Source of the DNA: a virus | IMG/VR virus record: IMGVR_UViG_3300044712_002679 | Span: 116,406 to 180,405 of that record | Length of the DNA stretch: 64,000 bases | Reading direction: 5' to 3' (one strand) | In this document: positions 1 to 64,000 of the stretch, one piece after another | How positions within the stretch are numbered: position 1 is the stretch's first letter | How the letters are laid out: each line of letters starts with the position of its first letter | Notes under the pieces: model-generated | Databases searched by the model: none | The model's input: the letters and a program-made list of their open reading frames with translations, nothing else | Told to the model about the DNA's origin: nothing | Program-made: the position numbers and the translations under genes

Positions 1-89
1 CACTATAAATTTTTTCAATACACGACATTTTATTATTTTTTAAATATTAATGAATATTATAAGAAATAATTAAAAAAAAGTTTAAACAA

Positions 90-117
90 AAAAAAGAGGA
101 TAAAATCCTCTTTTTTA
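90..117. terminator. intrinsic terminator, hairpin AGAGGA-TAAAA-TCCTCT flanked by A-run and T-run (bidirectional)
   Basis: perfect 6-bp GC-containing stem in AT-rich context followed by TTTTTT. Confidence 0.6.
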
Positions 118-321
118 CTTTTTTGAAGTAGCTTCAACTGAAGCTTGGCGATAAGGTGCTACCAATTTTTTTATTTCACCTAACGCTTTTCTAGCATCAG
201 TTTCTGCTGATTTATTTCCTTTTTCAACAAATTTTTCATGACGTGTAGTGAATATTGTCCACTGTTCCTGAATTTGTGCATAAATTTCTTCCATATTATA
301 TTTATTTTTTTTTATTATCAA
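115..321 (-). CDS. hypothetical small lysine-rich protein
   Basis: 68-aa ORF whose 3' end abuts the terminator hairpin at 90-117; no recognisable motif. Confidence 0.4.
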   Translation of the reverse strand: MIIKKNKYNMEEIYAQIQEQWTIFTTRHEKFVEKGNKSAETDARKALGEIKKLVAPYRQASVEATSKK

Positions 322-401
322 TCCTATGATTGATTTGAGATATTTATATACTACTAAAAAAATAAAGTTTAAATTTTTAATATATAAAATAAAATTTTCT
401 A

Positions 402-1793
402 ATGAAATATATTAAGCAATTCGAAACTTTGACCGATATTATATATCATTTTACTTTTGCTAATAGTCTTTTTAATATATTAAAAACAAATCAAATAAAT
501 TTAACCCCAATATTTGGCACAAATGCTGATATGGAAATAAACGCCGGAAAAATGTATACTTTATCATTAACATCATCAAGAAGTAGTGATGTTGGATATG
601 CAGCATCATTACCTAAACGTGAATTAGTTAGAATTACATTCAATGGTCGAGAATTAAATTATAACTTTAAATCTAAACGTGTAGATTATTGGCAACACCC
701 AAAAGATCCAAAGAAATATAAACATATTGAATCAGATGATCCAAAAAATATCAAAAACTTTTATAAACATATAGCTCGTCAGAATGAATTAGAAGATAGA
801 ATAGTATCAGATAAAAATACTATAACACCAGCAAACAAATATATTCAAAAAATAGAAATTTTAAATATTGATATCGAAAAAGCGGAAATTATTAAATGGT
901 ATTGTGATAAATTAAATATACCATTATATATTTATGACCAAGATAAATATTTTGATGCATCATATATCAAAATGGCATTAGATATTCAACCAAAAGAAGG
1001 TGATTTAAATACTGATAGACATAGCCAATTTTGGAATATTGAAGGTATACTAGGATTATTAACATTTAAAGACCCAGAACTAGAAAAAACAATATTTGAT
1101 GAAATTTCAGAAAAATTTAATATTGATGTTGAATCAATTAAAAAGAAAAATGATGAAATTAAAGAAAAGAATGCATATTACTTAAATAGTGGTGATTTTT
1201 ATATTGAAGATAAAGCCCATGCAATTTCTGCTGATATTCATAATTTAAAAAGATCAACTAATGAATTATTTAGATTTATTATTCACAAATTTGCATTGGA
1301 TATGAAAAAGAATAATGCAAAAACCATCAAAGAATATATTAACTATAAAGTGTGGAAAGGTAAAAAAACGCAAAAAGATTTCAATAAAGAACTTAATAAT
1401 AAAATTCAAAAATTGATTGATAAAACATATTCAAATGAATTAAAAGAAAAAAATAATTATTCATATTATGATGAAAATGGGGATTATCACAATAATATAT
1501 TTGAATATAAACCAATTAAAATTATTCTTGATGATTACGTATCAAAAATTAAAAAATATTGTTCTGATTATATTTTAAACAATGGTGATATGTTTAAATA
1601 TAGTTATATGTTAAGTTCAAGTGAATTAAAAAATGTAACTATCGGTATAGTTAACAAATTGAAAGACACCATATCAAATTTAGAACATATTGAAGTCGAT
1701 GATATTTTACCTATAATTCAAAAAATAATTTGGGAAATTGATAATATATATTATAATGAAATTAAATCAATTCAAGAAGAATTTTATAATTAA
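402..1793 (+). CDS. hypothetical protein (463 aa)
   Basis: long uninterrupted ORF with non-repetitive composition; no motif recognised. Confidence 0.55.
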   Translation: MKYIKQFETLTDIIYHFTFANSLFNILKTNQINLTPIFGTNADMEINAGKMYTLSLTSSRSSDVGYAASLPKRELVRITFNGRELNYNFKSKRVDYWQHPKDPKKYKHIESDDPKNIKNFYKHIARQNELEDRIVSDKNTITPANKYIQKIEILNIDIEKAEIIKWYCDKLNIPLYIYDQDKYFDASYIKMALDIQPKEGDLNTDRHSQFWNIEGILGLLTFKDPELEKTIFDEISEKFNIDVESIKKKNDEIKEKNAYYLNSGDFYIEDKAHAISADIHNLKRSTNELFRFIIHKFALDMKKNNAKTIKEYINYKVWKGKKTQKDFNKELNNKIQKLIDKTYSNELKEKNNYSYYDENGDYHNNIFEYKPIKIILDDYVSKIKKYCSDYILNNGDMFKYSYMLSSSELKNVTIGIVNKLKDTISNLEHIEVDDILPIIQKIIWEIDNIYYNEIKSIQEEFYN

Positions 1794-1842
1794 AATAACT
1801 AAAAATTTTATAAAAATTGTTGTTTATTAAAAATCTTTTTGT

Positions 1843-1850
1843 ATCTTTGT
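1843..1850 (+). promoter_or_regulatory. TATCTTTG promoter-like element (Bacteroidota -7 consensus TAnnTTTG), 21 nt before ATG 1872, followed by AAAACAACAA leader
   Basis: motif recurs in identical form upstream of genes at 4626, 39681, 40489, 54497 (+) and 21616, 19564 (-). Confidence 0.55.
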
Positions 1851-1871
1851 ATCGACAATTAAAACAACAAT

Positions 1872-2258
1872 ATGACATACGACAGCGATATAAAAACATT
1901 AATTTATGCAATGAATGAAAAACAACGACAAGATTTTTCAACATTGATAAATAATATGAAAGATTCAGATTTAGATGTGAATCTAAAAAAACAACACTCT
2001 GAAATTACTTGCGATGAAATAATTGAATCCATCGAAAGTATCACAAGTTATGAAAAAAAATCAAAACAAAAAGAAATTGCATCTAATAATGGTGAAACAA
2101 CTATCCCTATAGTAGATTGGGGTGTGCATATTAACCATTGCTGCGAAAAACATGGATGTAAATATGGTGATATTGATTGTCCAGTCACACTAAATTTAGT
2201 AACACAAAAATATCCCTGTGAATTTTGTGGGGATGAAGATTGGGATTTGGAATGGTAG
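1872..2258 (+). CDS. small Cys/His-rich protein, probable zinc binding
   Basis: C-terminal cluster HCCEKHGCKYGDIDCP...CEFCGDEDWD; preceded by promoter-like motif. Confidence 0.55.
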   Translation: MTYDSDIKTLIYAMNEKQRQDFSTLINNMKDSDLDVNLKKQHSEITCDEIIESIESITSYEKKSKQKEIASNNGETTIPIVDWGVHINHCCEKHGCKYGDIDCPVTLNLVTQKYPCEFCGDEDWDLEW

Positions 2259-2287
2259 TTCTAATCAACGAAAAGTCTAAACCATAA

Positions 2288-2320
2288 TAAAAAAGCGTGA
2301 TTTTTCACGCTTTTTTATTT
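2288..2320. terminator. bidirectional intrinsic terminator (AAGCGTG...CACGCTT hairpin + T-run) between convergent genes
   Basis: 7-bp inverted repeat flanked by AAAAA and TTTTTT. Confidence 0.65.
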
Positions 2321-3121
2321 ATTCCATTTTAATTCGATAGCTTCAATCATTTTTGGCATATTTGCACTATAAAAACCTGCAGCATTAATGCATCCACATT
2401 CAATAATCTTATATTCAGGTTTATCATCTATTAGCACTTCACAAATATCCATAACAAATGCTTCAGCTAATTGATATATTTTAACCATCTGTTTACAAAA
2501 TTCTAATGCACCAACATCAACATCTTCGCTTCTTCTAATCCAACCACCCATTCTATAAAGACTTCCTGTGACCACTTCACCACCAATAATCCAAAATCTA
2601 AATTCTTTTGTAATATATTTAGGTGTACTAACTTGTATTTCAGTATTATCATTAAGGGATGTTTCTTCACCTTTTTTATAGAATTCTTCTTTCCAAGCAC
2701 ACCATTCATCTTTAGTATAAACTTTACCAGTAAAATATTTAGTATCTTCACATGGTCTAGCAAAAAACAATTCATCATTTATATCATCACCAAATCTTTG
2801 AATTTTTGAATCATAATTTAGAAGATTTTCCTTATAATACTTACTATAAACACGATAATCATGATTTTCATTCAATAAAGAACCAGGATGCCAACCATAC
2901 TTTTTTGCCAACCTTGCCATTTTTACTGAACCAAAACAAAATATATCCTTTCTTTTTGTTTTAAATTCAAAATCTTCAATAAAAGGTCTAACTTTAACTA
3001 CTTCATAATCAAAGTTAAATCTATCTAAAGTATTTATCAAAACATCAAAGTTTTCTTCTTTGAATGTGTTTTCTTGAATAACGTAATACATAAATAAATT
3101 TATTTTTTTAATATATAACAC
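2315..3121 (-). CDS. ATP-grasp-like protein (paralog of 58155-59207)
   Basis: shares block FRFWIIGGEVVTGSLY / YRFIVVDNIVVSGSLY and overall layout with 58155-59207; ATP-grasp assignment from motif memory only. Confidence 0.5.
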   Translation of the reverse strand: MLYIKKINLFMYYVIQENTFKEENFDVLINTLDRFNFDYEVVKVRPFIEDFEFKTKRKDIFCFGSVKMARLAKKYGWHPGSLLNENHDYRVYSKYYKENLLNYDSKIQRFGDDINDELFFARPCEDTKYFTGKVYTKDEWCAWKEEFYKKGEETSLNDNTEIQVSTPKYITKEFRFWIIGGEVVTGSLYRMGGWIRRSEDVDVGALEFCKQMVKIYQLAEAFVMDICEVLIDDKPEYKIIECGCINAAGFYSANMPKMIEAIELKWNK

Positions 3122-3186
3122 AAAATAATTAAAGTTTATATTTATTTTATTTCAGAAATTTTTGATGTTAGAAATATGATTATGAA

Positions 3187-4569
3187 TTATATCGAACTTA
3201 TTTGATTGAATTTTTCTAATGCTATTTCCAAATTACCGAAGAATAGTTTTAATTTTTGATCGTTTTCTCTTAACATAATATGAATAATATTTTTTAATCC
3301 ATTATGTTCAAATAGTGTTTTTTCTAATAAATCTAAATCAAATGTCACAATGGCTTTATCAATATTCTTTTGAATTCTAAATGTATTCATAAATTTAATT
3401 TTATCTAAAATCTTTCTATGTCCATTGAAAAAATTATTAGCTTTTTCTAAAATATATTTAGGTGATAATTTTTTATCTTCACCTAAGTGATATGCCTTAC
3501 ACATCAATGCTATTTGTTCCAAATAAAAAATTAAAGATTCTGCATCATCTGACAATTCACCTTTCTTTTCAATATATTCTTTGATATTACTTAAATCACC
3601 ATCCAATTTAACAAATAAATTAAAATCTATTTTAATATTTTTTCTCGATACTATTGTAAGTGGTAAATTTTTTCCACCATAACTTAAAAATTTTTTAACA
3701 ACATCTAAGTATTCTTTTACTTCTTTTTCATCTTTCTTAATATTATAACCATCACAATATAAATAATTATTTCCTAACGAAAAAATTGGAGTGTAACTAA
3801 CATTGTTTATCAATTTTTTTTGAAAAAAATGAAACAATAAATCATCACCCCTATGATGTTCATCCGATCTAGCTATTGGTATAATATCTGATGTATTATG
3901 ATTAATCATAATATACCCGACATTATCATAATCACCCACATTTAATCCTTTACCAGAATTATTATTTAATATAATTTGAGTTTTCCAATCAGATACATTG
4001 GATATATCACCACTAATGTCTTGATATTTTTGAAGTTTTTCAGGTATTGTAAATTTTATACCCTCATTTATACCCTCATTTATACCCTCATTTACTTTGA
4101 TAAAATTATAATACCAATCTTCTAATTGAAATTCATTACTAAAATATTTAATGTTTTCAGGTTTAAAATTAACCATTTCCCGTCCTTTTATAATAATACC
4201 ATCATATCCCATTTTTTGTAATTCATCTTCAATTGTCGTATTATTAGAAAAATATCTTTTACTTTGTGGTACATTATGTTCTTTACAAAAATTATTAATC
4301 ATTACATTATATTCCCATATTTCCCAATCATTTAAAGTATTAAAAATTTTTGGTTTTTTTGGAATTGCATTAACAATAAAATATACTTTACCATATTGTT
4401 TAGCTAAATCTTTATTGGATAATGCTGCCGTGTATAATCCTCTACCTAACATAGCACCCGCATCATTTTCTAATCCAGCTTCTTTTATCCCACGAATAGT
4501 AACATTCTTTCGCTTCCACGATAAATATTCTTTCCTAGATTCATTATATTTAATAAATTCTGTAAACAT
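3187..4569 (-). CDS. hypothetical protein (460 aa) with EGIN tandem repeat
   Basis: long ORF; contains NEGINEGINEGI encoded by 12-bp DNA repeat at 4057-4092. Confidence 0.55.
   Translation of the reverse strand: MFTEFIKYNESRKEYLSWKRKNVTIRGIKEAGLENDAGAMLGRGLYTAALSNKDLAKQYGKVYFIVNAIPKKPKIFNTLNDWEIWEYNVMINNFCKEHNVPQSKRYFSNNTTIEDELQKMGYDGIIIKGREMVNFKPENIKYFSNEFQLEDWYYNFIKVNEGINEGINEGIKFTIPEKLQKYQDISGDISNVSDWKTQIILNNNSGKGLNVGDYDNVGYIMINHNTSDIIPIARSDEHHRGDDLLFHFFQKKLINNVSYTPIFSLGNNYLYCDGYNIKKDEKEVKEYLDVVKKFLSYGGKNLPLTIVSRKNIKIDFNLFVKLDGDLSNIKEYIEKKGELSDDAESLIFYLEQIALMCKAYHLGEDKKLSPKYILEKANNFFNGHRKILDKIKFMNTFRIQKNIDKAIVTFDLDLLEKTLFEHNGLKNIIHIMLRENDQKLKLFFGNLEIALEKFNQISSI
4057..4092. repeat. 12-bp tandem repeat x3 (tataccctcatt) inside CDS 3187-4569
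   Basis: three perfect copies read directly. Confidence 0.8.
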
Positions 4570-4606
4570 AGTTTTATATATTAAAATTTAAATCAAAATT
4601 TTTTCG

Positions 4607-4614
4607 TATCTTTG
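4607..4614 (+). promoter_or_regulatory. TATCTTTG promoter-like element 11 nt upstream of ATG 4626
   Basis: identical octamer to other instances. Confidence 0.5.
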
Positions 4615-4625
4615 CTAAAAAACAA

Positions 4626-4889
4626 ATGGAATATAAATATTGGAAAATTTGGTACATTTCATGTGAAGGTAATGAAAGATGGGTAGTTGCAAGAACATCT
4701 ATTGATTGGGAAGAATATCAAGTTCATGATAGAATACCTATTGGTGGTTGTGGTGATGATGTTGCAGAAATAACATCAATCGAAGAAACAAATAATGATA
4801 ATTTTTCATGGGACTTTTTTGAATCTGAAGAATATGAAATGATTGGCATTGTATTAAGAAAATTAGATAATATCCCAATAGATGTATAA
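4626..4889 (+). CDS. hypothetical small acidic protein
   Basis: 87-aa ORF with promoter-like motif; overlapping antisense ORF 4724-4957 judged spurious. Confidence 0.5.
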   Translation: MEYKYWKIWYISCEGNERWVVARTSIDWEEYQVHDRIPIGGCGDDVAEITSIEETNNDNFSWDFFESEEYEMIGIVLRKLDNIPIDV

Positions 4890-5091
4890 TCTATGTAAAG
4901 ATTGAATCTGCTAATGATAAAGGATATGAAGTTGAAAAATTTGAATTGGATTCCCACGTTTTTTATTTAATTCAAATTGGTGAAAAAGTTGATGTAAAAA
5001 TTAATTATGATAGGTATAATAATAAAACATCTGTTATGGGTATTGATGAATATTATTATCATAATTATTTAAATGACTATTGAATATTTTG

Positions 5092-5178
5092 TGTGCTAGG
5101 TGGGACTCGAACCCACGGTGAAGCTTACGCTTATCTGATTAAGAGTCAGGACCGTTCGCCAACTACGGATACTAGCAC
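5092..5178 (-). tRNA. class-II (long variable arm) tRNA with anticodon CUU and discriminator A73
   Basis: 7-bp acceptor GTGCTAG/CTAGCAC, T-arm GTGGG-TTCGAGT-CCCAC, anticodon loop CTCTTAA (U33, CUU, A37), 17-nt variable arm with AAGC/GCTT stem; 87 nt. Confidence 0.55.
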
Positions 5179-5186
5179 ATTTTTTG

Positions 5187-5258
5187 CAGGCTGACAAGGA
5201 TTCGAACCCTGATCTAGAGATTTGGAGTCACTTATGCTAACCGTTGCACCATCAACCT
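5187..5258 (-). tRNA. tRNA-Trp (CCA)
   Basis: acceptor AGGTTGA/TCAGCCT (one G-U), T-arm CAGGG-TTCGAAT-CCTTG, anticodon loop CTCCAAA; one U-U mismatch in anticodon stem. Confidence 0.65.
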
Positions 5259-5271
5259 ATTACATAACTAT

Positions 5272-5304
5272 AAAATGGCAGCAAATTCAATTTGCTGCCA
5301 TTTT
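5272..5304. other. perfect 14-bp-arm palindrome (AAAATGGCAGCAAATT-ca-AATTTGCTGCCATTTT) between two tRNA genes
   Basis: read directly; followed by T-run in the direction of tRNA transcription. Confidence 0.7.
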
Positions 5305-5307
5305 ATT

Positions 5308-5443
5308 GTGGAGAAAGAAGGATTCGAACCCCCGACACACGGCTCCCATTGCTTAGATTTTTGGTTTGCTGTGCATAATTTTTACTTTCGACAAATTACG
5401 TTTTTCTCTTTTTACGTTGCTCTACCAACTGAGCTATTTCTCC
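5308..5443 (-). tRNA. interrupted tRNA: canonical 5' acceptor/D-arm and T-arm/3' acceptor separated by ~60-nt AT-rich insert
   Basis: 5' GGAGAAA-TA-GCTCAGTTGGTAGAGC... and ...GGGGG-TTCGAAT-CCTTC-TTTCTCC-A pair perfectly as one acceptor stem; anticodon arm not resolvable. Confidence 0.5.
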
Positions 5444-5450
5444 ATTTTTT

Positions 5451-5948
5451 TTATTCAGGTAAATCCCAAATATAATACTTATCTTCTTTTTCATATATTG
5501 TATCACGAGGTTCCAAATCAATATCTTCCAAATATCCAATACAATTATGAAAATTAGCCGAATCTGTATGATTCCATCTACTGTAATCATCATGTGTTCT
5601 TTGAAAATATGTAGTCAAAAATGATTCAATATATCCATGGTGTACCAATAGTGAATTGCTTGTATAAAAACATATCTTATGACCATTAATTATAGCAAAT
5701 GAAAAATTTATGTATACTGGTAATGTTTCAGATTTAATTTTACCATTTCCGTTAATATTCAATTCTATTATATAATAAGACCACCCCCTACTTACTTCTT
5801 CCCAATTATATTTAGGATCATTGTGATAATCTTGCCACAAATTAAATCTTTCTTCACTTGTTGCTTCAACTATCCATTCTACATCTTCTAAATAAGAATT
5901 TCCTAACTTTTTGTGTAAATAATTCCTGTTGTTTAATCCTACATCCAT
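5451..5948 (-). CDS. hypothetical protein (165 aa)
   Basis: clean ORF between tRNA genes; no motif recognised. Confidence 0.5.
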   Translation of the reverse strand: MDVGLNNRNYLHKKLGNSYLEDVEWIVEATSEERFNLWQDYHNDPKYNWEEVSRGWSYYIIELNINGNGKIKSETLPVYINFSFAIINGHKICFYTSNSLLVHHGYIESFLTTYFQRTHDDYSRWNHTDSANFHNCIGYLEDIDLEPRDTIYEKEDKYYIWDLPE

Positions 5949-6011
5949 AATATCAAATTTAATGTTTGATATTTTTAGATATAAATAAATGAAAAGTTTA
6001 ATAATTTTTTG

Positions 6012-6104
6012 CGGAGAATGTCAGGCTCGAACTGACACACCAGATTACTCATCCGATGACAAGTTTTCAAAACTAGGACGATACCAATTTCGTTTTAATT
6101 CTCC
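6012..6104 (-). tRNA. tRNA-Ser (UGA)
   Basis: 93 nt, acceptor GGAGAAT/ATTCTCC + G73, anticodon loop TTTGAAA, long variable arm, T-arm GTCAG-TTCGAGC-CTGAC. Confidence 0.65.
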
Positions 6105-6108
6105 AAAG

Positions 6109-6182
6109 GGGTAAATTACAGATTCGAACTGTAACTAAGTGAACCACAATCACCCATGCTAACCATTAACACCAATTTACCC
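6109..6182 (-). tRNA. tRNA-His (GUG) with genomically encoded G-1 pairing C73
   Basis: G-1 + GGTAAAT/ATTTACC + C73, anticodon loop TTGTGGT, T-arm TACAG-TTCGAAT-CTGTA. Confidence 0.75.
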
Positions 6183-6185
6183 ATA

Positions 6186-6995
6186 TTACCAATTCATTTT
6201 TCTTCCTTTTTTCCAACCATTTAATAAATAATCATTTAAATCTTTTTTATTTATCTTGATACATTTTTTTTCATTTTCACATATTATCCAACATTTTCCA
6301 AATTGTGAATTCTTTTCACCTTTTTGGGATATTGAATTTGCTTGACCAATTTTTATTTTAGTTTCATCTGAATGTTTTCTATTAACCCAAAATGATATTA
6401 ATTCACCATTAATATATCGTTCATCATCTTTACTAACTAGCATCACCTTATCTATATTATCTTTAACTAGTACTAGTCCTTTGTGTATTGATATTAATTC
6501 ACCATTAATATATCGTTCATCAGTATTAAAAACATTAAAAATATTACCATCTTTATCTTTACATATAATTCTATTTTTTTGTATAGATATCAATTCACCA
6601 TTAATATATCGTTCATCATCTTTACTAACTTTCAAAATATTACCATCTACATCATTAACCACAATTTTATTTTGAAATATTGGTCTATATTTATCTAAAT
6701 TATTATTTATATAATACCAACCACCACTTCCACCCAAAGTTAAATTGTAATATTCTTTAGAATTAACCACATCTTCATTTACTAATTCTTTTTCTTTTTT
6801 TAACATATCTTCTTTAGATTTACAAAAATGCAATATAACTTTTTCAAAATTATCAACACCATATTTATTTATAGCATTTTTTAAATATTTACCCGACCCC
6901 ATATAATCATCAAAAATATTTTCTGTTACATGACAGCCAATATATTTTTTATTATTAATTTTATTGGTTATTTCATAAATAATATAATTTTTCAT
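6186..6995 (-). CDS. GIY-YIG homing endonuclease with C-terminal tandem ~22-aa repeats
   Basis: N-terminus KNYIIYEITNK...KYIGCHV...MGSGKYLKNAINKYG (GIY...YIG + catalytic block); start moved to internal ATG 6995 to avoid overlapping tRNA 7056-7132; repeats (ERYINGELISI) encoded by DNA repeats 6390-6665. Confidence 0.7.
   Translation of the reverse strand: MKNYIIYEITNKINNKKYIGCHVTENIFDDYMGSGKYLKNAINKYGVDNFEKVILHFCKSKEDMLKKEKELVNEDVVNSKEYYNLTLGGSGGWYYINNNLDKYRPIFQNKIVVNDVDGNILKVSKDDERYINGELISIQKNRIICKDKDGNIFNVFNTDERYINGELISIHKGLVLVKDNIDKVMLVSKDDERYINGELISFWVNRKHSDETKIKIGQANSISQKGEKNSQFGKCWIICENEKKCIKINKKDLNDYLLNGWKKGRKMNW
6390..6665. repeat. imperfect tandem DNA repeats (unit containing caccattaatatatcgttcatca) inside GIY-YIG gene
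   Basis: at least three near-identical ~35-bp blocks at ~6397, 6496, 6596. Confidence 0.65.
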
Positions 6996-7055
6996 AACTT
7001 TTTTATTTGTATATATTAAATAAAAAAGTTCGATTTTAGTTCGAATTAAATTTTT

Positions 7056-7132
7056 GGGTGAAAGACGGGGTACGATCCCGCAAAGTTCCTGGTTCACAGC
7101 CAGGCAAGTCTACCAATTCCTCTACAATCACC
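7056..7132 (-). tRNA. tRNA-His-like (anticodon GUG, G-1:C73) with A54/U58-swapped T-loop and two U-U acceptor mismatches; possibly degenerate
   Basis: anticodon arm CCTGG-CTGTGAA-CCAGG, T-arm GCGGG-ATCGTAC-CCCGT. Confidence 0.4.
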
Positions 7133-7142
7133 ATAATTATTG

Positions 7143-7214
7143 TCAACCAGATGGGATTCGAACCCACGTAAACCGTGATTCACAATCACGTCCCGAACAC
7201 CAAACACGGGTTGC
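7143..7214 (-). tRNA. tRNA-His-like (GUG) with E. coli-like T-arm GTGGG-TTCGAAT-CCCAT, G-1:A73, weak D-arm; possibly degenerate
   Basis: anticodon arm CGTGA-TTGTGAA-TCACG perfect; acceptor CAACCCG/CTGGTTG with one mismatch. Confidence 0.4.
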
Positions 7215-7222
7215 TGGAGGGG

Positions 7223-7308
7223 CGGAGAAAACAGGAATCGAACCTGCACCCCAGTTACCCGAGGAACGGTTTTCCAAACCGTTGCAGTACCATTATGCTT
7301 ACTTCTCC
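7223..7308 (-). tRNA. tRNA-Ser (GGA)
   Basis: 86 nt, acceptor GGAGAAG/TTTCTCC + G73, anticodon arm ACGGT-TTGGAAA-ACCGT, variable-arm hairpin CCTCGG/CTGGGG. Confidence 0.65.
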
Positions 7309-7535
7309 AATTTTTTAAATTTTTCTTTTAATTTTTCTTTTACTTCATCAGAAGTATAATACCATTTCATATTAATTTGCATTTCAGAAATGATAATTCC
7401 CCATTCTGCTTTTGCTGAAAATTGTGGTTTGTATTTAATTCTTTGATAAATAAATATAAATGGCACACATAAATACCAACGATATCTAATTATTCTTTCA
7501 ATTAAATTGCATTCTTGAAATCTTTTATTTTTCAT
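7299..7535 (-). CDS. hypothetical small protein (78 aa) within tRNA array
   Basis: ORF in tRNA-free gap; start assignment uncertain. Confidence 0.3.
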   Translation of the reverse strand: MKNKRFQECNLIERIIRYRWYLCVPFIFIYQRIKYKPQFSAKAEWGIIISEMQINMKWYYTSDEVKEKLKEKFKKLEK

Positions 7536-7554
7536 AATTTATACATTTTTTAGC

Positions 7555-7638
7555 GGAGAGAAAGGGGGTCGAACCCTCAAGCCGAATAAACGACCGACAG
7601 ATTAGCAATCTGCTCCAATACCATTATGGGACCTCTCC
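7555..7638 (-). tRNA. tRNA-Ser (GCU)
   Basis: acceptor GGAGAGG/TCTCTCC + G73, anticodon arm GCAGA-TTGCTAA-TCTGT, long variable arm. Confidence 0.65.
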
Positions 7639-7728
7639 AAAATCAGAATACATTTTGTGGGTTTGAACCACGTTAACAAAGTTTCAGTTTGTATTTTAAC
7701 CTTTTGTTTTTGCTGTGCGTATTCTTTG

Positions 7729-7801
7729 TGGGGTAGACTGGTTACGATCCAGTTCCTATGGATTTTCAGTCCACCGCAATGACCACATCTGCCACTACCC
7801 C
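7729..7801 (-). tRNA. tRNA-Phe (GAA) with A54/U58-swapped T-loop (ATCGTAA)
   Basis: acceptor GGGGTAG/CTACCCC + A73, anticodon arm GTGGA-CTGAAAA-TCCAT, T-arm ACTGG-ATCGTAA-CCAGT. Confidence 0.65.
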
Positions 7802-7810
7802 AATTATTTG

Positions 7811-7894
7811 CGGAGAAAAAGGGATTCGAACCCCCACACCAGTTTCCCGATTTCACTGTTTTCGAAACAGCTAACTACACCAATAGGCTTCTCC
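7811..7894 (-). tRNA. tRNA-Ser (CGA)
   Basis: acceptor GGAGAAG/TTTCTCC + G73, anticodon arm GCTGT-TTCGAAA-ACAGT, long variable arm. Confidence 0.6.
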
Positions 7895-8055
7895 AAGTTC
7901 AGAATACTTTTGTGACATCGAATCACGACAAATTTCAAGTTTGCTTTACCTTTTTTTGCTGTATGTATTCTTTTTTGTGGACTGTATCGGATTTGCACCG
8001 ATTGTTAGCATAATTACTTTTTTGGTTTGCTATGCTTCAAAAAGCAACAGCCCAT

Positions 8056-8676
8056 TTATTTTTTATATTTATTTTTATTTTTTCCACCATGTGTATCTAA
8101 TGTTGCATTACAATTTGGACATAATATTCTTAAATTTGTTAATCTATGATCATTATTTATCCCATTTATATGATCTAATATTAAACTTATATGTTTTCCT
8201 TTCCAATTTTCATCTTGTCCACACATTTCACACTTTCTTTTTTTTAATCCATCTTCATATAATCTTTCTTTCAAATGTGTTGTATTAAAATTGGAATTTT
8301 CAACTAATATTAATGATAAATCTATTTTTTTATTTAAATTTTTTATTTGAAATTCATATTTAATAAAATGATCAATATTTATATCATATTTTTTAATATA
8401 TTTTTTTAATGTGTTATAAGAAGAACCAAAATTATTAATATCTAATTTAATTAAACATTCTTTATATGTTTTTGAATTTTTAACAATTTCAATTAAATAA
8501 TCTTTTTCATATTTATTTTTTACACTATAATGTGCTTCTATTTTTAATTTTTTTCGTCTTTCCTCAATTGATCTTATTGATCTATCTAATTTAGTTAAAC
8601 AATATTTTAAACCATAAATAGGATAATTTTCAATCAATATATCATCTTCATTTTTTGTCCATTTTTTATTTTTCAT
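8056..8676 (-). CDS. HNH homing endonuclease
   Basis: C-terminal CEMCGQDENWKGKHISLILDHINGINNDHRLTNLRILCPNCN (Cys pairs + DH...N...H...N HNH core); located inside tRNA array. Confidence 0.75.
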   Translation of the reverse strand: MKNKKWTKNEDDILIENYPIYGLKYCLTKLDRSIRSIEERRKKLKIEAHYSVKNKYEKDYLIEIVKNSKTYKECLIKLDINNFGSSYNTLKKYIKKYDINIDHFIKYEFQIKNLNKKIDLSLILVENSNFNTTHLKERLYEDGLKKRKCEMCGQDENWKGKHISLILDHINGINNDHRLTNLRILCPNCNATLDTHGGKNKNKYKK

Positions 8677-8767
8677 TTTAAGTTATTTTTTGTAGTATAT
8701 ATAAATATTTTAAACTACAAAAAATCACTATGAACTATAAAAATTCAAAAAAATAGTTATGGGAATG

Positions 8768-8848
8768 CACGACAGAGAGGATTCGAACCCCTGAACCTTT
8801 CGGTATAGTTTTGGAGACTATCAGCTTTAACCACTTGCATACTGCCGT
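8768..8848 (-). tRNA. tRNA-Trp-like (CCA) with 12-nt extended variable region; D-stem poorly formed
   Basis: acceptor ACGGCAG/CTGTCGT, anticodon arm ATAGT-CTCCAAA-ACTAT perfect, T-arm AGGGG-TTCGAAT-CCTCT. Confidence 0.45.
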
Positions 8849-8867
8849 ATATTTTTGCGGAGGCGAA

Positions 8868-8951
8868 GGGAATCGAACCCCCAAATCATTACTGATTTAC
8901 TTGTTTTCAAGACAAGCCCCTCGTCCATTCGGACCACCTCCAAATACAATT
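8868..8951 (-). tRNA. tRNA-Ser (UGA), second copy
   Basis: acceptor GGAGGTG/CGCCTCC + G73, anticodon arm CTTGT-CTTGAAA-ACAAG, variable hairpin AAATCA/TGATTT. Confidence 0.65.
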
Positions 8952-9001
8952 TAAAAGATTGTTCGTTATTTTTTGCTGTATGTATTCTTTGTGGGGTGAG
9001 G

Positions 9002-9077
9002 TGGATTCGAACCACCATCCCTGGATTTTCAGTCCAGTGCGAAACTGACCAACTGCGCTACCACCCCAATAAGTATA
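9002..9077 (-). tRNA. tRNA-Phe (GAA), second copy, with enlarged D region (extra hairpin CAGT-TTCGC-ACTG)
   Basis: acceptor GGGGTGG/TCACCCC + A73, anticodon arm CTGGA-CTGAAAA-TCCAG, T-arm GGTGG-TTCGAAT-CCACC. Confidence 0.55.
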
Positions 9078-9094
9078 ACGTATGTGCGTCTGGT

Positions 9095-9167
9095 GGGTCA
9101 CGATCCCACGACTCCATCATTAAAAGTGATGTACTCTACCAACTGAGTTACAGACGCAAAAATATTC
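9095..9167 (-). tRNA. tRNA-Lys (UUU), canonical class I, A54/U58-swapped T-loop (ATCGTGA)
   Basis: acceptor GCGTCTG/CAGACGC + A73, D-arm ACTC-AGTTGGTA-GAGT, anticodon arm CATCA-CTTTTAA-TGATG. Confidence 0.75.
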
Positions 9168-9196
9168 AATATGTCAATGAACTTTAAAAAAAATTG

Positions 9197-9282
9197 TGAT
9201 CCCGATGGGACTCGAACCCATGTACAACTTTCGTATCCCACATTAAAAGTGTGGTGCCTCGTTCCAACTCGGCCACGGAATC
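9197..9282 (-). tRNA. class-II (long variable arm) tRNA with anticodon UUU and discriminator A73
   Basis: acceptor GATTCCG/CGGGATC (one G-U), 3-bp D-stem GCC/GGC, anticodon arm CCACA-CTTTTAA-TGTGG perfect, 16-nt variable arm, T-arm ATGGG-TTCGAGT-CCCAT. Confidence 0.55.
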
Positions 9283-9302
9283 AATAAATAAAGAACGTAA
9301 CA

Positions 9303-9345
9303 AAAAAAAATCCGAACTTTTTACGGTTCGGATTTTTCTGTTTTA
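9303..9345. terminator. bidirectional intrinsic terminator (ATCCGAAC...GTTCGGAT hairpin between A9 and T-run) bounding the tRNA array
   Basis: 8-bp inverted repeat read directly. Confidence 0.65.
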
Positions 9346-9583
9346 TCTTAATTAAAAATCAATTTATTTTGACTTATTAAGTAAGCATACGAAATCCGAA
9401 CCTGATCTATGTGACCAAAAGCTCTTAAAGGATTTACTATGTTTACTTACGTTTCTCATGATTTCTATTTTTTACTTTGTTTTACTTATATAGAAAATTA
9501 ATTCTATTTTGTTTATTTTTTCTTTTATATATTAACGTAAAAAAGTCATTTTTTTCTATTTTTGATTTTTGTGACTTTTCACG

Positions 9584-9640
9584 ATACAAATATACGCATT
9601 ATTTTTAATCTACCAAATTTTTTTAATGTTTTTTTTTAAA
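9584..9640. repeat. ~57-bp direct repeat copy 1 (acaaatatacgcattatttttaatctaccaaatttttttaatg...)
   Basis: near-identical second copy at 9824-9880 flanking a GC-richer core. Confidence 0.6.
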
Positions 9641-9823
9641 ATAATTAACAGAAAGAGTTTTAACCTTTCCGCAAGACTTTCGCAATAACTTTCTCAAGGT
9701 TGTTGTTAGTTCTTGTTTGTATCCAGTCTCTTATCCCCTTTGAGTTGGGTGTTTAGGTATTATAAGTGAACTCTCTTATAATCTTGCTTGGGCGCACATC
9801 CTAAACTTTACTTTTCAAATTCT

Positions 9824-9880
9824 TTACAAATATACACATTATTTTTTAATCACCAAATATTTTTCAATATTTTTTCAATT
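9824..9880. repeat. ~57-bp direct repeat copy 2
   Basis: acaaatatacacattattttttaatcaccaaatatttttcaatat, matches copy 1 with few substitutions. Confidence 0.6.
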
Positions 9881-9949
9881 AAATTCATTGGTTTACAATT
9901 GGTAATTGGCAAAATTACTAAAATTGGCAATAATAAATCAAATGTTTTT

Positions 9950-10270
9950 TCATTTATTTTTCATTTCGAATTCGAATGTTGCATCATATGATTCACAATA
10001 TCCTGGTTTATCGTAAGATATTTTCCAACCATAATCTCGATATAAGTCTTCAAAATCCATCCAATGATTTTTGTATATATGTTCACTTGTCATATGTTCG
10101 GGTGCAACTTTCATAATTTCTGTCATAATATCTTTTTGTCTTATCGTAAAACTAGATTTGACATAATTATTTTTAATTGCATTATTTATTCCGAGTATTA
10201 CAAAATCTGGAATATTACTTTTTGCTTCATTCCTAGCTTCTTCTGGTGTTATTGGCTTAATTTCTGACAT
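9950..10270 (-). CDS. hypothetical protein (106 aa)
   Basis: ORF heading a long minus-strand gene block. Confidence 0.45.
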   Translation of the reverse strand: MSEIKPITPEEARNEAKSNIPDFVILGINNAIKNNYVKSSFTIRQKDIMTEIMKVAPEHMTSEHIYKNHWMDFEDLYRDYGWKISYDKPGYCESYDATFEFEMKNK

Positions 10271-10272
10271 AT

Positions 10273-10485
10273 TTAGAATATTTTATTATACCACTTAGTT
10301 TTATCTTCCCAATATTTTAATAATATTTCAAACCCTTCTTTGGTTTTATCATCAATTTCTCCGTTATTACGCATTTGGGCAATTCTTTTCTTCAAAGATT
10401 TAAGATACATACGTTTACGTATGATCATAAATAACAATAAAAAAAATGCATTAAATACTAAGTAAATTACAATTTTTGTTATCAT
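10273..10485 (-). CDS. small membrane-anchored protein (70 aa)
   Basis: N-terminal hydrophobic stretch IVIYLVFNAFFLLLFMII then basic tail. Confidence 0.4.
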   Translation of the reverse strand: MITKIVIYLVFNAFFLLLFMIIRKRMYLKSLKKRIAQMRNNGEIDDKTKEGFEILLKYWEDKTKWYNKIF

Positions 10486-10542
10486 AAAATATAGTTTTTT
10501 AAATTACAAATGCAAATATAATAAAAATATTTAAATATACAA

Positions 10543-11196
10543 TTATTTTTCACCAGAATTATAACTATTGTCTAACATTATGACACCATCTGAATTATAG
10601 ATATCAATTACATCTTTAACATAGTTTAATAGTCTTTTGGGTGCTTTATAAATTGAACAAGGTCTACCATCAATACCATTTTCTTCTTTTTCGTTAGTTT
10701 TTTTAAATAATACAGAAACACTTTCAGAAAATGATCCACCAACATGATGCCAATCTTCATAATTCACTTTATAATTATAAGTATTCCAAGTCATTCTTTT
10801 AATTCTTTCTTCAGTATCAAAATTATGAACAAATGTATATAATCTTCGTCTACTATAAATACCATCATTTATATATGCTACTAGCGATATTAGAAATATA
10901 TTAATTGTTGCTTGATTATATTCTTTTAATAAGTTATCAAATTGTTTATACCAAGATTTGATAAAATTTAATATATTTTCATCTATATCAATATCAAGGT
11001 CTAAATTAAATGCACGAGAAGCATTTAATGGTGTATCTGTTTTTATTTTTGGTGATATTTTTGTTTTTGGTGTATCTTTTACACCATATTTAGCTGGATC
11101 AAGTCCATTTCGTCTAAAGGTGTCTGCTAATGTTTCACCGGGTAGTGCTGATAATAATTCGAATAAAAAATCATCATAATTTTTTAATATTTTCAT
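10543..11196 (-). CDS. hypothetical protein (217 aa)
   Basis: clean ORF; no motif recognised. Confidence 0.5.
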   Translation of the reverse strand: MKILKNYDDFLFELLSALPGETLADTFRRNGLDPAKYGVKDTPKTKISPKIKTDTPLNASRAFNLDLDIDIDENILNFIKSWYKQFDNLLKEYNQATINIFLISLVAYINDGIYSRRRLYTFVHNFDTEERIKRMTWNTYNYKVNYEDWHHVGGSFSESVSVLFKKTNEKEENGIDGRPCSIYKAPKRLLNYVKDVIDIYNSDGVIMLDNSYNSGEK

Positions 11197-11574
11197 AAAA
11201 AATTTTATTGTTATATATAAAATTTTTATGAAAAAAAAAGTAAATAATAGCTTTTCATTTAATGAGGTTAATAAGCAATTAAGGATGTATCCTCTTATAC
11301 ACCCACTATTATTTACGATTTTATTTTTTCACACAAATCTTTAAATATGTATTCAAATTCTTCATCATTAACAACTTTATTAATATAATCTTCGAAGGAT
11401 ATATTATTATCTTTTGAATATAATTCATAAGTTGTTTCGATTAATTTTTCTAATATCATAATTTAAATAAAGTGAAAAAAACAAGTAATTCTTAGTCATC
11501 CTATGTACTAATCAATATTCGTGCATTATAGAATCTGCCAATCAACCAAACACTTAATTACTTGTTTTTTAATT

Positions 11575-11787
11575 TTAATTTTTGTTTTGGTTACTGTTAT
11601 ATGATTTGAATAAAATATTACTAAGAATATTTACACCAAGTGCTTGCCAAAATGTGATTTTTGTTAAGCCAAATAATATTGGCATTAGCCAATTCCACAA
11701 CCACATTGTTGGTAATGCTAAAATCAATGAAACAATAGCAATTAATACAATTACACCAAAAACTTTAAGAAATGCTTCCATAATCAA
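11575..11787 (-). CDS. small two-TM membrane protein (holin-like topology, speculative)
   Basis: two hydrophobic segments; the overlapping plus-strand ORF 11582-11974 is low-complexity antisense. Confidence 0.4.
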   Translation of the reverse strand: MIMEAFLKVFGVIVLIAIVSLILALPTMWLWNWLMPILFGLTKITFWQALGVNILSNILFKSYNSNQNKN

Positions 11788-11844
11788 TATTTTTAATTTA
11801 TTTATTATTTATTATATATTGAATATATGGATTTGTTTAATTAA

Positions 11845-12057
11845 TTACCATTCATCTTCGAAATATTCTTTATCTTTTTTGTCTTTAAGATATTTATTTC
11901 TTTTTTTTATCCATTTTTGTAATTTTTTCTTTAATTTTTCATTAATTCCAAATTCATCCATTTCTTGGGAATAAATACCTTTTTCTAAGATTTCAATAAA
12001 ATTTTCTAAAAATTCATCATCAATTTTTAATACATCTTTAGCCATTATTGTTTTCAT
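11845..12057 (-). CDS. hypothetical charged small protein
   Basis: 70-aa ORF in operon context. Confidence 0.4.
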   Translation of the reverse strand: MKTIMAKDVLKIDDEFLENFIEILEKGIYSQEMDEFGINEKLKKKLQKWIKKRNKYLKDKKDKEYFEDEW

Positions 12058-12060
12058 ACA

Positions 12061-12282
12061 TTATTTATCACTATTAAGAAATCTACGTGGATTCCAAATC
12101 ATTTCATTTATCACCATTGCTAAAATTTCAACTTCTTTCAGCGTAATATCATCAGGTAAGAATTGATGGAGTAAATTATTTATTTCTGGCTTTAATCTAT
12201 CCATATGTTCTTGTTTTTCTTCGATTGTAATATCGGGTTTTTCACACAATAATTCTTGTGTCATTCTAATTGCTTCTTGCAT
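12061..12282 (-). CDS. hypothetical small protein
   Basis: 73-aa ORF in operon context. Confidence 0.4.
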   Translation of the reverse strand: MQEAIRMTQELLCEKPDITIEEKQEHMDRLKPEINNLLHQFLPDDITLKEVEILAMVINEMIWNPRRFLNSDK

Positions 12283-12295
12283 AATTTTATCTGTT

Positions 12296-12763
12296 TTATT
12301 TTTTCATTCGATTTGATGTCTCCCCATCAAAATTATCTTGTTTTGCCTTATGTGGAAACATTGCATAAAATATTTTCCAAACTTTTTTTGATCGAGTTTT
12401 CTTTGGGTATCTGATTGAATTTTTGTTAGACCCACCACTACCAACATAGACACCTTTATTGTCTCTTGTTTCTTTTATACTATTTGTATCTAATGTTTTA
12501 TTTTTTTTATCAAATTCTTCCAAATAAATATTATGTAATTCTGTCATATCAATGTTAGTATCCATTACAATTGTTCGTATTTCTTTTAAAGCCAAATATC
12601 TTTCTTTCACTATACCCCTACAATGCTTATCTTCGTTTATGTTTGTTTCTAAATATGCTATTTGTTTATTTAAATGTTCGATATAAAGATTTTTATCTAC
12701 ATAATTACCACCATGTCCATCGTGTTTGTGAATAAGTGTTCTTAATTTTCTATATTTTTCCAT
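12296..12763 (-). CDS. hypothetical protein (155 aa)
   Basis: operon context. Confidence 0.45.
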   Translation of the reverse strand: MEKYRKLRTLIHKHDGHGGNYVDKNLYIEHLNKQIAYLETNINEDKHCRGIVKERYLALKEIRTIVMDTNIDMTELHNIYLEEFDKKNKTLDTNSIKETRDNKGVYVGSGGSNKNSIRYPKKTRSKKVWKIFYAMFPHKAKQDNFDGETSNRMKK

Positions 12764-12764
12764 A

Positions 12765-13322
12765 TTAATCTGTATAACTTAATACTGCAATTTTTATATT
12801 GTTGGTGTAGATACTATCTACTCGAATAAATAAGGCATCCCCATTTTCATATTTTTCATATAATTCATCATAATTGTCTTCTAATGATCCTATTATTTCT
12901 TTAATTTCTAAATAATAAAAATTAAAATCATATTCTTTTTCTAAATATTCATATTCTTTTTCTAATTTTTCTATCCATTTAGCTTGTTCATTAATATTTT
13001 TAAATGAATTCAATTTTGGTTTATATGAATTATCATCATATGCAATATAATCATAATCAACGATTAACATCAAATCTAATAATTCTTTGGCTTTTTCAGA
13101 CAATTTAGTCGATGTTATATGATCATCATAATCAACCAACAGTGAATCTATTTTACCGTCAATTTCTATATTTTCTCTTAGCCAATTATCCAAATGATGT
13201 TCTAAATTATCATATGTAAAAAAATTAGTATCAAAATTTTTCTTAAATTCTTCTATTAATTCTTGTCGTACTTCTAAGTATCTTTTTATTAATTCATTAT
13301 CTTTATTTACTATTGGTCTCAT
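12765..13322 (-). CDS. hypothetical acidic protein (185 aa)
   Basis: operon context; 2-nt spacing to neighbour. Confidence 0.45.
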   Translation of the reverse strand: MRPIVNKDNELIKRYLEVRQELIEEFKKNFDTNFFTYDNLEHHLDNWLRENIEIDGKIDSLLVDYDDHITSTKLSEKAKELLDLMLIVDYDYIAYDDNSYKPKLNSFKNINEQAKWIEKLEKEYEYLEKEYDFNFYYLEIKEIIGSLEDNYDELYEKYENGDALFIRVDSIYTNNIKIAVLSYTD

Positions 13323-13331
13323 ATTTTTTTA

Positions 13332-13877
13332 TTATTTTTTGTCACACATCAACCGTCTTTGTCTAATAAGATCAATTAATTCTATTGAAAAATCTTTATT
13401 AACTTCATTAGCTAACGGTAGAATATATTTTTCTGTTTGTTGTAAATATTCTAAAACTTTTTTATCTGTGTGTGTATCTAAATGTAAATCTGTCAAATTA
13501 CTAATTCTATCAGCGCATTTTAATATCTTTGCTCTTATTGAAATATATTGTAATCTTTGACAATATTCTTCTTTTGTTTCATCTTCACGTTTAGTAACTT
13601 CCAAAATTACATTAACGACTTCTGGTCCATCAATATCAAGTGATCTAATTTCATCTAAATTTGTTCCCAATTCTTCTATTAAATCGTGCAACAGACTAGA
13701 TTTCAATAATATGGGATCATAAAAATATTTGTAATCTAATAAAATACCCAATGTTGCAAAAGAATGTCTAAATTGATTTCCACCAACTTTTCTATGAACA
13801 CCAATTAAAGCAGTTGCTTTTAAAATGTATGGTGCAAGATTTAAATTTTGCAATGATATTAGGTTATTATTTGTCAT
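13332..13877 (-). CDS. HD-domain phosphohydrolase (5'-deoxynucleotidase YfbR-like)
   Basis: H...HSFATLGI and SSLLHDLIEELGTN (H, HD, D motif order of HD superfamily). Confidence 0.6.
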   Translation of the reverse strand: MTNNNLISLQNLNLAPYILKATALIGVHRKVGGNQFRHSFATLGILLDYKYFYDPILLKSSLLHDLIEELGTNLDEIRSLDIDGPEVVNVILEVTKREDETKEEYCQRLQYISIRAKILKCADRISNLTDLHLDTHTDKKVLEYLQQTEKYILPLANEVNKDFSIELIDLIRQRRLMCDKK

Positions 13878-13952
13878 ATAAATATTGATTTATAGTAAAT
13901 AAAAATGTGGTTAATATATCATCAGGCATTTCTGTTTTAATTTTATACATAA

Positions 13953-14144
13953 TTATTTAAATCTTTTTTCAAAACTTTCTTTATTTAATGATACACCATT
14001 CTGAAATTTATAAAATCTTCCATCGAAAATAACATTAAATACATCACCAGATTTTGCATCTAATTTATTATCAATGCCATTTCGAACATTTTTTATTTGT
14101 ACATCTTCTGTACACGTTACAGTTTTTGTTATACTTTTTTTCAT
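13953..14144 (-). CDS. hypothetical small protein
   Basis: start moved to internal ATG (MKKSITK) to give a 4-nt overlap with the upstream gene. Confidence 0.35.
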   Translation of the reverse strand: MKKSITKTVTCTEDVQIKNVRNGIDNKLDAKSGDVFNVIFDGRFYKFQNGVSLNKESFEKRFK

Positions 14145-14632
14145 ATTGGTAATATGTGAAATTCTTTTAAAAATATATAATTTACAATATATTCCCAATT
14201 AGGGAATTCTTTAGAACCAAATTTTATAAATTCACCTTTAAAATCTAATTGTCCATGCATATCAGTATCATCAATTAGATAATCTCCAATATGTAAAGAT
14301 TTATCACATGACATATCAAGTCTTTCTAATGTTTCAAATCCTAAATGTTCAAGAACCCAATATGCTTTTTCTGTATAACTATTTAGATTATATATTGATG
14401 GTCGAGTTAAAATACGAACTTCAAAATATTCTTCAAGTTTTTTAAATGCTTTAATTGCACCTGGGATTTCTTCCAATTTAATAAAAAATCCAAACTGTGA
14501 TTGTGGATATTTTTGTGTTGGACATTTTTCCAAATCATTTAAATATGCCTTTGCAAAATTGCAAAGAACCCCATCTAAATCCACATATATTATTTTATTT
14601 TTTTTCATTTTTAAAATTTTTAAATTTTTCAT
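14141..14632 (-). CDS. HAD-family 5'(3')-deoxyribonucleotidase
   Basis: N-terminal IIYVDLDGVLCNF (DxDGVL motif I of HAD deoxyribonucleotidases). Confidence 0.65.
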   Translation of the reverse strand: MKNLKILKMKKNKIIYVDLDGVLCNFAKAYLNDLEKCPTQKYPQSQFGFFIKLEEIPGAIKAFKKLEEYFEVRILTRPSIYNLNSYTEKAYWVLEHLGFETLERLDMSCDKSLHIGDYLIDDTDMHGQLDFKGEFIKFGSKEFPNWEYIVNYIFLKEFHILPI

Positions 14633-15389
14633 ATTTTCTATTCAAATATATATCAGACAAATTTTCTTCATAAATATAATTTAAAAAATTAAATGCATCT
14701 CTATACAAATATAATCTATTTGTTGAATAATGTTTTAAAATTTTTGTTTTTTTTGTTATTATTTTATTTTTTTCTAAAAAATCTTGAATTTGTTCTAAGC
14801 ATTCTTTAGTTGATATTAAATTTACTTTTATTCTATTATTATCTTTACCATATATTGTTAATGATCCATCACCATCAAACATACCAGCTATAAAATTCAA
14901 ATAATATTTTTCATCTATGTTTTTAATAATGAAATTATCACTTTTTTCAACATTTATATATTTTTGTAATTTTTTTGTGAATAAATTATTTGTAATAGAT
15001 ATTACATATGAAGTATATTCTTTATTGTTTCTTTTGTCAATAGTTGTATTTTTAACAATTTTATGTTCAGATTCTAATGACTTTTTAAATTTTATTAATA
15101 TTTCTTCATCTTTAGATACTAATCTAACTTTATTATTTTTTAAACAACCATCTGCAACAATAAAACCTAACCAATACGCTTTTTCTTTCGTGTCAATATT
15201 ATCAAAATATGATATATTGAATTTTAATTTGCTTTCATTTAACCTATTTCTATTTGTATTAATATTATTGTTTCTTAATATATTACTTACTGTTACTTGT
15301 GATATATTTAATTTTTTTGATATTTCAATTTGTTTATTTGTTAACGATAAATTAATTATTTCTGTTATTAAATCTTTATTTATTTTCAT
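14595..15389 (-). CDS. LAGLIDADG homing endonuclease (two-motif, monomeric type)
   Basis: AYWLGFIVADGCL and NFIAGMFDGDGSL motifs; N-terminal HTH-like segment. Confidence 0.7.
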   Translation of the reverse strand: MKINKDLITEIINLSLTNKQIEISKKLNISQVTVSNILRNNNINTNRNRLNESKLKFNISYFDNIDTKEKAYWLGFIVADGCLKNNKVRLVSKDEEILIKFKKSLESEHKIVKNTTIDKRNNKEYTSYVISITNNLFTKKLQKYINVEKSDNFIIKNIDEKYYLNFIAGMFDGDGSLTIYGKDNNRIKVNLISTKECLEQIQDFLEKNKIITKKTKILKHYSTNRLYLYRDAFNFLNYIYEENLSDIYLNRKYEKFKNFKNEKK

Positions 15390-15441
15390 TTATATTCCAT
15401 ATCATTTTTTTTATTTTAATATTTGTCCATATCAACATATA

Positions 15442-15882
15442 TTATATATTAATATTAAAATCTCGTTTTATTCTAATTTTTTCTTCTCGATCAAAAATAG
15501 AATTTTTTTTATCATACAGTTTTTTTCCTTTGGCAATACAAATTGTTACTTTACAAAGACCTTGTTTATTAACAAACATATTCAAAGGAATTATTGTTAA
15601 TCCTTTTTCTTTTATTTTGACTTTAAGTTTTTTTAATTCTTTTTTTGTTAATAATAATTTTTTTGGTCGTTTTGGATCATGATTAAATTGATTTGCAAAT
15701 TCATATTCATCAATATGACAATTTACTAAATATAAATCGTTTCCTGTAAACGAACAAAAACTTTCAGATAATGATGCTTTACCCTTTCTTATTGATTTTA
15801 TTTCTGAACCCACAAGCTGAATCCCCGCTACGATTTCATCTTCTATAAAAAATTCGTAGTATGCTTTTTTATTTTTTATCAT
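15442..15882 (-). CDS. smpB: SsrA-binding protein SmpB
   Basis: aligns along full length with E. coli SmpB by eye ([24 protein letters not shown] / [40 protein letters not shown] / KVKIGVAKGKKQHDKR). Confidence 0.85.
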   Translation of the reverse strand: [146 protein letters not shown]

Positions 15883-16201
15883 ATCTGATTTTATTTATTT
15901 TTTGTAATTTTAACTTTCTATCATTTCGTAATATTAATACATTAATTTCATTAGCACCACTAACATTATCATCAATTTTTTTAACATTATCTAACATTTC
16001 AGAATTTAATATTTCAATACTATTACCCTTTAAATCATTTACTACACTACCTATTTTTGGATATGTTGGATATGTTAACGGTAATTTTGTTTTTCGGCAA
16101 AGAAATTCAAATATTAAAGTAGATCCATAATTTAAAGGATTCCAATCTTTTTCATTTGAAATAATCCATGTATTATAAAAAATATATCCATAATATTTCA
16201 T
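15869..16201 (-). CDS. hypothetical protein (110 aa)
   Basis: operon context, overlaps neighbours by 4/14 nt. Confidence 0.4.
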   Translation of the reverse strand: MKYYGYIFYNTWIISNEKDWNPLNYGSTLIFEFLCRKTKLPLTYPTYPKIGSVVNDLKGNSIEILNSEMLDNVKKIDDNVSGANEINVLILRNDRKLKLQKINKIRYDKK

Positions 16202-17169
16202 AATAAAATTCTTCCTTTATTTGGAAATTTGTAATTTTTAACTATTTCGTTATATACTTTATCGACTGTTGGATGACATTTATAAATATTTGGATCAGGA
16301 TCAATATCTTGACCCACTGTTTCTGGATTATCTAAACAAAAAGCTACAGGTGGCATAATATTATATTTACTGTTATATTTAATGCAATATTTCATATCTG
16401 ATGCACAAAATAATTTACAATCACCTAAAATATATGAATATTTATAATTTTGATATCCTTTTCTATATGGTGATCTCAATCTTGGATCAATTGAACTACC
16501 CAATTGAATAATATGTGTATCTGTTGTACCAGCCAAATGTAATATTCCGGAGTCCATTGTAATTACCATTGATGATTTATTTAAAATATGCCAAGTCTGA
16601 TGAATATTTATTTTATTAATTAGATTAAGTCCATTTTTAACATCTATATCATAAACAGGCTTCTGTATTTTATAATTTCCGTGTTCAACAGCATCTTTAC
16701 CAATTAATACTATCGGAATATTAATTTTGTTTATTTCATTTACTAGTTCTTGCCATCGTTCTTTTTCCCAACTTCTAGATGGCCAAGATTTAACAGGATG
16801 CATCACAATATAATTTTCTGGTAAATTAGATATCTCTTCATATTCATCAGGAAAAAATTCAATTTTCATTTCTTCGGGTAATAATTGAAATCCGGCACTA
16901 ATAGAATGAATTTGTCTAATATCTGTTCTAGTGTGAAGAAATTTATCGGGTCTAAAAGTTTCAATAAATAAATCACCATCATCTGGTGTTTGGTTATCAG
17001 TCAATATTATATATGGATAATTTTTAAGTAATTCTTTTTGATATGTGTAAACATAAATATTTTGATCATAGATTTCACTAAGATATTTTATTGTTGGAAT
17101 AGCACATAATGTATCACCGACACTTTGAGAACCAATTAAAACTAATATTTTCATTCTAATTATATACAT
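16198..17169 (-). CDS. glycosyltransferase family 9 (ADP-heptose:LPS heptosyltransferase-like)
   Basis: MKILVLIGSQSVGDTL N-terminus and MDSGILHLAGTTDTHIIQLGSS match WaaC/WaaF signature blocks. Confidence 0.75.
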   Translation of the reverse strand: MYIIRMKILVLIGSQSVGDTLCAIPTIKYLSEIYDQNIYVYTYQKELLKNYPYIILTDNQTPDDGDLFIETFRPDKFLHTRTDIRQIHSISAGFQLLPEEMKIEFFPDEYEEISNLPENYIVMHPVKSWPSRSWEKERWQELVNEINKINIPIVLIGKDAVEHGNYKIQKPVYDIDVKNGLNLINKINIHQTWHILNKSSMVITMDSGILHLAGTTDTHIIQLGSSIDPRLRSPYRKGYQNYKYSYILGDCKLFCASDMKYCIKYNSKYNIMPPVAFCLDNPETVGQDIDPDPNIYKCHPTVDKVYNEIVKNYKFPNKGRILL

Positions 17170-17197
17170 TTTATAGTTTAAGTTTTAATAAAAATTG

Positions 17198-17205
17198 TAT
17201 ATTTG
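17198..17205 (+). promoter_or_regulatory. TATATTTG (TAnnTTTG) promoter-like element upstream of 17254
   Basis: same consensus as other instances. Confidence 0.4.
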
Positions 17206-17253
17206 CATAAAAAATTTTTTCATTTTTAATATATATCTAAAAAAAACAAAAAT

Positions 17254-17925
17254 ATGGCTAAATTATTAAAATATGAATCTTTTTTGAATGAAAAAAAATT
17301 GAATTTAGATAACACATATGAATATTTGAAAAAAGTTACTAAAAAATGTAATTATGAACAATCCCAACATTTTTATATGAAAGAACCAATTGAAATTGGA
17401 ACATGTAAAAGTGGTAAATTTTATTTAAATTATTTAAGTGTTAATTATTATGATGATCATTTAGCATTTTGGATTATATATAATGAAAGACCAGATAAAT
17501 TATTTGGCACATCTTGGGATTCATCCGTAATATGGGAAGAAGAAGGTAAATTGAATTATATTGATGAAAACATCAAAGAAGAATTTAAATTATATCCAAA
17601 TTTTATGGAAATTATTGCAGAAAAAATCAAATCATATGATGATTTAGATAACTGGTGTAAATATTTAGTTGATCTTGGTTTAAAATCTAGAAAATATCAT
17701 CGTTGGGCAATATCAGCATCTATAAAAGATAAATTAACATGGGATGAAAGAATAGAATGGACAAAAAATCAAATTGAAATTGACAAATTATTGAATCGTC
17801 ATTCTAAACCTGTTGAAGAAAAACGATTGAAAGATATGTTAACTTTGGGTGAAGTTGAATATGATAAAAAAATGAATAAACAGAATAAAGAAATTGAAGA
17901 TATTTTAAAAGAAATGGATTTATAA
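17254..17925 (+). CDS. hypothetical protein (223 aa)
   Basis: isolated plus-strand ORF. Confidence 0.5.
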   Translation: MAKLLKYESFLNEKKLNLDNTYEYLKKVTKKCNYEQSQHFYMKEPIEIGTCKSGKFYLNYLSVNYYDDHLAFWIIYNERPDKLFGTSWDSSVIWEEEGKLNYIDENIKEEFKLYPNFMEIIAEKIKSYDDLDNWCKYLVDLGLKSRKYHRWAISASIKDKLTWDERIEWTKNQIEIDKLLNRHSKPVEEKRLKDMLTLGEVEYDKKMNKQNKEIEDILKEMDL

Positions 17926-18615
17926 TAAGTGACATATTTTTTTAGCTGCTTCAACACAAGACAATACATCATGTTCACAATAGTTTTTAATTCTTTCTAA
18001 TTCACCACGTTCCCAATAACTAGTGTGGACTTCTTTTCCACACATATCAGTTTTTGGACTTTCGATATTTAAACAATATAACATATCATCGAATGATGAT
18101 GTTTCTAATGTTCCTATACTTCGCCACACTTCAGATAAATCGAATACTGGCATATCCCATGGTTTAACATCAAATGTTTTTAATATCTTAGGTATTTCTA
18201 AACCATATGACAACATTTTTTTATTCATCCAGGGAATGTCAAATCCCTTTATATAATATCCACATAGTTGATATAAAGTTTTATTTGCGTTAGAAAAAAT
18301 CGAATGTGATTTTTTCATGATTTTTTCTTCATCATCATCATAACATGATATGATTTTAACATTTCCTTTTGTTGCTGTTGCAATTGATACACAAACAGTT
18401 TTACCAAATTCAGGCATAATACCTGCCTTTTTAATATATACTATATTTGGATCACCTGCCCATTCAGCACTTCCTGATGCAGATGATGCCCTACGTCTTT
18501 CTAACTTATTCATAAATAAATCATATCCCCGTACATCATTTACTTTTAATGTTTCTAAATCGGGATATTTGCCGACAGTTTCTATATCGAAATATATTAA
18601 TTCACCATAATTCAT
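17920..18615 (-). CDS. DnaQ-like DEDDh 3'-5' exonuclease
   Basis: Exo I YFDIETVG, Exo II GFDIPW, Exo III YCEHDVLSCVEA. Confidence 0.6.
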   Translation of the reverse strand: MNYGELIYFDIETVGKYPDLETLKVNDVRGYDLFMNKLERRRASSASGSAEWAGDPNIVYIKKAGIMPEFGKTVCVSIATATKGNVKIISCYDDDEEKIMKKSHSIFSNANKTLYQLCGYYIKGFDIPWMNKKMLSYGLEIPKILKTFDVKPWDMPVFDLSEVWRSIGTLETSSFDDMLYCLNIESPKTDMCGKEVHTSYWERGELERIKNYCEHDVLSCVEAAKKICHLL

Positions 18616-18644
18616 ATTTTATTATAGTGAAAAAAATAAAAAAG

Positions 18645-18680
18645 GTTAAAAAAAAGAACCTTTCGGTTCTTTCTTAATCA
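18645..18680. terminator. intrinsic terminator hairpin AGAACC-TTTC-GGTTCT
   Basis: flanked by A8 and TTTCTT. Confidence 0.55.
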
Positions 18681-18976
18681 AATAATAAATCTTTTTATGT
18701 TATATTGTGTTCAAGATTATACAGCTTTATAATTTGATCATCTGTTACCCGATTTGGATCAAATGGTGTATCAAAACCATATTTCATCATCAACCACATC
18801 TGATCATCATTAGTTAAATTATTCCACCAAAGTCACGATAAAATTGCTTATGTCTTTTATATCGCACAATTCTCCTTTTTATAATAGGGATTATGTCGTA
18901 ATAGAATATACCAATTAACAATATTGTAAAAAATATTATTAGCATAATACTAAAAAAATGCATAATTTGTTCCATA

Positions 18977-19564
18977 TTATTTAATATATGCTAAACATTT
19001 GTTTTTTGCTTCTGTAAGTTCAATGAATTTATCTTGACTACCACCTTTATCAGGATGATATATTTTAGATAATTCACGATATTTAGACTGAACATCATCT
19101 TTAGTGGCATCAGTAGTCAACCCCAAGAAATCAAATGATTCTCTTGGTACTAAACTATTAAAGAATAAGGATGCCAAAAAACCGAAATGTGCAAATGGAT
19201 CAAATCCATCAAATGGATCATTCCATCTTCGATATTCTTCCCGTCTACGTTGATTTTCTTCTTTTTCTCTACGTCTACGTTCCATTTCTGTTGGAAACAA
19301 ATCTTCACGCATTTTAACTATAACTGATGCATAAAAATAATTCCAAAGTTTTTCTGGCAATTGACCAGCAGTTTTTTTATCAATACCATCCCATTTCATT
19401 CGAATTGCACGAACAGCATTTTCGAATCCTTTGATATTTTGATAAGAATTTCCAACTTCAAGTAGTGTTAGAAAATCTTGTGTTAAATCAGCAATAAATT
19501 CATTATGCTTAAAATTAACACCATGTAATAAATTGTACTTTTTTTGATAATCTAATGTTTTCAT
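18977..19564 (-). CDS. J-domain (DnaJ-like) protein, J domain C-terminal
   Basis: DVQSKYRELSKIYHPDKGGSQDKFIELTEAKN (HPD motif); start moved to ATG 19564 (track start is a TTG). Confidence 0.6.
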   Translation of the reverse strand: MKTLDYQKKYNLLHGVNFKHNEFIADLTQDFLTLLEVGNSYQNIKGFENAVRAIRMKWDGIDKKTAGQLPEKLWNYFYASVIVKMREDLFPTEMERRRREKEENQRRREEYRRWNDPFDGFDPFAHFGFLASLFFNSLVPRESFDFLGLTTDATKDDVQSKYRELSKIYHPDKGGSQDKFIELTEAKNKCLAYIK

Positions 19565-19588
19565 TGTTGTTGTTTTTAAATGATGACA

Positions 19589-19596
19589 CAAAGATA
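19589..19596 (-). promoter_or_regulatory. TATCTTTG promoter-like element (minus strand) + AAAAACAACAACA leader before ATG 19564
   Basis: reverse complement reads TATCTTTGTGTCATCATTTAAAAACAACAACAATG. Confidence 0.55.
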
Positions 19597-19639
19597 GTAA
19601 TAATTTTTTTAATATTACCAAAATATTGTAGTTTTTTCA

Positions 19640-19685
19640 AAAAAAAAGGAAGGCTATACAGTTTAAGCCTTCCCAAAAATTTTAA
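19640..19685. terminator. intrinsic terminator hairpin GGAAGGCT...AGCCTTCC
   Basis: 8-bp inverted repeat flanked by A9 and AAAAATTTT. Confidence 0.55.
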
Positions 19686-19927
19686 GATATTATTTTATTC
19701 AATGATCAATTGAATATGGGTCAATATTCTTAATAAACCCTTACGTTTGATTAGGTTACAAACCTTTAAAAAAACCGTTTCTCCACTATATTTTTCATTA
19801 ACGTTGAAAAACATCTCCAAACTAGAACCCAAAAAATCATACGACTGTCAAATTAAGATTATGATCCGATTAACGTTGAACGATCTTAATTTATATAATA
19901 TATAATGAAGTTAAAAAAAAGTTTATT

Positions 19928-20329
19928 TTATTTACAATAATAGCAAAAATTATAACCTGAATTAACCCGTCTAGTCAAACATTTTTGACACCATTCATTA
20001 TTTCCTTTGCGCAATTCTATTTCCGATTTAGTTAAAGCAACATTATAATTTTGTTTTCGATTGGTTATTTTATTTAATTTTGGATTATATTTTTTAATCA
20101 AGTCATATTCTAAATCAAGCATATCTGTTTGATTTTCACATATTTTTATTACTTCAAAAATCAAATCCTTTCCATTAGCTTTATGCCAACGAAATCTATC
20201 ATTTGGAACTTGGACTGTTGTACCAATATAGACAAGTTCTTTTGTTTTTTTATCAAGACCTTTATAAATATAAAAACCTTTTGAAAAAATAAGATTTTTA
20301 TTTTTTGCACACAATAAATCAGATTCCAT
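19928..20329 (-). CDS. GIY-YIG endonuclease with C-terminal Cys4 zinc finger
   Basis: GFYIYKG...ELVYIGTT...R...H and CQKC...CYYCK. Confidence 0.7.
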   Translation of the reverse strand: MESDLLCAKNKNLIFSKGFYIYKGLDKKTKELVYIGTTVQVPNDRFRWHKANGKDLIFEVIKICENQTDMLDLEYDLIKKYNPKLNKITNRKQNYNVALTKSEIELRKGNNEWCQKCLTRRVNSGYNFCYYCK

Positions 20330-20706
20330 TATCCAAGTTTTCTTAAATAAATTAATTGTAGTGGACTAACTTTACCATATTTTTTCAATGTTGCTAATAT
20401 ACTTTTGTAGAATTTTCTGTCATTTACTGATAAACGACTATTTAGATCATATAACTGTTTGAAATGTGTATAGCTAACAGAAACCCAATCATCAGGTACT
20501 TTGTCCAACTTATTATCTAAATTGTTGTAAATTTTAGTCACAGCACCAAAAGATGCTTGTTTTTTACCATTATCTGTCGCAATTTTTATCGCTTTAATCC
20601 ACAATTCTGGTTCTTCAATATGTCGCATATCCTGCATCATAAAAAATTCTTTTGGATATACAGGTGATTTTACATTTTCGTTAAATTCAACAAATTTGGT
20701 TTTCAT
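20329..20706 (-). CDS. hypothetical protein (125 aa)
   Basis: 1-nt overlap with downstream GIY-YIG gene. Confidence 0.45.
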   Translation of the reverse strand: MKTKFVEFNENVKSPVYPKEFFMMQDMRHIEEPELWIKAIKIATDNGKKQASFGAVTKIYNNLDNKLDKVPDDWVSVSYTHFKQLYDLNSRLSVNDRKFYKSILATLKKYGKVSPLQLIYLRKLG

Positions 20707-20878
20707 ATACCTATATATATTAAAAAATTATTTAATAAAATCGGATGTGTTTCTATGTTCCCAAAATTTTCTACATTTAACAGCAGTATTCTTTTTTTCG
20801 AGTTTACAGTTCCCATATTCTGCACATTTTCTACACAAGATGATGTATGATGTATTTTTTTCAGTTTTCATATACCAA

Positions 20879-21616
20879 TTATTTTAATCTTGTTATAGTT
20901 ATAATAACACCACCAACACTAGTTCCACTTGTTTTGAATGCACCCCTTGGAATATTTTCGATATTAGCATTAACTTCACTTAGCCAATTTCTAAATTCGG
21001 TTTCTTTTTTATTATTTGAATTTTTCCAATGTTCAGATGCGATTGATACCAATTTGCCACCACATTTCAATAATTCATACATATGTTTTACGTGGTCGAT
21101 ATCTTGATTGGCTGTGAATGGTGGATTTGCTATAATTTTATCATATACAGGTTGATTCGGAATCATTAAAAAATCTCCAACTTCATGATGAAAACCTTTT
21201 TTATTTAGTATTAATGAATTTGCTTCCATCAATTCAATTGCAAGAACTTGACAATCAATATTTTTTCTTAATATCGCTTCGATTATAGCACCTTGACCTG
21301 CACTAGGTTCTAATACAATATCATTTTCTTTTAAATCTGCCAAATTCACTAATTTATCTGCAAGTTCACTTGGTGTTTCAAAAAATTGATATTCTTTTTT
21401 TAAATTACGTTTTTCACCATTGGATATTTGATTAAGTAAATCAGTAGGATCAGAATTAAACACAAACCCAAACGTTTTACCACCAACCCATTTACCACCA
21501 ATCAAATTAAGTGATTTTGCTACATCTTGGTATAATTTTCTTTCGAGTTGAACATTTGGTAATTTAACAACATTACCATCAACGGTACATTGAATTAATA
21601 CTTCTTCTTTTGTCAT
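20879..21616 (-). CDS. DNA methyltransferase, N6-adenine (or N4-cytosine) type
   Basis: motif I VLEPSAGQGAII and motif IV IIANPPF. Confidence 0.7.
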   Translation of the reverse strand: MTKEEVLIQCTVDGNVVKLPNVQLERKLYQDVAKSLNLIGGKWVGGKTFGFVFNSDPTDLLNQISNGEKRNLKKEYQFFETPSELADKLVNLADLKENDIVLEPSAGQGAIIEAILRKNIDCQVLAIELMEANSLILNKKGFHHEVGDFLMIPNQPVYDKIIANPPFTANQDIDHVKHMYELLKCGGKLVSIASEHWKNSNNKKETEFRNWLSEVNANIENIPRGAFKTSGTSVGGVIITITRLK

Positions 21617-21651
21617 AAAATTGTTGTTTTAAATGATTGTGCAAAGATAGT

Positions 21652-21659
21652 TAATTTTT
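21652..21659 (-). promoter_or_regulatory. TATCTTTG promoter-like element (minus strand) before ATG 21616
   Basis: reverse complement TATCTTTGCACAATCATTTAAAACAACAATTTTATG. Confidence 0.55.
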
Positions 21660-21670
21660 TATTAAATAAC

Positions 21671-21702
21671 AAAAAAAAAGAGGATTTAAATCCCCTTTTT
21701 TA
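21671..21702. terminator. intrinsic terminator hairpin GGATTT-AAATCC with flanking A/T runs
   Basis: follows stop of 21700-23271. Confidence 0.5.
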
Positions 21703-23271
21703 ATCTAATGTTGTGTATTCAAACCCATCTTTGGTTTTAAAGAATACTATATGTTGAAATTTGCCTAATTTATTTATAATTCCGTGTGCATTAATCCAAG
21801 TAGTTAAACCCTTATTATAATTTAATCGTAATTGTGTAGATGTTCCAACACAACAACTTCCAGAAACCCTAGAAATTGCGTGTGTGTGTCCAACCACATT
21901 TTTAACCGACAATTTTGAAAATTGATTCATTCCACCACGACTGCCAGATGCACCTAAATTTCCATGCATTGAACACAAATATCCATTAACAACAATATTA
22001 TCATTATATGTTAAACAATGAAAATTTGGATATTTTTTATTAATAACATAAGGTACGATACCATTTGGTGCTTCACCTTTTAATATAACACTAGCATATT
22101 CCATATAAGGAATTGCATTTTTTAGTGAATTCATTTTTCTCCAATCAGTTTCACGCAAAAATCTATCAACATGTTCATCATGATTTGATTTCACTATATA
22201 AACATCATAATCTTTTATTTGTGATAACCATTCTAACATTTCATCCAATTCTTTTTGAAGCGAATTTGATCCGTTCATTTCCATTTCGTGTTGTAAAAAT
22301 GGATCATTTGTGTTATGATGTGTTATAGAATATGAATCCATTATATCATGAATAAACAATGTTTTTGGATATAATTTTTGACATAAATCATTTAATGTTT
22401 TATCAATAATTTCAGTATTTACACATTTTGTATGAATATCACCCATTATCAACGCATCAACAGTTTCAATTCTTTTAACAACACCATTATTTACATGATA
22501 AAACAAATCAATAAATTCGCCAGTATCTTTTGCGCTTACTTGTCTAAAGAAATAAGTATCTTCATCTTTTATTTCAACAATAGCAAACCCACTCGAAAAA
22601 TGAAATTCCCCTTTTTTACCAGCCTTTGTATCAGAAAAATTTTGTTTTGTAACTGCACCAGTAGTAAACATTAACTTTGGTTTATATTCATTTATAACTG
22701 GAACTGTTTTTAATTCTATTTTTGGATGTCCAACAACACAAGAATAATCACCTGTCATACCTTCAAGTCCCATTAATGGTGAATAAGCTGTTGGTTGTAT
22801 TTTAACATCACCTAGTACTTGTATTGATTTATTTAAGTTGTGCCTATTTAACGTTAAATGTGGTACAATTTTTTCATCCCACCAATCATTATCAGTATTT
22901 GTATTTATACTTGTTGGGTTGTGATAACGAAAAGGAATTACCAAAATTTCAGCATCAAGAACATCTTTATATGATAACATATTATTCCATAACCCAATAT
23001 TTACACTTGTTGCATTTTGTGCAGAAGTAATAAAATAATATTTTTTTGATTTATCGTGTTGTTTTAATTTTGCAAGTTTTATTTGTTCAGGTATAATAAT
23101 TACTTTTTCTTTTATTCCTAATTTTTCTGAACACCATCTTCTAAGTGTTCTTTCGGATTTATTTGTAAAATCCATAAGTATTTTCATCCTATCATCCCAA
23201 GTTTTTGTTCTATCCCAATATATACTACGAATTTTTTCAATATCTTCATCTTTTAGGTCTTTAAATTTCAT
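21700..23271 (-). CDS. calcineurin-like metallophosphoesterase with N-terminal HTH-like region
   Basis: LIMGDIHTK (GDxH), VKSNHDEH (GNHD/E), GHTH blocks in C-terminal half. Confidence 0.65.
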   Translation of the reverse strand: MKFKDLKDEDIEKIRSIYWDRTKTWDDRMKILMDFTNKSERTLRRWCSEKLGIKEKVIIIPEQIKLAKLKQHDKSKKYYFITSAQNATSVNIGLWNNMLSYKDVLDAEILVIPFRYHNPTSINTNTDNDWWDEKIVPHLTLNRHNLNKSIQVLGDVKIQPTAYSPLMGLEGMTGDYSCVVGHPKIELKTVPVINEYKPKLMFTTGAVTKQNFSDTKAGKKGEFHFSSGFAIVEIKDEDTYFFRQVSAKDTGEFIDLFYHVNNGVVKRIETVDALIMGDIHTKCVNTEIIDKTLNDLCQKLYPKTLFIHDIMDSYSITHHNTNDPFLQHEMEMNGSNSLQKELDEMLEWLSQIKDYDVYIVKSNHDEHVDRFLRETDWRKMNSLKNAIPYMEYASVILKGEAPNGIVPYVINKKYPNFHCLTYNDNIVVNGYLCSMHGNLGASGSRGGMNQFSKLSVKNVVGHTHAISRVSGSCCVGTSTQLRLNYNKGLTTWINAHGIINKLGKFQHIVFFKTKDGFEYTTLD

Positions 23272-23326
23272 ATTTAAATTTTTTTTTTTCTTATATAATA
23301 TATTTTAAATTATTTGTTTAATAATA

Positions 23327-23761
23327 TTATGTTAATTGTTGCTTATGATTCATCAACTTATAAAAATCATATTCAAAAATCATATTTTTTGGTATTGAAA
23401 AAGTTGAAAACATGTCAGCCATTTCTTGACACGAATAATTATTTAAATTATCACCAGTACCAGAATATGCTACAATAAATAGAAATTTTAATCCATTTTC
23501 ACTTTCAGCATATTCATATAATTCTTTAATTTGTTTAATTATAAAATCTTTTGAAATTGATGGATGTATTTTTTTTGTTAAATCTTTTGTTATAATTGCA
23601 TAAGAATTACCTTGTAATCCTGATGCTTGCCCGTAAATTGCCCCACATCTTAATCTTGCAAACAAAGCGGATCCTTTCCCGTGGCGACCTTGATTATTAG
23701 ATCCAAATACAAAAATTTGATTTGGTTTAATATTTTTTATTTTTCCTTTATAAACTAACAT
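23327..23761 (-). CDS. LOG/SLOG-like Rossmann-fold protein (tentative)
   Basis: IFVFGSNNQGRHGKGSA ... GLQGNSYAII ... YSGTGDN pattern. Confidence 0.35.
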   Translation of the reverse strand: MLVYKGKIKNIKPNQIFVFGSNNQGRHGKGSALFARLRCGAIYGQASGLQGNSYAIITKDLTKKIHPSISKDFIIKQIKELYEYAESENGLKFLFIVAYSGTGDNLNNYSCQEMADMFSTFSIPKNMIFEYDFYKLMNHKQQLT

Positions 23762-23826
23762 AATATTATTTAATTCAATATTTTAAAAAAGTTTAACATT
23801 TATTGTACGATATTTAAAAACTTTTT

Positions 23827-23834
23827 TATATTTG
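23827..23834 (+). promoter_or_regulatory. TATATTTG promoter-like element upstream of 23882
   Basis: TAnnTTTG consensus. Confidence 0.4.
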
Positions 23835-23881
23835 TCCACTAATATAGAATATTAATAATTTAAAAATTCAAAATAAACAAT

Positions 23882-25027
23882 ATGAGTGAAAATCAAGAAA
23901 ATATAAATTCTGAAAAAACATATAATAAGTTTTCTGTGAGATATATGTATACTAAAGATGAGTGTTATCAGGAATCATTAAATTATAATTCCCGAATTGA
24001 ATTCGCTAGGGAGTCAAAAAGTATTTATAAGTGTGCAGAATTGAATTGTTGGTTAAATGATTTTCCACATTTAAGAACAAAAGATACCCCAGTAAAAACA
24101 AGATATACTAAGTTTGAATGTTATAATATGTCATTGAAATGTAAAAACACAAGAGAATTTAAAGCTAAATATAAATTTTATTACATGTGTTCAGCATTAA
24201 ATGGTTGGTTGGATGAATTTAAATTAAACCAAAAAACTAAAACTAAAGAAAAATTAACAAAAGCACAATGTAAAAGATCAGCAAAAAATTATACTACCCG
24301 AAGTGAATTTGCAGCTAAAGGAAAAAAATATTATGAATTTGCTACTAAAAATGGATGGATAAAAGAAATATGTTCACATATGATTGAATCTGAACACGAT
24401 AAAAATTATTGGACAAAAGAAAATTGTAATAGTGAAGCCTTGATATATAAAACTAGAAAAGATTTTGAACTTGGGAATCCATCAGCTTATACACAATCAA
24501 AATTAAAGGGTTGGTTGGATGATATTTGTTCACATATGGAAATAGAAATTAAAGATGAATTTTGGACAAAACAACGTTGTCAAATTGAAGCTGCAAAATA
24601 TCCGAAAAAAAGTCATTTTTCTTATTATTCAGAACCAGCATATAGAATAGCAAGTCAAAATGGATGGTTAGATGATATATGTAAACATATGTTAGATGAT
24701 GATAATGAAAGATTTTTAAAACTAACAGAAAAAGAAATATGTTTCAATGAAGCTTTGAAATATTCTACAATGAAAGACTTTTTTGAAAATTCTCCTGAAA
24801 AATTTGAAAAATGTAGAATAAATAAATGGTTTTATGAAGCATGTAAACATATGCCATCACAAACTTTACCTGTTGATTATTGGACATATGAAAGATGTGC
24901 AATTGAAGCAAAAAAATATAAAACAATAAGAGATTTTAGATATCACGCTAAAGGTGCATACAATAAAATATTAGAATTCAAATGGAAAGAATTAGATCAG
25001 CATTTAAGAAATGATATTTCAATATGA
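23882..25027 (+). CDS. repeat protein: ~8 tandem ~44-aa modules (WTKExC..EAxKYxTRxDF....NGWLDDICxHM)
   Basis: repeats read directly; module resembles the repeat unit of the 40489-47426 family. Confidence 0.6.
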   Translation: MSENQENINSEKTYNKFSVRYMYTKDECYQESLNYNSRIEFARESKSIYKCAELNCWLNDFPHLRTKDTPVKTRYTKFECYNMSLKCKNTREFKAKYKFYYMCSALNGWLDEFKLNQKTKTKEKLTKAQCKRSAKNYTTRSEFAAKGKKYYEFATKNGWIKEICSHMIESEHDKNYWTKENCNSEALIYKTRKDFELGNPSAYTQSKLKGWLDDICSHMEIEIKDEFWTKQRCQIEAAKYPKKSHFSYYSEPAYRIASQNGWLDDICKHMLDDDNERFLKLTEKEICFNEALKYSTMKDFFENSPEKFEKCRINKWFYEACKHMPSQTLPVDYWTYERCAIEAKKYKTIRDFRYHAKGAYNKILEFKWKELDQHLRNDISI

Positions 25028-26190
25028 CAGAAGAATTAGATAAAAGTTATATTAAGTCGGTTATTCAACTGATTTTAAATAAAGTTCACGTTGAACCACA
25101 GAAAAGAAACATTAAAGAATTTTCTGATAGATTTAATTTTGCTTGTCCAATATGTGGTGATAGTCATAAAAATATAAATGCAAAACGTGGAAATATGTAT
25201 TTCAATACGATGCATTATGTCTGTTTTAATGAAAAATGTGGTAGGTCATTTATAAAACTATTAAAAACATTTGAAGTTGATATTGATCTTCAAAAGAAAA
25301 TGGATATATATAATTATATTGATAATAATGTACATTGGAATAAAAAAGAAGATAATTATGTCTTGCAACGTCTTGATAAATTAATTGACATTGATTTTCT
25401 TATTGAAACTTTAAATAATAATCCATCATCGCAATTTTCAAAATTTGGACCAATTAAAACCAATTCAGCAGCATATCAATATTTGAAATTTGAACGGTTA
25501 ATTGATAACTTTGAAAATATATATGAAGCTGAATATACAGTAACACCTAAATGGAAAGAAAAAGTAATCGTCATTCTTAATAAAAGTGGTAATAAGGTAC
25601 TTGGATTACAAATACGTAACTTAAAATCTGGTGATAAAAGATGGTTTAAAATTTTTAATTTTGAAAAACTTCATAATATGGTTCATCCCGAAGATCCACT
25701 TGATGAACTTGAAGCATTATCTTATAATAAAATATCAAATTTTTATAATATATTAAATGTTGATTGGGATAAACCAGTAACTATATTTGAAGCTTATTTA
25801 GATTCAACATTTTTTCCCAACGCAATAGGTGCTATTGGACTAAATAGTATTAATGATATGGGGTTTTTATTAAGTGACGATCTTGATACCCGTTTTTTCT
25901 TTGATCAAGATGAAGTTGGAATAAAAAATTCAATAGTGATGTTAGACAAAGGTTATAAAGTATTTTTGTGGCAAAAATTGAATGTTGATTTTTTAAAAAA
26001 TAAAGTTGATAAATATCAAGCAGAAAAAATATTATTAAAAATAAAAGATTTAAATAAATTGGTACAGGATATGAAAAATACTGACCCTTATAATAAATTA
26101 AAATTAGATAAATATTTTTCAAATGACACATTTGATAAAATATATTTGGATTTTACAAAATACCCAAAAAATTCAAAATCTAAAAATTAA
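25024..26190 (+). CDS. DnaG-like DNA primase (CHC2 zinc finger + TOPRIM)
   Basis: FACPICGDSHKN...MHYVCFNEKCG zinc finger; TOPRIM E (IFEAYLD) and DxD (FFFDQDEVG). Confidence 0.65.
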   Translation: MTEELDKSYIKSVIQLILNKVHVEPQKRNIKEFSDRFNFACPICGDSHKNINAKRGNMYFNTMHYVCFNEKCGRSFIKLLKTFEVDIDLQKKMDIYNYIDNNVHWNKKEDNYVLQRLDKLIDIDFLIETLNNNPSSQFSKFGPIKTNSAAYQYLKFERLIDNFENIYEAEYTVTPKWKEKVIVILNKSGNKVLGLQIRNLKSGDKRWFKIFNFEKLHNMVHPEDPLDELEALSYNKISNFYNILNVDWDKPVTIFEAYLDSTFFPNAIGAIGLNSINDMGFLLSDDLDTRFFFDQDEVGIKNSIVMLDKGYKVFLWQKLNVDFLKNKVDKYQAEKILLKIKDLNKLVQDMKNTDPYNKLKLDKYFSNDTFDKIYLDFTKYPKNSKSKN

Positions 26191-27068
26191 TTTTCTTCGA
26201 AATATGAAAATTTGTGTAATTTTTTAATAAAAATTTGACCTTGCTTGCGTATATAAGCTTCCACTTTTTTAATATTCTTATTATCAAAATATTTTCCAAT
26301 ATTATTTTTTTCTGTTTTAGATAATTCATCAAAATTAAAATTAAAATTACACATATCTTTATAATACTTAAGTGGATATTTATTTTCTTCTTCTTTTATT
26401 GTATTTAATAAATTTTTGGATTTTTTCACTTTAAGATAAAATTCGTGTAATCTTGCGGATAATTCATCTTCGTTTGCCAAGTAACAATAAACTAAAAATT
26501 TTTTATATGATTCAGAACCATCGGTTGTTGAAGTTAAATCAGTAATTGATGCGATACTACCAAATCTAACTTCATGTATAAATAAGTCAACAATATCACC
26601 CTTAAAAATGCGTTTAGTATCATCTGAAAAAAATTCATTTCGACTACGAGAATATAATATCTTACTTTTAATAGTTCTATCTACTAAATGTTTAATTTCG
26701 TGAGTTAATAGTTCTTTAGTATCATATTCTTTATTTTCAATACCCAACATTATATCAACATAATATTTATTTCTTTTGTTTTTTTGTTTTTTTGGTATAA
26801 TATTAACTGAAGCTATTGCTCGATTATAATATATACTAACTATAATATTACTTATAAAAACTAATTCTGTATTTTTTAATTGCCATGATCCATTAATATA
26901 AACTTCATTGGGCTTTAAAATATTTATATTAAATTCTGAAATATCAACAATTGTTTGGGTTTCTTTTTTATCAATCGCATCTTCAATTTGTTTCCACATT
27001 TTTTCGACAATTTCAAGTGTTAATTTATTTACACCCAATTTTTCAAATATTTTAAAAGTTGTTATCAT
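26187..27068 (-). CDS. hypothetical protein with HExxH motif (possible zinc metallopeptidase)
   Basis: ELLTHEIKHLVD. Confidence 0.4.
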   Translation of the reverse strand: MITTFKIFEKLGVNKLTLEIVEKMWKQIEDAIDKKETQTIVDISEFNINILKPNEVYINGSWQLKNTELVFISNIIVSIYYNRAIASVNIIPKKQKNKRNKYYVDIMLGIENKEYDTKELLTHEIKHLVDRTIKSKILYSRSRNEFFSDDTKRIFKGDIVDLFIHEVRFGSIASITDLTSTTDGSESYKKFLVYCYLANEDELSARLHEFYLKVKKSKNLLNTIKEEENKYPLKYYKDMCNFNFNFDELSKTEKNNIGKYFDNKNIKKVEAYIRKQGQIFIKKLHKFSYFEEN

Positions 27069-28588
27069 AATTCAATAATTTTGATTTTTTTCTTTTTACA
27101 CAATGAAATCAATTTTTCTTTATTTTCTTGGTCTGATTCAGATACTTTAAGATAGTTATCAGTTAATCTGATTTCTTTAATGTAATTTATTGGTATTTTA
27201 TTTGCATGAATTTGAATTTCCGAATATAAATTATAAAATCTATCCCCTTCGATAAATACTTTACCTTTACTTGTTTCAAAAACACGACCATCATTTTTAT
27301 GATTTAAATTTTCTAAAATTGTTTTTGATTCATATTTATATTCTGGATAAAATTTTTCTTTTACTAAATTTGAATAAATTTTTTTTAATTCTTTTTTCTT
27401 ATATATTGTATCCACATTTTCTGCCACACTATCCAATAATGTAAAAGTCACTTTAAATTTTTCATAAATAGATGGTTTAAAATATATCATAACCGAACCA
27501 TGACCAGTTTCATATCCACCATCATTAAACCAATCCGGAATACAAAATATCAAATCTTCTGTTCCAAATTTTTCAAGTTCAATTTCTTTTCTTTCATTCC
27601 ACCAAGTTTCATTTTCATCTATAATTTGAATTTCTTTTTTTAATTCATTTCTACTCATCAAAAATCCTTTTTCAAGTATTGATATTACGGATTCATATGA
27701 TGATAAGTGTCTAGCAAATGGATATTCATCATTTTCAGCATCATTTTCAGCATCATTTTCAGCATCATTTTCAGCATCATTTTCAGCATCATTTTCAGCA
27801 TCATTTTCAGCATCATTTTCAGCATCATTAAATAATATACCAATTCCTTGTATTTGATTATTATTAGTTTGATATGTAAATTCTTTATATATTTTACCTT
27901 CTTTAATTTCATTCCAAAATTTAACAACACCTGGACAAGTTGAATCGTTAATGTCATGAAACATAACGATTTTAGCATATTTACCCAAATTTTCATAATC
28001 GGTAGATACACCTTCATATGAATGATCAGCATCAATAAATATAAAATCATATTTTTGACCTTTAAAATCTTCACTTGTTCCTATATGTAAATTAATGTAT
28101 TGTTTTATATCTTCAGTTAATCCTTTATCTGAAATATCAACACCAATAGATTTTAAATTTGGATTTTTGAGTTTTAAAATATTATCAATTAATATATGGG
28201 TTCCACCTTTAAATATACCCACCTCAACATATGTATTTATATCATATTTCAACAATTCTAATAAAGCATCAGCTATTTGTTTTGGGGTTTGAAACATAGC
28301 TTCTTCGTTTCTATCATAAACCATATATTGATTCCATTCACCATAACCATCTCTATCTTCTACACATAAACCATAATCGCAAACTAAATTTATAATATCA
28401 ACTTCTTTAATATCGGTCGCATTTAATTTAGAAATACTTTCAATTAATTTTTTATTTTTACTAAATTTGTTATCTTCAAATATATTTATATTTTTGTGCG
28501 TGAAATCACTAAACCGTTTAATCATAATCAAAAAATCTATTTTACATATATATAAAAAAATTAAACAACATTCTAATAAAAAAAACAT
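27065..28588 (-). CDS. CmcI/TylF-type class I SAM-dependent O-methyltransferase domain protein with (ENDA)n repeat and C-terminal extension
   Basis: YVEVGIFKGGTHILIDN ... YDFIFIDADHSYEGVSTD ... HDI; ENDAENDA... from 12-bp repeat. Confidence 0.6.
   Translation of the reverse strand: MFFLLECCLIFLYICKIDFLIMIKRFSDFTHKNINIFEDNKFSKNKKLIESISKLNATDIKEVDIINLVCDYGLCVEDRDGYGEWNQYMVYDRNEEAMFQTPKQIADALLELLKYDINTYVEVGIFKGGTHILIDNILKLKNPNLKSIGVDISDKGLTEDIKQYINLHIGTSEDFKGQKYDFIFIDADHSYEGVSTDYENLGKYAKIVMFHDINDSTCPGVVKFWNEIKEGKIYKEFTYQTNNNQIQGIGILFNDAENDAENDAENDAENDAENDAENDAENDAENDEYPFARHLSSYESVISILEKGFLMSRNELKKEIQIIDENETWWNERKEIELEKFGTEDLIFCIPDWFNDGGYETGHGSVMIYFKPSIYEKFKVTFTLLDSVAENVDTIYKKKELKKIYSNLVKEKFYPEYKYESKTILENLNHKNDGRVFETSKGKVFIEGDRFYNLYSEIQIHANKIPINYIKEIRLTDNYLKVSESDQENKEKLISLCKKKKIKIIEL
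27727..27838. repeat. 12-bp tandem repeat (catcattttcag) x~9 inside CDS
   Basis: read directly; in-frame, encodes NDAE repeats. Confidence 0.85.
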
Positions 28589-28620
28589 ATATAAAACTGT
28601 ACAATAAATAAAAAATATTA

Positions 28621-29154
28621 ATGAAGCAAAAAGAATCAGAAAACAGAATTAATTATTCAATTAAAGATTTAACCGTAAGGTTAGTTGGTGATAATGTTAC
28701 AAATGGTGTAATTGACACTAAAAGTGCAATAAAATTGGCTAGAGATATGGAATTAGATTTGGTCGAAATTTCGGGTCCAGTTAACGGAAATCCATCAATT
28801 TGCAAAATAGTTGACTATCAAAAATATCTTTACGACAAAAAGAAAAAAGATAAAGATCAAAAGAAAAAGCAAAAATTAAGTCAGTCAGAAGTCAAAGAAA
28901 TTAGAATGACCCCGCATACTGATGAACACGATTTTAATTTTAAATTAAATCATGCTAAAAACTTCTTAACCAATAACGATAAAGTATTAGTTTCAGTATT
29001 CTTTAAGGGTAGAGAAATATCATATAAAGAACAAGGTCAAATTGTTTTATTAAAATTTGCAAAGGAATTGGAAGATATTGGCATACCTGAGTATTTACCT
29101 AAACTAGAAGGAAAAAAAATGCTAATGATGATTAAACCTAAACCAAAAAAATAA
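28621..29154 (+). CDS. infC: translation initiation factor IF-3
   Basis: aligns by eye with E. coli IF3 across N- and C-domains (NRIN..VRL.G; DLVEISP.A.PPVCRI.DY.K.LY; KKKQK...VKEI..P..DEHD...KL.....FL; GRE). Confidence 0.85.
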   Translation: MKQKESENRINYSIKDLTVRLVGDNVTNGVIDTKSAIKLARDMELDLVEISGPVNGNPSICKIVDYQKYLYDKKKKDKDQKKKQKLSQSEVKEIRMTPHTDEHDFNFKLNHAKNFLTNNDKVLVSVFFKGREISYKEQGQIVLLKFAKELEDIGIPEYLPKLEGKKMLMMIKPKPKK

Positions 29155-29192
29155 AAAAGCAGAATAATCTGCTTTTTTATTTTTTAAAATTG
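29153..29192. terminator. bidirectional intrinsic terminator AAGCAG-AATAAT-CTGCTT between convergent genes
   Basis: A-run / hairpin / T-run. Confidence 0.65.
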
Positions 29193-29606
29193 GGGAATAT
29201 CACGCTTATTTATATTAATATTATAATCTTTTAATATATTAAACATTATATTTGCTGTTTTTCTATCTGCATATAGAGAATTACGAATACTATTATTATA
29301 ATATATTACATTGTTTTCAATATTAAATGTTATATTTTGAATTCGTACATCTTGAATTTCACCTGTTCCAATTAAGCATAACATTTTAGGATGTGGTAAT
29401 TCAATTTTAAACACATTAAAAAGAAATGGTGTCGTATCATCATCTACTGGTTTAAAAGTTATAGAATCACTTATATATTTTTTTAAAATTAAATCAGATG
29501 CCATTTTTATATATTGTTTATGTCTAAGATCATCATAATTTTTAACTTTATCTATATATGAATTATATGTGTTGACCATTAATTCATTAAATTTAAAAAT
29601 TTTCAT
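29184..29606 (-). CDS. hypothetical protein (140 aa)
   Basis: ORF. Confidence 0.45.
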   Translation of the reverse strand: MKIFKFNELMVNTYNSYIDKVKNYDDLRHKQYIKMASDLILKKYISDSITFKPVDDDTTPFLFNVFKIELPHPKMLCLIGTGEIQDVRIQNITFNIENNVIYYNNSIRNSLYADRKTANIMFNILKDYNININKRDIPQF

Positions 29607-29649
29607 ATTATTTTTTTTAATATATATATTAATTTAAAAATGATAAAAT

Positions 29650-30456
29650 ATGATAAAATTATTTGAAAAATGGTTAATTTTTGAAAGATTAAATTCTGCT
29701 AAAGGTCGAAATATGATGAAATTGGTCGATTATTTTGAAAAATCCATCAAAGAAAAAGAAGCAGAATTACCAGAATTCTTTCAAATACATTATCCCCACA
29801 TATTCGATAATTGGGCTTTAGAAAATTCAAACTATTTTGTAGAATTAGATGAATATGATTCAGAAGAAGAAGCATATGAAAATGTTATATATCCAACAAC
29901 ATATTATGAATTAGAATCTGATATTCTAGAAAAATACAAAAATTTTTTAATTGAAATTGTTGATAATGTTTTTAAAAAAAATCCATATAATTTAGATTTG
30001 TGTATATTACCATTATATGTAACATATACTTATGAAGATGATGTAATTGATGGGTGGCTAGTTCATTTTACTGATTATGAAAAAAATATTAAATCTATAC
30101 TAAAATCACAACACTTCCAAGGAATTCCAAATATGTATAATTTAGCAATAACAAGCACAAATGAAGATGATTATAGTGAAGATGGTTATTGTTTTGGATT
30201 TGATATATCTGATGTATATGAAAATTTTAAAGATGGATATTCACATTATGGTAATTTTGGTATTTTATTTAAATCTAGTGGAATAAAACTTTACCATAAT
30301 GGTGATGATGAACATCAAGTAGTATTCATTGGAAATCAAGTCAGTAATTTAATTCCTTTTTGGTATGATCCAAATACAAAAGAACTTTACAATAAAAATA
30401 AGACTATTAGGTCAAATGATTATGAATACTTTTTTGAACAAATCATTGAATCTTAA
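29650..30456 (+). CDS. hypothetical acidic protein (268 aa)
   Basis: ORF. Confidence 0.5.
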   Translation: MIKLFEKWLIFERLNSAKGRNMMKLVDYFEKSIKEKEAELPEFFQIHYPHIFDNWALENSNYFVELDEYDSEEEAYENVIYPTTYYELESDILEKYKNFLIEIVDNVFKKNPYNLDLCILPLYVTYTYEDDVIDGWLVHFTDYEKNIKSILKSQHFQGIPNMYNLAITSTNEDDYSEDGYCFGFDISDVYENFKDGYSHYGNFGILFKSSGIKLYHNGDDEHQVVFIGNQVSNLIPFWYDPNTKELYNKNKTIRSNDYEYFFEQIIES

Positions 30457-30707
30457 TTGTTGTGCTTATTATAATATTTAGATACAGTATAATTAAACCA
30501 ATTTTTTGCAACTAAGTTAGCTTCGATTGAATAAATTAATAAATCCTTTATTTTATTGAGAAAATTATAAGTCATTTCATTTTGAAACATAACATTAGAA
30601 AAAGAATTTTTAATTAAACCATCTTCATAATCAAAGCCAGATTTAATATTATCATTTATATGTTTTAATTCATATAATTCTTTTATTTGTATATCTTTTT
30701 CTATCAT
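30453..30707 (-). CDS. hypothetical small protein
   Basis: first of seven tightly packed minus-strand genes 30453-33355. Confidence 0.4.
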   Translation of the reverse strand: MIEKDIQIKELYELKHINDNIKSGFDYEDGLIKNSFSNVMFQNEMTYNFLNKIKDLLIYSIEANLVAKNWFNYTVSKYYNKHNN

Positions 30708-30716
30708 AGTATGTTA

Positions 30717-31307
30717 TTATTTTGTGTTTAAATCAAATTCCACTATTTTATCTTTTGGTTTGATTGTTATTATATTAACAATTTTTTTCATATTATATAA
30801 CACCATCATTTTACCATTACCAAATGGATTATTCATTAAATCGTAATCTACTCCATTTTTAATATAAAATTCCCTAAGATATTTGGTATTTGTTGATTTT
30901 ATTGCTTTTTCATTTAAAATAATGTTATTAAAAATATATCCTGGAACTTTACCATCTTTGATATATTTTTCTAATCTATTCATTACCATTTTTTTCAAAC
31001 TTCCAATTACATAAAATTTTATAAATTCTTTAACCTTTTCAATATCTAAAAATACTTTATTAATATCAACACCATATTCAACTGTAATCAAATATAATTT
31101 TCGACTTCCTTTTGCATATCGTATTGCGGTACTATAATCTGTTGCTATATATAAACCAGCACCATACTCATATCTACCATTTTTTTGTGCAATAATATCA
31201 TCATAATGGTCAAGATTTCCACCATGCCAAAAATTCATAGTGTTTGGTATGTTGGGTGGAAAAATTTCTTCTTCGTTTAATTTGAATTTATCAAATTGTA
31301 ATATCAT
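30717..31307 (-). CDS. hypothetical protein (196 aa)
   Basis: operon context. Confidence 0.45.
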   Translation of the reverse strand: MILQFDKFKLNEEEIFPPNIPNTMNFWHGGNLDHYDDIIAQKNGRYEYGAGLYIATDYSTAIRYAKGSRKLYLITVEYGVDINKVFLDIEKVKEFIKFYVIGSLKKMVMNRLEKYIKDGKVPGYIFNNIILNEKAIKSTNTKYLREFYIKNGVDYDLMNNPFGNGKMMVLYNMKKIVNIITIKPKDKIVEFDLNTK

Positions 31308-31630
31308 AAACTACTTTTTCTTTCGATTGCTTCAGCAGATGGTATTTTATCAGTTACATATTCAATTAGATTTGATAATGATTCAACTTCATCTTTAACA
31401 TCATCATCTGATGATTCCATTTTTAAATACACATCATATGATTCATTGCCTACTTTATCAATTTCAATTTTTCTGATTTCTCCAGATTTGGGTATATAAA
31501 AAAATAAAGATTCGTCACCTCTTTGTAATTGAAATCCAAGTGTTTCTAATTTATCCATTTCTATTTCATTCCAAGCTGTATCACTTTTTGATTTTTTAAA
31601 AAACCCTTCATAAGTTTTAATTATTTTCAT
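31304..31630 (-). CDS. hypothetical protein (108 aa)
   Basis: 4-nt overlaps both sides. Confidence 0.45.
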   Translation of the reverse strand: MKIIKTYEGFFKKSKSDTAWNEIEMDKLETLGFQLQRGDESLFFYIPKSGEIRKIEIDKVGNESYDVYLKMESSDDDVKDEVESLSNLIEYVTDKIPSAEAIERKSSL

Positions 31631-31908
31631 ATTATATTATATTTTTTTCCTTTCATTAAAATATCTAAATCTTTTGGATATAAATTTTCTGTTGTTGTTT
31701 TTTTAAGAAATACGGTATTATCTATTTTTTGATATTTTTTAAGTAATTTATACATATCATTTAAATCATATGGATTATATTTAATTGTATTTCCAAATTT
31801 ATCATTTGGTGTATCAAGTAATTCTTCATCATTATATTTATCTAAATGAAATAATTCATACTGTATATCTTCATCTATTTGAAAATTTTCAAATTTTTTT
31901 AAAATCAT
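31627..31908 (-). CDS. hypothetical protein (93 aa)
   Basis: 4-nt overlaps. Confidence 0.45.
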   Translation of the reverse strand: MILKKFENFQIDEDIQYELFHLDKYNDEELLDTPNDKFGNTIKYNPYDLNDMYKLLKKYQKIDNTVFLKKTTTENLYPKDLDILMKGKKYNII

Positions 31909-32453
31909 ACTGTTAATTTATCTTTTTTGTTACTCCAAATATAATAACCTTGATATTCATTTTCATATACCATTCCACCCAACGTTGATATGACATTTAA
32001 TGTTGTATCAAACGTTATTGTTTGTTGAAAAGTGTATTTTAATGATTCTTTATCAATAAAAGATAATGGTTTTAATTTAATACCAAATATATCCAATGAA
32101 TCTGGAATATCTGAATAAAATTCCGACAAAGCATAAGTTACTAAGTTTTCTCTAATATTTTCAATATCTTCTTTATCAAAAATATAACATTTAAATATTA
32201 CACGTTCAGAACCAAGAATATCGCCTGTTATATCATTTAGTTTATATAAATGTTTTTTCTTATCTAACAAATCCACATATTGATCATATGTTTTATAATA
32301 ATCAACAAGTGTTTTAGTATATTTATTTCCAGCTAATTTAATATTATAGAAAAATTCGTCTATTTTAACATTTGGAATTTGAAATTCGTATAACGAATTC
32401 CATTCTGTAAATTTTGTAATATTTAATGTTTCTTTCATATTTTTTTCATTCAA
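31905..32453 (-). CDS. hypothetical protein (182 aa)
   Basis: operon context. Confidence 0.45.
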   Translation of the reverse strand: MNEKNMKETLNITKFTEWNSLYEFQIPNVKIDEFFYNIKLAGNKYTKTLVDYYKTYDQYVDLLDKKKHLYKLNDITGDILGSERVIFKCYIFDKEDIENIRENLVTYALSEFYSDIPDSLDIFGIKLKPLSFIDKESLKYTFQQTITFDTTLNVISTLGGMVYENEYQGYYIWSNKKDKLTV

Positions 32454-32455
32454 TT

Positions 32456-32776
32456 TTAAATTAAATTAAAAGAATTAAATTCTTTTATATGTTTCAATTT
32501 TTTATTTTTGGAATTATCATCTTTTTCTTTAGCTATAAAATCATCTAAAATTTCATTTAATATTTCTTTCACTAATTGATGATATTCTATTTCATCTTTC
32601 ACTAGATTTATTCCTTTGTTCTTGATATCTTCTAAAATATCATTGAATCTTTTATTGTTTTTATAATATTTTTTAAGTGAACTTGGTTTTGCTCCTTTTT
32701 TAATATAAAAACTAATAATTGGATATAATTCTTTAAATATGTCCGATTTAGCTTGTTTTTTTATTGATTTTTCCAT
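32456..32776 (-). CDS. hypothetical lysine-rich protein (106 aa)
   Basis: operon context. Confidence 0.45.
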   Translation of the reverse strand: MEKSIKKQAKSDIFKELYPIISFYIKKGAKPSSLKKYYKNNKRFNDILEDIKNKGINLVKDEIEYHQLVKEILNEILDDFIAKEKDDNSKNKKLKHIKEFNSFNLI

Positions 32777-32896
32777 ATTCTATATATATAATTTTAAAAT
32801 TTTCATTTTTATATATATCATATGATTATATGGTGAAAATTGAATTGTCCTGTGTAGTAAATTCTAGAACAATCATAAATATGGATTACCTAAAAA

Positions 32897-33355
32897 TTAA
32901 ATTAATGATTGAAATTTTACATATTTTTTAGGACACAAATAAAAATTTCGATAACTTTTTTCTTTTTTATCATACAATTCTTTAAAAAACCAATTTTTAT
33001 ATGTACTACTATATATTATTAAACACTTGGTTTTAGAAGCATTTAATATTATATAGCAATATAATGTCCTTATATTTCTTTTATCTATTTTATATTTTTC
33101 ATCAACAATTATATCTTGGTATGGTACATCATCAAATGTCATAAAATCTATTTCTTTCCATTGTTTGACTTCAACCCGCATTGATATTTTTATATCACCA
33201 TCATCAGTATGTTCATATCTCGATTCTTCATCTGGTGTTACAGTATATGGTAAAATCTCACTATCAAAACCCAATTTTGTCATCCAATTATTAACAACAA
33301 TTGTTGCTTTTTTAGCATCATTTAAATTTTGCGTAAAAATGTTTCTGGGTTTCAT
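32897..33355 (-). CDS. hypothetical protein (152 aa)
   Basis: 4-nt overlap with polB fragment stop. Confidence 0.45.
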   Translation of the reverse strand: MKPRNIFTQNLNDAKKATIVVNNWMTKLGFDSEILPYTVTPDEESRYEHTDDGDIKISMRVEVKQWKEIDFMTFDDVPYQDIIVDEKYKIDKRNIRTLYCYIILNASKTKCLIIYSSTYKNWFFKELYDKKEKSYRNFYLCPKKYVKFQSLI

Positions 33356-34722
33356 ATTGAAAATATTGAATTTAATACTGACAATCTTTTATTTATTGTT
33401 GGTAATCCTATTGGTTCGAGAAAACGATTCACAATATGTAAGAATGTTAAATCAAATTGTTCATCAAAATCAATTTTAACACCTTCTTTTTCTACAATTT
33501 CATATGGATGCATACTTCTTTGAAAAGCAAAAACATTATTTTTAGGATGATTACAATAATAATATTTTATTCTTCCACCTCTTATATTATCATATTTTAC
33601 TTTATATTCCGAATTTTTGTTTAATAAATAATTGTGTAATGCTGCAGCTTTAACACCAAAATGCGCACCTTTAATACATACAACATCGGTTACATCATCT
33701 ATACACTTAATTGAATAATTACTACAACTAGTGGTCATACTAATATCTTCGATATCTGCCATTATAAATTCTCGCTTCATATCTTTAACCAATTTTAAAA
33801 CTTTTCTAATATCAATATTATTAGGATTTCCAAATATATACCTTAAAAAATCATAAATATTTTCTCTAACAAATGGTGGTGTAGAAGATTTAACAATCTC
33901 AACACCCTTTGGATAAAAATATGTCAAATTTTCATAAAAAATTCCATCTTCCCAAACAACATTGTTTATGTAATTCTTTTTTTGAATATGTAATGCTGAA
34001 CGATTAATTGTTTCAAGTTCAAATACATGAAGATTTTTAACACCATATCTTGATGCATATTCAACAAGCCAACTGTTATATAATTTTTCAACAAATATTC
34101 TATTAGCATGTAATATCCAATCCAATTCTTCACCCATATAATTAGATGAATCAATCATTGGTTTAAAAGAAATATATAATGAATCGGTATCACCATATAT
34201 GATTATTGGCTTTTCTTTTGGAATTTGTTCTATATGTGAAAAGTCACCAATTATTCTTTTAAATAAAATATTATAACTTTTAAATTCTTTCTTATCTTCA
34301 ATTAAATCGAATTTATTTATATTTAACTTTTTTAATAACCCATCATCACCATCTAATGAATTGTGTGGATAATTAATATTCATTCCATTAATATCCAACA
34401 AGAAATATTTACCTTCTTTTTCGGCTATATATTCTAAACCTAATCTTTTGTGGGTTTCGATATCCAAATGCCACTCATTATAAAAATATTGTTCAATTTT
34501 TTTCAACATAAAATTTATAACATCACGACCATGTGCAGTAATAGCATTTGCTATATGTGAATTTGATATTACAAAATGCGGATTTGCGAATGCGCCGTAT
34601 GTTCCGTTAATCACGAGCTTAAGTGCTAATTGCATCGCTTTCGCTCTATCATATTCAGCTTTTGTTTCGTCTATTCGACTTTTTAATTCCGCAATTTTTT
34701 GTCTTTTTTCATCAGGTGTCAT
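33352..34722 (-). CDS. family-B DNA polymerase, C-terminal half only (motif B to thumb)
   Basis: KLVINGTYGAF (KxxxNSxYG motif B), IIIYGDTDSLY (motif C), IQKKNYI (KKRY-like); ORF begins ~40 aa before motif B; no exonuclease or motif A region. Confidence 0.75.
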   Translation of the reverse strand: MTPDEKRQKIAELKSRIDETKAEYDRAKAMQLALKLVINGTYGAFANPHFVISNSHIANAITAHGRDVINFMLKKIEQYFYNEWHLDIETHKRLGLEYIAEKEGKYFLLDINGMNINYPHNSLDGDDGLLKKLNINKFDLIEDKKEFKSYNILFKRIIGDFSHIEQIPKEKPIIIYGDTDSLYISFKPMIDSSNYMGEELDWILHANRIFVEKLYNSWLVEYASRYGVKNLHVFELETINRSALHIQKKNYINNVVWEDGIFYENLTYFYPKGVEIVKSSTPPFVRENIYDFLRYIFGNPNNIDIRKVLKLVKDMKREFIMADIEDISMTTSCSNYSIKCIDDVTDVVCIKGAHFGVKAAALHNYLLNKNSEYKVKYDNIRGGRIKYYYCNHPKNNVFAFQRSMHPYEIVEKEGVKIDFDEQFDLTFLHIVNRFLEPIGLPTINKRLSVLNSIFSI

Positions 34723-34815
34723 TTAATATAATATATTTTTCTATATTTAGCATAAAAAAATTTTTTTGTTTATAAATTGTTTTCTGTTTTTAATATATAA
34801 GAAAAAAAATACAAT

Positions 34816-35217
34816 ATGCATATACAATTATTTAATGAACATCATAATGATTTAGAAATTTGGAAAAAAATGATGGATGAATATGATTTAAAATATTTTA
34901 CAGAATTAAGTCAATTATCTAAATCTGATTTAGAACAAATGAGGGAAGATTGGAAAGCGATGAGAAGATATGCGTTATATAAATTAAATCTAGAATTAAA
35001 TAATTCTGGTAAAATTGGACAATTATTGAATGTTGATGTTGAAGATTCAGAATTATATCCATATTTAGATGATAAAGAAGCCAAATTCGGTGGAAATAAA
35101 GAACATTTAACATATAAACAATTATTCTTTAAATATTCTAGAATATTAGATTTTAATGATGGATATAAGCCAAAAAATTTAATATTGATAACCAAAGAAT
35201 TGAAAAATCTCAAATAG
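34816..35217 (+). CDS. hypothetical protein (133 aa)
   Basis: antisense ORFs 34911-35237 are low-complexity and rejected. Confidence 0.45.
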   Translation: MHIQLFNEHHNDLEIWKKMMDEYDLKYFTELSQLSKSDLEQMREDWKAMRRYALYKLNLELNNSGKIGQLLNVDVEDSELYPYLDDKEAKFGGNKEHLTYKQLFFKYSRILDFNDGYKPKNLILITKELKNLK

Positions 35218-36454
35218 TTTTTAATCCAACTTGCCAATATGTTTTACCAGATAATATAATAGACACTTGATTACTTAATCCATTTATAGTGTGTTCTAAT
35301 ATATTATTTGTATTTGAAAAATTAATTATACCGCCATCCCAAGCTGAAATATTCATTAATGATGCAATTCTATCAATTCTACATGCATATCCATAATAAC
35401 AATCATTTCCGATATATGATCCGGCAAAAACTAATCCGATAATTTTTTTAACTCCCGAAAAATCAGCAATTAACGCAGAACCAGAATCACCACGATTTAT
35501 AGGATATGGACAATCTGGGTGCATTGGCTGTGTTGAACCTGTTGTAGCAACAAATTCAATTAGATCAGAATAGCTAACGTTTATATATTTTCCTTGTTTT
35601 TTATAATAAATATTTGAAATAACTGATGGAAATTGTGAAATTCGTAATTTTGTAATCCCTTCACCTTTCCCACCTGTTGTTCTTCCTGCACTATATAATA
35701 ATGGATTATATGATGATGATCCAGGAATTAAAATATTATTAATTTCTTCAGTTGTCGCAAATGGTAGTGGGTTTGTAAAACTCAATCCTTCATATTTATA
35801 TGATGTATTATTTGAAAATGTGTCTCCTGAATTAATTGTTGTTAATGCAACATCGACATAATTATAACCATATGAACTTATTGGATAATATTTTTTAACA
35901 ACACCAATTGGATGATTATCAGATATGCTTTCGTGTGGTTGTGTTACGATATTATTCTTAATGTTACTAATTATGCTAGTTGAACTTCTTTCCGAGCATA
36001 TAAAAGCATCATCAATAAAAACATGATTATTAGATACACCAACCAAAGAATTAGTATCATTATCTTTAGCAATAAATCCCAATGTGCCTGTTGAGTTTGG
36101 CATTGATGTAATATTACTTGCTGATATTCCACCTTTCAATGGTCTAAAAATATTTTTATTTGATATCGTTGTACCAGACCAAATGTAAAATTTAGGATCA
36201 CAACCCAATAATTTAAAATCTTTTTGTACAACATCAGTTTTAATAAATTGATCATTTATATTAATCTCATTTGGTAATAACTGATCTTCAGTCAATTGAT
36301 CTTTTGGTATTTTTTCTTTAACTGAAAAAACGATTGATTTTTCATCTGTTAATATTCCATTAACAGATTTATATCCATATCCAACACCAATTATATTGTC
36401 ATCTGTATTTTGATGGTATTCTTCAATAGTCTTTAATAATTCTTCATGGCCCAT
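35210..36454 (-). CDS. trypsin-like (S1/V8-type) serine peptidase domain protein
   Basis: VSNNHV (His), ...D..., NRGDSGSALI (GDSG catalytic Ser) in correct order. Confidence 0.6.
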   Translation of the reverse strand: MGHEELLKTIEEYHQNTDDNIIGVGYGYKSVNGILTDEKSIVFSVKEKIPKDQLTEDQLLPNEININDQFIKTDVVQKDFKLLGCDPKFYIWSGTTISNKNIFRPLKGGISASNITSMPNSTGTLGFIAKDNDTNSLVGVSNNHVFIDDAFICSERSSTSIISNIKNNIVTQPHESISDNHPIGVVKKYYPISSYGYNYVDVALTTINSGDTFSNNTSYKYEGLSFTNPLPFATTEEINNILIPGSSSYNPLLYSAGRTTGGKGEGITKLRISQFPSVISNIYYKKQGKYINVSYSDLIEFVATTGSTQPMHPDCPYPINRGDSGSALIADFSGVKKIIGLVFAGSYIGNDCYYGYACRIDRIASLMNISAWDGGIINFSNTNNILEHTINGLSNQVSIILSGKTYWQVGLKTI

Positions 36455-36458
36455 AATA

Positions 36459-37232
36459 TTATAATAAATTTGGGATGTGTATAAACACAGTTACTATTCT
36501 AGTTGTCGTCGTCGTTGTCGTAGGTGCTACGGTTGTCGTCGTCGTTGTCGTAGGTGCTACGGTTGTCGTCGTCGTTGTTATTGGTCTTCTAGTAGTTGTC
36601 GTCGTTGTTATTGGTCTTCTAGTAGTTGTCGTCGTTGTTATTGGTCTTCTAGTAGTTGTCGTCGTTGTTATTGGTCTTCTAGTAGTTGTTGTCGTTGTTG
36701 TTATTGGTCTTCTAGTAGTTGTTGTCGTTGTTGTTATTGGTCTTCTAGTAGTTGTTGTCGTTGTTGTTATTGGTCTTCTAGTAGTTTTTGGTCTATTTGT
36801 TATTATTTTTGATCTATTTACAGATGATAATAATACAATTGTTGTAGTAATTGTTGTAGTTGGAACAAAAATAAAATCAGATTCAAATATTCGTAAATTC
36901 ATAGTATGCCAATCTGTTGCTGTTTCTGAAAAAGCAAAAAATATATTTGTTCCTGTTGAATATTTAATTTTAGCTATTGAAATTATATAATAATTTAAAA
37001 ATTTATTTATTAATAAATAATTTGAATTATTATTTGATAAATATTGTACTAAATTTTTGCTATAACCCTTACCTCTTAAAGATAATGGAATTGTATTGAA
37101 ATCAATTTCAACTTCAGCTAAAAATGTGATATTATTTTTTTCAAAAAAATCAAATATATTAGAATATGTGCCAGATTTAAGTTTAAATTTAACATAATGA
37201 TCATTTAACCAACAATATCCAACATTTGTCAT
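36459..37232 (-). CDS. protein with GNAT-like N-terminal region (tentative) and Thr-rich (TTTTTTRRPI)n tail
   Basis: LRGKGYSKNLVQYL resembles GNAT motif A; tail encoded by ~33-bp DNA tandem repeats. Confidence 0.45.
   Translation of the reverse strand: MTNVGYCWLNDHYVKFKLKSGTYSNIFDFFEKNNITFLAEVEIDFNTIPLSLRGKGYSKNLVQYLSNNNSNYLLINKFLNYYIISIAKIKYSTGTNIFFAFSETATDWHTMNLRIFESDFIFVPTTTITTTIVLLSSVNRSKIITNRPKTTRRPITTTTTTTRRPITTTTTTTRRPITTTTTTTRRPITTTTTTRRPITTTTTTRRPITTTTTTRRPITTTTTTVAPTTTTTTTVAPTTTTTTTRIVTVFIHIPNLL
36503..36800. repeat. ~30-33-bp tandem repeats (gtcgtcgttgttattggtcttctagtagtt) x~9
   Basis: read directly; in-frame Thr-rich repeats. Confidence 0.85.
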
Positions 37233-37286
37233 TTTTATAATTATTTAATTTTTTTATATATTAAAATTAAATAATGATAAAAATAA

Positions 37287-37574
37287 TCACCAACTATTCG
37301 CAAATCGAATTTTGTGTACACCATCTGGTATTTCCGATACAATGATTTCAAATCCATCTGTCATATCTTTACTGTATTCGTGTTTTGGTATAGGTATTTC
37401 TAATTTTTCATCTAATAATGACAAATATGGATACTTATTCCCAAAATATTCAGCAGTTTCTTTTGGTAATTCTTTAATACCTGCTTCTAAACAAGCAATC
37501 AATACTTTTGATTGTTTCTTATAATTTTCATTTTCGGGTGAAACAAACCCTGTGATTTTCGTTGACATTCCCAT
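37287..37574 (-). CDS. hypothetical protein (95 aa)
   Basis: ORF. Confidence 0.45.
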   Translation of the reverse strand: MGMSTKITGFVSPENENYKKQSKVLIACLEAGIKELPKETAEYFGNKYPYLSLLDEKLEIPIPKHEYSKDMTDGFEIIVSEIPDGVHKIRFANSW

Positions 37575-37585
37575 TTTTTAATAAT

Positions 37586-38122
37586 TTATTTATTAATTAA
37601 TTCTTTAATTGCATTTATTCCGTTTTCATTAATGTTCCTCGTACCGATTCCAGCAAATTTTTTTGTTAATTTTGGTATTTCTTCATATATTTCAAAACTT
37701 TCTGATTCATAATCATAATAATACCATTGATTAGCAGTTTGTTCAAACAAAAAAATTGGTTTTTTATTATCTATTGCACAAGATACTGCATATCCTGTTC
37801 CACCACATACGTTATTTATATCATCTAACATACCAATAGCAAAAATAGTATCTGAACATTTTACTTGAAACCAATCTCTTGATATTAAATTTTTAATATA
37901 CGATGATAGATTTGAAATATTTCGATTTAATCTAACATTAGCAATTTTAATATGTTCATATCCTTCTTTAAGCTGTTTTGGTGACAATATATGACGGTTC
38001 TTTGAATCTGTATCGTGACCATCAAAAGAAAATGCGACTACATCAAAACCTTTCTTTATAGCTTCATTTTCGAATATAGTATCTGATCCTTTTGCACCCC
38101 CAGAATAACAAGTATATTTCAT
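37586..38122 (-). CDS. SLOG-family (YpsA/DprA-like) Rossmann-fold protein (tentative)
   Basis: CYSGGAKGSDTIFENEAIKKG ... GGTGYA ... GIGTRN. Confidence 0.35.
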   Translation of the reverse strand: MKYTCYSGGAKGSDTIFENEAIKKGFDVVAFSFDGHDTDSKNRHILSPKQLKEGYEHIKIANVRLNRNISNLSSYIKNLISRDWFQVKCSDTIFAIGMLDDINNVCGGTGYAVSCAIDNKKPIFLFEQTANQWYYYDYESESFEIYEEIPKLTKKFAGIGTRNINENGINAIKELINK

Positions 38123-38721
38123 ATTTTTAAATTAAAATTCAATTTTAAAAAATTAGAATCATCATCAATTCTAGTATCATCAATTTTTTTCATTTTATCA
38201 ATAATCTTTCTAAAATTTGAATTGGATATATCTAAAATATTAAAAATACAAGATAATCTACAAGGATAATATCCATCTATTGATATTGTTCCAAATCTAT
38301 TGTTTTTTTGTGGTTCTTCTTGATCACCCAAATAATATTCTAATGTCATATTATCTAAATTTATTATATAGCCATATTCACAATATAACGATTCTTTTAT
38401 AAATTGATTATCTATAATATAATCTTCTATTTTTCCATCATACATTTCAATAAGCCATTCTGTGCTTTGTATATCACTAAATAAATCAGAATTATTTGGA
38501 CTTGTGTATTGTTTATATTTGTCGATCATTTCTTTGTCAGTAATATCGACATTTTTTAATTTTGATGATCGTTCTTTAAAAGTTTTCCAACCTTTTTCAT
38601 TATTTATTCTAACAATCAAATCTAAAACATCTTCACCCAATCCATCAGGATCAGAATTTTCATTATTATAACCCAATGATAATTTATCCTGATAAATTAT
38701 TCCTACTACACCTTTACACAT
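38119..38721 (-). CDS. hypothetical protein (200 aa)
   Basis: 4-nt overlap. Confidence 0.45.
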   Translation of the reverse strand: MCKGVVGIIYQDKLSLGYNNENSDPDGLGEDVLDLIVRINNEKGWKTFKERSSKLKNVDITDKEMIDKYKQYTSPNNSDLFSDIQSTEWLIEMYDGKIEDYIIDNQFIKESLYCEYGYIINLDNMTLEYYLGDQEEPQKNNRFGTISIDGYYPCRLSCIFNILDISNSNFRKIIDKMKKIDDTRIDDDSNFLKLNFNLKI

Positions 38722-38733
38722 ATTTAACTTAAT

Positions 38734-39498
38734 TTATATTGTTAATTCTAATGCTATTAATAAACTGGTATTTTGATTATCTATAAATAAAAAAGTGTCA
38801 AACACATAGACTGTAATATCATCTTCTGTGAATGTTATAGATTTAAAATATTTTTTGGGGAATGTTATTGATAAGTCATCGTGGGTTATATCACAAATTT
38901 TAAGATTCCATTGTATATCTTCACCAATCGAAAGACTATTATCAGTTATATCTAATGTAAGAATATCATTTTCATTATCAACTGCTCCAATTTTTTTAAT
39001 TTTTGTAAATGAATTTTTATCTAATGTGAATTTAAAATCCATATTATTTATATTGACAGTTTTTTTAATTTTTTCGATATCAATATTTGTGTTCATACCC
39101 CGAATATCACCACCAATAATACTTAATTTTAATTTAGAATTTTTTAATTTTAAATTATCTGCATACGTATCATCGTTCATAAAAAATTCACAATTGACAC
39201 TTTCATCATAATCTAAATAATTTTTAAGTGTACTTTCAAATTTAGCACCCTTTTTGACGATATATCTAATTTCTTGTGTTATATCATCAGTAAATGAAAA
39301 AACTTCATTTGTTTTAAAAATAAATGATTTAAATGCATTTACATTTGATTTTTCACCTACAACCACATAAAATAATGTGTCATTTTTATTTATTTTAAAA
39401 AGAATTTCATCATCAATTGATAAAAGATCATGGATTTTATCCAAGAAAAAGTTTAACTGTTGTATTGACATGCTAAACTTGTATGAAATATTCGACAT
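38734..39498 (-). CDS. hypothetical protein (254 aa)
   Basis: ORF heading the minus-strand block. Confidence 0.5.
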   Translation of the reverse strand: MSNISYKFSMSIQQLNFFLDKIHDLLSIDDEILFKINKNDTLFYVVVGEKSNVNAFKSFIFKTNEVFSFTDDITQEIRYIVKKGAKFESTLKNYLDYDESVNCEFFMNDDTYADNLKLKNSKLKLSIIGGDIRGMNTNIDIEKIKKTVNINNMDFKFTLDKNSFTKIKKIGAVDNENDILTLDITDNSLSIGEDIQWNLKICDITHDDLSITFPKKYFKSITFTEDDITVYVFDTFLFIDNQNTSLLIALELTI

Positions 39499-39611
39499 AG
39501 TTATATTTTTACTTTTTTATAGATTAAAAATAAATTAGAGTTTATTTTATTTTATTTGATCTAATTATTTTCGAATTATATTTATTTTGTTTCATGTTGT
39601 TGAATTTTTAT

Positions 39612-39619
39612 TATCTTTG
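39612..39619 (+). promoter_or_regulatory. TATCTTTG promoter-like element in divergent intergenic region upstream of 39681
   Basis: identical octamer. Confidence 0.45.
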
Positions 39620-39680
39620 CACAATTAATGACACCAATCATCATATCAACGGGTGTGGTTAAATTATTTAAATTCATAAA

Positions 39681-40418
39681 ATGTCAAAAATAATCGAATT
39701 AATAAAGATCCATTTTGGTGATAATTCATTTACACCATATGGGCAATGGATTAAAATATTTAAACTTTTTGTTGAAAATTCATCTGAATCAACCAAACAT
39801 AAAATTGATCAAATAGATGAATTTATAAATAAATGGATTGAAAAAGAATATGGTGATTGGTCTATTCCAAATACAATTATAGAAGCCAAAGAAAAATTAG
39901 AAAATAAAATTAATGTTTTTTATGAAATATTAAAAGAATATTCTATAAATAATGAAAAAATTAAAAAAATTATAATAATTCCTGATACTAATGCGCTAAT
40001 ACAAAAACCTGATCCAAAGTCATATAAACAATTAATGAATAACGATAATCTAACGATTATTTTTTTACCTACTGTGTTAAGTGAACTAGATGAACTTAAA
40101 ATTAAAACTTCAAATTTAGATTTTCAAGAAAAAGTAAAATCAGTAATAAATAGATTAAAAGGATATAGAAAACAAGGCAACTTAATTGATGATGATGTAA
40201 CAGTCGAAAAAACAATAAAACTTAAAATGGTTGCATCAGAACCAAATTTTGATAAAACGTTATCTTGGCTTGATAGAAATAACAATGATGATCGGATAGT
40301 TGCAAGTGCATTAGAAATTCAACGGGATAATCCTTCTTCTGTTGTTTGTTTAATAACAAGTGACATAAATTTTCAAAATAAAATAATGATGGCAAAATTA
40401 CCATACAAAGATATATAG
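39681..40418 (+). CDS. PIN-domain nuclease with unknown N-terminal domain
   Basis: IIIIPDTNALI (D), PTVLSELDEL (E/D), NDDRIVASAL (D), LITSDINF (D) in canonical PIN order. Confidence 0.55.
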   Translation: MSKIIELIKIHFGDNSFTPYGQWIKIFKLFVENSSESTKHKIDQIDEFINKWIEKEYGDWSIPNTIIEAKEKLENKINVFYEILKEYSINNEKIKKIIIIPDTNALIQKPDPKSYKQLMNNDNLTIIFLPTVLSELDELKIKTSNLDFQEKVKSVINRLKGYRKQGNLIDDDVTVEKTIKLKMVASEPNFDKTLSWLDRNNNDDRIVASALEIQRDNPSSVVCLITSDINFQNKIMMAKLPYKDI

Positions 40419-40457
40419 AAAGAAGTTTAAAAAACTTCTTTTTTGTTAAAAATTTTG

Positions 40458-40465
40458 TATCTTTG
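40458..40465 (+). promoter_or_regulatory. TATCTTTG promoter-like element 23 nt before ATG 40489
   Basis: identical octamer. Confidence 0.5.
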
Positions 40466-40488
40466 CAAATATTTTTTAACATTCAATT

Positions 40489-41808
40489 ATGACAAAAACA
40501 GAAGAATTTATCCAAAAAGCGAAACTTGTTCACGGGGATAAATATAATTATTCTAAAGTCGAATATATTAATAATCACACTAAAGTTACTATTATTTGTC
40601 CAAAGCATGGTGAATTTAAACAACAACCAGCAAATCATTTAAATAATATGGGTTGTCCAAAATGTGTTGGCAATATAAAATTAACAACAACAGATTTTTT
40701 ATCAAAAGCAAAAGAAATTCATGGGGATAAATATGATTATTCAAAAGTTGAATATGTCGGAATATTTAATCACGTGAAAATAATTTGTCCAATTCATGGG
40801 GAATTTGAACAAACACCAAGACAACATCTTAAAGGTCGTGGGTGTTATAAATGTGGTGGTACACAAAAATATACACAAAATGAATATGTTATAAAAGCAA
40901 AGGAACTTCACGGGGATAAATATGATTATTCAAAAGTTAATTATTTGGGTGGTAGAAAAGATATAATTATAATTTGTCCTAAACACGGTGAATTTAAACA
41001 AAAAGCTGGTCAACATATACATGGTTCAGGTTGTCCAAATTGTGCTGGATTAGGGTTTATATTTCTATCATTTGAAGAAGCAAAAATTTTTGTTAAAAAT
41101 CTTAATTTACAAACACAAAATGAATGGCAAAAATATTGTAAATCGGGAAATAAACCTGATAATATACCAATAGCACCCGAAATTGTTTATAAAAAAGTTT
41201 GGATTAACTGGGGTGATTGGTTGGGTACATTTAAAATTTCAAATCAAAAAAAAGAATATTGGACATTTGAAGAAGCTAGAATATTTGTTAGAAATCTTAA
41301 TTTAAAATCAATAACAGAATGGAAAAGATATTGTAAAAATGAAAATAAACCTAGCAATATTCCAAATGATCCATACGGAACGTATAATAAATATGGTTGG
41401 TTAAATTGGGGTGATTTTTTAGGCTCATTTACATTAGCACCAAAAGATAGACAATATTTATCATTTGAAGAAGCAAGAAATTTTGTTAGAACACTTAATT
41501 TAAATTCAAAAGAAAAATGGGTAAATTATTGTAAATCGGGAAGTAAGCCTAACAATATTCCAAATGATCCATATAGTTATTATAAAGATGATGGTTGGAT
41601 TGATATGGGGGATTGGTTGGGTACATTTACAATTGCCCCACGATATAAACAATTAAATTATCTTTCAGAAGAAGAATTCATACAATTTATTAAAGATACA
41701 TTTCCAAATTTATATGGTGCTGAACTTCATAAAGCATATGAAGCTTGGTGGGATGAAAATAAACCAGAATATTTACCAAAGGATGTTGCTAAATATTATA
41801 ATAAATAA
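40489..41808 (+). CDS. repeat-family protein 1: 4 N-terminal Zn-ribbon modules + 5 x ~57-aa KSGNKP.NIP/WGDWLG repeats + conserved C-terminal tail
   Basis: modules HGDKYDYSKVEY..(K)V.IICP.HGEF.Q.P..HL.G.GCP.C x4; repeats (FEEAR.FVR.LNL.S...W..YCKSGNKP.NIP.DP...Y...GW..WGDWLGTF); tail LSEEEFIQFIKDTFPN...AYEAWWDENKPEYLPK. Confidence 0.7.
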   Translation: MTKTEEFIQKAKLVHGDKYNYSKVEYINNHTKVTIICPKHGEFKQQPANHLNNMGCPKCVGNIKLTTTDFLSKAKEIHGDKYDYSKVEYVGIFNHVKIICPIHGEFEQTPRQHLKGRGCYKCGGTQKYTQNEYVIKAKELHGDKYDYSKVNYLGGRKDIIIICPKHGEFKQKAGQHIHGSGCPNCAGLGFIFLSFEEAKIFVKNLNLQTQNEWQKYCKSGNKPDNIPIAPEIVYKKVWINWGDWLGTFKISNQKKEYWTFEEARIFVRNLNLKSITEWKRYCKNENKPSNIPNDPYGTYNKYGWLNWGDFLGSFTLAPKDRQYLSFEEARNFVRTLNLNSKEKWVNYCKSGSKPNNIPNDPYSYYKDDGWIDMGDWLGTFTIAPRYKQLNYLSEEEFIQFIKDTFPNLYGAELHKAYEAWWDENKPEYLPKDVAKYYNK

Positions 41809-41811
41809 TTT

Positions 41812-43515
41812 ATGTCAAAAAAACGACCTTTTTTATCATTTGAAAATGCTAGATTTTTTTCACGATCTATTAATTTAAAAAGTGGGAAAGAATGGAAAGA
41901 ATTTTGCAAATCAGGTAATAAGCCTGATAATATACCAACAAATCCATATGAAGTATACAAAAAAGAATGGATTAGTATGGGTGATTGGTTAGGGACATTT
42001 TCGGTTCATACTAAAAATTTTTTATCATTTAATGAAGCAAGAATTTTTGCTAGATCAAATAATTTCAAAAATAGAGAAGATTGGAAATTATATTGTAAAT
42101 CGGAAAATAAACCTAATAATATTCCGACAAATCCATATGAAGTATACAATAAAGAATGGATTAGTTGGGGGGATTGGCTAGGAACAAAAATAGGATTTGA
42201 AGGATTTTTATCATTTGAAGAAGCTAGAAATTATGTTAGAAATCTGAACTTAAAATCAAATAAAGAATGGTATAAATATTGTAAGTCAGGAGATAAGCCT
42301 GATAATATTCCATCTACACCAAATAAAAAATATAAAAATTGTGGTTGGACTAATTGGTATGATTGGTTTGGAACAAAAATTGAATTTGAAGGATTTTTAT
42401 CATTTGAAGAAGCTAGAAATTATGTTAGAAACCTGAATATAAAATCATCAAATGATTGGGCTAAATATTGTAAATCTGGAAATAAACCTAATAATATTCC
42501 AAGTAATCCACGTGAAGTATATAAAAATGAATGGAATGATTGGGGTGATTGGTTAGGAACATTTACTATATCAACACAAAACTATGTGTATTTATCATTT
42601 GATGATGCAAGAAATTTTGCTAGAAATCTTAATCTAAAAACACAAACATATTGGAGGAAGTATTGTAAATCGGGAAATAAACCTGATAATATACCAAGTG
42701 ATCCATCCAAAGGTTATAAAGATAAAGGTTGGCTTAGTTGGGGTGATTGGTTAGGTACAAAAATTGGATTTAATGGGTTTTTACCATTTGAAGATGCAAG
42801 AAATTTTGTTAGAAATCTTAATCTAAAAACCCAATATGAATGGAAAGTGTATCTTAATAGTGGAAACAAACCTAACAATATTCCAAATAAACCACGGGAT
42901 GTATATAAAGATTGGATTAGTATGGATGATTGGTTAGGTACTTTTGTGATATCAACCCATAAACAAAAATTTTTATCATTTGATGAAGCAAGAATATTTG
43001 TTAAAAATCTTAGATTAATCGGTAAAGATGATTGGTATAATTATTGTAAAAGCGGAAACAAACCAACGGATATTCCAACTACACCCAATACCGTTTATAG
43101 TGAATGGGTGGGTTGGGGTGATTGGTTAGGAACATATAATATAGCATCATTTGATAAAGAATTTTTATTGTTTAATGATGCGAGAAATATTATTAGAAAC
43201 AAAAATTTTAAAAATCAAAATGAATGGTTTGAATATTGCAAATCGGGAAATAAGCCAAAAAACATTCCAAGTGATCCATCAAAAACCTATATAAATGATT
43301 GGATTGATTGGGGTGATTGGTTGGGTACATTTACTATTGCAACCCAAAATAAACAATTAAATTATCTTTCAGAAGAAGATTTCATACAATTTATTAAAGA
43401 CACATTTCCAAATATTCCACCTGGAATTGAACTTCGCAAAGCATATGAAGCTTGGTGGGATGAAAATAAACCTGATTATTTACCAAAGGATGTTGCAGGA
43501 TACTACAATAAATAA
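41812..43515 (+). CDS. repeat-family protein 2: ~9 tandem ~57-aa repeats + conserved tail
   Basis: same repeat and tail as 40489-41808; 3-nt intergenic spacing. Confidence 0.7.
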   Translation: MSKKRPFLSFENARFFSRSINLKSGKEWKEFCKSGNKPDNIPTNPYEVYKKEWISMGDWLGTFSVHTKNFLSFNEARIFARSNNFKNREDWKLYCKSENKPNNIPTNPYEVYNKEWISWGDWLGTKIGFEGFLSFEEARNYVRNLNLKSNKEWYKYCKSGDKPDNIPSTPNKKYKNCGWTNWYDWFGTKIEFEGFLSFEEARNYVRNLNIKSSNDWAKYCKSGNKPNNIPSNPREVYKNEWNDWGDWLGTFTISTQNYVYLSFDDARNFARNLNLKTQTYWRKYCKSGNKPDNIPSDPSKGYKDKGWLSWGDWLGTKIGFNGFLPFEDARNFVRNLNLKTQYEWKVYLNSGNKPNNIPNKPRDVYKDWISMDDWLGTFVISTHKQKFLSFDEARIFVKNLRLIGKDDWYNYCKSGNKPTDIPTTPNTVYSEWVGWGDWLGTYNIASFDKEFLLFNDARNIIRNKNFKNQNEWFEYCKSGNKPKNIPSDPSKTYINDWIDWGDWLGTFTIATQNKQLNYLSEEDFIQFIKDTFPNIPPGIELRKAYEAWWDENKPDYLPKDVAGYYNK

Positions 43516-43518
43516 TTT

Positions 43519-44823
43519 ATGTCAAAAAAATTAACAACAGAAGAATTCATTATTAAAGCCAAAGGTGTTCATGGTGATAAATATGATTATTCTAAAGTTG
43601 ATTATGTTAATAATCATATTAAAGTTACTATTATTTGTCCAATACATGGTATTTTTGAACAAACACCAAGTAATCATTTACAAGGTAAGAATTGTATTAA
43701 TTGTGGTTCTTATAATCAATCTAATACCATAAAAAATAAAAATATATCATTTGAAGAATCAAGAAATTTTGTTAGAAATCTTAATTTGAAATCGCAAAAA
43801 GAATGGAATAAATATATTAAATCAGGTAATAAACCTGATAATATTCCAAGTATGCCAAATCGAATATATAAAAATAAAGGTTGGATTAGTATGGGTGATT
43901 GGTTAGGAACTTTTACAATAGCATCATATAAAAAAATTTTTTTACCATTTGAAGAAGCAAGAATTTTTGCTAGAAATCTTAATTTAAATTCACAAAAAGA
44001 ATGGTTAAAATATCGAAAATCTGATAATAAACCTGATAATATTCCAAGTAATCCATATAGTGTATATAAAAATGATGGTTGGTTATCATGGGGTGATTGG
44101 TTAGGAACAAAAAATGATTTTAATGGATTTTTACCATTTGATGATGCTAGAAATTTTGCTAGAAATCTTAATTTAAAACCATATGATAAATGGAAAAAAT
44201 ATTGTAAATCAGGAAATAAACCTAACAATATTCCAAGTAGTCCTGATAAAGTATATAAAAATAAAGGTTGGATTGATTTTGGTGATTGGTTAGGTTATAA
44301 AAAAGATTTTTTATCATTTGAAGAAGCCAGAACTTTTGTTAGAAATCTTAATTTAAAATCACAAAAAGAATGGATTGAATATTGTAAATTAGGAAATATG
44401 TTAGATAATATACCAAGTAATCCACAACATACTTATAAAAATAAAGGTTGGATTAGTTGGGGTGATTGGTTAGGCACATTTACTATTTATAAAAACAATT
44501 TTTTACCATTTGAAGAAGCAAGAATATTCGCAAGAAATCTTAATTTAAAATACAAAAAGAAATGGATTGATTATTGTAAATATGGTAATAAACCAAATAA
44601 TATTCCATCTGATCCATATCGTACATATAAAAATAATGGATGGGTTAGTTTTGGTAATTGGTTAGGTACTGAATATTTATCGGAAGAAGAATTCCAACAA
44701 TTTATTATTGATAATTTTTCAGATGTTCATCCTGATGATATGAATAAATTTTATGAAATATGGTGGAATGATAATCAACCAATTAATTTACCAAAATATC
44801 CAAAAGAATATTATAATAAATAA
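43519..44823 (+). CDS. repeat-family protein 3: 1 Zn-ribbon module + ~6 repeats + tail variant
   Basis: HGDKYDYSKVDYVNNHIKVTIICPIHGIFEQTP..HLQGKNCINC then repeats; tail LSEEEFQQFIIDNFSDVHPDDM. Confidence 0.7.
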   Translation: MSKKLTTEEFIIKAKGVHGDKYDYSKVDYVNNHIKVTIICPIHGIFEQTPSNHLQGKNCINCGSYNQSNTIKNKNISFEESRNFVRNLNLKSQKEWNKYIKSGNKPDNIPSMPNRIYKNKGWISMGDWLGTFTIASYKKIFLPFEEARIFARNLNLNSQKEWLKYRKSDNKPDNIPSNPYSVYKNDGWLSWGDWLGTKNDFNGFLPFDDARNFARNLNLKPYDKWKKYCKSGNKPNNIPSSPDKVYKNKGWIDFGDWLGYKKDFLSFEEARTFVRNLNLKSQKEWIEYCKLGNMLDNIPSNPQHTYKNKGWISWGDWLGTFTIYKNNFLPFEEARIFARNLNLKYKKKWIDYCKYGNKPNNIPSDPYRTYKNNGWVSFGNWLGTEYLSEEEFQQFIIDNFSDVHPDDMNKFYEIWWNDNQPINLPKYPKEYYNK

Positions 44824-44877
44824 AATAAAAATTTTTTAAAAAACTTACAATAAATTTGCTTTTTCGTAATAAAAACT

Positions 44878-44885
44878 TATATTTG
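44878..44885 (+). promoter_or_regulatory. TATATTTG promoter-like element upstream of 44914
   Basis: TAnnTTTG. Confidence 0.4.
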
Positions 44886-44913
44886 CACAATGTTTAATTA
44901 AAAATATAAGTTT

Positions 44914-45546
44914 ATGAAAAAGTTTTTATCATTTGAAGAAGCAAAGGCATTTGCACAAAGTTTAAATTTAAAATCCTTAAAGGATTGGAAAGATTACTGT
45001 AAATCGGGTAACAAACCTAATAATATTCCAAATGATCCGTACAGTGCATATAAAAACAACAATTGGATTTCGTGGGGTGATTGGTTGGGTACATTTAGGG
45101 TTTCGAATAGGAACAAACAGTTCATATCTTTTGAAGAAGCAAAAGAAATTATCAAAAAATTAAATTTGAAAAACCGAAAAGATTATGAAAAATATCAATC
45201 AGATATGATTGAAAAACTTAATAATGCGACTGTACCAACAAATCCAAATGTTGTATATAGTAGTTCTTGGAAAAGTTGGAATGATTTTTTGGGTATAGAA
45301 CCAAATGAATTTCTTCCATTTGAAGAAGCAAGGAATTTTGTGCGATCACTTAATTTAAAAAGTGTTCGGGATTGGGAAAAATACAGAAAACAAAAACCTG
45401 ATAATATTCCATCTTTACCAAGTAGTTATTATAAAGAAAAATGGATAAATTGGGGGGATTGGTTAGGAACAAACAATGTTGCTACTAAATACGTATCATT
45501 CGAAGATGCAAAAAATATTGTTCGTAAATTAAAAGATTCAAAATGA
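44914..45546 (+). CDS. repeat-family protein 4 (short; ~3.5 repeats, no Zn ribbon, no tail)
   Basis: same repeat unit. Confidence 0.65.
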   Translation: MKKFLSFEEAKAFAQSLNLKSLKDWKDYCKSGNKPNNIPNDPYSAYKNNNWISWGDWLGTFRVSNRNKQFISFEEAKEIIKKLNLKNRKDYEKYQSDMIEKLNNATVPTNPNVVYSSSWKSWNDFLGIEPNEFLPFEEARNFVRSLNLKSVRDWEKYRKQKPDNIPSLPSSYYKEKWINWGDWLGTNNVATKYVSFEDAKNIVRKLKDSK

Positions 45547-46670
45547 AAAAGGAATTTTTACCATTTGAAGAAGCAAGAACATTCGTAAGATGCCTTAATT
45601 TAAAATCTTTTAAAGATTGGAAAAAATATTGTAAATCTGGAAATAAACCTATTAATATCCCATCTTGTCCTCATGTTATATATAAAAATGATTGGATTAG
45701 TTGGGGGGATTGGATAGGAACATTTTCAGTTCATACTAAAGAATTTTTACCTTTCGAAGAAGCAAGAAATTTTGTTTATACTAAAAATTTGAAAAATCAA
45801 GCTGAATGGTGGATATATTGTAAATCTGGAAATAAACCTGATAATGTGCCGTGTTCACCTGACATAATTTATAAAAATAATGGTTGGAATGGTTGGTATG
45901 ATTGGTTTGGATATGATAAAATATCGGTTTTAAAAAATAACTTCATAATAAAAGCTAACATTGTCCATAATAATAAATTTGATTATTCAAAAGTTAATTA
46001 TATTAATGTTAAAAATAAAGTTATAATTGGATGTCCCATACATGGTGATTTTGAACAAACTATAAATGGACATTTAAATGGTAGGGGGTGTTCAAAATGT
46101 GCTAAAATTGATTATAGATCATTTGAAAATGCTAGAAATTTTGTTCATTCTTTAAATTTACAAACGAATGCGGAATGGATAATTTTTAATAAAAGCGAAA
46201 ATATGCCTAAAGATATTCCACATAACCCAAATGTTGTATATAAAGATAATGGTTGGATTAGCATAGGTGATTGGTTAGGAACAAATTCAATTGCACCACA
46301 ATATATGAAATATAGAACATTTGAAGAAGCTAAAATTTTTGCACAAAAGCAAAATTTAAAATCTAAAGATGAATGGAAAGTATTTAAAAAATCCGAAAAT
46401 TTTCCTATTGATATACCTAAAAATCCAAACGTTACATATAAAGATAATGGATGGATTTCTTGGGGTGATTTTTTAGGTACATTTACATTAGCACCAAAAA
46501 ATATATCAAAAAATTATTTATCGGAAGAAGCAGCCAAACAATTTCTTATTGCTAATTTTTCAGATGTTCATCCCGATGATATGGATGATGCTTATGAAAA
46601 ATGGTGGAATAATAATCAACCAATTAATTTACCAAAACATATAAAATTACATTATAAATTGTTTTATTAA
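45543..46670 (+). CDS. repeat-family protein 5: repeats flanking an internal Zn-ribbon module + tail
   Basis: HNNKFDYSKVNYINVKNKVIIGCPIHGDFEQTINGHLNGRGCSKC internal; tail LSEEAAKQFLIANFSDVHPDDM. Confidence 0.65.
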   Translation: MKKEFLPFEEARTFVRCLNLKSFKDWKKYCKSGNKPINIPSCPHVIYKNDWISWGDWIGTFSVHTKEFLPFEEARNFVYTKNLKNQAEWWIYCKSGNKPDNVPCSPDIIYKNNGWNGWYDWFGYDKISVLKNNFIIKANIVHNNKFDYSKVNYINVKNKVIIGCPIHGDFEQTINGHLNGRGCSKCAKIDYRSFENARNFVHSLNLQTNAEWIIFNKSENMPKDIPHNPNVVYKDNGWISIGDWLGTNSIAPQYMKYRTFEEAKIFAQKQNLKSKDEWKVFKKSENFPIDIPKNPNVTYKDNGWISWGDFLGTFTLAPKNISKNYLSEEAAKQFLIANFSDVHPDDMDDAYEKWWNNNQPINLPKHIKLHYKLFY

Positions 46671-46673
46671 AAA

Positions 46674-47426
46674 ATGAAAAAGGAATTCTTATTATTTGAA
46701 GAAGCTAGAAATTTTGTTAGAAATCTTAAATTAAAATCACAAAAAGAATGGAACAAATATATTAAATCAGGAAATAAACCTGATAATATTCCAAGTGATC
46801 CATATATTGCTTATAAAGATAATGGTTGGCTTAATTGGGGTGATTGGTTAGGTACATTTACTATAAAAAATAAAGATTTTTTACCATTTGAAGAATCAAG
46901 AAATTTTGTTAGAACACTTAAATTTAACAATAGAAAAAAATGGAAATTGTATTGTAAATCTGGTAAACCTGATAATATTCCAAGTAATCCAAACGTTGTA
47001 TATAAAGATAATGGTTGGTATAATTGGGGTGATTGGTTAGGAACATATACAATTGCAACATTTAATAAAGAATATTTATCATTTTATGATGCTAAAATAT
47101 ATGTTCATACATTAAATTTAAAAACCAAAATTGAATATGTTAAATATATTAAATCTGGTAATAAACCTGATAATATTCCAAGTGATCCATATAAGGTTTA
47201 TTACGATAAAGGTTGGATTAATTGGGGTGATTGGTTAGGTACATTTACTATTTCAAATCAAAATAAACAATTATATTATTTATCAGAAGAAGAATTTCAA
47301 CAATTTATTATTGCTAATTTTTCAGATATTCATCCAGATGATATGGATGAAGCTTATAGTAATTTTTGGAATAAAAATGAACCTATAAATTTACCAAAAT
47401 ATCCAAAAATATTTTATAATCAATAA
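46674..47426 (+). CDS. repeat-family protein 6: 4 repeats + tail
   Basis: same repeat and tail. Confidence 0.65.
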   Translation: MKKEFLLFEEARNFVRNLKLKSQKEWNKYIKSGNKPDNIPSDPYIAYKDNGWLNWGDWLGTFTIKNKDFLPFEESRNFVRTLKFNNRKKWKLYCKSGKPDNIPSNPNVVYKDNGWYNWGDWLGTYTIATFNKEYLSFYDAKIYVHTLNLKTKIEYVKYIKSGNKPDNIPSDPYKVYYDKGWINWGDWLGTFTISNQNKQLYYLSEEEFQQFIIANFSDIHPDDMDEAYSNFWNKNEPINLPKYPKIFYNQ

Positions 47427-47434
47427 AAAATGTT

Positions 47435-47442
47435 TATATTTG
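47435..47442 (+). promoter_or_regulatory. TATATTTG promoter-like element upstream of 47458
   Basis: TAnnTTTG. Confidence 0.4.
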
Positions 47443-47457
47443 TATTAAATTTATAAA

Positions 47458-50097
47458 ATGAAAAAAGTACCAAATAATGAATGGTGGTATGTTATTAAAA
47501 ATGAACAACCACCACGATTACAAAAGTTAGAATTGTTAAATAAATTGGAACATGATTTAAAATATTGTGAACCATATGAACTTCAACTAATAATTGATTC
47601 TGGCTTGATTCCAAAAGAATTTAGTGAAGTTATTAAATATGAAGCAGGATCAAGTGGTCGATTAAAAATTTTTGAAAAATTAAAAGAAAAATTTGAAGAT
47701 CCATTCTATAAAGATAATAATGAATCAGAATCAGAATCAGAATCAGAATCAAAAACAGATGAAGAAATTAATCAAAAAGATGAAATTGATGCTACAATCA
47801 CAGAAGAAAATAATGAAACTGAACCATCTTTACCATCGTTAACAATTATTCAAGATTTATATAATATTGATAATTATAATTATAATGCAGATGATGAACG
47901 TTTAGAAGCATTAATTCAATTTAAATTAAGAAAGGCTTGGAATACCGCATTAAATGATAATAATTTTATATCTTTATTAAAAGATAAAGATGGTGGTGAA
48001 AGATATAATATTATCAAACAATTGTTTTTTGATGAATATGATGAAGTTATTAAATATATACCACCTAAAGGTTACAATTTTAAAATAGAAAATAAAATAG
48101 CACCGCCATTGTTAATGCAATCATTAACCGTATATAGATTATTGAAATATAAAATATATGGTAATTGGTCTGGAACTGGTGCAGGAAAAACATTATCTTA
48201 CATATTAGCAAGTAGATCAATTGATGCTAAAATTACATTAGTTGTTGTTTTGAATTCAATTATAAAGCAAACAGTACGAGTAATAAATTCAGTATATCCT
48301 GATAGTGTTATATATACACAATATGATAAAAAATTAAAAATTGACACATCAAAAAATAATTATATCATATTGAATTATGAAAAATTTCAACAAAATTATT
48401 CTGAAGAATTATATCAACATTTAAATATTAATCATAAAATTGATTTTATTGTAATTGATGAAATTCATAATATAAAACATAGAGAAGATGGCAGAAAGCC
48501 AAAAGATGATCCAAAAGAATCAATTAGACGACAAGTTTTGAGTAGGATTATTGGTAGATCAAAAGAAAAAAATCCAAACTTATATCTTTTAGCGTTGTCA
48601 GCAACACCCATAATAAATGATATATCAGAAGCAAAATCATTATTAGAATTAATGACAGGATATTCTTATGATGATATAGGTAATAGTCCTACTATTGATA
48701 ATGGAAGAGAAATGTTTAAAGCATTATCATTAAATGGGCTAAGATATATTCCAAAATATGATATAACGATAAATGAATTAAATGGACACAATACACCCGA
48801 ATTGAATATTAATGGTGATCATTTAGCTGATCAATTATCAAATATATCATCTAAAAAAACATTAGATATTGAAAAAATTTTAATTCCTGATAAATTAAAT
48901 GCGATTAAAAAATTTTTAAAGAAAGGTACTGTCATTTATTCATATTTTAAAACTGATATTATAAATCAAGTAATATCATATGTTGAAGATTTGGGATTTA
49001 AAATCGGAACATATACAGGTGATGATGATGTTGATGATAGAGATAAAACTTTTGAAAAGTTTAAAAATGGTGAAATTGATATTCTTATTGGAACAAAACC
49101 AATTGGTACAGGATTAGATGAATTGCAAAAATGTTGTAATCAGATGATATTACTTAATTTACCTTGGACTCATGCTGAATATATTCAACTTATTGGTCGT
49201 TTGATAAGAAAAGGTAATTTATTTGAAAAAGTTGATATTATCATTCCACAAATTAAAATAAATTTAGATAATGATGTTTGGTCTTGGGATATTCAAAGGT
49301 TCAATCGCATAAAGTTCAAAAAAACATTATCAGATTTAGTTATTGATGGTATAATACCATCAGATAAAATGCCATCAATTGAAACAATGCGCAGACAAGC
49401 TATTCAAGCATTACAGAATTGGAAAGATCGAATTGCATCAGGTAATATTATTGAAATTAACAGAAAGAAATTAGAAATTGATTTATATCCAGAAATTTTA
49501 GATTATAGTCAAAAACTTGAACATATTAATTCCGAACTTCAAGATATTATAAGAAAAGCTAAAACTAGTAAATCTAGCACAACACATAAAGAATTTATTA
49601 CTAAACCCGAAAATTGGTTTAGATATCATGCATTAAGAGATGAAAGTATGAAATCCTGGTCTGAAATTCCATATGAATACATAGCCAAGAAAATAAAAAA
49701 TAAACGCCATTATGTTGCTGATTTTGGTTGTGGTGAAAACAAATTAAAAGATTTGATTCCTAAGAATAAAGTTATTTCTTTTGATCATATTGCATTTGAT
49801 GATACAGTACACGCATGTGATATGAAAGATGTTAGTGAATATATTAAAGATGAAGAACTTGACATTGCAGTATTTAGTTTAGCACTTTGGGGGATAAATT
49901 ACAAAGATTATTTGGTTGAAGCATATAGAACATTGTGTTATGGTGGGTTTATTTATATTGCAGAACCATCTAAAAAATATGATGGTGAAGATGGACAAGA
50001 AGAATTAAAAAAATTGATAGTTGAAGCAGGATTTAAGTTGGTTGGTGATATTGAAACTAGAGGAAAATTCATTTACATTACAGGAACTAAAGTATAA
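47458..50097 (+). CDS. SF2 helicase fused to C-terminal Rrp8-type (Methyltransf_8) SAM-dependent methyltransferase
   Basis: helicase motifs GTGAGKT (I), VIDEIH (II), SAT (III), QLIGRLIRKG (VI); C-terminal VADFGCGENKL ... ACDM ... DIAVFSLALWGINYKDYLVEAYRTLCYGGFIYIAEP ... AGFKLV aligns by eye with yeast/human Rrp8 catalytic domain. Confidence 0.7.
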   Translation: MKKVPNNEWWYVIKNEQPPRLQKLELLNKLEHDLKYCEPYELQLIIDSGLIPKEFSEVIKYEAGSSGRLKIFEKLKEKFEDPFYKDNNESESESESESKTDEEINQKDEIDATITEENNETEPSLPSLTIIQDLYNIDNYNYNADDERLEALIQFKLRKAWNTALNDNNFISLLKDKDGGERYNIIKQLFFDEYDEVIKYIPPKGYNFKIENKIAPPLLMQSLTVYRLLKYKIYGNWSGTGAGKTLSYILASRSIDAKITLVVVLNSIIKQTVRVINSVYPDSVIYTQYDKKLKIDTSKNNYIILNYEKFQQNYSEELYQHLNINHKIDFIVIDEIHNIKHREDGRKPKDDPKESIRRQVLSRIIGRSKEKNPNLYLLALSATPIINDISEAKSLLELMTGYSYDDIGNSPTIDNGREMFKALSLNGLRYIPKYDITINELNGHNTPELNINGDHLADQLSNISSKKTLDIEKILIPDKLNAIKKFLKKGTVIYSYFKTDIINQVISYVEDLGFKIGTYTGDDDVDDRDKTFEKFKNGEIDILIGTKPIGTGLDELQKCCNQMILLNLPWTHAEYIQLIGRLIRKGNLFEKVDIIIPQIKINLDNDVWSWDIQRFNRIKFKKTLSDLVIDGIIPSDKMPSIETMRRQAIQALQNWKDRIASGNIIEINRKKLEIDLYPEILDYSQKLEHINSELQDIIRKAKTSKSSTTHKEFITKPENWFRYHALRDESMKSWSEIPYEYIAKKIKNKRHYVADFGCGENKLKDLIPKNKVISFDHIAFDDTVHACDMKDVSEYIKDEELDIAVFSLALWGINYKDYLVEAYRTLCYGGFIYIAEPSKKYDGEDGQEELKKLIVEAGFKLVGDIETRGKFIYITGTKV

Positions 50098-50376
50098 ATT
50101 AAAAATATGAAAGAAGATGAAAAAAGTGTAATTGGGGATTTCACAATAAACATTGTGTTATATATTATGATATTAAAACCTGTATTAAAACTAAAACCAG
50201 GTTTTTGGGAATATCTAAAGGAATCTGATTATTTGGATAAAATATGTTATATAGAAAACGATCAAACGATTTATTTTAATTGATGGAATATATTTTAAAG
50301 AATAAATTAGTATATGTTTAGCATGTTTTAATGATATAAGAATTGCACATAATTATTTAAATGATACGAATTAAAA

Positions 50377-50694
50377 TTGGCAAAAAAGTTAAAATATGGT
50401 AGGGAAGTTGTTTGGATAAATCACAATCGAAAAAGATTTAGCAAATCTGAACGGGAATTTATATTTAAACGGGACAATTATATTTGTCAATTATGTAAAA
50501 AAGATTTATATTTGTATCCACATAAACGAATATTAGATCACAAAGTACCATTATCTCAACTTGGGTCGAATGATTTTACTAACATATGGTTATTGTGTGA
50601 TGAATGTGATAAAAATAAAAAATCAGAAATATTACCATCTGTGATTAAAGAAAGATTATTATTTTTGCAAAATAAATATGGTCACATTAAATGA
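50377..50694 (+). CDS. HNH endonuclease (small)
   Basis: CQLC...DHKVPLSQLGSNDFTNIWLLCDECDKNK. Confidence 0.65.
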   Translation: MAKKLKYGREVVWINHNRKRFSKSEREFIFKRDNYICQLCKKDLYLYPHKRILDHKVPLSQLGSNDFTNIWLLCDECDKNKKSEILPSVIKERLLFLQNKYGHIK

Positions 50695-51119
50695 CACGAA
50701 TTAATTCATCAATTAAGCCTAGAAATCTAACAGATCAGCATTTAATAGCTGAACTTCGGGAATTACCAAGGATATTCACAGCAGTTAATAAACGTTTAAT
50801 TTTGGGAAGGTCATTTAATGATATTCCAAAGGAATTTACTTTAGGTGTTGGGCATTGTAAATTTTTCTACGATAAATTGGATTTTTTATATTTACGACAC
50901 ATAGAATTAAAAAACGAATATTTGTTAAGATTCGATAAAAAATGGAAATATGACATAGAATATTTATGTCGATTTAAATCATATATTCCGACTGACAAAG
51001 AAAGGCGAATTCTTATTGATCGTATATCACAACGAATACTAGATAGTAGTCAAATTCCAAGATATTATGGTAAATCCATATCAAAAGATGATGCAATTGA
51101 AATTTTACAAAATTGTTAA
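50691..51119 (+). CDS. hypothetical protein (142 aa)
   Basis: ATGA overlap with HNH gene. Confidence 0.45.
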   Translation: MTRINSSIKPRNLTDQHLIAELRELPRIFTAVNKRLILGRSFNDIPKEFTLGVGHCKFFYDKLDFLYLRHIELKNEYLLRFDKKWKYDIEYLCRFKSYIPTDKERRILIDRISQRILDSSQIPRYYGKSISKDDAIEILQNC

Positions 51120-51197
51120 ATTTTTTTGTCAATTTTTTGCATAATTAAAATATCTTATTTATGTTTGTGTGTTATAGAAAATGTATAAAGATATATT

Positions 51198-51482
51198 ATG
51201 GAAAGAACGATAGGTGATGGTTTTTTTGTATCAAAAGATGAAAATGGTAATGATTGCAAAATTGGTGATAGTGTCATAATATCAGAACCACCTTGTAGAA
51301 TTTATAGTAGTGAACGAAATGCATATATTGAAACCGAACGTAAAAATTACGAAGGTATTTTAATGCTTAGTTTAGAAAATGGATATTATTTAAAAGGTGA
51401 TGGAATTCATTTTCAACCACCAAAACACGGAACACCAAGTATTTTTGGTGGAAAAGAACTATGGTTGTGGCGACTTAAATAA
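51198..51482 (+). CDS. hypothetical protein (94 aa)
   Basis: ORF. Confidence 0.4.
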   Translation: MERTIGDGFFVSKDENGNDCKIGDSVIISEPPCRIYSSERNAYIETERKNYEGILMLSLENGYYLKGDGIHFQPPKHGTPSIFGGKELWLWRLK

Positions 51483-51490
51483 AATAAGAT

Positions 51491-51763
51491 ATGAAAGAAT
51501 ATATTTGTTATAGAACCAAAGATTTAGAAGGTGATATTTGGTGTGAAAGAGCATTTTTATTTGAACGTGGTCAAGATGTAGAAAGATTTTTCACAAAAGA
51601 AAAAATTGCTGAATTATTTTTTGAAGGTGAGATTGAAAGTGTAAGGTCTATTGTTTTTCACAAGGTTAATCCAACTAATGAAACACCATATAACATTGAA
51701 ATAAATGGTGGTGATGTCGAAATAGTTGCAATGTTTAATGGTATTTTTATTAAATCTTTTTAA
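51491..51763 (+). CDS. hypothetical protein (90 aa)
   Basis: ORF. Confidence 0.4.
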   Translation: MKEYICYRTKDLEGDIWCERAFLFERGQDVERFFTKEKIAELFFEGEIESVRSIVFHKVNPTNETPYNIEINGGDVEIVAMFNGIFIKSF

Positions 51764-51764
51764 T

Positions 51765-52613
51765 ATGACAGTTGTCGAAAAAATTCACAATGACATTGAT
51801 TCAGCACAAATTAGACTTTTGGCTGAATGTAAAAAAAATGTTATTTCCATAGAAATGGAAGAAAAAAGTAGTGGTATTATAGAAAAAGCAGAAAGACTAA
51901 AAAAGTTAGGATTTGTTAATAATATTGAAGTTAAAAATGTCGAAAAAACATTAGAAATTTTAACATTAAGTAAAAAACAAATTGAATATTTAGAATATTT
52001 AACAAATAAGTATCCTTTTCATAAATTTATTACAATTGATGAATTTGATAAAATTTGTAAAAAATATAAATTAATTTATGCATCAGTTGATAATTATTTA
52101 AAAGAAGTTCCGAATAAAAATTTGTTAGAAATTGAAAATGGAAAACAATTAGAATCTGTTGATAAATTGGGGGTAGGGTATAAAATTGAAATCGTTAATG
52201 ATGTTGTAATTTGTGATAAATTTCTTAAAATGTTTAACCTTGATGAAAATTTTATAACAGATGATGAAGTTAAAGAATTACATTTAAAATATCGGAAATC
52301 TGAACCTAAAAATTGGTACTTTAGGGATGATTCATCTATGGTATTTTATGATGCTATGAAAGAAACTGGATTAAATTTTAATATTAAAAAATATTCGGAA
52401 ATTAATAAAAATGGATATTTTATTGCTGCACCAAAATCGCATTTTAATTTAAGGGGATTAAAATCCCAAGGATTAGGATACTTTTTAAATAAAACTTTCG
52501 AAGTAAAGGATCCAATTGTTTTTCAATATTGTAAAAATAAATTTTTGAGGATTGAAACTAAGTGGGGATTAGAAGCTGAAGATGATAATTTAATATTACC
52601 AATATCAAACTAA
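51765..52613 (+). CDS. hypothetical protein (~283 aa)
   Basis: start moved to ATG 51765 (MTVVEK) right after the upstream stop. Confidence 0.45.
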   Translation: MTVVEKIHNDIDSAQIRLLAECKKNVISIEMEEKSSGIIEKAERLKKLGFVNNIEVKNVEKTLEILTLSKKQIEYLEYLTNKYPFHKFITIDEFDKICKKYKLIYASVDNYLKEVPNKNLLEIENGKQLESVDKLGVGYKIEIVNDVVICDKFLKMFNLDENFITDDEVKELHLKYRKSEPKNWYFRDDSSMVFYDAMKETGLNFNIKKYSEINKNGYFIAAPKSHFNLRGLKSQGLGYFLNKTFEVKDPIVFQYCKNKFLRIETKWGLEAEDDNLILPISN

Positions 52614-52723
52614 TGACTAAGAAGAAAATAATTTTGTATTATGTTATTATGTGTATTTTATTGCTTGTTGTAGGATTATCAATAATAATTTCAAGTTTAT
52701 TGTAATAATTGAAATAATTTTAT

Positions 52724-52731
52724 TATATTTG
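52724..52731 (+). promoter_or_regulatory. TATATTTG promoter-like element upstream of 52756
   Basis: TAnnTTTG. Confidence 0.4.
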
Positions 52732-52755
52732 CATCGTAAATAAATACTCAAGAAT

Positions 52756-53109
52756 ATGAAAGAATATAAACTTTGGTTGAATCCAGAAAAATTTAAAGTC
52801 GTTGGATATTATCCATACACATCAGGTGTAGAAAGAAAAATATTATCACAATGTCATAATTACAAAACAGATGATCATGATTATCTTGATGATTTTTGTA
52901 ATTCTGTAAAAGATATGGCAATAGCCAAAGGTTGTGTTTGGGATAATAAGGTTGTTATCGAACTCGAACCAATATCGACAAATCATAATCACGTTAAAGC
53001 ATCCAATATTTTTGTTGGTTGTTATGATGGTCTTTGGTCAGTTGGATTGGGTGTTTGGCAAGATGTGTGGCTTGAAAAAAATGGTGCAAATAAATATTTT
53101 ACGGAATGA
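52756..53109 (+). CDS. hypothetical protein (117 aa)
   Basis: ORF. Confidence 0.45.
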   Translation: MKEYKLWLNPEKFKVVGYYPYTSGVERKILSQCHNYKTDDHDYLDDFCNSVKDMAIAKGCVWDNKVVIELEPISTNHNHVKASNIFVGCYDGLWSVGLGVWQDVWLEKNGANKYFTE

Positions 53110-53294
53110 AAAAAATACCAATTGAACTACAAATAATTTTTAAAATCCTTGGATATTGTATTTTAGGCATCCTTCTTGGGATGATATTAGTATATATTTT
53201 AGGAACATCAAAAGGTACACCACAGGAAAAGGAATGGCATTTCAGGGATAGTGTAAATAAAGCTTGGGTTTATAAACACGATAGTATAAAATAG
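53106..53294 (+). CDS. small membrane protein (62 aa, one TM)
   Basis: ILGYCILGILLGMILVYILG hydrophobic helix. Confidence 0.4.
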   Translation: MKKIPIELQIIFKILGYCILGILLGMILVYILGTSKGTPQEKEWHFRDSVNKAWVYKHDSIK

Positions 53295-53302
53295 TTTAAA
53301 TT

Positions 53303-53671
53303 ATGGAAAAAATTATTTTAGAAATACCAAAAGAAGATATTGAAGAAGTTATACACTTACTGAGATATGCAATGTACGAAGAACCTACAAGTAATGATGT
53401 TTGGACATTACTTGCACCATTTTGTGAAGAACACAGTAGTATTAAATTTGATGGAAGAGAAGAAGAATTTTTGATGAATAAGTCAAAAAATTCAGGCAAT
53501 ACCACTAATACTATGTTAGATATTCTTCAATCAAAAGAAGAATTGTTGGAATGTATCCAAAATTTGATGGGTGTATTTGATACACCAGTTTCAAGAAGAT
53601 TAATAAAGGGTGATTTTACAGATGAAGTTCGTAAGATAGGTCGCCAAATTTTGGAAAGTAATGGCAAATAA
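53303..53671 (+). CDS. hypothetical acidic protein (122 aa)
   Basis: ORF. Confidence 0.45.
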   Translation: MEKIILEIPKEDIEEVIHLLRYAMYEEPTSNDVWTLLAPFCEEHSSIKFDGREEEFLMNKSKNSGNTTNTMLDILQSKEELLECIQNLMGVFDTPVSRRLIKGDFTDEVRKIGRQILESNGK

Positions 53672-53678
53672 ATGACTT

Positions 53679-54203
53679 ATGAAAAAGAAAATTAAAAAAC
53701 ATAATCCAGATAGGTATGGTGAAACATACGATATCAATTGGATAAATACCCAAATTGAAGTTTTGGTCAATATAAGACCATGGATTATTTTATCTGGTGG
53801 GTGGGCTTGGCATTTCATTTCACCACCACATACCGAATATAAACACATTCATGATCATAAAGATATTGACATTTTTGTACTACCAGAAAATTTCACAATA
53901 GTACAATTAGCACTCGAATCAATTGGTTTTTATCGAATGAAAACTAAATATGATAATAATACTTTCATTCGGTATGAAAAAATTGATAATGATAAAAAAA
54001 TTGTTATTGATATGTTCAAATCTAAAGTTCCATTCATTACTGTTAAAGGGTGGAATGTAGTTGATCCTACACATTTATTGACATTGTACTATTCAGTTCA
54101 TCAAAGTGATCATTGTATAGCGGTTAAAGCATCCAGGATGCTTATTGAACAGGGTATAGACATAATAGATAATGAAGAACTGGTAAAAATCCCAAATAAT
54201 TAA
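53679..54203 (+). CDS. putative nucleotidyltransferase-fold protein (tentative)
   Basis: LSGGWAWHFI ... HDHKDIDIFV resembles G[GS]...DxD NTase core. Confidence 0.3.
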   Translation: MKKKIKKHNPDRYGETYDINWINTQIEVLVNIRPWIILSGGWAWHFISPPHTEYKHIHDHKDIDIFVLPENFTIVQLALESIGFYRMKTKYDNNTFIRYEKIDNDKKIVIDMFKSKVPFITVKGWNVVDPTHLLTLYYSVHQSDHCIAVKASRMLIEQGIDIIDNEELVKIPNN

Positions 54204-54465
54204 ATCATTTTTTAGCGATGGGAAAATTTAAAAAAATGTTTATAATGTTGAAATCAAAAGAATGTAATTTCTTTTTTTATACAACAAGCGGAAGTTATGG
54301 AATGTATTGCGAACAAATAAGGCATAAGTGTTTTTGCATTCCGTTTTTAGTTGGAATTAGATATACGGTTTCGTGGGGTGGCTAATATGTTGTACATGAA
54401 AATATAGAAATAGTGAAATAACAAAAAAAAAGTTAAAAAACATATAGGAATTTGAAATTTTTTCG

Positions 54466-54473
54466 TATCTTTG
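54466..54473 (+). promoter_or_regulatory. TATCTTTG promoter-like element 23 nt before ATG 54497 with AAAACAACAACAA leader
   Basis: near-identical 35-nt upstream block to gene 1872. Confidence 0.55.
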
Positions 54474-54496
54474 TATCGTAATTAAAACAACAACAA

Positions 54497-54883
54497 ATGA
54501 AAGTATTTGAAATAATCTACACAAAAGAATCGGAAAAATTAACATTACCATATGGTAGTTTGAATACATATTATGTAAAAGATGACAATGTATGTTTTTC
54601 TGTTGATGTATATATTGAAACGGTAAAAGATATCGTTGAAAGTAAAAGTGAAATTGCTGTTACTGAAAAATATAGTAATTTCAATATTGTTTCAATAAAA
54701 CATATTGGTAATAAAGATTACCAATTTGAAGCTATTGCACCCGATGATTACGTTAAAATAAATTCATCAGATGTTTTAAATTCTGTAAAAAATGGACAAC
54801 GTGATAGGGTTTGTTCCGAAGAAGTGCAAGAATTTCAGAAAAATGGTAAACGAATACCACATCCTACATATTCGGAATTTTAG
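54497..54883 (+). CDS. hypothetical protein (128 aa)
   Basis: ORF with promoter-like motif. Confidence 0.5.
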   Translation: MKVFEIIYTKESEKLTLPYGSLNTYYVKDDNVCFSVDVYIETVKDIVESKSEIAVTEKYSNFNIVSIKHIGNKDYQFEAIAPDDYVKINSSDVLNSVKNGQRDRVCSEEVQEFQKNGKRIPHPTYSEF

Positions 54884-54971
54884 AAAACAAATTATTAAAA
54901 TATTACTATATACTTTATGATTAAATTTTATAATTCGCTTTCTCCACCTTCATATTCCATTAAACTAGAAT

Positions 54972-55196
54972 ATGAAAGCAATTTCGAAACTGCGACTTTG
55001 GAGAGTTGCAATCGTACACCGTAATGGTTACGAAGCACCATCAATATTGGTGGAAGCTAAAGCAAATGATGTACACGATGAAGTACGAAAATTAAATCTG
55101 AGACTTTTAGATTTTCCTGACAAATGGAGTTATCATTTGTTAGACCTCAAAAAAAAATTTGATGATAAAAGGGGAAAATGGGTAACAGAAGAATGA
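54972..55196 (+). CDS. hypothetical protein (74 aa)
   Basis: ORF ending at terminator. Confidence 0.4.
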   Translation: MKAISKLRLWRVAIVHRNGYEAPSILVEAKANDVHDEVRKLNLRLLDFPDKWSYHLLDLKKKFDDKRGKWVTEE

Positions 55197-55238
55197 AAAA
55201 AAAGGTTGTCAAATGGCAACCTTTTCTTTTTTATGTAT
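55195..55238. terminator. bidirectional intrinsic terminator AGGTTG...CAACCT
   Basis: A8 / hairpin / TTTTCTTTTTT. Confidence 0.65.
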
Positions 55239-55239
55239 C

Positions 55240-55752
55240 TTATTTATCAGATTTGACCTGATCTAATTGATTTAAACCATAATCTGGCTTATCTAATACA
55301 TCAAAATCAAAATCATATAATTTATATTTTATAATATAATGTAAAACTTTAGTGTACCAGTTAGGATCGGCTGAATAACCTTTTCGTATTTCATTCAACC
55401 AAACTTTATAATCTGTTATTTTGTTTTGAGTCAAGTTGTTGTAATATTTCTTTTTTGAAATAAATGTACAAAAATGTTGAAATGATAATGTATCAGTTTC
55501 ATATCCACGATAATGACTTCCATACTTTACACCAAAAAAATTGTTTTTATATTTACACAATTTACTATTACCATAAGCACTTTCGTGCATTGATATTCCT
55601 AATATAATACTTGGTGGAATTTCATATTCTTTCATAAGTTCAATTGAAATACTATCATATTTTTCAATAAAAGTTAATGGTGTGTGTTTTTGTGCATTTA
55701 AAATTAAAGTAAAAAATAACATTACTATTACTAGTTTAATTTTTTTTATCAT
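55240..55752 (-). CDS. secreted GH73-type N-acetylglucosaminidase (peptidoglycan hydrolase) with signal peptide
   Basis: MIKKIKLVIVMLFFTLILNAQ signal; ILGISMHESAYGNSKL...NNFFGVKY matches GH73 catalytic-Glu block. Confidence 0.55.
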   Translation of the reverse strand: MIKKIKLVIVMLFFTLILNAQKHTPLTFIEKYDSISIELMKEYEIPPSIILGISMHESAYGNSKLCKYKNNFFGVKYGSHYRGYETDTLSFQHFCTFISKKKYYNNLTQNKITDYKVWLNEIRKGYSADPNWYTKVLHYIIKYKLYDFDFDVLDKPDYGLNQLDQVKSDK

Positions 55753-55997
55753 ATTTTTTGTTGTTTTTTATTGATAAAATACTATAATAATTTCACCTAT
55801 TATCTTCCGCTTTGGTTTTAATTGAAAAGATTTTTTGAATAGCGGATTGTGATTTTTTATCAATAATAATTCACCTAAGAATTATTGTCATTTTTAAAAA
55901 GCTAAAAATTATTTTTTACATATATATAAAAAATTCTAATTTGTTTTTTAAATTGAATAATTTATTGTATATTTGTTGAAATTTTAAAATGTGAATT

Positions 55998-56222
55998 ATG
56001 AAAAAAGAACTTTTTTGCGTAGCGTTATATCACCCAGTTAAAAACGATTTTAATGGTGAATTTGATTCTTTTGCTATTGATGCTAAATGTACTACTGATG
56101 ATTTGGCAAAATTAAAAACTGATGATGATCTTGGTTATATTGAGTTAGTTGGATGGTTACCAATTAAACATTATAATGGTGCTACAGTTAGCGAATCAAA
56201 TGATTATTTTGTACGTTGGTAA
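55998..56222 (+). CDS. hypothetical protein (74 aa)
   Basis: ORF. Confidence 0.4.
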   Translation: MKKELFCVALYHPVKNDFNGEFDSFAIDAKCTTDDLAKLKTDDDLGYIELVGWLPIKHYNGATVSESNDYFVRW

Positions 56223-56223
56223 A

Positions 56224-56433
56224 ATGGAAGAAAAATTATATGAAACATTAAAAAAAGTATTTGACTTAACACATGGTGCTTGGGATGATCCTGTAATAAG
56301 TGAAGAATTGTATAATGAAATGGAAAATGTTTTGATTGAATATGAAAAAAATATTCAGACAAATGGTAGAAAATATCGAATAACAAACGATATCACAATG
56401 ACAATAAATGATATTAAACCTGATAAATTATGA
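56224..56433 (+). CDS. hypothetical protein (~69 aa)
   Basis: start at internal ATG (MEEKLYE) immediately after the upstream stop. Confidence 0.4.
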   Translation: MEEKLYETLKKVFDLTHGAWDDPVISEELYNEMENVLIEYEKNIQTNGRKYRITNDITMTINDIKPDKL

Positions 56434-57065
56434 AAAATTTAGCTACTAGTTCAACCGATCCTAAAGTATTAGAAGATTTAGATAATACTATTTGTGAAGA
56501 ACTCAAATTAGCCGGAATACCAATAATAAAACTTGAAGAACGATCAGGTGAAGTACCAACAATATTTGGTGGAAAAATTGGGAATTGGACTTTTCGTAGA
56601 GCTTGGTATTATTGGGTTGCATCAACAGAAAACGTGGAAGATGGATTACCATTAAAATTAGCATTGGAATTGCACAATAAATCAATAACTAGTATCACTG
56701 GTGTCGAATATGATATTCTTGGTAAATATATTCGATCTGGTGGTGATTGTTCATGTCCATCACCCGATGGTTATACTTCACAACCAAAGTATAATGAAGA
56801 ATTGGAAGAAAGATTAATCGAATTAGGATATATACGAAAGACATTTAAAGGTAGTGATAAAGAATATTCTTATATTGATATCAATTGTGGTGATGTTGCT
56901 AAATTGTGCAATGAAGGTAAATTAAATGTTGAACGATATGTAGATTGCTATCATATAGATGAACAATTTGGATTAAATGAACTTGCGTATGCAATATTTA
57001 ATCACAATGTTAGAATAGGAAATTCTATATTAGAATCATTAAAAATAAAAGGATTAATAAAGTAA
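56430..57065 (+). CDS. hypothetical protein (211 aa)
   Basis: ATGA overlap. Confidence 0.45.
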   Translation: MKNLATSSTDPKVLEDLDNTICEELKLAGIPIIKLEERSGEVPTIFGGKIGNWTFRRAWYYWVASTENVEDGLPLKLALELHNKSITSITGVEYDILGKYIRSGGDCSCPSPDGYTSQPKYNEELEERLIELGYIRKTFKGSDKEYSYIDINCGDVAKLCNEGKLNVERYVDCYHIDEQFGLNELAYAIFNHNVRIGNSILESLKIKGLIK

Positions 57066-57069
57066 TAAA

Positions 57070-58158
57070 ATGACAAAATACGAAAAATTAGTAATAAAAC
57101 CGATATTTGATATAATTGAAAAATATCAAGAATATTTAACCCAACCAGAAAATTTACCACAATTAGCTAAGATTGGATATATTTACAATAAATTGTATTA
57201 TGCTGGAAGAATTGCATATGGTTATAGTGGTATAGTCAAAAAAGGAAGTACTTGTGAAAATAACCCCAAAGATTGGTTGGAAAATGTTAATTATTTAAAT
57301 GAAAAAATTGATTATCTTGTTTATGATGCTTGGGGAATGCATGTATCAAATGATGGTAATATACTAAGTTTTGAAGAAATAAAAAATCTTGTTTTTGAAG
57401 GTAAAACATTAACAGAATTTGAAATTAAACAAAGAAAACCGAACAAAACCTTCGATGAATGGGTTGAAATTTTAACAGACAAACAATATAAGTATTATAC
57501 ATTATTTCCAAATAGAAGAAAAGTTGCAGATTATTTATTGTGTGTTATTGGTACTGATTTTGGCTACAATAAAAAAAGTGGATATATTATAGAAGAAGCT
57601 GGTGGTGCAGATCAAGATATTGATTTATATGGTTATTGGGAAAATTCAGTTATTTGTTCTGAAATAAAACCAATTATTGAAAAAATATTTGAATATACTG
57701 AAGTTAAAATTGCACTTGATGCTGTAAGTGATTATGTGAAATCATTAAGAATCAAAAGACAAAAAGAAGAACAAAAATCTTGGGATGTTTTTTATAAAAT
57801 TATAAATGAACAAAGGAAAGAAAATAATTTACCAGAACTTGATATATCTGATCCAAATACTTTACCTATTATTCAGGATTTTATAAATGATGAAATTTCA
57901 AAAATTGATAAAGTTGATAAAGTTGATAAAGTTGATAAAGTTGATAAAGTTGATAAACCACGTTTATATTATCCAATAAGTAATTATTCAATCATAACAT
58001 TATTTGATGAAAATACACATATTTCATACATTAATGCTGGTATCGAAGTTTGTGAAGATATTTTATTGCATAAAAATGATTATTTAATTAAAAATGATGT
58101 TGGTTATGAAAAAAACATCATATTTGCTGAAAAATTCTTAAAAAAATTTAAAAAATGA
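57070..58158 (+). CDS. hypothetical protein (362 aa) with (KVD)n repeat
   Basis: KVDKVDKVDKVDKVD from 9-bp DNA repeat 57906-57957. Confidence 0.5.
   Translation: MTKYEKLVIKPIFDIIEKYQEYLTQPENLPQLAKIGYIYNKLYYAGRIAYGYSGIVKKGSTCENNPKDWLENVNYLNEKIDYLVYDAWGMHVSNDGNILSFEEIKNLVFEGKTLTEFEIKQRKPNKTFDEWVEILTDKQYKYYTLFPNRRKVADYLLCVIGTDFGYNKKSGYIIEEAGGADQDIDLYGYWENSVICSEIKPIIEKIFEYTEVKIALDAVSDYVKSLRIKRQKEEQKSWDVFYKIINEQRKENNLPELDISDPNTLPIIQDFINDEISKIDKVDKVDKVDKVDKVDKPRLYYPISNYSIITLFDENTHISYINAGIEVCEDILLHKNDYLIKNDVGYEKNIIFAEKFLKKFKK
57906..57957. repeat. 9-bp tandem repeat (gataaagtt) x~6 inside CDS
   Basis: read directly. Confidence 0.85.
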
Positions 58159-59207
58159 AAACTGTAAATATTAAAAATAATATTTGGTTGGTGGGTCGAA
58201 GTACTAAATTTAATTTAACTAGAATTACAAAAATTCATATATTATTGGGGGATGAAATTATTTATAGTGGTAAAACTTCCGATGCTCCTGTTGAATATAT
58301 TAAGTATGTCGGTGACGAAGAATATTGCTTAATATATAAAAAGATAAAAAAAGTTAATTGGATAATAGATAAATATGTTTTCGATGATTACGAAGAAAAA
58401 TTAGAAACTGCTATAAAAAATAGTGGTCATAATGTTTTATTTTATGATGATTTCATTTTTGAAAATCTTACTGAATTTTTCAATAAAAAGTTTGAATGGA
58501 AAGGTATATCAAATCCAATTACAATTTTTCACGGATCATATCAAACTGCTAAACAATTGAATAAGTATGCATATTATCCTGGAATTTATTTGACATTGGA
58601 CAATTATGAATGTTTCAAATATTATGGTTTATTTGGAGATAATCTATTAAATTCCAACTATTTTATGATGGGATTAAATGATGTATTGCGAAATAAAGAT
58701 AAATTCTTCGACATATTTAAAACTGACGGCATCTTCATCAGACCTTCAGATGGATTCAAATCTTTTCCTGGTCAAACATTACCGAAAGATAACTTTGATT
58801 TTGAATTTAATGTATTTTTACAATCATATGGTGGTTTAGATACTGACACACTTGTTGTTGTTTCTGCAATTCAAGATATTGAAGAAGAATATAGATTTAT
58901 TGTTGTTGATAATATTGTTGTTTCAGGTTCATTGTATATGGATAAGAATAATCGTGATAGTCACAATGCATATTACGATAAATTATGTACTGATCAAAAT
59001 GCTTGGGATTTCGCTGTTGAAATGTCAAAAATTTATCAACCAGATAAAGCATATGTAATAGATGTATGTAAATTATCAAATGGTGAATACAAAATGATTG
59101 AATTGAATTCGTTTTGTTGTGGTTCTATGTATGGAAATGATTATGATAAAGTTGTAGATGCTGTAAATAATTTATGTATTAAAGATTTTGAAGATGTTTA
59201 TGAATAA
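58155..59207 (+). CDS. ATP-grasp-like protein (paralog of 2315-3121)
   Basis: shared block YRFIVVDNIVVSGSLY...IDVC...IELN with 2315-3121. Confidence 0.5.
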   Translation: MKTVNIKNNIWLVGRSTKFNLTRITKIHILLGDEIIYSGKTSDAPVEYIKYVGDEEYCLIYKKIKKVNWIIDKYVFDDYEEKLETAIKNSGHNVLFYDDFIFENLTEFFNKKFEWKGISNPITIFHGSYQTAKQLNKYAYYPGIYLTLDNYECFKYYGLFGDNLLNSNYFMMGLNDVLRNKDKFFDIFKTDGIFIRPSDGFKSFPGQTLPKDNFDFEFNVFLQSYGGLDTDTLVVVSAIQDIEEEYRFIVVDNIVVSGSLYMDKNNRDSHNAYYDKLCTDQNAWDFAVEMSKIYQPDKAYVIDVCKLSNGEYKMIELNSFCCGSMYGNDYDKVVDAVNNLCIKDFEDVYE

Positions 59208-59217
59208 ATAAAATAAA

Positions 59218-59628
59218 ATGAAAAAAGACACAAAAAAAATAACAATAAGATCATTTCTTAAAGAATGGTTTAAAAATACAAATGAAGATATTATTATTGA
59301 TTCAGAAAAAAATATTTCAGTTAAAAATAAAAATATGCGATTTTTTTTCGAAGAATTTTTAACAGCATTTTTAAATAATTCTGGTCATTATAGAATTGTT
59401 GGATGTGATTTAGCATCATCATTTAAAATAAATTTTTCGGAAGAAGAAACAATGTTAAAAATTGCACAAGATATTTGGGATAATCCACATGATTATTTCA
59501 AATTTAATAAAAAAGAAAATGAATATTATGAATTTTTAAAATATTTATGGGTTGAAACCCCTAATAGTAAAATGAGATTGACTGATTGTGTGAATACTGG
59601 TATTCCAGAAGAATTAAAAACGAATTAA
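59218..59628 (+). CDS. hypothetical protein (136 aa)
   Basis: ORF. Confidence 0.45.
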   Translation: MKKDTKKITIRSFLKEWFKNTNEDIIIDSEKNISVKNKNMRFFFEEFLTAFLNNSGHYRIVGCDLASSFKINFSEEETMLKIAQDIWDNPHDYFKFNKKENEYYEFLKYLWVETPNSKMRLTDCVNTGIPEELKTN

Positions 59629-59629
59629 A

Positions 59630-60031
59630 ATGAAAACAAAAAAAGTTTGTTCAAATGATCATTTTCTTAAATTATTGAAACAATTTAAGAAAATAAGTTG
59701 TCGTGTAATACTTGATCATAAAGAAAGCAAATATTACAAATTATATTGTGATTTTGCTTTTGGTGATTTTATAAATAAATCACCATTTGATCACATATTG
59801 GACGATTTATTTAAAAACTTTAAAGCAAATCCAATAAAAACCAATTCTGGTCTTACTGATGAAATGTGTAGTGAATATATGAACAAATTTTATGTGACAT
59901 ATACATTCGAAAACGAATTAGGTAAACGTTCAATTGATTCTAATTATATTGTATTCCGAATTTATGTTAAAATTGGAACAATTAGGAAAAAACGATTAGT
60001 TAAATGGTCAGTACCAATAATATGGAATTAA
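59630..60031 (+). CDS. hypothetical protein (133 aa)
   Basis: ORF. Confidence 0.45.
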   Translation: MKTKKVCSNDHFLKLLKQFKKISCRVILDHKESKYYKLYCDFAFGDFINKSPFDHILDDLFKNFKANPIKTNSGLTDEMCSEYMNKFYVTYTFENELGKRSIDSNYIVFRIYVKIGTIRKKRLVKWSVPIIWN

Positions 60032-60582
60032 AAAATATTATATTTGAAGGAATAACAATAAAACCAAAAAATGGTTTTTATAAATGTCCATTTAAGTGTG
60101 GTGTTCCAAATTATCCAACACCCAAATGGAAAACTGAAAATGGTTTTATGAAACATTTAGAAAAATGTTATAAAAGACCATCATTAATTACTAAACATGA
60201 AAATGATAAGCAAGAATTGTTGGATGAATTAGAAAAGGTTAAACAAGAATATTTGCCAACAATCAAATATAAAATAGGTGATAAAATTTGGTTTGTTCGA
60301 AAAATTGTTGAAAAAGATACCCACGAATGGCGATTCAATAGATCAGTAAAAGTTAGATATGAACCAATATTAAGATTTGATGCTGAAGAAACAATAATTA
60401 ATAGTATCAATTTTGATAACCCATATTTTCATGTTACATTAGAAAATATTGAAAGATTGTTATATTTCAATAATGAAATTAGACCTTCTGATATAATGAA
60501 TAAAGAAGATGCTATTAAAACTGCAAAACAAAAAACAATTGAAGATAAAGAATATAGAGATGAATGTTCACGTTACAGATAA
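60022..60582 (+). CDS. hypothetical protein (~186 aa) with CPFKCG motif
   Basis: start moved to ATG 60022 overlapping the upstream stop. Confidence 0.4.
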   Translation: MELKNIIFEGITIKPKNGFYKCPFKCGVPNYPTPKWKTENGFMKHLEKCYKRPSLITKHENDKQELLDELEKVKQEYLPTIKYKIGDKIWFVRKIVEKDTHEWRFNRSVKVRYEPILRFDAEETIINSINFDNPYFHVTLENIERLLYFNNEIRPSDIMNKEDAIKTAKQKTIEDKEYRDECSRYR

Positions 60583-61000
60583 TAAAAATATTAGTTCTGA
60601 TTTAGAAGATGATAGTTTTGCTAATGGATTACGTGCATTGTTTACTCGTGGTGAATTTTGTAAAAAATGTAGATTAAATAATAAAATCAAAAATATTTTA
60701 AGTTTAATGTTAAATGAAACAAGTGAAGATACTTGTTTTATGGAAGAATCCCAATTTGAACTATTTATGCAAGCAAAAATTTGGATAAATAAACAAATTG
60801 GTTTATCTTCGGAAAAACAAATATTAACAGCACGATTAGCTGGATTTATATATCATTGGATGAATGTTGATTTTAAATATTATCCATTCGATAATGAAAA
60901 TGATTATAATCAAGCTTGTGAATGGATTATGAATAAATTGAGTGATAAATATTCTGTTTCTGAAATGACTATTGGTTCAGATGAAAAAATAAGAAAATGA
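60560..61000 (+). CDS. hypothetical protein (~146 aa)
   Basis: start moved to ATG 60560 (MNVHV) to limit overlap. Confidence 0.4.
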   Translation: MNVHVTDNKNISSDLEDDSFANGLRALFTRGEFCKKCRLNNKIKNILSLMLNETSEDTCFMEESQFELFMQAKIWINKQIGLSSEKQILTARLAGFIYHWMNVDFKYYPFDNENDYNQACEWIMNKLSDKYSVSEMTIGSDEKIRK

Positions 61001-61275
61001 AAATTAAATTAAAAAATTTAATACTTGGTTTAAAAGAACAATGTCCAATTAAACGAGCATTTAGAAATTTCATTATTACAGGAAATGCTTGGGGGTTATT
61101 TAGCATTAGAAGCCACCAAAGAGCTGATGGTAAAGAAAAAGTAATGTATAATACTAAAGCAACAGCACAAAAAGCTGCTGATAGTATGAAGATAAAAATG
61201 AAAAAACACTTTTCGGTATATAAATGTATCTATTGTGATGGTTATCATTTAGGTAAAAATAGGGAAAATAAATAA
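60997..61275 (+). CDS. hypothetical basic protein (92 aa) with CIYCDGYH C-terminus
   Basis: ORF. Confidence 0.4.
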   Translation: MKIKLKNLILGLKEQCPIKRAFRNFIITGNAWGLFSIRSHQRADGKEKVMYNTKATAQKAADSMKIKMKKHFSVYKCIYCDGYHLGKNRENK

Positions 61276-61286
61276 AATTAAACGAT

Positions 61287-61730
61287 ATGAAATTAAAATC
61301 ACCATTTGGAATGTCACCAACAGGTGTGGGTCCAAAAATATATGCAAGTGCGATACCATTTATTGTAATTGGATGTTTGTTTCCATCACATAGTTCAAAT
61401 ATATTATTGCAACTTATTGGGATATGCTTTATTTTATTGGGTATCATTGTATTTATATTAACAATGATTCAACTTATAATTAAATTTAATGAAGGGAAAT
61501 TAGCAACAACTGGTGCTTTTAAGTTTTCTAGAAATCCATTATATTCATGTTGGATTGTATTTATAATTCCTGGTTTGGCGTTATTGTGCCTTAATTGGTG
61601 GTTTATATTGGGTTCTGTTTCAATGACTATAACATTAAATATTTTCATAAAGAAAGAAGAAAATATGTTATTGAATGCGTTTGGTCAAGAATATTTAGAT
61701 TATAAAAAAGAAGTTGGTAGAATAATTTAA
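61287..61730 (+). CDS. ICMT/phospholipid-methyltransferase-family integral membrane protein
   Basis: multiple TM helices; TTGAFKFSRNPLYS (RHPxY-like) and EENMLLNAFGQEYLDYKKEVGR C-terminal block. Confidence 0.55.
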   Translation: MKLKSPFGMSPTGVGPKIYASAIPFIVIGCLFPSHSSNILLQLIGICFILLGIIVFILTMIQLIIKFNEGKLATTGAFKFSRNPLYSCWIVFIIPGLALLCLNWWFILGSVSMTITLNIFIKKEENMLLNAFGQEYLDYKKEVGRII

Positions 61731-61736
61731 AATACT

Positions 61737-62045
61737 ATGGGACTAGAAATTAAAAGAAATGCTAAAGGTAAATATCAACTGAAATCAACGATATCAGATG
61801 AAAAATTACATAAAGATTGGATAACTGAAGATGAAGCTAAAAAAATTTTAATTGAAAGAGAATATTGGAGATTTATTGAAGAAACAATTAAAATTTATTT
61901 GGATTTTCCAAATGGTTGTATGGTCAATGGTAAATATGAAGCTAAAAATTTCCAAGGAAATAAATTTATTATTGAACATTGGAATGATGGTAAAATTGAA
62001 GAAAAATATAAAGAAATAATTAGTCAATTAAATATAGTGTTGTAA
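61737..62045 (+). CDS. hypothetical protein (102 aa)
   Basis: ORF. Confidence 0.4.
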   Translation: MGLEIKRNAKGKYQLKSTISDEKLHKDWITEDEAKKILIEREYWRFIEETIKIYLDFPNGCMVNGKYEAKNFQGNKFIIEHWNDGKIEEKYKEIISQLNIVL

Positions 62046-62046
62046 A

Positions 62047-62580
62047 ATGAAACGAATTAAAACAGAAGAAATCAAACAATGGAATGTAGCGAAAAAAACT
62101 AAATCCATTAAAGCAAAACCATTAATTTCTATTATGGTTGATAAAAGTGTTATGAGTAAATTTCTTGTTGATACATTGGAAGGTAAAGAACCATTAGGTG
62201 ATGGTGCCATCATTTGTATTGGGGAAAGTAATGATGTTTGGCAACAAATGCCAAAAAAGCTTCTTCAAAAATATGATGTAACTGCAATTGATAATGATGG
62301 ATGGATGGTTTGTGAACCTAAACCTGATAATTCTGTTGAAGCAATTGAAATAACTGAAAATTTAAAAGAATATATTGATAATGTTGATACATTTATTGGT
62401 GATAATGAAGATTTTTATATTATCGGTCTTTGGGGTGAAAAAACAGTATTATTAGATGTTCCAATTCAAATTCAACGTGCAGATATTGGTGATTTTATTT
62501 GTCGAAATCGGGAAGATAAAACAGATGTTTGGATTGTTAAAAGAAAAATATTCATTAACACATATAATATTATTGGATAA
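62047..62580 (+). CDS. hypothetical protein (177 aa)
   Basis: ORF. Confidence 0.45.
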   Translation: MKRIKTEEIKQWNVAKKTKSIKAKPLISIMVDKSVMSKFLVDTLEGKEPLGDGAIICIGESNDVWQQMPKKLLQKYDVTAIDNDGWMVCEPKPDNSVEAIEITENLKEYIDNVDTFIGDNEDFYIIGLWGEKTVLLDVPIQIQRADIGDFICRNREDKTDVWIVKRKIFINTYNIIG

Positions 62581-62631
62581 TAAACTTTTTTGTTTTTATA
62601 ATCTATAAATTATAAAAAAAGTTGTTGATGC

Positions 62632-62970
62632 ATGTATTCTTTTGTAATAAGAGGAATTAAAATTAAAGTTGATGATTTGATGAAATTATTAAATATTGAA
62701 CAACATCAAATCGGACTTAAAGATTATAATTTTCAATTTTTTAAAGATTTGTTAAAAACGTTTTCAGTTGAACCAACAGGTAATTATTTTGGAAATATTG
62801 ATTACGAAACAATTATAATTGGTGATGACATTGGTTATATTGAAAATGGTGAAGTTGAAGAATTTGAAGATAGGACTAAATTTCAAGATGATGCATTACT
62901 TAATAGATTAAATGAAGTCGGAATTACTGGAACGTTGAAAACATATATCCAAGTAATTTCAAAAAAATAA
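62632..62970 (+). CDS. hypothetical protein (112 aa); 3' end lies in 51-bp tandem duplication
   Basis: ORF. Confidence 0.45.
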   Translation: MYSFVIRGIKIKVDDLMKLLNIEQHQIGLKDYNFQFFKDLLKTFSVEPTGNYFGNIDYETIIIGDDIGYIENGEVEEFEDRTKFQDDALLNRLNEVGITGTLKTYIQVISKK

Positions 62971-63039
62971 AGATTAATGAAAACAGTTAAAACATATATT
63001 CAAGTAATTTCAAAAAAATAAAGATTAATGAAAACAGTT
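62938..63039. repeat. 51-bp tandem duplication x2 (1 mismatch) spanning the stop of 62632-62970 and the start of 63028-63303
   Basis: aaacatatat[c/t]caagtaatttcaaaaaaataaagattaatgaaaacagtt read twice. Confidence 0.85.
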
Positions 63040-63303
63040 AAAACAATTATAGGTGTTGTAGCAGAATATAATGGGAAATATTGGGGAACACAATATGCAG
63101 ATGAAAAATTTACAGTTAATGAATTTGGTGATATTAAAAATGCAAAAATATGTGATCCAAAATATTGTCTTAAACCAACAGATATGACTTGGGATCCAAA
63201 AAATACATTAGGAAATAATCACGAATATGATTTGTTGAAAAATGCAAAATTAGTAAAGATAAAAAAAATAATAACTACTGAAATAGAATTAGAATTAAAA
63301 TAA
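63028..63303 (+). CDS. hypothetical protein (91 aa)
   Basis: ORF; start lies in second copy of the duplication. Confidence 0.45.
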   Translation: MKTVKTIIGVVAEYNGKYWGTQYADEKFTVNEFGDIKNAKICDPKYCLKPTDMTWDPKNTLGNNHEYDLLKNAKLVKIKKIITTEIELELK

Positions 63304-63319
63304 AAAATAATAAATAAAT

Positions 63320-64000
63320 ATGATAAGACAAGACATAAAATTTGATTTTGATGATATTTTAATTGTACCAAAAAATCAAAGTTCAATAGATACAAGAAGC
63401 ATTATTAATGTGTATGATGAAAATGAAATGCTTCCATTATTTACAGCACCAATGGATACTGTTGTTGGAAATAAAAATATGGAAATATTTAAACAAAATA
63501 AAATATATCCAATAATACCTAGAACATATAAGCTATCATTTGGACCAGGTACTAATGATTCTTGGATTGATGAATGGGTGGCATTAGGGTTAAATGATTT
63601 TGAAAAATTATTAAATATCACTAATCCATATTTTGATTTAGATCATGTTGATACCAAATATATTCTTATTGATATTGCCAATGGTAATATGAAAAAAATG
63701 CATGATTTAATTGTAAAATCAAAAAATATTTATGGTGATAAATTACAATTAATGGTTGGTAATGTCGCTAATCCTGAAACATATAAAATAGTATCAGAAT
63801 TAGGTGCTGATTATGTGCGAATTGGTGTGGGTAATGGTGGTGGGTGTTTTGTAGAAAACACAAAAGTTATAACTAAAAGAGGAATTATAAATATTCAAGA
63901 TGTCATAATTGGTGATGAAGTATTAACCCACACTGGTGAATATAAGAGAGTATATAATACAATATCATATGAAACTTTTGAAGATTTAATTCAAATTAAT
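63320..64000 (+). CDS. GMP reductase/IMPDH-family enzyme (GuaC-like, no CBS domains) interrupted by an intein at the catalytic cysteine; 3'-truncated by window end
   Basis: FDDILIVPK, TAPMDTV, LIDIANG, MVGNVA, GADYVRIGVGNGGG-C then FVENTKVITKRGIINIQDVIIGDEVLTHTGE (Hint block A) instead of the expected TTR. Confidence 0.7.
   Translation, partial: MIRQDIKFDFDDILIVPKNQSSIDTRSIINVYDENEMLPLFTAPMDTVVGNKNMEIFKQNKIYPIIPRTYKLSFGPGTNDSWIDEWVALGLNDFEKLLNITNPYFDLDHVDTKYILIDIANGNMKKMHDLIVKSKNIYGDKLQLMVGNVANPETYKIVSELGADYVRIGVGNGGGCFVENTKVITKRGIINIQDVIIGDEVLTHTGEYKRVYNTISYETFEDLIQIN

Follow-up and report, generated by a model that had tools for sequence, protein, structure and literature searches.

The stretch of viral DNA analyzed here (64,000 nt in full length; hereafter, the window) carries 17 promoter-like sites, which are most probably housekeeping promoters of the Bacteroidota type (−33 TTG and −7 TAnnTTTG, the latter sharpened to TAT[C/A]TTTG[C/T]) operating in a huge, very AT-rich phage that is a relative of the Mahaphage/Lak clade. 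The evidence consists of direct observations: the motif, its architecture, orientation and enrichment, its conservation in relatives, and the signals of the host phylum. All of the 17 sites read TAT[C/A/G]TTTG, and TAHHTTTG is obeyed by 16 of them. The sites, with the transcription start sites (TSSs) and leaders predicted for them, are as follows.

1820..1874, + strand: class-A1 cassette; −33 TTG at 1820–1822, 19-nt spacer, TATCTTTG at 1842–1849, predicted TSS ~1854, 18-nt leader GACAATTAAAACAACAAT, ATG 1872; the gene encodes a 128-aa ORFan and is followed by a terminator (2286–2319).
54454..54499, + strand: class-A1 cassette; TATCTTTG at 54466–54473, predicted TSS ~54478, 19-nt leader GTAATTAAAACAACAACAA, ATG 54497; the cargo (128 aa) is unrelated to the 1872 protein.
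21614..21701, − strand: cassette; terminator hairpin 21701–21674 (dG −11.1 kcal/mol) after an A1-like gene, −33 TTG at 21672, 20-nt spacer, TATCTTTG at 21649–21642, 21-nt leader ATCATTTAAAACAACAATTTT, ATG 21616; DNA methyltransferase gene.
19562..19680, − strand: cassette; terminator hairpin (dG −13.5 kcal/mol), −33 TTG at 19621, spacer of 22, TATCTTTG at 19596–19589, 20-nt leader ATCATTTAAAAACAACAACA, ATG 19564; gene for a DnaJ-domain protein.
40420..40491, + strand: cassette; terminator hairpin AAAGAAGTTTAAAAAACTTCTTT with a T-run, then TATCTTTG at 40458–40465, 19-nt leader, ATG 40489; the gene heads a run of HNH / INT_rpt-repeat genes.
4595..4628, + strand: class-A promoter; TATCTTTG at 4607–4614, very short predicted leader AAAACAA (~7 nt), ATG 4626; divergent to the class-B promoter of gene 3187–4569(−).
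39587..39683, + strand: class-A promoter; TTG at 39587, 22-nt spacer, TATCTTTG at 39612–39619, long predicted leader (~57 nt), ATG 39681; gene for a PIN-domain protein.
44856..44916, + strand: class-A promoter; TTG, 19-nt spacer, TATATTTG at 44878–44885, 24-nt leader, ATG 44914.
47435..47460, + strand: class-A promoter; TATATTTG at 47435–47442, 11-nt leader, ATG 47458; gene for an 879-aa helicase.
52700..52758, + strand: class-A promoter; TTG, 21-nt spacer, TATATTTG at 52724–52731, 20-nt leader, ATG 52756.
17198..17256, + strand: possible dual promoter; TATATTTG at 17198–17205, then class-B TTAATATATA at 17226–17235, ATG 17254.
23803..23884, + strand: class-A promoter; TTG, 21-nt spacer, TATATTTG at 23827–23834, 43-nt leader with AAATAAACAAT at its end, ATG 23882.
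10483..10542, − strand: class-A promoter; TTG, 19-nt spacer, TATATTTG at 10520–10513, ATG 10485.
9582..9856, − strand: a pair of full-consensus promoters, nearly identical and separated by 240 nt, TTTG-N19-TATATTTG, with boxes at 9834–9827 and 9594–9587; upstream of non-coding DNA and a tRNA array.
51137..51200, + strand: weaker candidate; TTG, 20-nt spacer, TATGTTTG at 51160–51167, ATG 51198.
55968..56000, + strand: candidate; TATATTTG at 55968–55975, 18-nt leader, ATG 55998 (74-aa ORF).

The box lies in intergenic DNA and points towards genes. Nine copies of TATCTTTG occur in the window, and seven of them precede an ATG in the sense orientation by no more than 80 nt (p ~ 4e-8); this sequence also ranks among the most enriched 8-mers of the upstream regions. 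A sense copy precedes every one of the seven genes for which the original prediction had claimed a strong site (1842+, 4607+, 39612+, 40458+, 54466+, 21649−, and 19596−), and the five relaxed TATATTTG sites named there (17198, 23827, 44878, 47435, and 52724) are likewise present. Copies at 13524+ and 40413− were dropped as antisense or intragenic. The degenerate form TATMTTTGY (TAT[A/C]TTTG[C/T]) was found 27 times, as compared with 9.2 ± 3.2 (maximum, 19) in 200 dinucleotide shuffles. Sense-upstream copies make up 13 of the 27 (p ~ 8e-10), whereas some 10 copies, located within genes or in antisense orientation, probably have no function. Two TATATTTG matches, at 50479 and 50507, were set aside as chance occurrences: they lie within ORF 50377–50694, whose frame was read by eye as an HNH-like peptide.

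The sequences quoted originally were also recovered: positions 1836–1874 read TTTTTGTATCTTTGTATCGACAATTAAAACAACAATATG, with the ATG at 1872, and the block at 54497 agrees with its quotation. However, the claim that near-identical blocks of ~35 nt precede at least seven genes stands for 1872 and 54497 and was overstated for the rest, since the number of such sites is two to four, not seven. The box followed by a TT(A)AAACAACAA leader is common to four sites (1842, 54466, 21649−, and 19596−), and what genes 4626, 40489, and 39681 have in common is limited to the core and a T-rich stretch upstream of it. Similarly, the distance of 11–25 nt given for the interval between the motif end and the ATG applies to six of the seven strong sites but not to 39681 (61 nt), and this distance is 15–48 nt at the relaxed sites. 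Sites 10520−, 51160+, and 55968+ had not been noticed previously, nor had the full-consensus sites 9834− and 9594− upstream of the tRNA array. The stretch behind 9834(−) was considered as a candidate non-coding RNA; no Rfam family was found for it, and its predicted fold was no better than those of shuffles (z −0.53). At 51160, the box has G at position 4, which is disfavored in the F. johnsoniae consensus TAHHTTTG (PMC6847099). The candidate at 55968 may be the head of a long + strand block that extends up to ~63 kb.

The sigma-A promoter of Bacteroidota consists of a −33 TTTG and a −7 TAnnTTTG, refined to TAHHTTTG in Flavobacterium johnsoniae (PMC6847099). Its −33 TTG/TTTG is expected some 19–21 nt ahead of the −7 box. 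In the window, a TTG separated from the box by a spacer of 19–22 nt was found at 11 of the 17 sites (p ~ 9e-7), as against 13% of the remaining TAnnTTTG sites and 12% of positions chosen at random; this element had not been part of the original prediction. It is missing at the expected spacing from six of the 17 sites, and the −33 element is weak in F. johnsoniae too (PMC6847099). An A-tract and then a T-tract occur upstream of the box, and AT-rich motifs are also found 5′ of the −7 element in the promoters of F. johnsoniae (PMC6847099). The identification of TAnnTTTG as the Bacteroidota sigma-A −7 element is supported by its match to the published consensus, its gene-facing intergenic location, and the −33 TTG at these 11 sites. 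On sequence grounds, the testable parts of this promoter reading all held, and it is supported. One expectation requires correction: the TSS had been placed ~7 nt after the motif, while the published position lies 4–5 nt beyond the final G of the −7 element (PMC6847099). Counted in this way, the TSSs predicted for ten of the sites are 1854, 4619, 19584, 21637, 39624, 40470, 44890, 47447, 52736, and 54478. Promoters of the sigma-70 type were rejected, because their matches equal the shuffle expectation in two of the three segments; they exceed it in the 37–57 kb segment alone (210 vs. 175.5 ± 13; 2.7 sd).

As compared with the sigma-ABfr promoters of Bacteroidota, the phage sites are alike in the −7 box, the −33 TTG at ~19–22 nt, the upstream AT-rich tracts, the short leaders, and the genes devoid of a Shine-Dalgarno (SD) sequence. 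They differ in that the phage box is narrower (TAT[C/A]TTTG[C/T], in many cases with TATCG or CACAA directly behind it) and in that the DNA is viral rather than cellular; recognition by the host holoenzyme is what we infer here. The most likely reader would be the host RNA polymerase with its primary sigma factor of the sigma-ABfr type. Bound to the −33 and −7 elements, the holoenzyme would initiate 4–5 nt past the box G, and the resulting 5′ UTRs would be 7–57 nt long, or 18–21 nt in the best-conserved subclass.

Several independent signals bear on the host. Among the matches of the phage IF3, the best 80 of 546 genome matches are all from Bacteroidota. The DNA polymerase is nearest to those of a 735-kb Mahaphage and the Lak phages, and Bacteroidetes hosts have been predicted for the Mahaphage/Lak huge phages (PMC7162821). 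The A1-like protein is nearest to those of Maribacter, Cellulophaga, and Flavobacterium phages. In accordance with the earlier statement that SD sequences are lacking, the SD core was found in three of 88 genes, as against 2.4 by chance. Because of this lack, the A-rich leaders, and the affinities of IF3 and the DNA polymerase, the proposal that the host belongs to Bacteroidota has independent, if indirect, support.

The leaders themselves show a clear base preference. Upstream of the 88 genes, A is frequent at −3 (0.66) and at −10 to −13 (0.65–0.66 at −12/−13), and position −6 shows no enrichment of A (A, 0.41; T, 0.49). In Bacteroidia, A at −3, −6, −12, and −13 are positive, SD-independent determinants of translation (PMC6847099). 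Thus, the phage leaders resemble the Kozak-like initiation regions of Bacteroidia in the absence of SD, in being rich in A at position −3 and in the region from −10 to −13, in the depletion of G, and in the AAAACAA-type sequence, and differ from them in the lack of A enrichment at −6 and in that a subset consists of an exact 12-mer. This 12-mer, TTAAAACAACAA, occurs three times, each time between the box and the ATG, whereas ~0.1 copies are expected from the base composition. In 80 Bacteroidota loci, an excess of AAAACAA was seen in the −25 to −1 region of the genes, where the counts are not independent because the same few genes recur in each locus. The A/C-rich, G-poor leader without SD (AATTAAAACAACAA-ATG) would load ribosomes in the manner of Bacteroidia.

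Another motif, TTAATATATA (class B), is found ahead of other genes, 5–23 nt before the ATG: nine of its 14 copies precede an ATG by 40 nt or less (p 2e-10). The genes with class B only lie in 0–39.5 kb, together with one at 62.6 kb, and in the + strand block of 39.6–56 kb all boxes are of class A. Both boxes are found upstream of three genes (4626, 17254, and 23882). The class-A leaders (AACAA) are more C-rich than the class-B leaders. The two motif classes are also present in a distant relative (LR756501), and this distribution fits two putative transcription classes; the view that the TATCTTTG sites form one temporal class is plausible. A host-type box alone does not imply early expression, because −7/−33-type promoters were predicted for the early, middle, and late modules alike in the Bacteroides fragilis phage Bf12P1 (PMC13139388). 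The present phage, presumably also one of a Bacteroidota host, resembles Bf12P1 in that host-type −7/−33 elements containing TTTG stand at the head of its transcription units; however, these elements were assigned to all temporal modules there, while here the unrelated TTAATATATA serves a separate gene set. This separate set suggests that the TATCTTTG class is probably a host-polymerase-dependent regulon, presumably an early one.

Conservation was found in relatives. In relatives L001–L010, TATCTTTG is sense-upstream in nine of 25 copies (p 1e-5), and in LR756501 TATMTTTGY is so in six of 15 copies (p 1e-4). The L124 ortholog of gene 23882 is preceded by a full TATCTTTG..TTAAAACAACAA cassette, and L115, L116, and L003 also have promoters at the orthologous positions. 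A relaxed box-plus-leader pattern occurs at 12 IMG/VR loci. The exact cassette had no matches in viral or metagenome contigs, and no IMG/VR relatives were found for the 1872 cargo protein or for gene 402–1793. Homologs of the methyltransferase cargo belong to unrelated phages that vary in G+C and in part have SD sequences, and are useless for promoter footprinting; the exception is the homolog in L011, whose ATG is likewise preceded by TAAATTTG, at a distance of 17 nt. A literature search on the leader sequence yielded nothing useful.

Three other explanations of the box and its leader need to be weighed. The box matches might be chance products of a genome with 25% G+C: the loose TAnnTTTG is barely above the shuffles (166 vs. 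142), and upstream enrichment was absent when position 3 was A, G, or C, as it was for TATTTTTG. However, the specific form is three-fold over-represented with a strong bias in orientation and position, the −33 element co-occurs with it, and it recurs at orthologous positions in relatives. The enrichment, the orientation, and the −33 co-occurrence effectively refute chance, to which we assign next to no probability. A sigma factor encoded by the phage, or a polymerase modified by it, might instead read the boxes with sigma-A-like specificity, which would make them a phage-controlled class. Huge phages of this kind may carry genes for sigma-70-like and anti-sigma proteins (PMC7162821), 64 kb is the visible part of this genome, and the enrichment of TAT[C/A]TTTG[C/T] only, narrower than the host consensus, could mean a more specific reader. 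Nevertheless, no sigma-like protein was found among the ~50 window proteins scanned, the bipartite architecture and the spacing equal the host consensus, and strong host promoters show a narrow consensus too; we consider such a reader unlikely. As for the leader, AAUUAAAACAACAA might be a specific operator for an RNA-binding regulator, either a RegA-like translational repressor or the IF3 that the phage encodes. Its conservation exceeds the need for A-richness, the exact 12-mer always stands in the same context, and the leader recurs in other phages. This is very improbable in our estimation, given that AAAACAA-type leaders are enriched before Bacteroidota genes as well, that A at −3, −12, and −13 is a general translation determinant in Bacteroidia (PMC6847099), and that no repressor candidate was identified.

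Another possibility concerns not the reader of the promoters but their mobility. Already under the preferred reading, the promoter in its fullest form is a self-contained expression cassette composed of a terminator hairpin, A/T tracts, the −33 and −7 elements, the whole 5′ UTR, and the ATG, and such cassettes stand before single accessory genes (those for the DNA methyltransferase, the DnaJ-domain protein, and ORFans). The PeSLs of T4-like phages have a comparable order: a stem-loop, an AT-rich region, a host-type promoter, a translation signal, and an ATG (PMC4122927, PMC2839356). The cassettes may thus be promoters and also PeSL-like mobile modules through which recombination inserts, deletes, and swaps accessory genes, and we hold this as a tentative possibility. 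In addition to the architecture, several observations agree with it. The near-identical cassettes of 1872 and 54497 carry unrelated proteins, and their similarity ends at the ATG, which ruled out gene duplication as the origin of their likeness. At the orthologous positions in L115, L116, and L003, the promoter type is the same and the cargo varies (a methyltransferase, an unknown protein, or IF3), and L002 and L008 lack the cassette altogether. The box-plus-leader unit is also found in unrelated IMG/VR phages of 24–51% G+C. On the other hand, a clear upstream hairpin with a T-run was found at only four of the 17 sites (40458, 21649−, 19596−, and 9594−) and at none of the others (one further terminator hairpin lies downstream of gene 1872), most copies share less than 20 nt, a small length for homologous recombination, and the phages compared share 40–80% protein identity, whereas indel junctions would show between close relatives (>90% identity). 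In both systems, a promoter-leader unit, here in its fullest form with a terminator, is repeated before small accessory or ORFan genes, and the cargo varies at conserved positions. In contrast to the T4 PeSLs, the boxes here are of the Bacteroidota type rather than the sigma-70 type, an A/C-rich leader takes the place of the SD, the stem-loop is present at about a quarter of the sites, and a role in recombination is hypothetical. Near-consensus sigma-70 −35/−10 boxes and an SD would be expected of a PeSL; in the window, the SD is absent and sigma-70 matches show no consistent enrichment, and the likeness is only a functional analogy. By this analogy, TATCTTTG-N6-9-TTAAAACAACAA-ATG could be a Bacteroidota counterpart of the T4 PeSLs, a portable expression module passed from one Bacteroidota phage to another and responsible for the shuffling of accessory genes, its conserved 5′ UTR serving as an SD-independent translation enhancer possibly tuned to the phage IF3; this fuller proposal is doubtful.

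The preferred reading, that of Bacteroidota housekeeping promoters, carries a promoter type already known over to a further group of phages and leaves the current understanding unchanged. The motif splits the genome into transcription units and provides a cheap, sequence-only route to a Bacteroidota host for an uncultured, very AT-rich huge phage. The compact promoters with their 18–21-nt leaders are candidate strong expression parts for Bacteroidota. Finally, the TAT[C/A]TTTG and TTAATATATA classes could predict host-dependent and phage-dependent gene sets, respectively, across the Mahaphage-related clade.

The sequences quoted in the original prediction match the window exactly, and the box TATCTTTG occurs there in 9 copies, both strands counted. 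Seven of these lie sense-upstream, that is, within 80 nt before a called ATG, as compared with an expectation of 5.8% (p ~ 4e-8 to 7e-8). In an unbiased 8-mer screen of the sense-upstream regions, this word ranked fourth; the other top words were A-rich leader words and ATATATAT. Among the box variants compared, the enrichment is confined to TAT[C/A]TTTG: none was found in the window for TATTTTTG or for the TAA-, TAG- or TAC- variants. TAT[C/A]TTTG[C/T] has 27 copies, where 200 dinucleotide shuffles gave 9.2 ± 3.2 and never more than 19, and 13 of the 27 are sense-upstream (p ~ 8e-10); the corresponding figure for the box followed by A or G is 2 of 17. Sites with the TAT[C/A]TTTG box are referred to as class A hereafter, and those with a second motif, TTAATATATA, as class B. 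Sites are named by the box start and genes by the ATG position.

Class-A sites not listed in the original prediction, and example copies of class B
10520, minus strand: class-A site
51160, plus strand: class-A site
55968, plus strand: class-A site
9834, minus strand: class-A site, full consensus
9594, minus strand: class-A site, full consensus
377–386, plus strand: class-B copy
17226–17235, plus strand: class-B copy
29617–29626, plus strand: class-B copy
34790–34799, plus strand: class-B copy
4584–4575, minus strand: class-B copy
7019–7010, minus strand: class-B copy
20723–20714, minus strand: class-B copy
29632–29623, minus strand: class-B copy
37264–37255, minus strand: class-B copy

When the 17 candidate class-A sites are aligned on the box, it is directly preceded by an A-tract followed by a T-tract whose last base is G or T, a pyrimidine directly follows it, and a T-rich position is seen about 21–23 nt upstream. 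A direct test for the −33 element found TTG at a 19–22-nt spacer in 11 of the 17 sites; the rate was 13% (19 of 149) for the remaining TAnnTTTG sites and 12% for random positions (p ~ 9e-7). Neighbouring 5-nt windows gave 0–2 sites each, apart from a minor group of 5 sites in which the spacer is mostly 12. In layout, the class-A sites correspond to the bipartite −33 TTG(G)/−7 TAnnTTTG promoter published for Bacteroidetes. Matches to the sigma-70-type consensus equalled the shuffle expectation in two of the three window segments and were 2.7 sd above it in 37–57 kb. TTG at spacer 11–12, a small-number observation in 5 of the 17 sites (40458, 54466, 52724, 55968 and 39612), often occurs without TTG at spacer 19–22 or together with it, and may be an alternative upstream contact.

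In F. johnsoniae, the transcription start site (TSS) lies 4–5 nt past the G of the box, G is avoided at the NN positions, and AT-rich motifs occur upstream (PMC6847099). This TSS rule predicts leaders of 7–57 nt for the class-A sites and of 18–21 nt for the four best-conserved cassettes, so that the conserved block 3′ of the box would be nearly all 5′-UTR in the latter. At 4 of the 17 sites, namely, 40458, 21649(−), 19596(−) and 9594(−), a clear hairpin-plus-T terminator directly precedes the promoter, and a strong terminator follows gene 1872–2258; thus, several cassettes are self-contained single-gene units. The PIN-domain gene has an antisense TATCTTTGT (40413–40406, minus strand) at its 3′ end; this copy points into the gene, 45 nt from the sense promoter 40458, and is due to chance unless it is an antisense promoter.

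The motif is real, but its extent had been overstated. Near-identical blocks of ~35 nt had been claimed for seven genes; this holds for 1872 and 54497, which are nearly identical from about −35 up to the ATG and whose downstream proteins are unrelated, but it is too strong for the other five. Genes 21616(−) and 19564(−) have the box and the ATTTAAAA(A)CAACAA leader in common, and 4626, 40489 and 39681 only the core and the T-rich upstream stretch. Likewise, the claimed motif–ATG distance of 11–25 nt is found at six strong sites, but 39681 has 61 nt; the relaxed sites have 15–48 nt.

The claimed lack of Shine–Dalgarno (SD) sequences was borne out: the SD core is present at −20 to −4 in 3 of 88 genes, versus 2.4 in random windows. 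The regions before the gene starts are depleted in G, have mostly T at −1, and reach an A frequency of 0.62–0.67 at −3 and from −10 to −13. This agrees with the SD-independent "Kozak-like" initiation regions of Bacteroidia, except that −6 is A-rich there and not in the window genes (PMC6847099). The 12-mer TTAAAACAACAA has 3 exact copies in the window, each between a TATCTTTG box and an ATG, and a fourth with one mismatch at 19578(−), where base composition predicts an estimated ~0.1. The AACAA-type C content is 1.5 per 15 nt in class-A leaders versus 0.53 in class-B leaders (p = 0.004). In 80 Bacteroidota loci, AAAACAA occurs 14 times at −25 to −1 of genes versus 1.7 expected, although these loci are non-independent because each carries the same few orthologous genes.

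Class B is likewise promoter-like: many other genes carry a T-run and then TTAATATATA 5–23 nt ahead of the ATG; 9 of the 14 exact copies are sense-upstream within 40 nt (p ~ 2e-10). The leaders implied by some class-B boxes would be nearly absent. Genes with class B only occupy 0–39.5 kb of the window, with one more at 62.6 kb, and the plus-strand block at 39.6–56 kb has only TAT[C/A]TTTG promoters; both boxes precede 4626, 17254 (in tandem) and 23882. The class-A cargo, i.e., the genes behind the cassettes, comprises a DNA methyltransferase, a DnaJ-domain protein, a PIN-domain protein, HNH-repeat proteins, a helicase and small ORFans, and that of class B comprises two of the homing/HNH endonuclease genes and several unknowns; at the DNA polymerase gene there is just a looser match, of the TATATTATATT type. 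In 50 kb of LR756501, a distant 735-kb relative, TAATATAT is the top enriched upstream 8-mer (19 of 32, p ~ 3e-16) and TATMTTTGY is sense-upstream in 6 of 15 cases (p ~ 1e-4), which indicates that both classes are conserved across the clade. Class B resembles single-element, phage-specific promoters, of which the T4 late TATAAATA is an example, and TTAATATATA would mark a phage-specific class.

Near the tRNA array, a predicted perfect TTTG-N19-TATATTTG promoter (box 9834–9827, within 9640–9856, minus strand) precedes a relatively G+C-rich stretch of ~180 nt with a terminal hairpin and T-run (9672–9648) and no ORF of at least 60 aa. Nothing in Rfam matched this stretch, a candidate small RNA, and its predicted fold does not surpass that of shuffled sequences (z −0.53). 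A near-identical promoter copy lies 240 nt downstream (box 9594–9587, minus strand; region 9283–9616), and after it come a hairpin, a class-B box (9535) and a possible 31-aa ORF. A strong bidirectional terminator (9306–9337) stands just ahead of the first tRNA (9282).

The cassettes recur in relatives. Around the DNA polymerase genes of ten relatives, TATCTTTG is sense-upstream in 9 of 25 cases (p ~ 1e-5). In the window, the A1-like gene is followed by a terminator, a cassette and the methyltransferase gene; at this position, the related locus L115 has TTG-N20-TATATTTG, an A/C-rich leader and an unrelated gene, and L116 has TTTG-N19-TAAATTTG-TATCGAAC… with IF3 directly behind this class-A promoter. 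Beside the ortholog of 38734–39498, L003 carries a divergent TTTG-N19-TATCTTTG promoter with other cargo, and L002 and L008 have no such promoter there. In L124, the ortholog of gene 23882 is preceded by the full TATCTTTG…TTAAAACAACAA…ATG cassette. The pattern TATCTTTG-N6-9-TTAAAACAACAA was found in 12 IMG/VR loci (8 distinct sequences), six of which have an ATG 2–31 nt after it; among the 12 are phages with 36% and 51% G+C and contigs as long as 330 kb.

Three further lines, in addition to the promoter and the lack of SD, agree with the predicted Bacteroidota host. One is the complete IF3 (28621–29154, plus strand; IF3_N and IF3_C above the Pfam cut-offs), which has 546 relatives in a one-genome-per-species collection; the best 80 of these are all from Bacteroidota, of many orders, with 51–60% identity. 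Another is the A1-like DNA-transfer protein, closest to those of Maribacter, Cellulophaga and Flavobacterium phages. The last is the DNA polymerase: the nearest is that of the "uncultured phage" LR756501 (48%), further matches are in other 630–640-kb genomes and Lak Prevotella phages, and ten IMG/VR contigs show 75–81% identity. These largest genomes and Lak belong to the "Mahaphage" clade, and Bacteroidetes hosts were predicted for them (PMC7162821).

The 64-kb window (25.3% G+C) also encodes a minus-strand array of 14 tRNAs, a primase-like protein, a helicase, methyltransferases, and HNH and homing endonucleases. In several of the loci L004–L009 (~7700–10900), the gene related to the DNA polymerase gene 33352–34722 is in two pieces 0.5–1.7 kb apart, with an HNH-repeat protein encoded between them in L009; this suggests an insertion (intron, intein or homing endonuclease) that the window lacks. 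A repeat of ~190 nt (63 aa) is present in ~26 diverged copies across six consecutive genes at 40489–47426 (plus strand). Three of the six have HNH/endonuclease N-termini, and the one gene of the six that was compared with Pfam, 44914–45546, matched INT_rpt ("integrase repeat unit"). The 70-nt stretches ahead of 41812 and 43519 are near-identical, and so are the 3′ ends. Tandem repeats lie inside the coding regions of 27065–28588(−) (12-nt unit CATCATTTTCAG, ~9 copies, 27703–27846) and 36459–37232(−) (~30-nt unit, ~11 copies, 36472–36867). Several tRNAs in the ARAGORN output are unusually long, and an Rfam tRNA call spanning 135 nt (5309–5443, minus strand; 45.5 bits), unreported by ARAGORN, may be an intron-containing or otherwise interrupted member of the array.

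The original interpretation was supported at every point testable here. The class-A sites are best explained as promoters of the host type (Bacteroidota sigma-A), each joined to an SD-less leader. Promoter and leader together would form a compact expression cassette for a subset of phage genes, and these genes are probably a host-polymerase-dependent regulon. A phage sigma factor with host-like specificity is an unlikely but possible reader of the boxes; no sigma-like protein was seen among the roughly 50 proteins scanned from the 64 kb. By analogy with T4-like phages, the host-polymerase-dependent regulon would presumably be early; the case for this timing is weaker because −7/−33 promoters are predicted in all modules of the B. 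fragilis phage Bf12P1 (PMC13139388). The closest described architecture is the PeSL of T4-like phages, in which a stem-loop, an AT-rich region, a host-consensus promoter, a translation signal and an ATG precede ORFans, and which is implicated in gene shuffling (PMC2839356, PMC4122927). The variable cargo behind conserved promoter positions fits PeSL, but a hairpin is present at just 4 of the 17 class-A sites, and the relatives compared here are not close. Class A is a known promoter type in a new instance from a poorly studied phage group; it is not surprising, but its motif helps to assign the host and to map transcription units.

Follow-up and report, generated by a model that had tools for sequence, protein, structure and literature searches.

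The gene at positions 5092-5178 of the window (here, the whole 64,000-nt stretch of viral DNA that was analyzed) is a genuine phage tRNA gene which combines a lysine anticodon with an extra hairpin arm, and the long-arm tRNA-Lys genes among which it falls represent a tRNA architecture that recurs, is associated with viruses, and has apparently not been described. Textbooks restrict long variable arms to the tRNAs for Leu, Ser, bacterial Tyr, and Sec; as the original prediction pointed out, no canonical class-II tRNA bears a CUU anticodon. The gene, 87 nt long, lies on the minus strand, runs from its 5′ end at 5178 to the discriminator base at 5092, and does not encode CCA. ARAGORN identifies it as a tRNA-Lys(ctt) of 88 nt, the Rfam model RF00005 matches it over the full length (1-71) with 47.7 bits (gathering threshold, 29), and the minimum free energy (MFE) structure obtained with ViennaRNA is exactly a five-arm cloverleaf. 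The sequence reads GUGCUAG-UAU-CCGU-AGUUGGCGA-ACGG-U-CCUGA-CUCUUAA-UCAGA-U-AAGC-GUAA-GCUU-CACC-GUGGG-UUCGAGU-CCCAC-CUAGCAC-A. Accordingly, the 5′ strand of the acceptor stem, GUGCUAG (5172-5178), pairs with CUAGCAC (5093-5099), next to A73 (5092), and is followed by a 3-nt connector, UAU (5169-5171), ahead of the D arm CCGU-AGUUGGCGA-ACGG (5152-5168). Next come the anticodon arm CCUGA-CUCUUAA-UCAGA (5134-5150), with the anticodon CUU at 5141-5143 (AAG on the plus strand), the extra (variable) arm U-AAGC-GUAA-GCUU-CACC (5117-5133), consisting of a 4-bp stem, a GNRA loop, and a 4-nt 3′ tail, and the T arm GUGGG-UUCGAGU-CCCAC (5100-5116), all on the minus strand.

Most of this anatomy had been recognized from the letters of the sequence, namely, the 7-bp acceptor stem, the 17-nt variable region with its 4-bp stem, the T arm, and A73. 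The D arm had been described as a 3-bp stem with an 11-nt loop, which is also how ARAGORN reads it; the Rfam alignment and the MFE structure give an alternative in which a 4-bp stem (CCGU/ACGG) closes a 9-nt loop and an extra nucleotide follows position 9. The predicted anticodon loop C-U-CUU-A-A is recovered by ARAGORN, the Rfam alignment, and the MFE structure alike, with CUU occupying positions 34-36 in the RF00005 alignment. This agreement rules out another anticodon register, such as UAA, and the covariance fold revealed neither a different triplet nor a broken acceptor stem or T arm. The anticodon stem of the gene contains a C27.A43 mismatch (4 of 5 pairs formed) which is conserved in L086, its closest relative, and in L030. 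The connector and the CCGUAG motif are likewise found in relatives from Xanthomonas phage X1 and from L004, L005, L086, and L190.

The gene is part of a tRNA island (5091-9282) in which all genes are on the minus strand. A covariance model (R1) built from 50 sequences from outside the window ranks it first of 11 in the window, with 68.9 bits, compared with 44.3 bits for the ordinary tRNA-Lys and 21-38 bits for the true class-II tRNA-Ser. Consistent with the original prediction, a second long-arm tRNA, with the anticodon UUU, is encoded at 9197-9282 (minus strand; ARAGORN; Rfam, 53.8 bits; R1, 61.3 bits). [quoted passage not shown] Directly downstream of the sibling lies an ordinary class-I tRNA-Lys(UUU) at 9085-9157 (minus strand; ARAGORN; Rfam, 63.6 bits), the existence of which had been correctly noted, although the coordinates given for it, 9095-9167, were off by 10 nt. 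The same kind of extra arm (ACC-GAAA-GGU followed by UC) is present in a tRNA-Trp(CCA) with G73 at 8768-8848 (minus strand; R1, 49.5 bits). Several further ARAGORN calls within the island are weak. The GC content of the window is 25% as opposed to ~50% for its tRNAs. Besides the tRNAs, the window encodes a T5 A1-like DNA transfer protein that is 39-42% identical to homologs from Maribacter, Cellulophaga, and Flavobacterium phages, a family-B DNA polymerase, helicase and methyltransferase proteins, and homing endonucleases of the GIY-YIG, HNH, and LAGLIDADG types, two of which reside inside the tRNA island. Taken together, these features identify the locus as a phage tRNA island. Pfam and PHROG analysis of the open reading frames adjacent to the island detected no tRNA-related enzymes; the matches were limited to homing endonucleases, an R2K ATP-grasp protein, a weak HD domain, and a glycosyltransferase. 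No match to the island was found by megablast against the INPHARED phages, an exact search of IMG/VR with the window's own tRNA segment returned 0 hits, no relatives were found via the open reading frame at 3187-4569, and three loci related through the A1-like protein contain no tRNAs within 10 kb.

Contrary to its initial portrayal as a singular oddity, the gene belongs to a recurrent phage family that was recovered both by blastn and by scans of IMG/VR. A sensitive blastn search of 50,697 phage records with the tRNA as the query produced matches that are annotated as "tRNA-Lys" and collinear through the extra arm; these are located in 29 records of phiCbK-like phages of Caulobacter, in Xanthomonas phage X1, in Ruegeria/Roseobacter phages (V10), and in two uncultured phages of ~635 kb. 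According to ARAGORN, the matched genes are 84-91 nt long and have CTT or TTT anticodons; a tRNA-Lys of 73-76 nt is often adjoining. Two pattern scans of IMG/VR for a Lys anticodon loop at the class-II distance from the T loop, which yield lower bounds, identified at least 201 long-arm tRNA-Lys genes confirmed by ARAGORN, at least 184 of them unique; it should be noted that most of the family members were found with a pattern that contained the anticodon loop C-U-YUU-A-A. When the same pattern was applied to 596 Gb of bacterial and archaeal genomes, only 7 of 120 hits were real, 5 of which belong to dense arrays of tRNA genes such as typify phage DNA. The carriers differ widely in phage size and GC content (25-68%), with many large phages (contigs of 200-630 kb) among them. 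When phage tRNA islands were sampled without bias, with tRNA-Phe as the anchor, the long form accounted for 2 of 55 tRNA-Lys genes (~4%), and long forms also occur among the tRNAs for Ile (6/41), Asn (3/32), Thr (2/40), and Cys (1/23). A special enrichment of long arms on tRNA-Lys relative to these four isotypes is thus not supported by this control.

Among the matches listed, the 7-bp acceptor stem is fully paired in 167 of 178 members and the 5-bp T stem in 170 of 178, the discriminator is A73 in 83% and U73 in 16%, CCA is encoded in about half, and the variable region is mostly 15 or 17 nt long (range, 12-22 nt). The extra arm is typically laid out as 0-1 nt, a 3-4-bp stem, a tetraloop, and a 3-4-nt tail (CAUC or CACC), and its loop is of the GNRA type in 49% of the long-arm tRNA-Lys listed as opposed to 10% of tRNA-Tyr. 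In the 15-nt class (n = 61 among the matches listed), the three stem positions, counted in a fixed register without per-sequence optimization, are paired in 98%, 93%, and 89% of the sequences, compared with 26-42% in slid registers, and GC, AU, UA, and CG pairs are all found at every position. From a MAFFT alignment of 50 diverse members, with the window excluded, RNAalifold predicted the fifth helix on its own; the three pairs of this helix show double-compensatory changes in 13, 25, and 16 sequences. In a pair-count control on the same alignment, 94.7% of the positions are paired as opposed to 35-47% in slid registers, and none of 500 shuffles reached as high a value. The covariation, together with the conserved loop type and the C-A-Y-C tail across highly diverged phages, points to selection on the arm itself. 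Closer to the window, L086 (28% GC) differs from the target gene in having C-G instead of U-A at pair 2-71 and GAG/CUC instead of AAGC/GCUU in the arm stem; such compensatory changes in the nearest relatives of both the target and its sibling indicate that the two are functional genes. The U73 members tend weakly toward high GC (median locus GC, 0.46 vs 0.37), a trend too weak for U73 to serve as a marker of high-GC (alphaproteobacterial) phages; a class-I LysRS is presumably a candidate explanation for these members.

The target gene shares with the family the 7/5 acceptor/T geometry, the loop CUCUUAA, and the arm U-AAGC-GUAA-GCUU-CACC, and scores with R1 above all other tRNAs of the window. 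When the anticodon was masked in global alignments, every top neighbor of both window genes among the matches listed was a long-arm tRNA-Lys, whereas the best non-Lys or short-arm tRNA-Lys neighbors scored about half as high (~30/87 for the best short-arm tRNA-Lys). The suggestion that the body is of the Leu/Ser type is not supported. The Leu determinant A15-U48, listed in a review of tRNA identity (PMC9976931), is present in phage tRNA-Leu (A15, 89/96; U48, 94/99), whereas long-arm tRNA-Lys mostly have G15 (117/184) and C48 (134/186, both among the matches listed); the target has G15 and C48 along with A73, which had been taken as a LeuRS-type mark and is equally the identity base of Lys and Tyr (PMC9976931). 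Phage tRNA-Ser are characterized by G73 (97/116), G2-C71 (112/116), and A3-U70 (97/116), with arm stems mostly of 5-6 bp and a tail of 0-2 nt in 95%, as opposed to A73, U2-A71, G3-C70, a 4-bp stem, and a 4-nt tail in the target, which thus lacks the Ser marks, the long arm stem included. The resemblance to Tyr is closer: an arm with a 3-bp stem and a 3-4-nt tail is found in 62% of tRNA-Tyr and in 78% of the long-arm tRNA-Lys listed, and A73, U35, and the arm geometry are present in the target, whereas G34 and A36 are absent. Its CUU and A73 constitute the Lys identity set of the same review (PMC9976931). A masked-anticodon isotype classifier based on ad hoc profile hidden Markov models, with a held-out accuracy of 70-79%, gave results that depend on whether the arm is kept or removed. 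With the arm intact, Tyr was the best isotype for 78 of the 178 matches listed (Ser, 41; Lys, 40), whereas with the arm excised Lys was the best for 101 of the same 178; when the variable region was removed from all tRNAs, the counts among the matches listed were Lys 69, Cys 33, Tyr 30, and Ser 25. The Leu profile was almost never the best. On these sequence comparisons, the long-arm scaffold is best regarded as a hybrid in its own right.

The target is neither a canonical class-II tRNA for Leu, Ser, or Tyr nor a canonical class-I tRNA-Lys. Long-arm tRNA-Lys resemble bacterial tRNA-Tyr in the layout of the arm (~1 nt, a 3-4-bp stem, a small loop, and a 3-4-nt unpaired tail), as well as in A73, U35, C32/U33/A37/A38, and the stem end GA/UC, but differ from it in having YUU rather than GUA, in the greater share of GNRA loops, in an acceptor stem that is not GGG-rich, in their Lys gene neighbors, and in U73 in 16% of the matches listed. 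With canonical class-I tRNA-Lys they share the loop CUYUUAA, A73, the 7/5 geometry, a D loop of the AGUUGG type, and G15/C48, but their variable region is 12-22 nt long (among the matches listed) rather than 4-5 nt, and the acceptor stem is often separated from the D stem by one more nucleotide. Allo-tRNAs, which have an 8/4 or 9/3 acceptor/T geometry and a Ser/Ala identity independent of the anticodon, with a Lys anticodon in one case (Mukai et al. 2017, PMC5389517), are similar in that a long arm is joined to non-Leu/Ser/Tyr anticodons in sequences from metagenomes and some phages (PMC5389517). However, the family analyzed here has the 7/5 geometry and discriminators that follow the anticodon, so the target is not an allo-tRNA. 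The cellular Leu system, in which one isotype exists in short- and long-arm forms served by the same synthetase, provides a precedent, although there the arm plays no part in identity and the direction is reversed (the arm was lost). In the literature surveyed, which includes the phiCbK genome paper and leaves subscription-only papers outside its scope, we found no description of a phage 7/5 long-arm tRNA-Lys, and a 2020 review of non-canonical tRNAs never mentions phages. The genes themselves are not new, as GenBank has listed members under the label "tRNA-Lys" from 2012 or earlier.

Several lines of evidence bear on the amino acid that these tRNAs carry. AAA is the commonest codon of the phage (10.0%; AAG, 1.0%). 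When the A1-like protein is aligned with three homologs, AAA is most often opposite K (48/117) and AAG is opposite K in 7 of 9 cases, and the Walker-A lysine of the phage helicase is encoded by AAA. As judged from these alignments, AAA and AAG keep their standard meaning in the window phage, and their reassignment is ruled out. The Lys identity consists of the anticodon triplet and A73, and transplantation of UUU suffices in human tRNAs (PMC9976931). The same arm module is also borne by phage tRNAs whose anticodons specify Asn, Thr, Cys, Met, Trp, His, and other amino acids, and in 88 of 103 such non-Lys tRNAs the discriminator is the modal base of the isotype specified by the anticodon (Asn, G73 in 15/15; Trp, G73 in 9/9; Cys, U73 in 8/10; Thr, U73 in 13/17; His, C73 in 3/3); alternative rules fit far fewer of the same 103, namely, 42 for an invariant A (Leu/Tyr-type) and 29 for an invariant G (Ser-type). 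Thus, the anticodon and the acceptor identity covary, as expected under cognate charging. Among the matches listed, 55% of the long-arm tRNA-Lys genes adjoin another tRNA-Lys gene, and Lys is by far the most frequent neighbor isotype (129, vs 28 for the next one), with Tyr outside the top twelve. In the 22-tRNA island of phiCbK, the two long-arm genes are the only tRNA-Lys, and phiCbK-like phages lack tRNA-Tyr (PMC3556154). From the identity set, the tracking of the discriminators, the codon usage, the Lys neighbors, and the phiCbK island, we infer that the target is probably charged with lysine. Some doubt remains in that A73 and U35 are critical determinants of E. coli TyrRS (PMC9976931) and, together with the Tyr-like arm, might allow some tyrosylation. 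Charging could also meet a steric obstacle: class II LysRS approaches the tRNA from the variable-loop side, so the arm might hinder it.

The gene as a whole is best explained, in our opinion, by a combination of lysine charging and nuclease evasion; we give this combination about an even chance, an estimate that represents a compromise between its parts rather than their joint probability. The target would read AAG, and its UUU sibling AAA and AAG, with both being charged by the host lysyl-tRNA synthetase via the anticodon and A73. The non-standard scaffold is a canonical 7/5 cloverleaf whose variable loop has a short GNRA-capped hairpin added at its 5′ end, and the 3-4-nt tail (C-A-Y-C) after the hairpin probably preserves the core contacts (C48 with G15). 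The extra arm, in line with an escape from anticodon nucleases suggested in the original prediction, would alter the shape presented to host tRNA-targeting nucleases, such as those of the PARIS AriB-like and PrrC/RloC-like types and others, and the phage would retain a cleavage-resistant tRNA-Lys for its most used codon, with an anticodon stem-loop that stays optimal for decoding. On its own, the action of the arm against host tRNases is conceivable but somewhat doubtful. tRNA-Lys is a repeated target of antiphage tRNases, and long arms are also found on the Thr(UGU) and Asn(GUU) tRNAs of phages. Variants of tRNA-Lys, tRNA-Thr, and tRNA-Asn encoded by phage T5 neutralize PARIS (PMC12409363). 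Like the target, these T5 escape tRNAs are phage isoacceptors of the tRNAs most attacked by defense nucleases, present beside the host supply; they differ in carrying U39A and A41C in the anticodon stem of a normal class-I body, whereas the target has U39, C40, and A41 intact and an added helix. By analogy, the target may work like the T5 escape tRNAs, without their defining substitutions. The AriB recognition/cleavage sequence U36-A-A-U-C/A41 (UUAAUC/A) is intact in the target, so any protection would come from shape alone; U39-C40 is kept in 66% of the long-arm tRNA-Lys among the matches listed, compared with 33% of short-arm phage tRNA-Lys. A host-like anticodon stem-loop joined to a body altered beside its 3′ strand makes a shape-based shield plausible and would explain why long- and short-arm tRNA-Lys occur side by side. 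Conversely, PrrC is reported to act on anticodon stem-loops, where the arm might give no protection, and the rarity of long arms and their lack of enrichment on Lys in the tRNA-Phe-anchored sample make the tie to Lys-specific nucleases weak. More tentatively still, the GNRA-capped hairpin might be a portable module added to short-arm Lys, Asn, Thr, Cys, Met, and Trp tRNAs, a reading under which, at similarly modest likelihood, the recipients would become resistant or invisible to immune tRNases while keeping their cognate charging and would make up a virus-specific third architectural class of tRNAs.

The competing explanations, our estimates for which mostly concern the purpose of the arm only, start from much of the same evidence. 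The arm could be a handle or a shield for the machinery of the phage itself on a tRNA that still decodes Lys: a modification enzyme, synthetase, CCA-adding enzyme, or repair enzyme of the phage would use it to single out phage tRNAs, or phage tRNAs would be spared from a phage-induced degradation of host tRNAs. The occurrence of the same module on several isotypes within the same phages is more in keeping with such a generic tag than with an escape specific to one isotype, the excess of GNRA loops over tRNA-Tyr (49% vs 10%, among the matches listed for long-arm tRNA-Lys) suggests a recognition surface, and large phages (contigs of 200-630 kb) are numerous among the carriers. Large phages encode much translation-related machinery, but no candidate partner protein was found near the island in the window, and the family members come from phages that differ greatly in size and GC, so that we regard this explanation as unlikely. 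We consider it quite unlikely that the arm is an essentially neutral insertion, tolerated in the most permissive part of a tRNA that provides additional codon supply, and persisting by descent in fast-evolving phage tRNA arrays. Its low frequency in the tRNA-Phe-anchored sample (~4% of tRNA-Lys, with other isotypes similar), the co-occurrence with ordinary tRNA-Lys, and the utility of additional Lys capacity when AAA is the commonest codon would all be compatible with neutrality, but strong covariation, a conserved loop type, and the C-A-Y-C tail maintained across phages of 25-68% GC would not.

The intact AriB site of the target and the prevalence of U39-C40 (66% of the long-arm tRNA-Lys listed vs 33% of the short-arm ones) would also suit a decoy, another of the initial suggestions, or an inhibitor whose host-like anticodon stem-loop binds and titrates tRNA-Lys-directed nucleases or other defense proteins that bind tRNAs, with translation being secondary or absent; competition by viral tRNAs was raised as a possibility by the authors of the AriB study (PMC12409363). 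Such a decoy appears improbable given that CUU and UUU versions are both maintained, that the only tRNA-Lys of the main phiCbK island are of the long-arm type, and that the canonical T loop, the paired acceptor stem (167/178), A73, and CCA in about half of the members, all among the matches listed, are as in a translating tRNA. Mistranslation, whether deliberate, as initially proposed, or tolerated, would require that the arm recruits TyrRS (or SerRS/LeuRS), such that Lys codons are partly read as Tyr (or Ser/Leu). For Tyr, this would accord with the arm geometry, with the critical E. coli determinants A73 and U35, and with the classifier choosing Tyr for 78 of the 178 matches listed when the arm is intact. 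We nevertheless deem it highly improbable: for Leu, the target has G15/C48 rather than A15-U48; for Ser, it lacks G73 and G2-C71/A3-U70, with a short stem and a long tail; and for Tyr, it lacks G34 and A36, U73 is present in 16% of the members listed, the other long-arm isotypes keep G73, U73, or C73, which are incompatible with TyrRS, the gene neighbors listed are Lys rather than Tyr, and phiCbK-like phages have no tRNA-Tyr (PMC3556154). Moreover, AAA, which makes up 10% of codons, is aligned with conserved Lys, so misreading of this most abundant codon would damage the phage proteome, and the discriminators of long-arm tRNAs follow the isotype of the anticodon. That the target is a pseudogene or a gene-finder artifact, as the C27.A43 mismatch and the other weak ARAGORN calls in the island might suggest, has a negligible chance of being true in view of the scores of 47.7 bits with Rfam and 68.9 bits with R1, the conservation of the mismatch along with compensatory changes elsewhere in L086, and the hundreds of homologs.

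A selected long arm is thus found repeatedly on Lys-anticodon tRNAs and, less often, on those for Asn, Thr, Cys, Met, and Trp, with viruses as almost the only carriers. If lysine charging is true, LysRS, EF-Tu, and the ribosome would accept a class-II-like tRNA-Lys, which would be useful to tRNA engineers. If the arm blocks defense tRNases, it would represent a new mechanism in the phage-host tRNA arms race and, if shape-based, a counter-defense route distinct from the known point mutations in the anticodon arm. For annotation, these genes serve as a warning that isotypes assigned by the shape of the body and by the anticodon can differ for good biological reasons. Cultured carriers of the long-arm tRNA-Lys exist in phiCbK of Caulobacter, X1 of Xanthomonas, and V10 of Ruegeria.

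The short extra-arm hairpin that characterizes the long-arm tRNA-Lys family is also found on tRNAs of other isotypes. In the window, the 81-nt tRNA-Trp(CCA) with G73 (8768-8848, minus strand) carries the same extra-arm module (ACC-GAAA-GGU plus UC) and scores 49.5 bits against the covariance model built from long-arm tRNA-Lys genes; the tRNA-Trp of the Caulobacter phage phiCbK (gt001) is likewise oversized, at 84 nt. The cultured Xanthomonas phage X1 (L002), which encodes tRNA-Lys(CUU) in both long and short forms, has an 86-nt tRNA-Asn(GUU) with G73 and the arm GAUA-GAAA-UAUC (786-871), adjoining a normal tRNA-Asn.

Atypical arm lengths extend to Ile and Leu. A separate group of tRNA-Ile(UAU) genes of 90-95 nt (viral loci L064, L066, L080, L085, L161, L179, L224 and L236) has a longer extra arm, with a CAGAUUA/CAGAUCA-like motif recurring in its loop; in phage tRNA islands anchored on tRNA-Phe, which serve as the unbiased control, Ile displays the highest rate of long forms among isotypes (6/41). 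Many phage tRNA-Leu genes, both in these Phe-anchored loci (L365 onward) and in the Lys-selected loci, are short and class-I-like, including 16 of the 57 unique tRNA-Leu in the control sample, and are the mirror image of the long-arm tRNA-Lys phenomenon.

Among the matches listed, U73 replaces A73 in 16% of the long-arm tRNA-Lys members, including those of phiCbK-like phages, and the median locus GC content of the U73 members is somewhat higher (0.46 versus 0.37). For class-I LysRS, A73 is marginal (PMC9976931). U73 may be related to hosts with a class-I LysRS.

Genes for GIY-YIG/NUMOD3 (6186-7097) and HNH (8056-8676) homing endonucleases lie within the tRNA island of the window and a LAGLIDADG gene is close by (14595-15389; all on the minus strand); the island is therefore a mobile endonuclease hotspot. 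Three ARAGORN calls on the same strand fall below the Rfam gathering score, namely, two His (7056-7131 and 7142-7220) and one Ser-CGA (7810-7894), and may represent degenerate or unusual tRNAs: one His call overlaps the GIY-YIG ORF, and the other has a poor acceptor stem and adjoins tRNA-Ser(GGA).

In a further tRNA match of 135 nt (5309-5443, minus strand; Rfam, 45.5 bits), the acceptor, D and T arms are those of a normal class-I tRNA, but the anticodon arm holds approximately 62 additional nt. For this locus ARAGORN in intron mode predicted a tRNA-Leu(aag) interrupted, at a non-canonical position, by an intron of 55 nt; the fold was not better than those of shuffled sequences. A group I intron was rejected because the insert, at ~62 nt, is too short. 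Approximately 2 kb from the island lies a gene for an R2K-clade ATP-grasp protein (2315-3121, minus strand; Pfam PF14243, 1.8e-15).

Follow-up and report, generated by a model that had tools for sequence, protein, structure and literature searches.

Why does a very large freshwater phage keep, on one strand, some sixteen tRNA genes for five amino acids, several of them with unusual bodies? The DNA analysed here (the window) covers 64 kb of the phage genome, and the observation as a whole, a cluster of about 16 tRNA genes with two selfish endonuclease genes, is confirmed. The explanation that we regard as probable, if by no means assured, combines an isotype sub-cluster, its growth by duplication, endonuclease invasion, selected variants, and robustness of the tRNA supply.

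Gene content of the array

ARAGORN called 14 tRNA genes, every one of them on the minus strand, in the interval 5091-9282: Lys-CUU of 88 nt (long variable arm), Trp, three His, Ser-GGA, Ser-GCU, two Phe, Ser-CGA, Trp of 82 nt, Ser-UGA, Lys-UUU, and Lys-UUU of 87 nt (long variable arm). Two more loci from Rfam (5309-5443 and 6014-6102) bring the total to the 16 tRNA or tRNA-like genes that the first-pass annotation had counted; a formal finder accepts 14 of these 16, and the isotypes claimed (Ser, Phe, Trp, His, Lys) agree with the formal calls. The Rfam tRNA covariance model, with its cut-off of 29 bits, placed 13 loci at or above the gathering score, 5309-5443 among them, and both finders (ARAGORN and Rfam with at least 29 bits) agree on 12. 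Outside this agreement fell 7142-7220 (ARAGORN only), 6014-6102 (25.1 bits), and 7977-8053 (relaxed ARAGORN only), the first two being the least well supported members of the 16. The features are as follows.

9306-9337, minus: strong hairpin (13-bp stem) with a T-run after it, immediately before the first tRNA; end of the upstream unit
9196-9282, minus: class-II-shaped tRNA, Lys anticodon UUU, Ser-like D-arm, A73 (ARAGORN; Rfam 53.8 bits; family covariation)
9084-9157, minus: tRNA-Lys(UUU), T-loop ATCGTGA, A54/U58 (ARAGORN; Rfam 63.6 bits)
8991-9067, minus: tRNA-Phe(GAA), enlarged D-loop (ARAGORN; Rfam 59.7 bits)
8943-8990, minus: CAGCAA element, short copy, stem GAATACA/TGTATTT, between Phe and Ser-UGA (alignment of three units)
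8857-8942, minus: tRNA-Ser(UGA), G73, long variable arm (ARAGORN; Rfam 35.3 bits)
8767-8848, minus: tRNA-Trp(CCA), G73 (ARAGORN; Rfam 46.8 bits)
8056-8676, minus: free-standing HNH homing endonuclease, 206 aa (PHROG 10822 'HNH endonuclease', E=2e-41)
7977-8053, minus: tRNA-like unit, 17-nt 'anticodon' loop, T-loop TGCAAAT (ARAGORN, relaxed settings)
7901-7971, minus: CAGCAA element, stem AGAATAC/GTATTCT, ending 6 nt before Ser-CGA
7810-7894, minus: tRNA-Ser(CGA), unusually short D-arm (ARAGORN; family kept in related contigs)
7728-7801, minus: tRNA-Phe(GAA), T-loop ATCGTAA, A54/U58 (ARAGORN; Rfam 54.7 bits)
7645-7725, minus: CAGCAA element, outer stem as in 7901-7971, ending 6 nt before Ser-GCU
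7553-7638, minus: tRNA-Ser(GCU) (ARAGORN; Rfam 46.1 bits)
7299-7535, minus: ORF of 78 aa in the array, no family match
7220-7309, minus: tRNA-Ser(GGA) (ARAGORN; Rfam 51.1 bits)
7142-7220, minus: tRNA-like, His anticodon (ARAGORN only; no Rfam match)
7056-7131, minus: tRNA-His(GUG), G-1 and C73, T-loop ATCGTAC (ARAGORN; Rfam 39 bits)
6186-6995, minus: SegB-like GIY-YIG homing endonuclease, 269 aa (Pfam; PHROG 314, E=6e-38)
6108-6181, minus: tRNA-His(GUG), canonical, G-1 and C73 (ARAGORN; Rfam 49 bits)
6014-6102, minus: Ser(UGA)-like, weak D-arm, one anticodon-stem mismatch (Rfam 25.1 bits; no ARAGORN call)
5451-5948, minus: putative ORF of 165 aa in the array (PHROG 18096, E=4e-11)
5309-5443, minus: tRNA-like unit whose acceptor, D and T arms are intact (Rfam 45.5 bits)
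5270-5306, no strand assigned: perfect 16-bp hairpin, between the interrupted unit 5309-5443 and Trp 5186-5258
5186-5258, minus: tRNA-Trp(CCA), A1-U72 and G73 (ARAGORN; Rfam 56 bits)
5091-5178, minus: class-II-shaped tRNA, Lys anticodon CUU, A73 (ARAGORN; Rfam 47.7 bits; covariation)

None of the genes of the array encodes a 3′-terminal CCA directly after the discriminator base, and a search for an array promoter identified none. The five Ser genes bear out their earlier description, with G73 and a long variable arm in 5/5 and the anticodons UGA, GGA, CGA and GCU reading all six Ser codons. That they are really Leu genes is contradicted by G73 in all five and never the A73 of Leu/Tyr. Ser(GCU) shares 81% identity with tRNA-Ser of T5-like phages, and the Ser(UGA)-like unit at 6014-6102 is a possible pseudogene. 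The 12-nt variable region previously noticed in Trp 8767-8848 is real and forms a CC-GAAA-GG mini-hairpin.

Swapped T-loop pairs

The canonical U54·A58 pair and TTCRANN loop are lacking in three genes, Lys 9084-9157, Phe 7728-7801 and His 7056-7131, and present in the other genes of the array. These three ATCGTNN loops had been recognized correctly, although the Lys gene had been placed about 10 nt off, at 9095-9167. A54/U58 thus occurs in 3 of 14 genes here against a background of 12 in 734 phage tRNAs, an excess with P ~ 0.001 by our binomial estimate. Across approximately 1,100 phage tRNAs, U58 was paired with A54 in 38 of 38 cases (21 of the 38 not selected for the feature). The A54-T58 swap is therefore a true covariation, as proposed earlier, since U58 never occurs without A54 and the Phe variant is kept in relatives, namely the orthologues of L075, L077 and L080, which carry compensatory changes at other places in the tRNA. 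The closest relative of the Lys gene (L078_2492) has an identical T-stem and the canonical loop TTCGAGT, and relatives of the His tRNA have A54/A58.

Judged from these patterns, the A54/U58 genes look functional. Geometrically, positions 54 and 58 could form either a swapped reverse Hoogsteen pair or a Watson-Crick pair that closes a loop of 3 nt. Because chromosomal tRNA-Lys genes of Limosilactobacillus, Labilithrix and Saccharibacteria carry A54/U58 too, the feature need not be anti-defence. In the parts of the reviews that were searched (PMC7912444, PMC7566577), A54·A58 is described in eukaryotic initiator tRNA and tRNA-Ala(AGC); those tRNAs likewise replace the near-universal U54·A58 and still function. 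The pair here differs from their A54·A58 in being a reciprocal swap, and of this swap the same parts of the two reviews make no mention.

Divergent histidine and lysine tRNAs

The bacterial His signature (GUG, encoded G-1, C73) is present in 6108-6181 and 7056-7131 and absent from 7142-7220. The acceptor stem of 7056-7131 (GUGAUUG/CUUUCAC) contains tandem U·U mismatches and is identical, mismatches included, in 7 contigs, against a mean identity of 58% in the interior of this tRNA family. Hence, of the 'two degenerate His-like copies' in the first-pass annotation, this one is not degenerate. The other, 7142-7220, has two acceptor mismatches, A73, and C at -1 in place of G, and therefore is probably not a His acceptor.

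All three Lys genes combine a Lys anticodon (UUU/CUU) with A73, and two of them are class-II-shaped, a form that, to our knowledge, is not known for tRNA-Lys. Orthologues of Lys-CUU 5091-5178 are 89-96% identical, making it a conserved phage family, and the class-II-shaped Lys family as a whole has compensatory changes in 18 of 23 pairs, the extra arm included. Some members have a normal Lys D-arm, and some share the acceptor stem GCGTCTG/CAGACGC with the canonical Lys of the window. LysRS might fail to charge the class-II Lys tRNAs; class II synthetases of the Asp/Asn/Lys type come to the tRNA from its variable-loop side.

Selection, supply or decay

Within the window, codon usage does not explain the tRNA set, and the earlier remark to this effect holds: tRNAs are present for 2 and absent for 7 of the 9 commonest codons. 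A role in supply alone, in which the genes add decoding capacity for AT-rich codons and the variants are neutral drift tolerated by the translation machinery, appears possible but rather unlikely to us. AAA and TTT (103 and 45 per 1000 codons) are indeed among the commonest codons and have two or three genes each, A54/U58 is evidently tolerated in chromosomal bacterial tRNA-Lys genes, and tRNA number grows with genome size in huge phages, according to the portion of PMC7162821 covered here. Besides the seven codons left unserved, however, the low-use residues His (1.8%) and Trp (1.7%) have 2-3 and 2 genes, respectively, and there is a separate tRNA for each of the rare codons UCG (3.2 per 1000 codons), UCC (2.0 per 1000) and AAG. 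Furthermore, drift would leave unexplained both a two-mismatch acceptor stem identical in 7 diverged contigs and a class-II Lys extra arm held by compensatory changes.

It is improbable that the odd members are simply pseudogenes, produced by tandem duplication and endonuclease-driven gene conversion, with only the canonical copies working. Such decay would suit four units: 7142-7220 lacks His identity elements and an Rfam match, 6014-6102 is sub-threshold, 7977-8053 has its 17-nt loop, and in 5309-5443 an insertion of ~55-60 nt with an ACAGCAA motif breaks the anticodon and variable region. The loci retrieved for comparison yielded no homologue of any of the four, and, given their poor scores or disrupted arms, they may be pseudogenes. 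In contrast, decay does not account for the A54/U58 tRNAs, the Ser-CGA family, the class-II Lys or the U·U His: related contigs retain every one of them, with substitutions that compensate each other. Most of the odd tRNAs (A54/U58 T-loops, class-II-shaped Lys, extra-hairpin Trp, tandem U·U His) are, as far as comparison among relatives can tell, selection-maintained alternatives of ordinary tRNAs and not decay products.

SerRS and LeuRS do not read the anticodon, and identity for them lies largely in the tRNA body. Although this, together with the Ser-like D-arm and long variable arm of 9196-9282, would fit charging of the class-II Lys-anticodon tRNAs by SerRS or LeuRS and insertion of Ser or Leu at AAA/AAG, such recoding is highly improbable, given A73 in all members of the family versus G73 in every Ser gene here, several members that are an ordinary Lys body with an inserted arm, the canonical Lys tRNAs adjoining them, and an AAA share of 10% of codons with standard-code proteins matching their families strongly (IF3, E=5e-32).

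Phage identity and extent of the tRNA region

The DNA polymerase shares 48% identity with that of LR756501/LR756503 (735 kb), 41-46% with those of 634-642-kb genomes, and 32% with that of Lak-A2, and an IF3 gene lies at 28621-29154 (family match E=5e-32). By these two genes the window is a candidate for a Mahaphage-type huge phage, huge phages having genomes >200 kb and the Mahaphage clade resting on phylogenetic placement with genomes >540 kb. In the portion of PMC7162821 (Al-Shayeb et al. 2020) consulted, LR756501-type genomes form the Mahaphage clade, with Bacteroidetes as predicted hosts, up to 67 tRNAs, and IF1/IF3. That portion reports tRNA numbers and distinctness from host tRNAs, and the structural variants seen here are absent from it.

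The Lys/Phe/Ser/Trp/His module is syntenic in L063, L067, L071, L075, L077, L080, L084, L086 and LR756501. LR756501 (735 kb) and LR756504 (636 kb) resemble the window in the Trp/His/Phe/Lys/Ser module, low G+C and IF3, and also carry A54/U58 and A54/A58 variants and a CAGCAA element; the window differs in representing 64 kb of its genome, whereas LR756501 is complete. In LR756501, the closest complete relative, the module stands among many sub-clusters grouped by isotype, with Leu (five genes), Ile, Cys, Asp, Asn, Tyr, Glu, Met, Gln and Pro tRNAs within ~70 kb. Therefore, the narrow amino-acid set is most likely a window-edge effect and, by analogy, a single module within a far larger tRNA region. 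The reported lack of Asn, Ile, Tyr and Leu tRNAs is correct for the 64-kb window and extends to that window only, and the suggestion that the narrow repertoire mirrors host tRNAs targeted by a nuclease is weakened.

Proposed function

In the explanation that we favour, the region would be a sub-cluster, grouped by isotype (Lys, Phe, Ser, Trp, His), within a Mahaphage-type tRNA region. The co-oriented genes would presumably yield polycistronic precursors, from which host RNase P and 3′ processing enzymes could release the tRNAs, and a CCA-adding enzyme would supply the CCA end. The cluster, IF3 and a near-complete tRNA set elsewhere in the genome, expected by analogy with LR756501, may act together, and phage translation would become independent of the host tRNA pool. 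Most plausibly, pairing a canonical with a divergent version of one decoder would protect the tRNA supply from host enzymes that cleave or inactivate specific tRNAs.

The commonest known target of such enzymes is tRNA-Lys. Both PARIS AriB and a bacterial Schlafen cleave tRNA-Lys(UUU), and the tRNA-Lys of T5 evades AriB through anticodon-stem changes at positions 39 and 41 (PMC12409363, PMC13056530); T5 tRNA-Lys/Thr/Asn neutralise PARIS AriB (PMC11464382, PMC12409363). The array resembles the T5 set in offering phage versions of often-targeted tRNAs, Lys foremost, with non-canonical sequence. The T5 tRNA-Lys has point changes in the anticodon stem, whereas the tRNAs here depart by an additional arm, by the swapped pair in the T-loop and by mismatches in the acceptor stem, so that the resemblance to the anti-AriB tRNAs proposes a function by analogy.

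Duplicated units and CAGCAA elements

A unit of the form [class-I tRNA]-[CAGCAA element]-[Ser] is present three times. These three units, together with the His, Lys and Trp paralogues, show that local duplication enlarged the cluster. In the repeated unit, the place of Phe is taken by 7977-8053, which is probably degenerate. The arms within the CAGCAA elements are tRNA-like, with an anticodon-arm-like hairpin loop CTTGAAA and a T-arm-like hairpin loop TTCGATG in 7901-7971, and the corresponding loops CTGAAAC and TTCAAAC in 7645-7725; the sequence inside the elements is unconserved. A closing stem around tRNA-like arms recalls YrlA (bacterial Y RNA-like RNA, RF02553), and the copy at 1079-1203 of L105 scored 34.9 bits against this family, below the gathering score of 69; the copies in the window gave no YrlA match in Rfam. 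The recurrent CAGCAA stem element in tRNA slots of many phage arrays is new here.

Endonuclease genes among the tRNAs

After duplication, two selfish genes, a SegB-like GIY-YIG and an HNH, invaded the cluster, presumably spreading by cutting endonuclease-free alleles in co-infecting relatives. Both genes had been noticed in the first-pass annotation, and the assignments hold, GIY-YIG by Pfam and PHROG 314 and HNH by PHROG 10822. The gene at 6186-6995 matches SegE_GIY-YIG (PF19835), GIY-YIG (PF01541) and NUMOD3 in Pfam, and is 70.5% identical in DNA over 281 nt to SegB-like genes in tRNA regions of T4-like phages. Two His genes flank it here and flank its homologue in L063 (59% identity), which occupies the equivalent site, and in L075, L077 and L080 a gap of 11-13 nt without an endonuclease separates the His genes. 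A GIY-YIG domain with a DNA-binding module, a free-standing gene, and presence/absence polymorphism place 6186-6995, by its predicted features, in the Seg family. The Pfam HNH match of 8056-8676 is weak (19.7 bits versus a cut-off of 21.4), the HNH motif DHINGINNDHRLTNLRILCPNCN is visible in its translation, and homologues occur within other phage tRNA arrays (L082, L049, L079, L088). A group I intron with an endonuclease ORF is rejected for both genes, with intact flanking tRNAs and no match to Rfam Intron_gpI.

The T4 cluster holds 8 tRNAs of different isotypes and also small stable non-tRNA RNAs. The comparison drawn earlier with T4 segB, as inserted mobile genes, is upheld by the SegB homology and by the presence or absence of the GIY-YIG gene among relatives, and in both phages co-oriented tRNA genes are broken by a free-standing GIY-YIG gene (PMC2330249). 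The homology to SegB is by sequence, the protein of the window being a predicted homing endonuclease. In contrast to the different isotypes of T4, the window has several isodecoders of five isotypes with non-canonical bodies. As a separate observation, a split class-II tRNA with an HNH ORF exists in L049.

Gene content of the tRNA array

The tRNA genes were called with ARAGORN and the Rfam tRNA model, and relaxed ARAGORN settings were used for extra units. ARAGORN reports 14 tRNA genes in 5091-9282, and all features of the array lie on the minus strand.

Features of the tRNA array (tRNA genes called by ARAGORN unless another source is named)
5091-5178, minus, tRNA-Lys-CUU, 88 nt
5186-5258, minus, tRNA-Trp
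5309-5443, minus, tRNA body with an insertion of ~55-60 nt (Rfam tRNA model, 45.5 bits)
6014-6102, minus, Ser-UGA-like unit (Rfam tRNA model, 25.1 bits, sub-threshold)
6108-6181, minus, tRNA-His with G-1 and C73
6186-6995, minus, GIY-YIG endonuclease ORF (Pfam SegE_GIY-YIG, GIY-YIG and NUMOD3; PHROG 314, E=6e-38)
7056-7131, minus, tRNA-His with G-1 and C73
7142-7220, minus, His-anticodon unit with neither G-1 nor C73 and no Rfam match
7220-7309, minus, tRNA-Ser-GGA
7553-7638, minus, tRNA-Ser-GCU
7728-7801, minus, tRNA-Phe
7810-7894, minus, tRNA-Ser-CGA
7977-8053, minus, tRNA-like unit (relaxed ARAGORN settings)
8056-8676, minus, HNH endonuclease ORF (PHROG 10822 (HNH), E=2e-41)
8767-8848, minus, tRNA-Trp, 82 nt
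8857-8942, minus, tRNA-Ser-UGA
8991-9067, minus, tRNA-Phe
9084-9157, minus, tRNA-Lys-UUU
9196-9282, minus, tRNA-Lys-UUU, 87 nt
9306-9337, strong hairpin with a T-run, ending the upstream unit immediately before the first tRNA

The first-pass annotation, made from the sequence alone, had counted 16 tRNA or tRNA-like genes, a figure matched by the 14 ARAGORN genes and two Rfam units, one of them sub-threshold. Its five Ser genes, said to decode all six Ser codons, also hold, with G73 and a long variable arm in 5/5. The array holds genuine tRNA genes of a huge phage. Matches in a sigma-70 promoter scan of the array were no commoner than in shuffled sequence. The family of Ser-CGA (7810-7894) has a very short D-arm, CCTATTGGTGTAGTTAG, that is kept in five related phage arrays (L063, L067, L075, L077 and L080) and in the huge-phage genome LR756501; its top Rfam match is the selenocysteine tRNA model, at a sub-threshold score.

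Conserved structural variants

One explanation for the unusual genes is that some copies have decayed, and the first-pass annotation had indeed regarded two His-like copies as degenerate. Four units fit this explanation: 7142-7220, 6014-6102, 7977-8053 and 5309-5443, which score weakly or have disrupted arms, gave no homologue among the comparison loci and may be pseudogenes. For the other His-like copy, at 7056-7131, the explanation fails. Its acceptor stem (5'-GUGAUUG / 3'-CUUUCAC), which contains the tandem mismatches U5·U68 and U6·U67, is common to the tRNA-His of six other contigs. All 14 stem nucleotides are identical in this family, while the interiors are 46 to 91% identical (mean 58%) and vary in arm length. 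This tRNA-His is conserved, not decayed.

A second explanation is that the class-II Lys tRNAs (5091-5178 and 9196-9282), which combine a Lys anticodon with a long variable arm, serve in recoding. The family shows compensatory changes at 18 of 23 predicted pairs, the extra arm included. Every aligned member carries A73, some combine an inserted arm with the D-arm of an ordinary Lys tRNA, and one shares its acceptor stem with the canonical Lys of the window. Because of these three features, the class-II genes are most simply regarded as Lys tRNAs with an acquired arm. The phage arrays that hold them also contain extra-arm Asn, Ile, Met, Gln, His, Trp, Thr, Glu and Cys tRNAs. The structural tRNA variants are conserved, and the conserved non-canonical bodies are new variants.

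tRNAs that have a stemmed extra arm and an anticodon of a normally class-I isotype are frequent in the large-phage arrays L058-L088 and L121-L240. The 72 unique cases include Asn 12, Ile 12, Met 4, Gln 4, His 3 and Lys 23, the last from a search pattern that favoured Lys. The arms are not special GNRA-capped insertions, as GNRA loops cap 33% of them versus 39% of ordinary Ser/Leu/Tyr variable arms. The converse of the extra-arm Lys tRNAs occurs in LR756501 (L242 32762-32914), where tRNA-Leu(UAA) and tRNA-Leu(UAG) of only 74-75 nt, without a long variable arm, adjoin normal Leu genes of 83-85 nt.

The A54/U58 T-loop

The T-loops of Lys 9084-9157, Phe 7728-7801 and His 7056-7131 are ATCGTGA, ATCGTAA and ATCGTAC, respectively. 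These loops follow the pattern ATCGTNN and thus carry A54/U58 in place of the near-universal U54/A58. In the passages on 54-58 pairs in two reviews (PMC7912444 and PMC7566577), the only pairs described are U54·A58 and, for eukaryotic initiator tRNA and tRNA-Ala, A54·A58.

A pattern combining tRNA-Lys(UUU) with the A54/U58 loop matched 17 IMG/VR contigs, and every match was a real tRNA within an array. The background rate was sampled from two sets of phage tRNAs picked regardless of their T-loops; A54/U58 occurred in 6/252 of one and in 12/734 unique tRNAs of the other, on Ile, Asn, Phe, Tyr, Asp, His and Lys isotypes. The window array, with 3 of its 14 genes, reaches about ten times this rate. 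Among phage tRNAs, U58 was accompanied by A54 in 38/38 cases (21 of them unselected) and was never seen without it, and A54 was combined with A58 in 10 cases. Since it recurs in unselected samples and U58 always comes with A54, A54/U58 is a recurrent, strictly covarying variant; the first-pass annotation had regarded the swap in the three genes of the window as a covariation.

Orthologue comparison shows how the pair behaves within families. The Phe A54/U58 is retained in L075, L077 and L080, with the anticodon stem altered by compensatory substitutions. Specifically for Lys, the T-stem is identical to that of the nearest relative (in L078), and differences fall exactly at the A54/U58 loop positions. 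For the orthologous His, four contigs carry U/A and three carry A/A, and the window has A/U. The variant is not phage-specific, as 32 bacterial genomes have the Lys pattern. In most cases it is a lone gene on the chromosome, in Labilithrix and other Myxococcota, Saccharibacteria and other Patescibacteria, and Gemmatimonadales, and in Limosilactobacillus the gene is part of a large tRNA gene cluster.

Duplication and the CAGCAA spacer element

The array holds three units in which a Phe or Phe-position tRNA, a spacer and a Ser gene follow one another, and all three contain the identical block CCCAC..AAAGAATAC(AT/GC)ACAGCAAAAA. The array has therefore expanded through duplication. The spacers at 7901-7971 and 7645-7725 each have a 7-bp closing stem (AGAATAC/GTATTCT), ACAGCAA two nucleotides past the 5' strand of this stem, and one anticodon-arm-like and one T-arm-like hairpin, and the next Ser gene lies 6 nt beyond their end. 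A shorter copy, on the minus strand like the other two, is found at 8943-8990.

The general plan, (A)AGR-NNNN followed after 2-4 nt by CAGCAA, then by a variable interior, by the strand complementary to the first and by G, is found in many phage tRNA arrays, with stems that differ yet stay complementary and thus covary. The first locus set gave 32 matches versus 3-8 in shuffles, and an independent set of 124 loci gave 33 versus 5-10. About two thirds of the matches, LR756501 included, lie within 300 nt of a same-strand tRNA, mostly at 3-16 nt. Where a stem has a single non-Watson-Crick position, this is G·U more often than A·C (39:11, compared with 33:38 in shuffles); the excess points to pairing at the RNA level on the tRNA strand. 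No Rfam family was found for the spacer elements, a single distant copy giving a sub-threshold YrlA match. The CAGCAA element is a candidate new RNA motif.

The interior often carries a hairpin resembling the anticodon arm of a neighbouring isotype. Copies in other arrays include L063 5985-6061, L037 6603-6675, L049 6250-6499, L242 32226-32363 and L243 49394-49452, and the element also occurs in L105, L110, L135, L205 and L209. Known structured RNAs inside or beside phage tRNA arrays, all above Rfam gathering scores, are the c-di-GMP-I riboswitch, skipping-rope RNA, wcaG RNA and tmRNA (sites at L110 2197-2280 and 4493-4575, L135 3628-3721 and L209 13678-14089).

Homing endonuclease genes

The GIY-YIG gene of the window lies between two His genes, where L063 has a homologue of 59% identity. 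In L075, L077 and L080 an empty gap of 11-13 nt separates the two His genes. Such presence and absence is the pattern expected of a homing endonuclease gene. Furthermore, the DNA of the N-terminal coding region (6699-6979) is 70.5% identical to SegB-like genes that T4-like phages carry in their tRNA regions. That T4 SegB, from the tRNA region, is a homing endonuclease has been demonstrated by experiment (PMC2330249). Homologues of both the GIY-YIG and the HNH protein recur in other phage tRNA arrays and, judged by these comparisons, the two genes are mobile. The two homing endonuclease insertions of the first-pass annotation are thus borne out by family matches, and the GIY-YIG insertion also by the His-His site and the SegB-like DNA.

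A group I intron around the HNH gene was considered and rejected, as both adjoining tRNAs are complete and Rfam gave no intron match. The suspicion came from L049 (IMGVR_UViG_3300038345_000251, a 393-kb contig), where a Leu(UAA)-like class-II tRNA at 7461-8524 (minus strand) is interrupted after U34 by ~980 nt containing an HNH ORF related to that of the window. The insert resembles a tRNA intron, yet it too has no Rfam group I intron match.

Phage identity and the inherited module

No near-identical DNA was found among GenBank phages and no relatives in IMG/VR through a flanking 460-aa protein; the exact 165-aa ORF of the array was found only on a 1-kb Logan contig of SRR26046407, too short to give context. 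The DNA polymerase (33352-34722) is 48% identical to its LR756501/LR756503 (735 kb) counterpart, 41-46% to those of 634-642-kb genomes and 32% to that of Lak-A2. LR756501/LR756503 and the 634-642-kb genomes belong to the Mahaphage clade of Al-Shayeb et al. (PMC7162821), whose account of the clade gives Bacteroidetes as predicted hosts and mentions many tRNAs and translation factors.

Related arrays were retrieved from IMG/VR and metagenomes, including Trout Bog Lake, by a class-II Lys anticodon-arm search. The same five isotypes occur in L063, L067, L071, L075, L077, L080, L084 and L086, and the window and its relatives have the order Ser-CGA, Phe(A54/U58), His, His, Trp and class-II Lys-CUU in common. 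Since isotypes and order are common to related arrays, the module is conserved, and the grouping of the five isotypes is real and inherited. The array as a whole is a huge-phage tRNA array with homing endonucleases, an already known kind.

Repertoire and codon usage

The first-pass annotation had considered the repertoire narrow, possibly mirroring host tRNAs targeted by a defence nuclease. The complete genome of LR756501 speaks against narrowness at genome scale, because it carries the same module (Trp, His(A54/A58), His, Phe, Lys, Ser-CGA, Lys, Trp, Lys-CUU(A54/U58), Lys-CUU) followed by further isotype-grouped sub-clusters. Five Leu genes lie ~8 kb downstream of the module, and past them come Ile, Cys, Ile, Asp and Asn; then Asn x2, Ile, Tyr and Asp x2; and past these Gln x3, Met x4, Ile and Glu x3. 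Pro lies on the opposite side of the module. As the other sub-clusters lie downstream along tRNA transcription, where the window shows only 5 kb, the lack of Asn, Ile, Tyr and Leu genes most likely reflects the position of the window boundary. Huge-phage tRNA regions being grouped by isotype, a "narrow" tRNA repertoire seen in a partial genome can be an artefact of that layout.

Within the window, the codon argument of the first-pass annotation stands. Only AAA and TTT of the nine commonest codons (AAA, AAT, GAA, GAT, TAT, ATT, TTA, TTT and ATA) are served, and UCG, UCC and AAG have their own tRNAs despite low use (3.2, 2.0 and 9.2 per 1000, respectively). A third explanation of the array is simple supply, with which the service of AAA and TTT would agree; the pattern within the window speaks against its codon-matching form. 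This mismatch does not single out a defence-target role for the five amino acids.

Possible functions

We infer that the module belongs to a near-complete set of phage tRNAs, which would make translation independent of the host, and that canonical and divergent copies of one decoder would safeguard against host tRNA-targeting enzymes. The best documented target of such enzymes is tRNA-Lys (PMC12409363, PMC13056530). Bacterial tRNA-cleaving defences are now known to be defeated by phage tRNAs, which in the documented cases escape through point changes of the anticodon arm. The conserved changes in the window cluster and its relatives lie outside this arm, in the T-loop 54-58 pair, the variable arm and the acceptor stem, and an unannotated structured element occupies tRNA positions across many phage arrays.

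A far-reaching reading, which we consider unlikely, is that huge phages systematically diversify their own tRNA bodies (an extra arm on Lys, Asn, Ile, Trp, His and other class-I tRNAs, the 54-58 swap and fixed acceptor mismatches) and place previously undescribed, often anticodon-arm-like CAGCAA RNAs in tRNA slots as an RNA-level counter-defence, with nuclease-resistant decoders and anticodon-arm decoys against host tRNA-targeting immunity. If these features give resistance or act as decoys, they would extend the known range of tRNA alterations compatible with function, and assays of PrrC, AriB, Schlafen and similar nucleases would gain concrete substrates.

Other genes of the window

Beyond the array, the window has one LAGLIDADG and three HNH-type homing endonuclease genes (14595-15389 on the minus strand; 40489-41808, 43519-44823 and 45543-46670 on the plus strand), so that its genome is heavily colonised by such genes. 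A full-length IF3 gene lies at 28621-29154 (plus strand; Pfam IF3_N E=1e-19, IF3_C E=5e-32); an IF3 gene is typical for huge phages that redirect host translation. Near the array, an R2K-type ATP-grasp protein is encoded at 2315-3121 (minus strand), and the ORF at 30717-31307 (minus strand) has a weak PARP/ADP-ribosyltransferase-like match that falls short of the Pfam cut-off.
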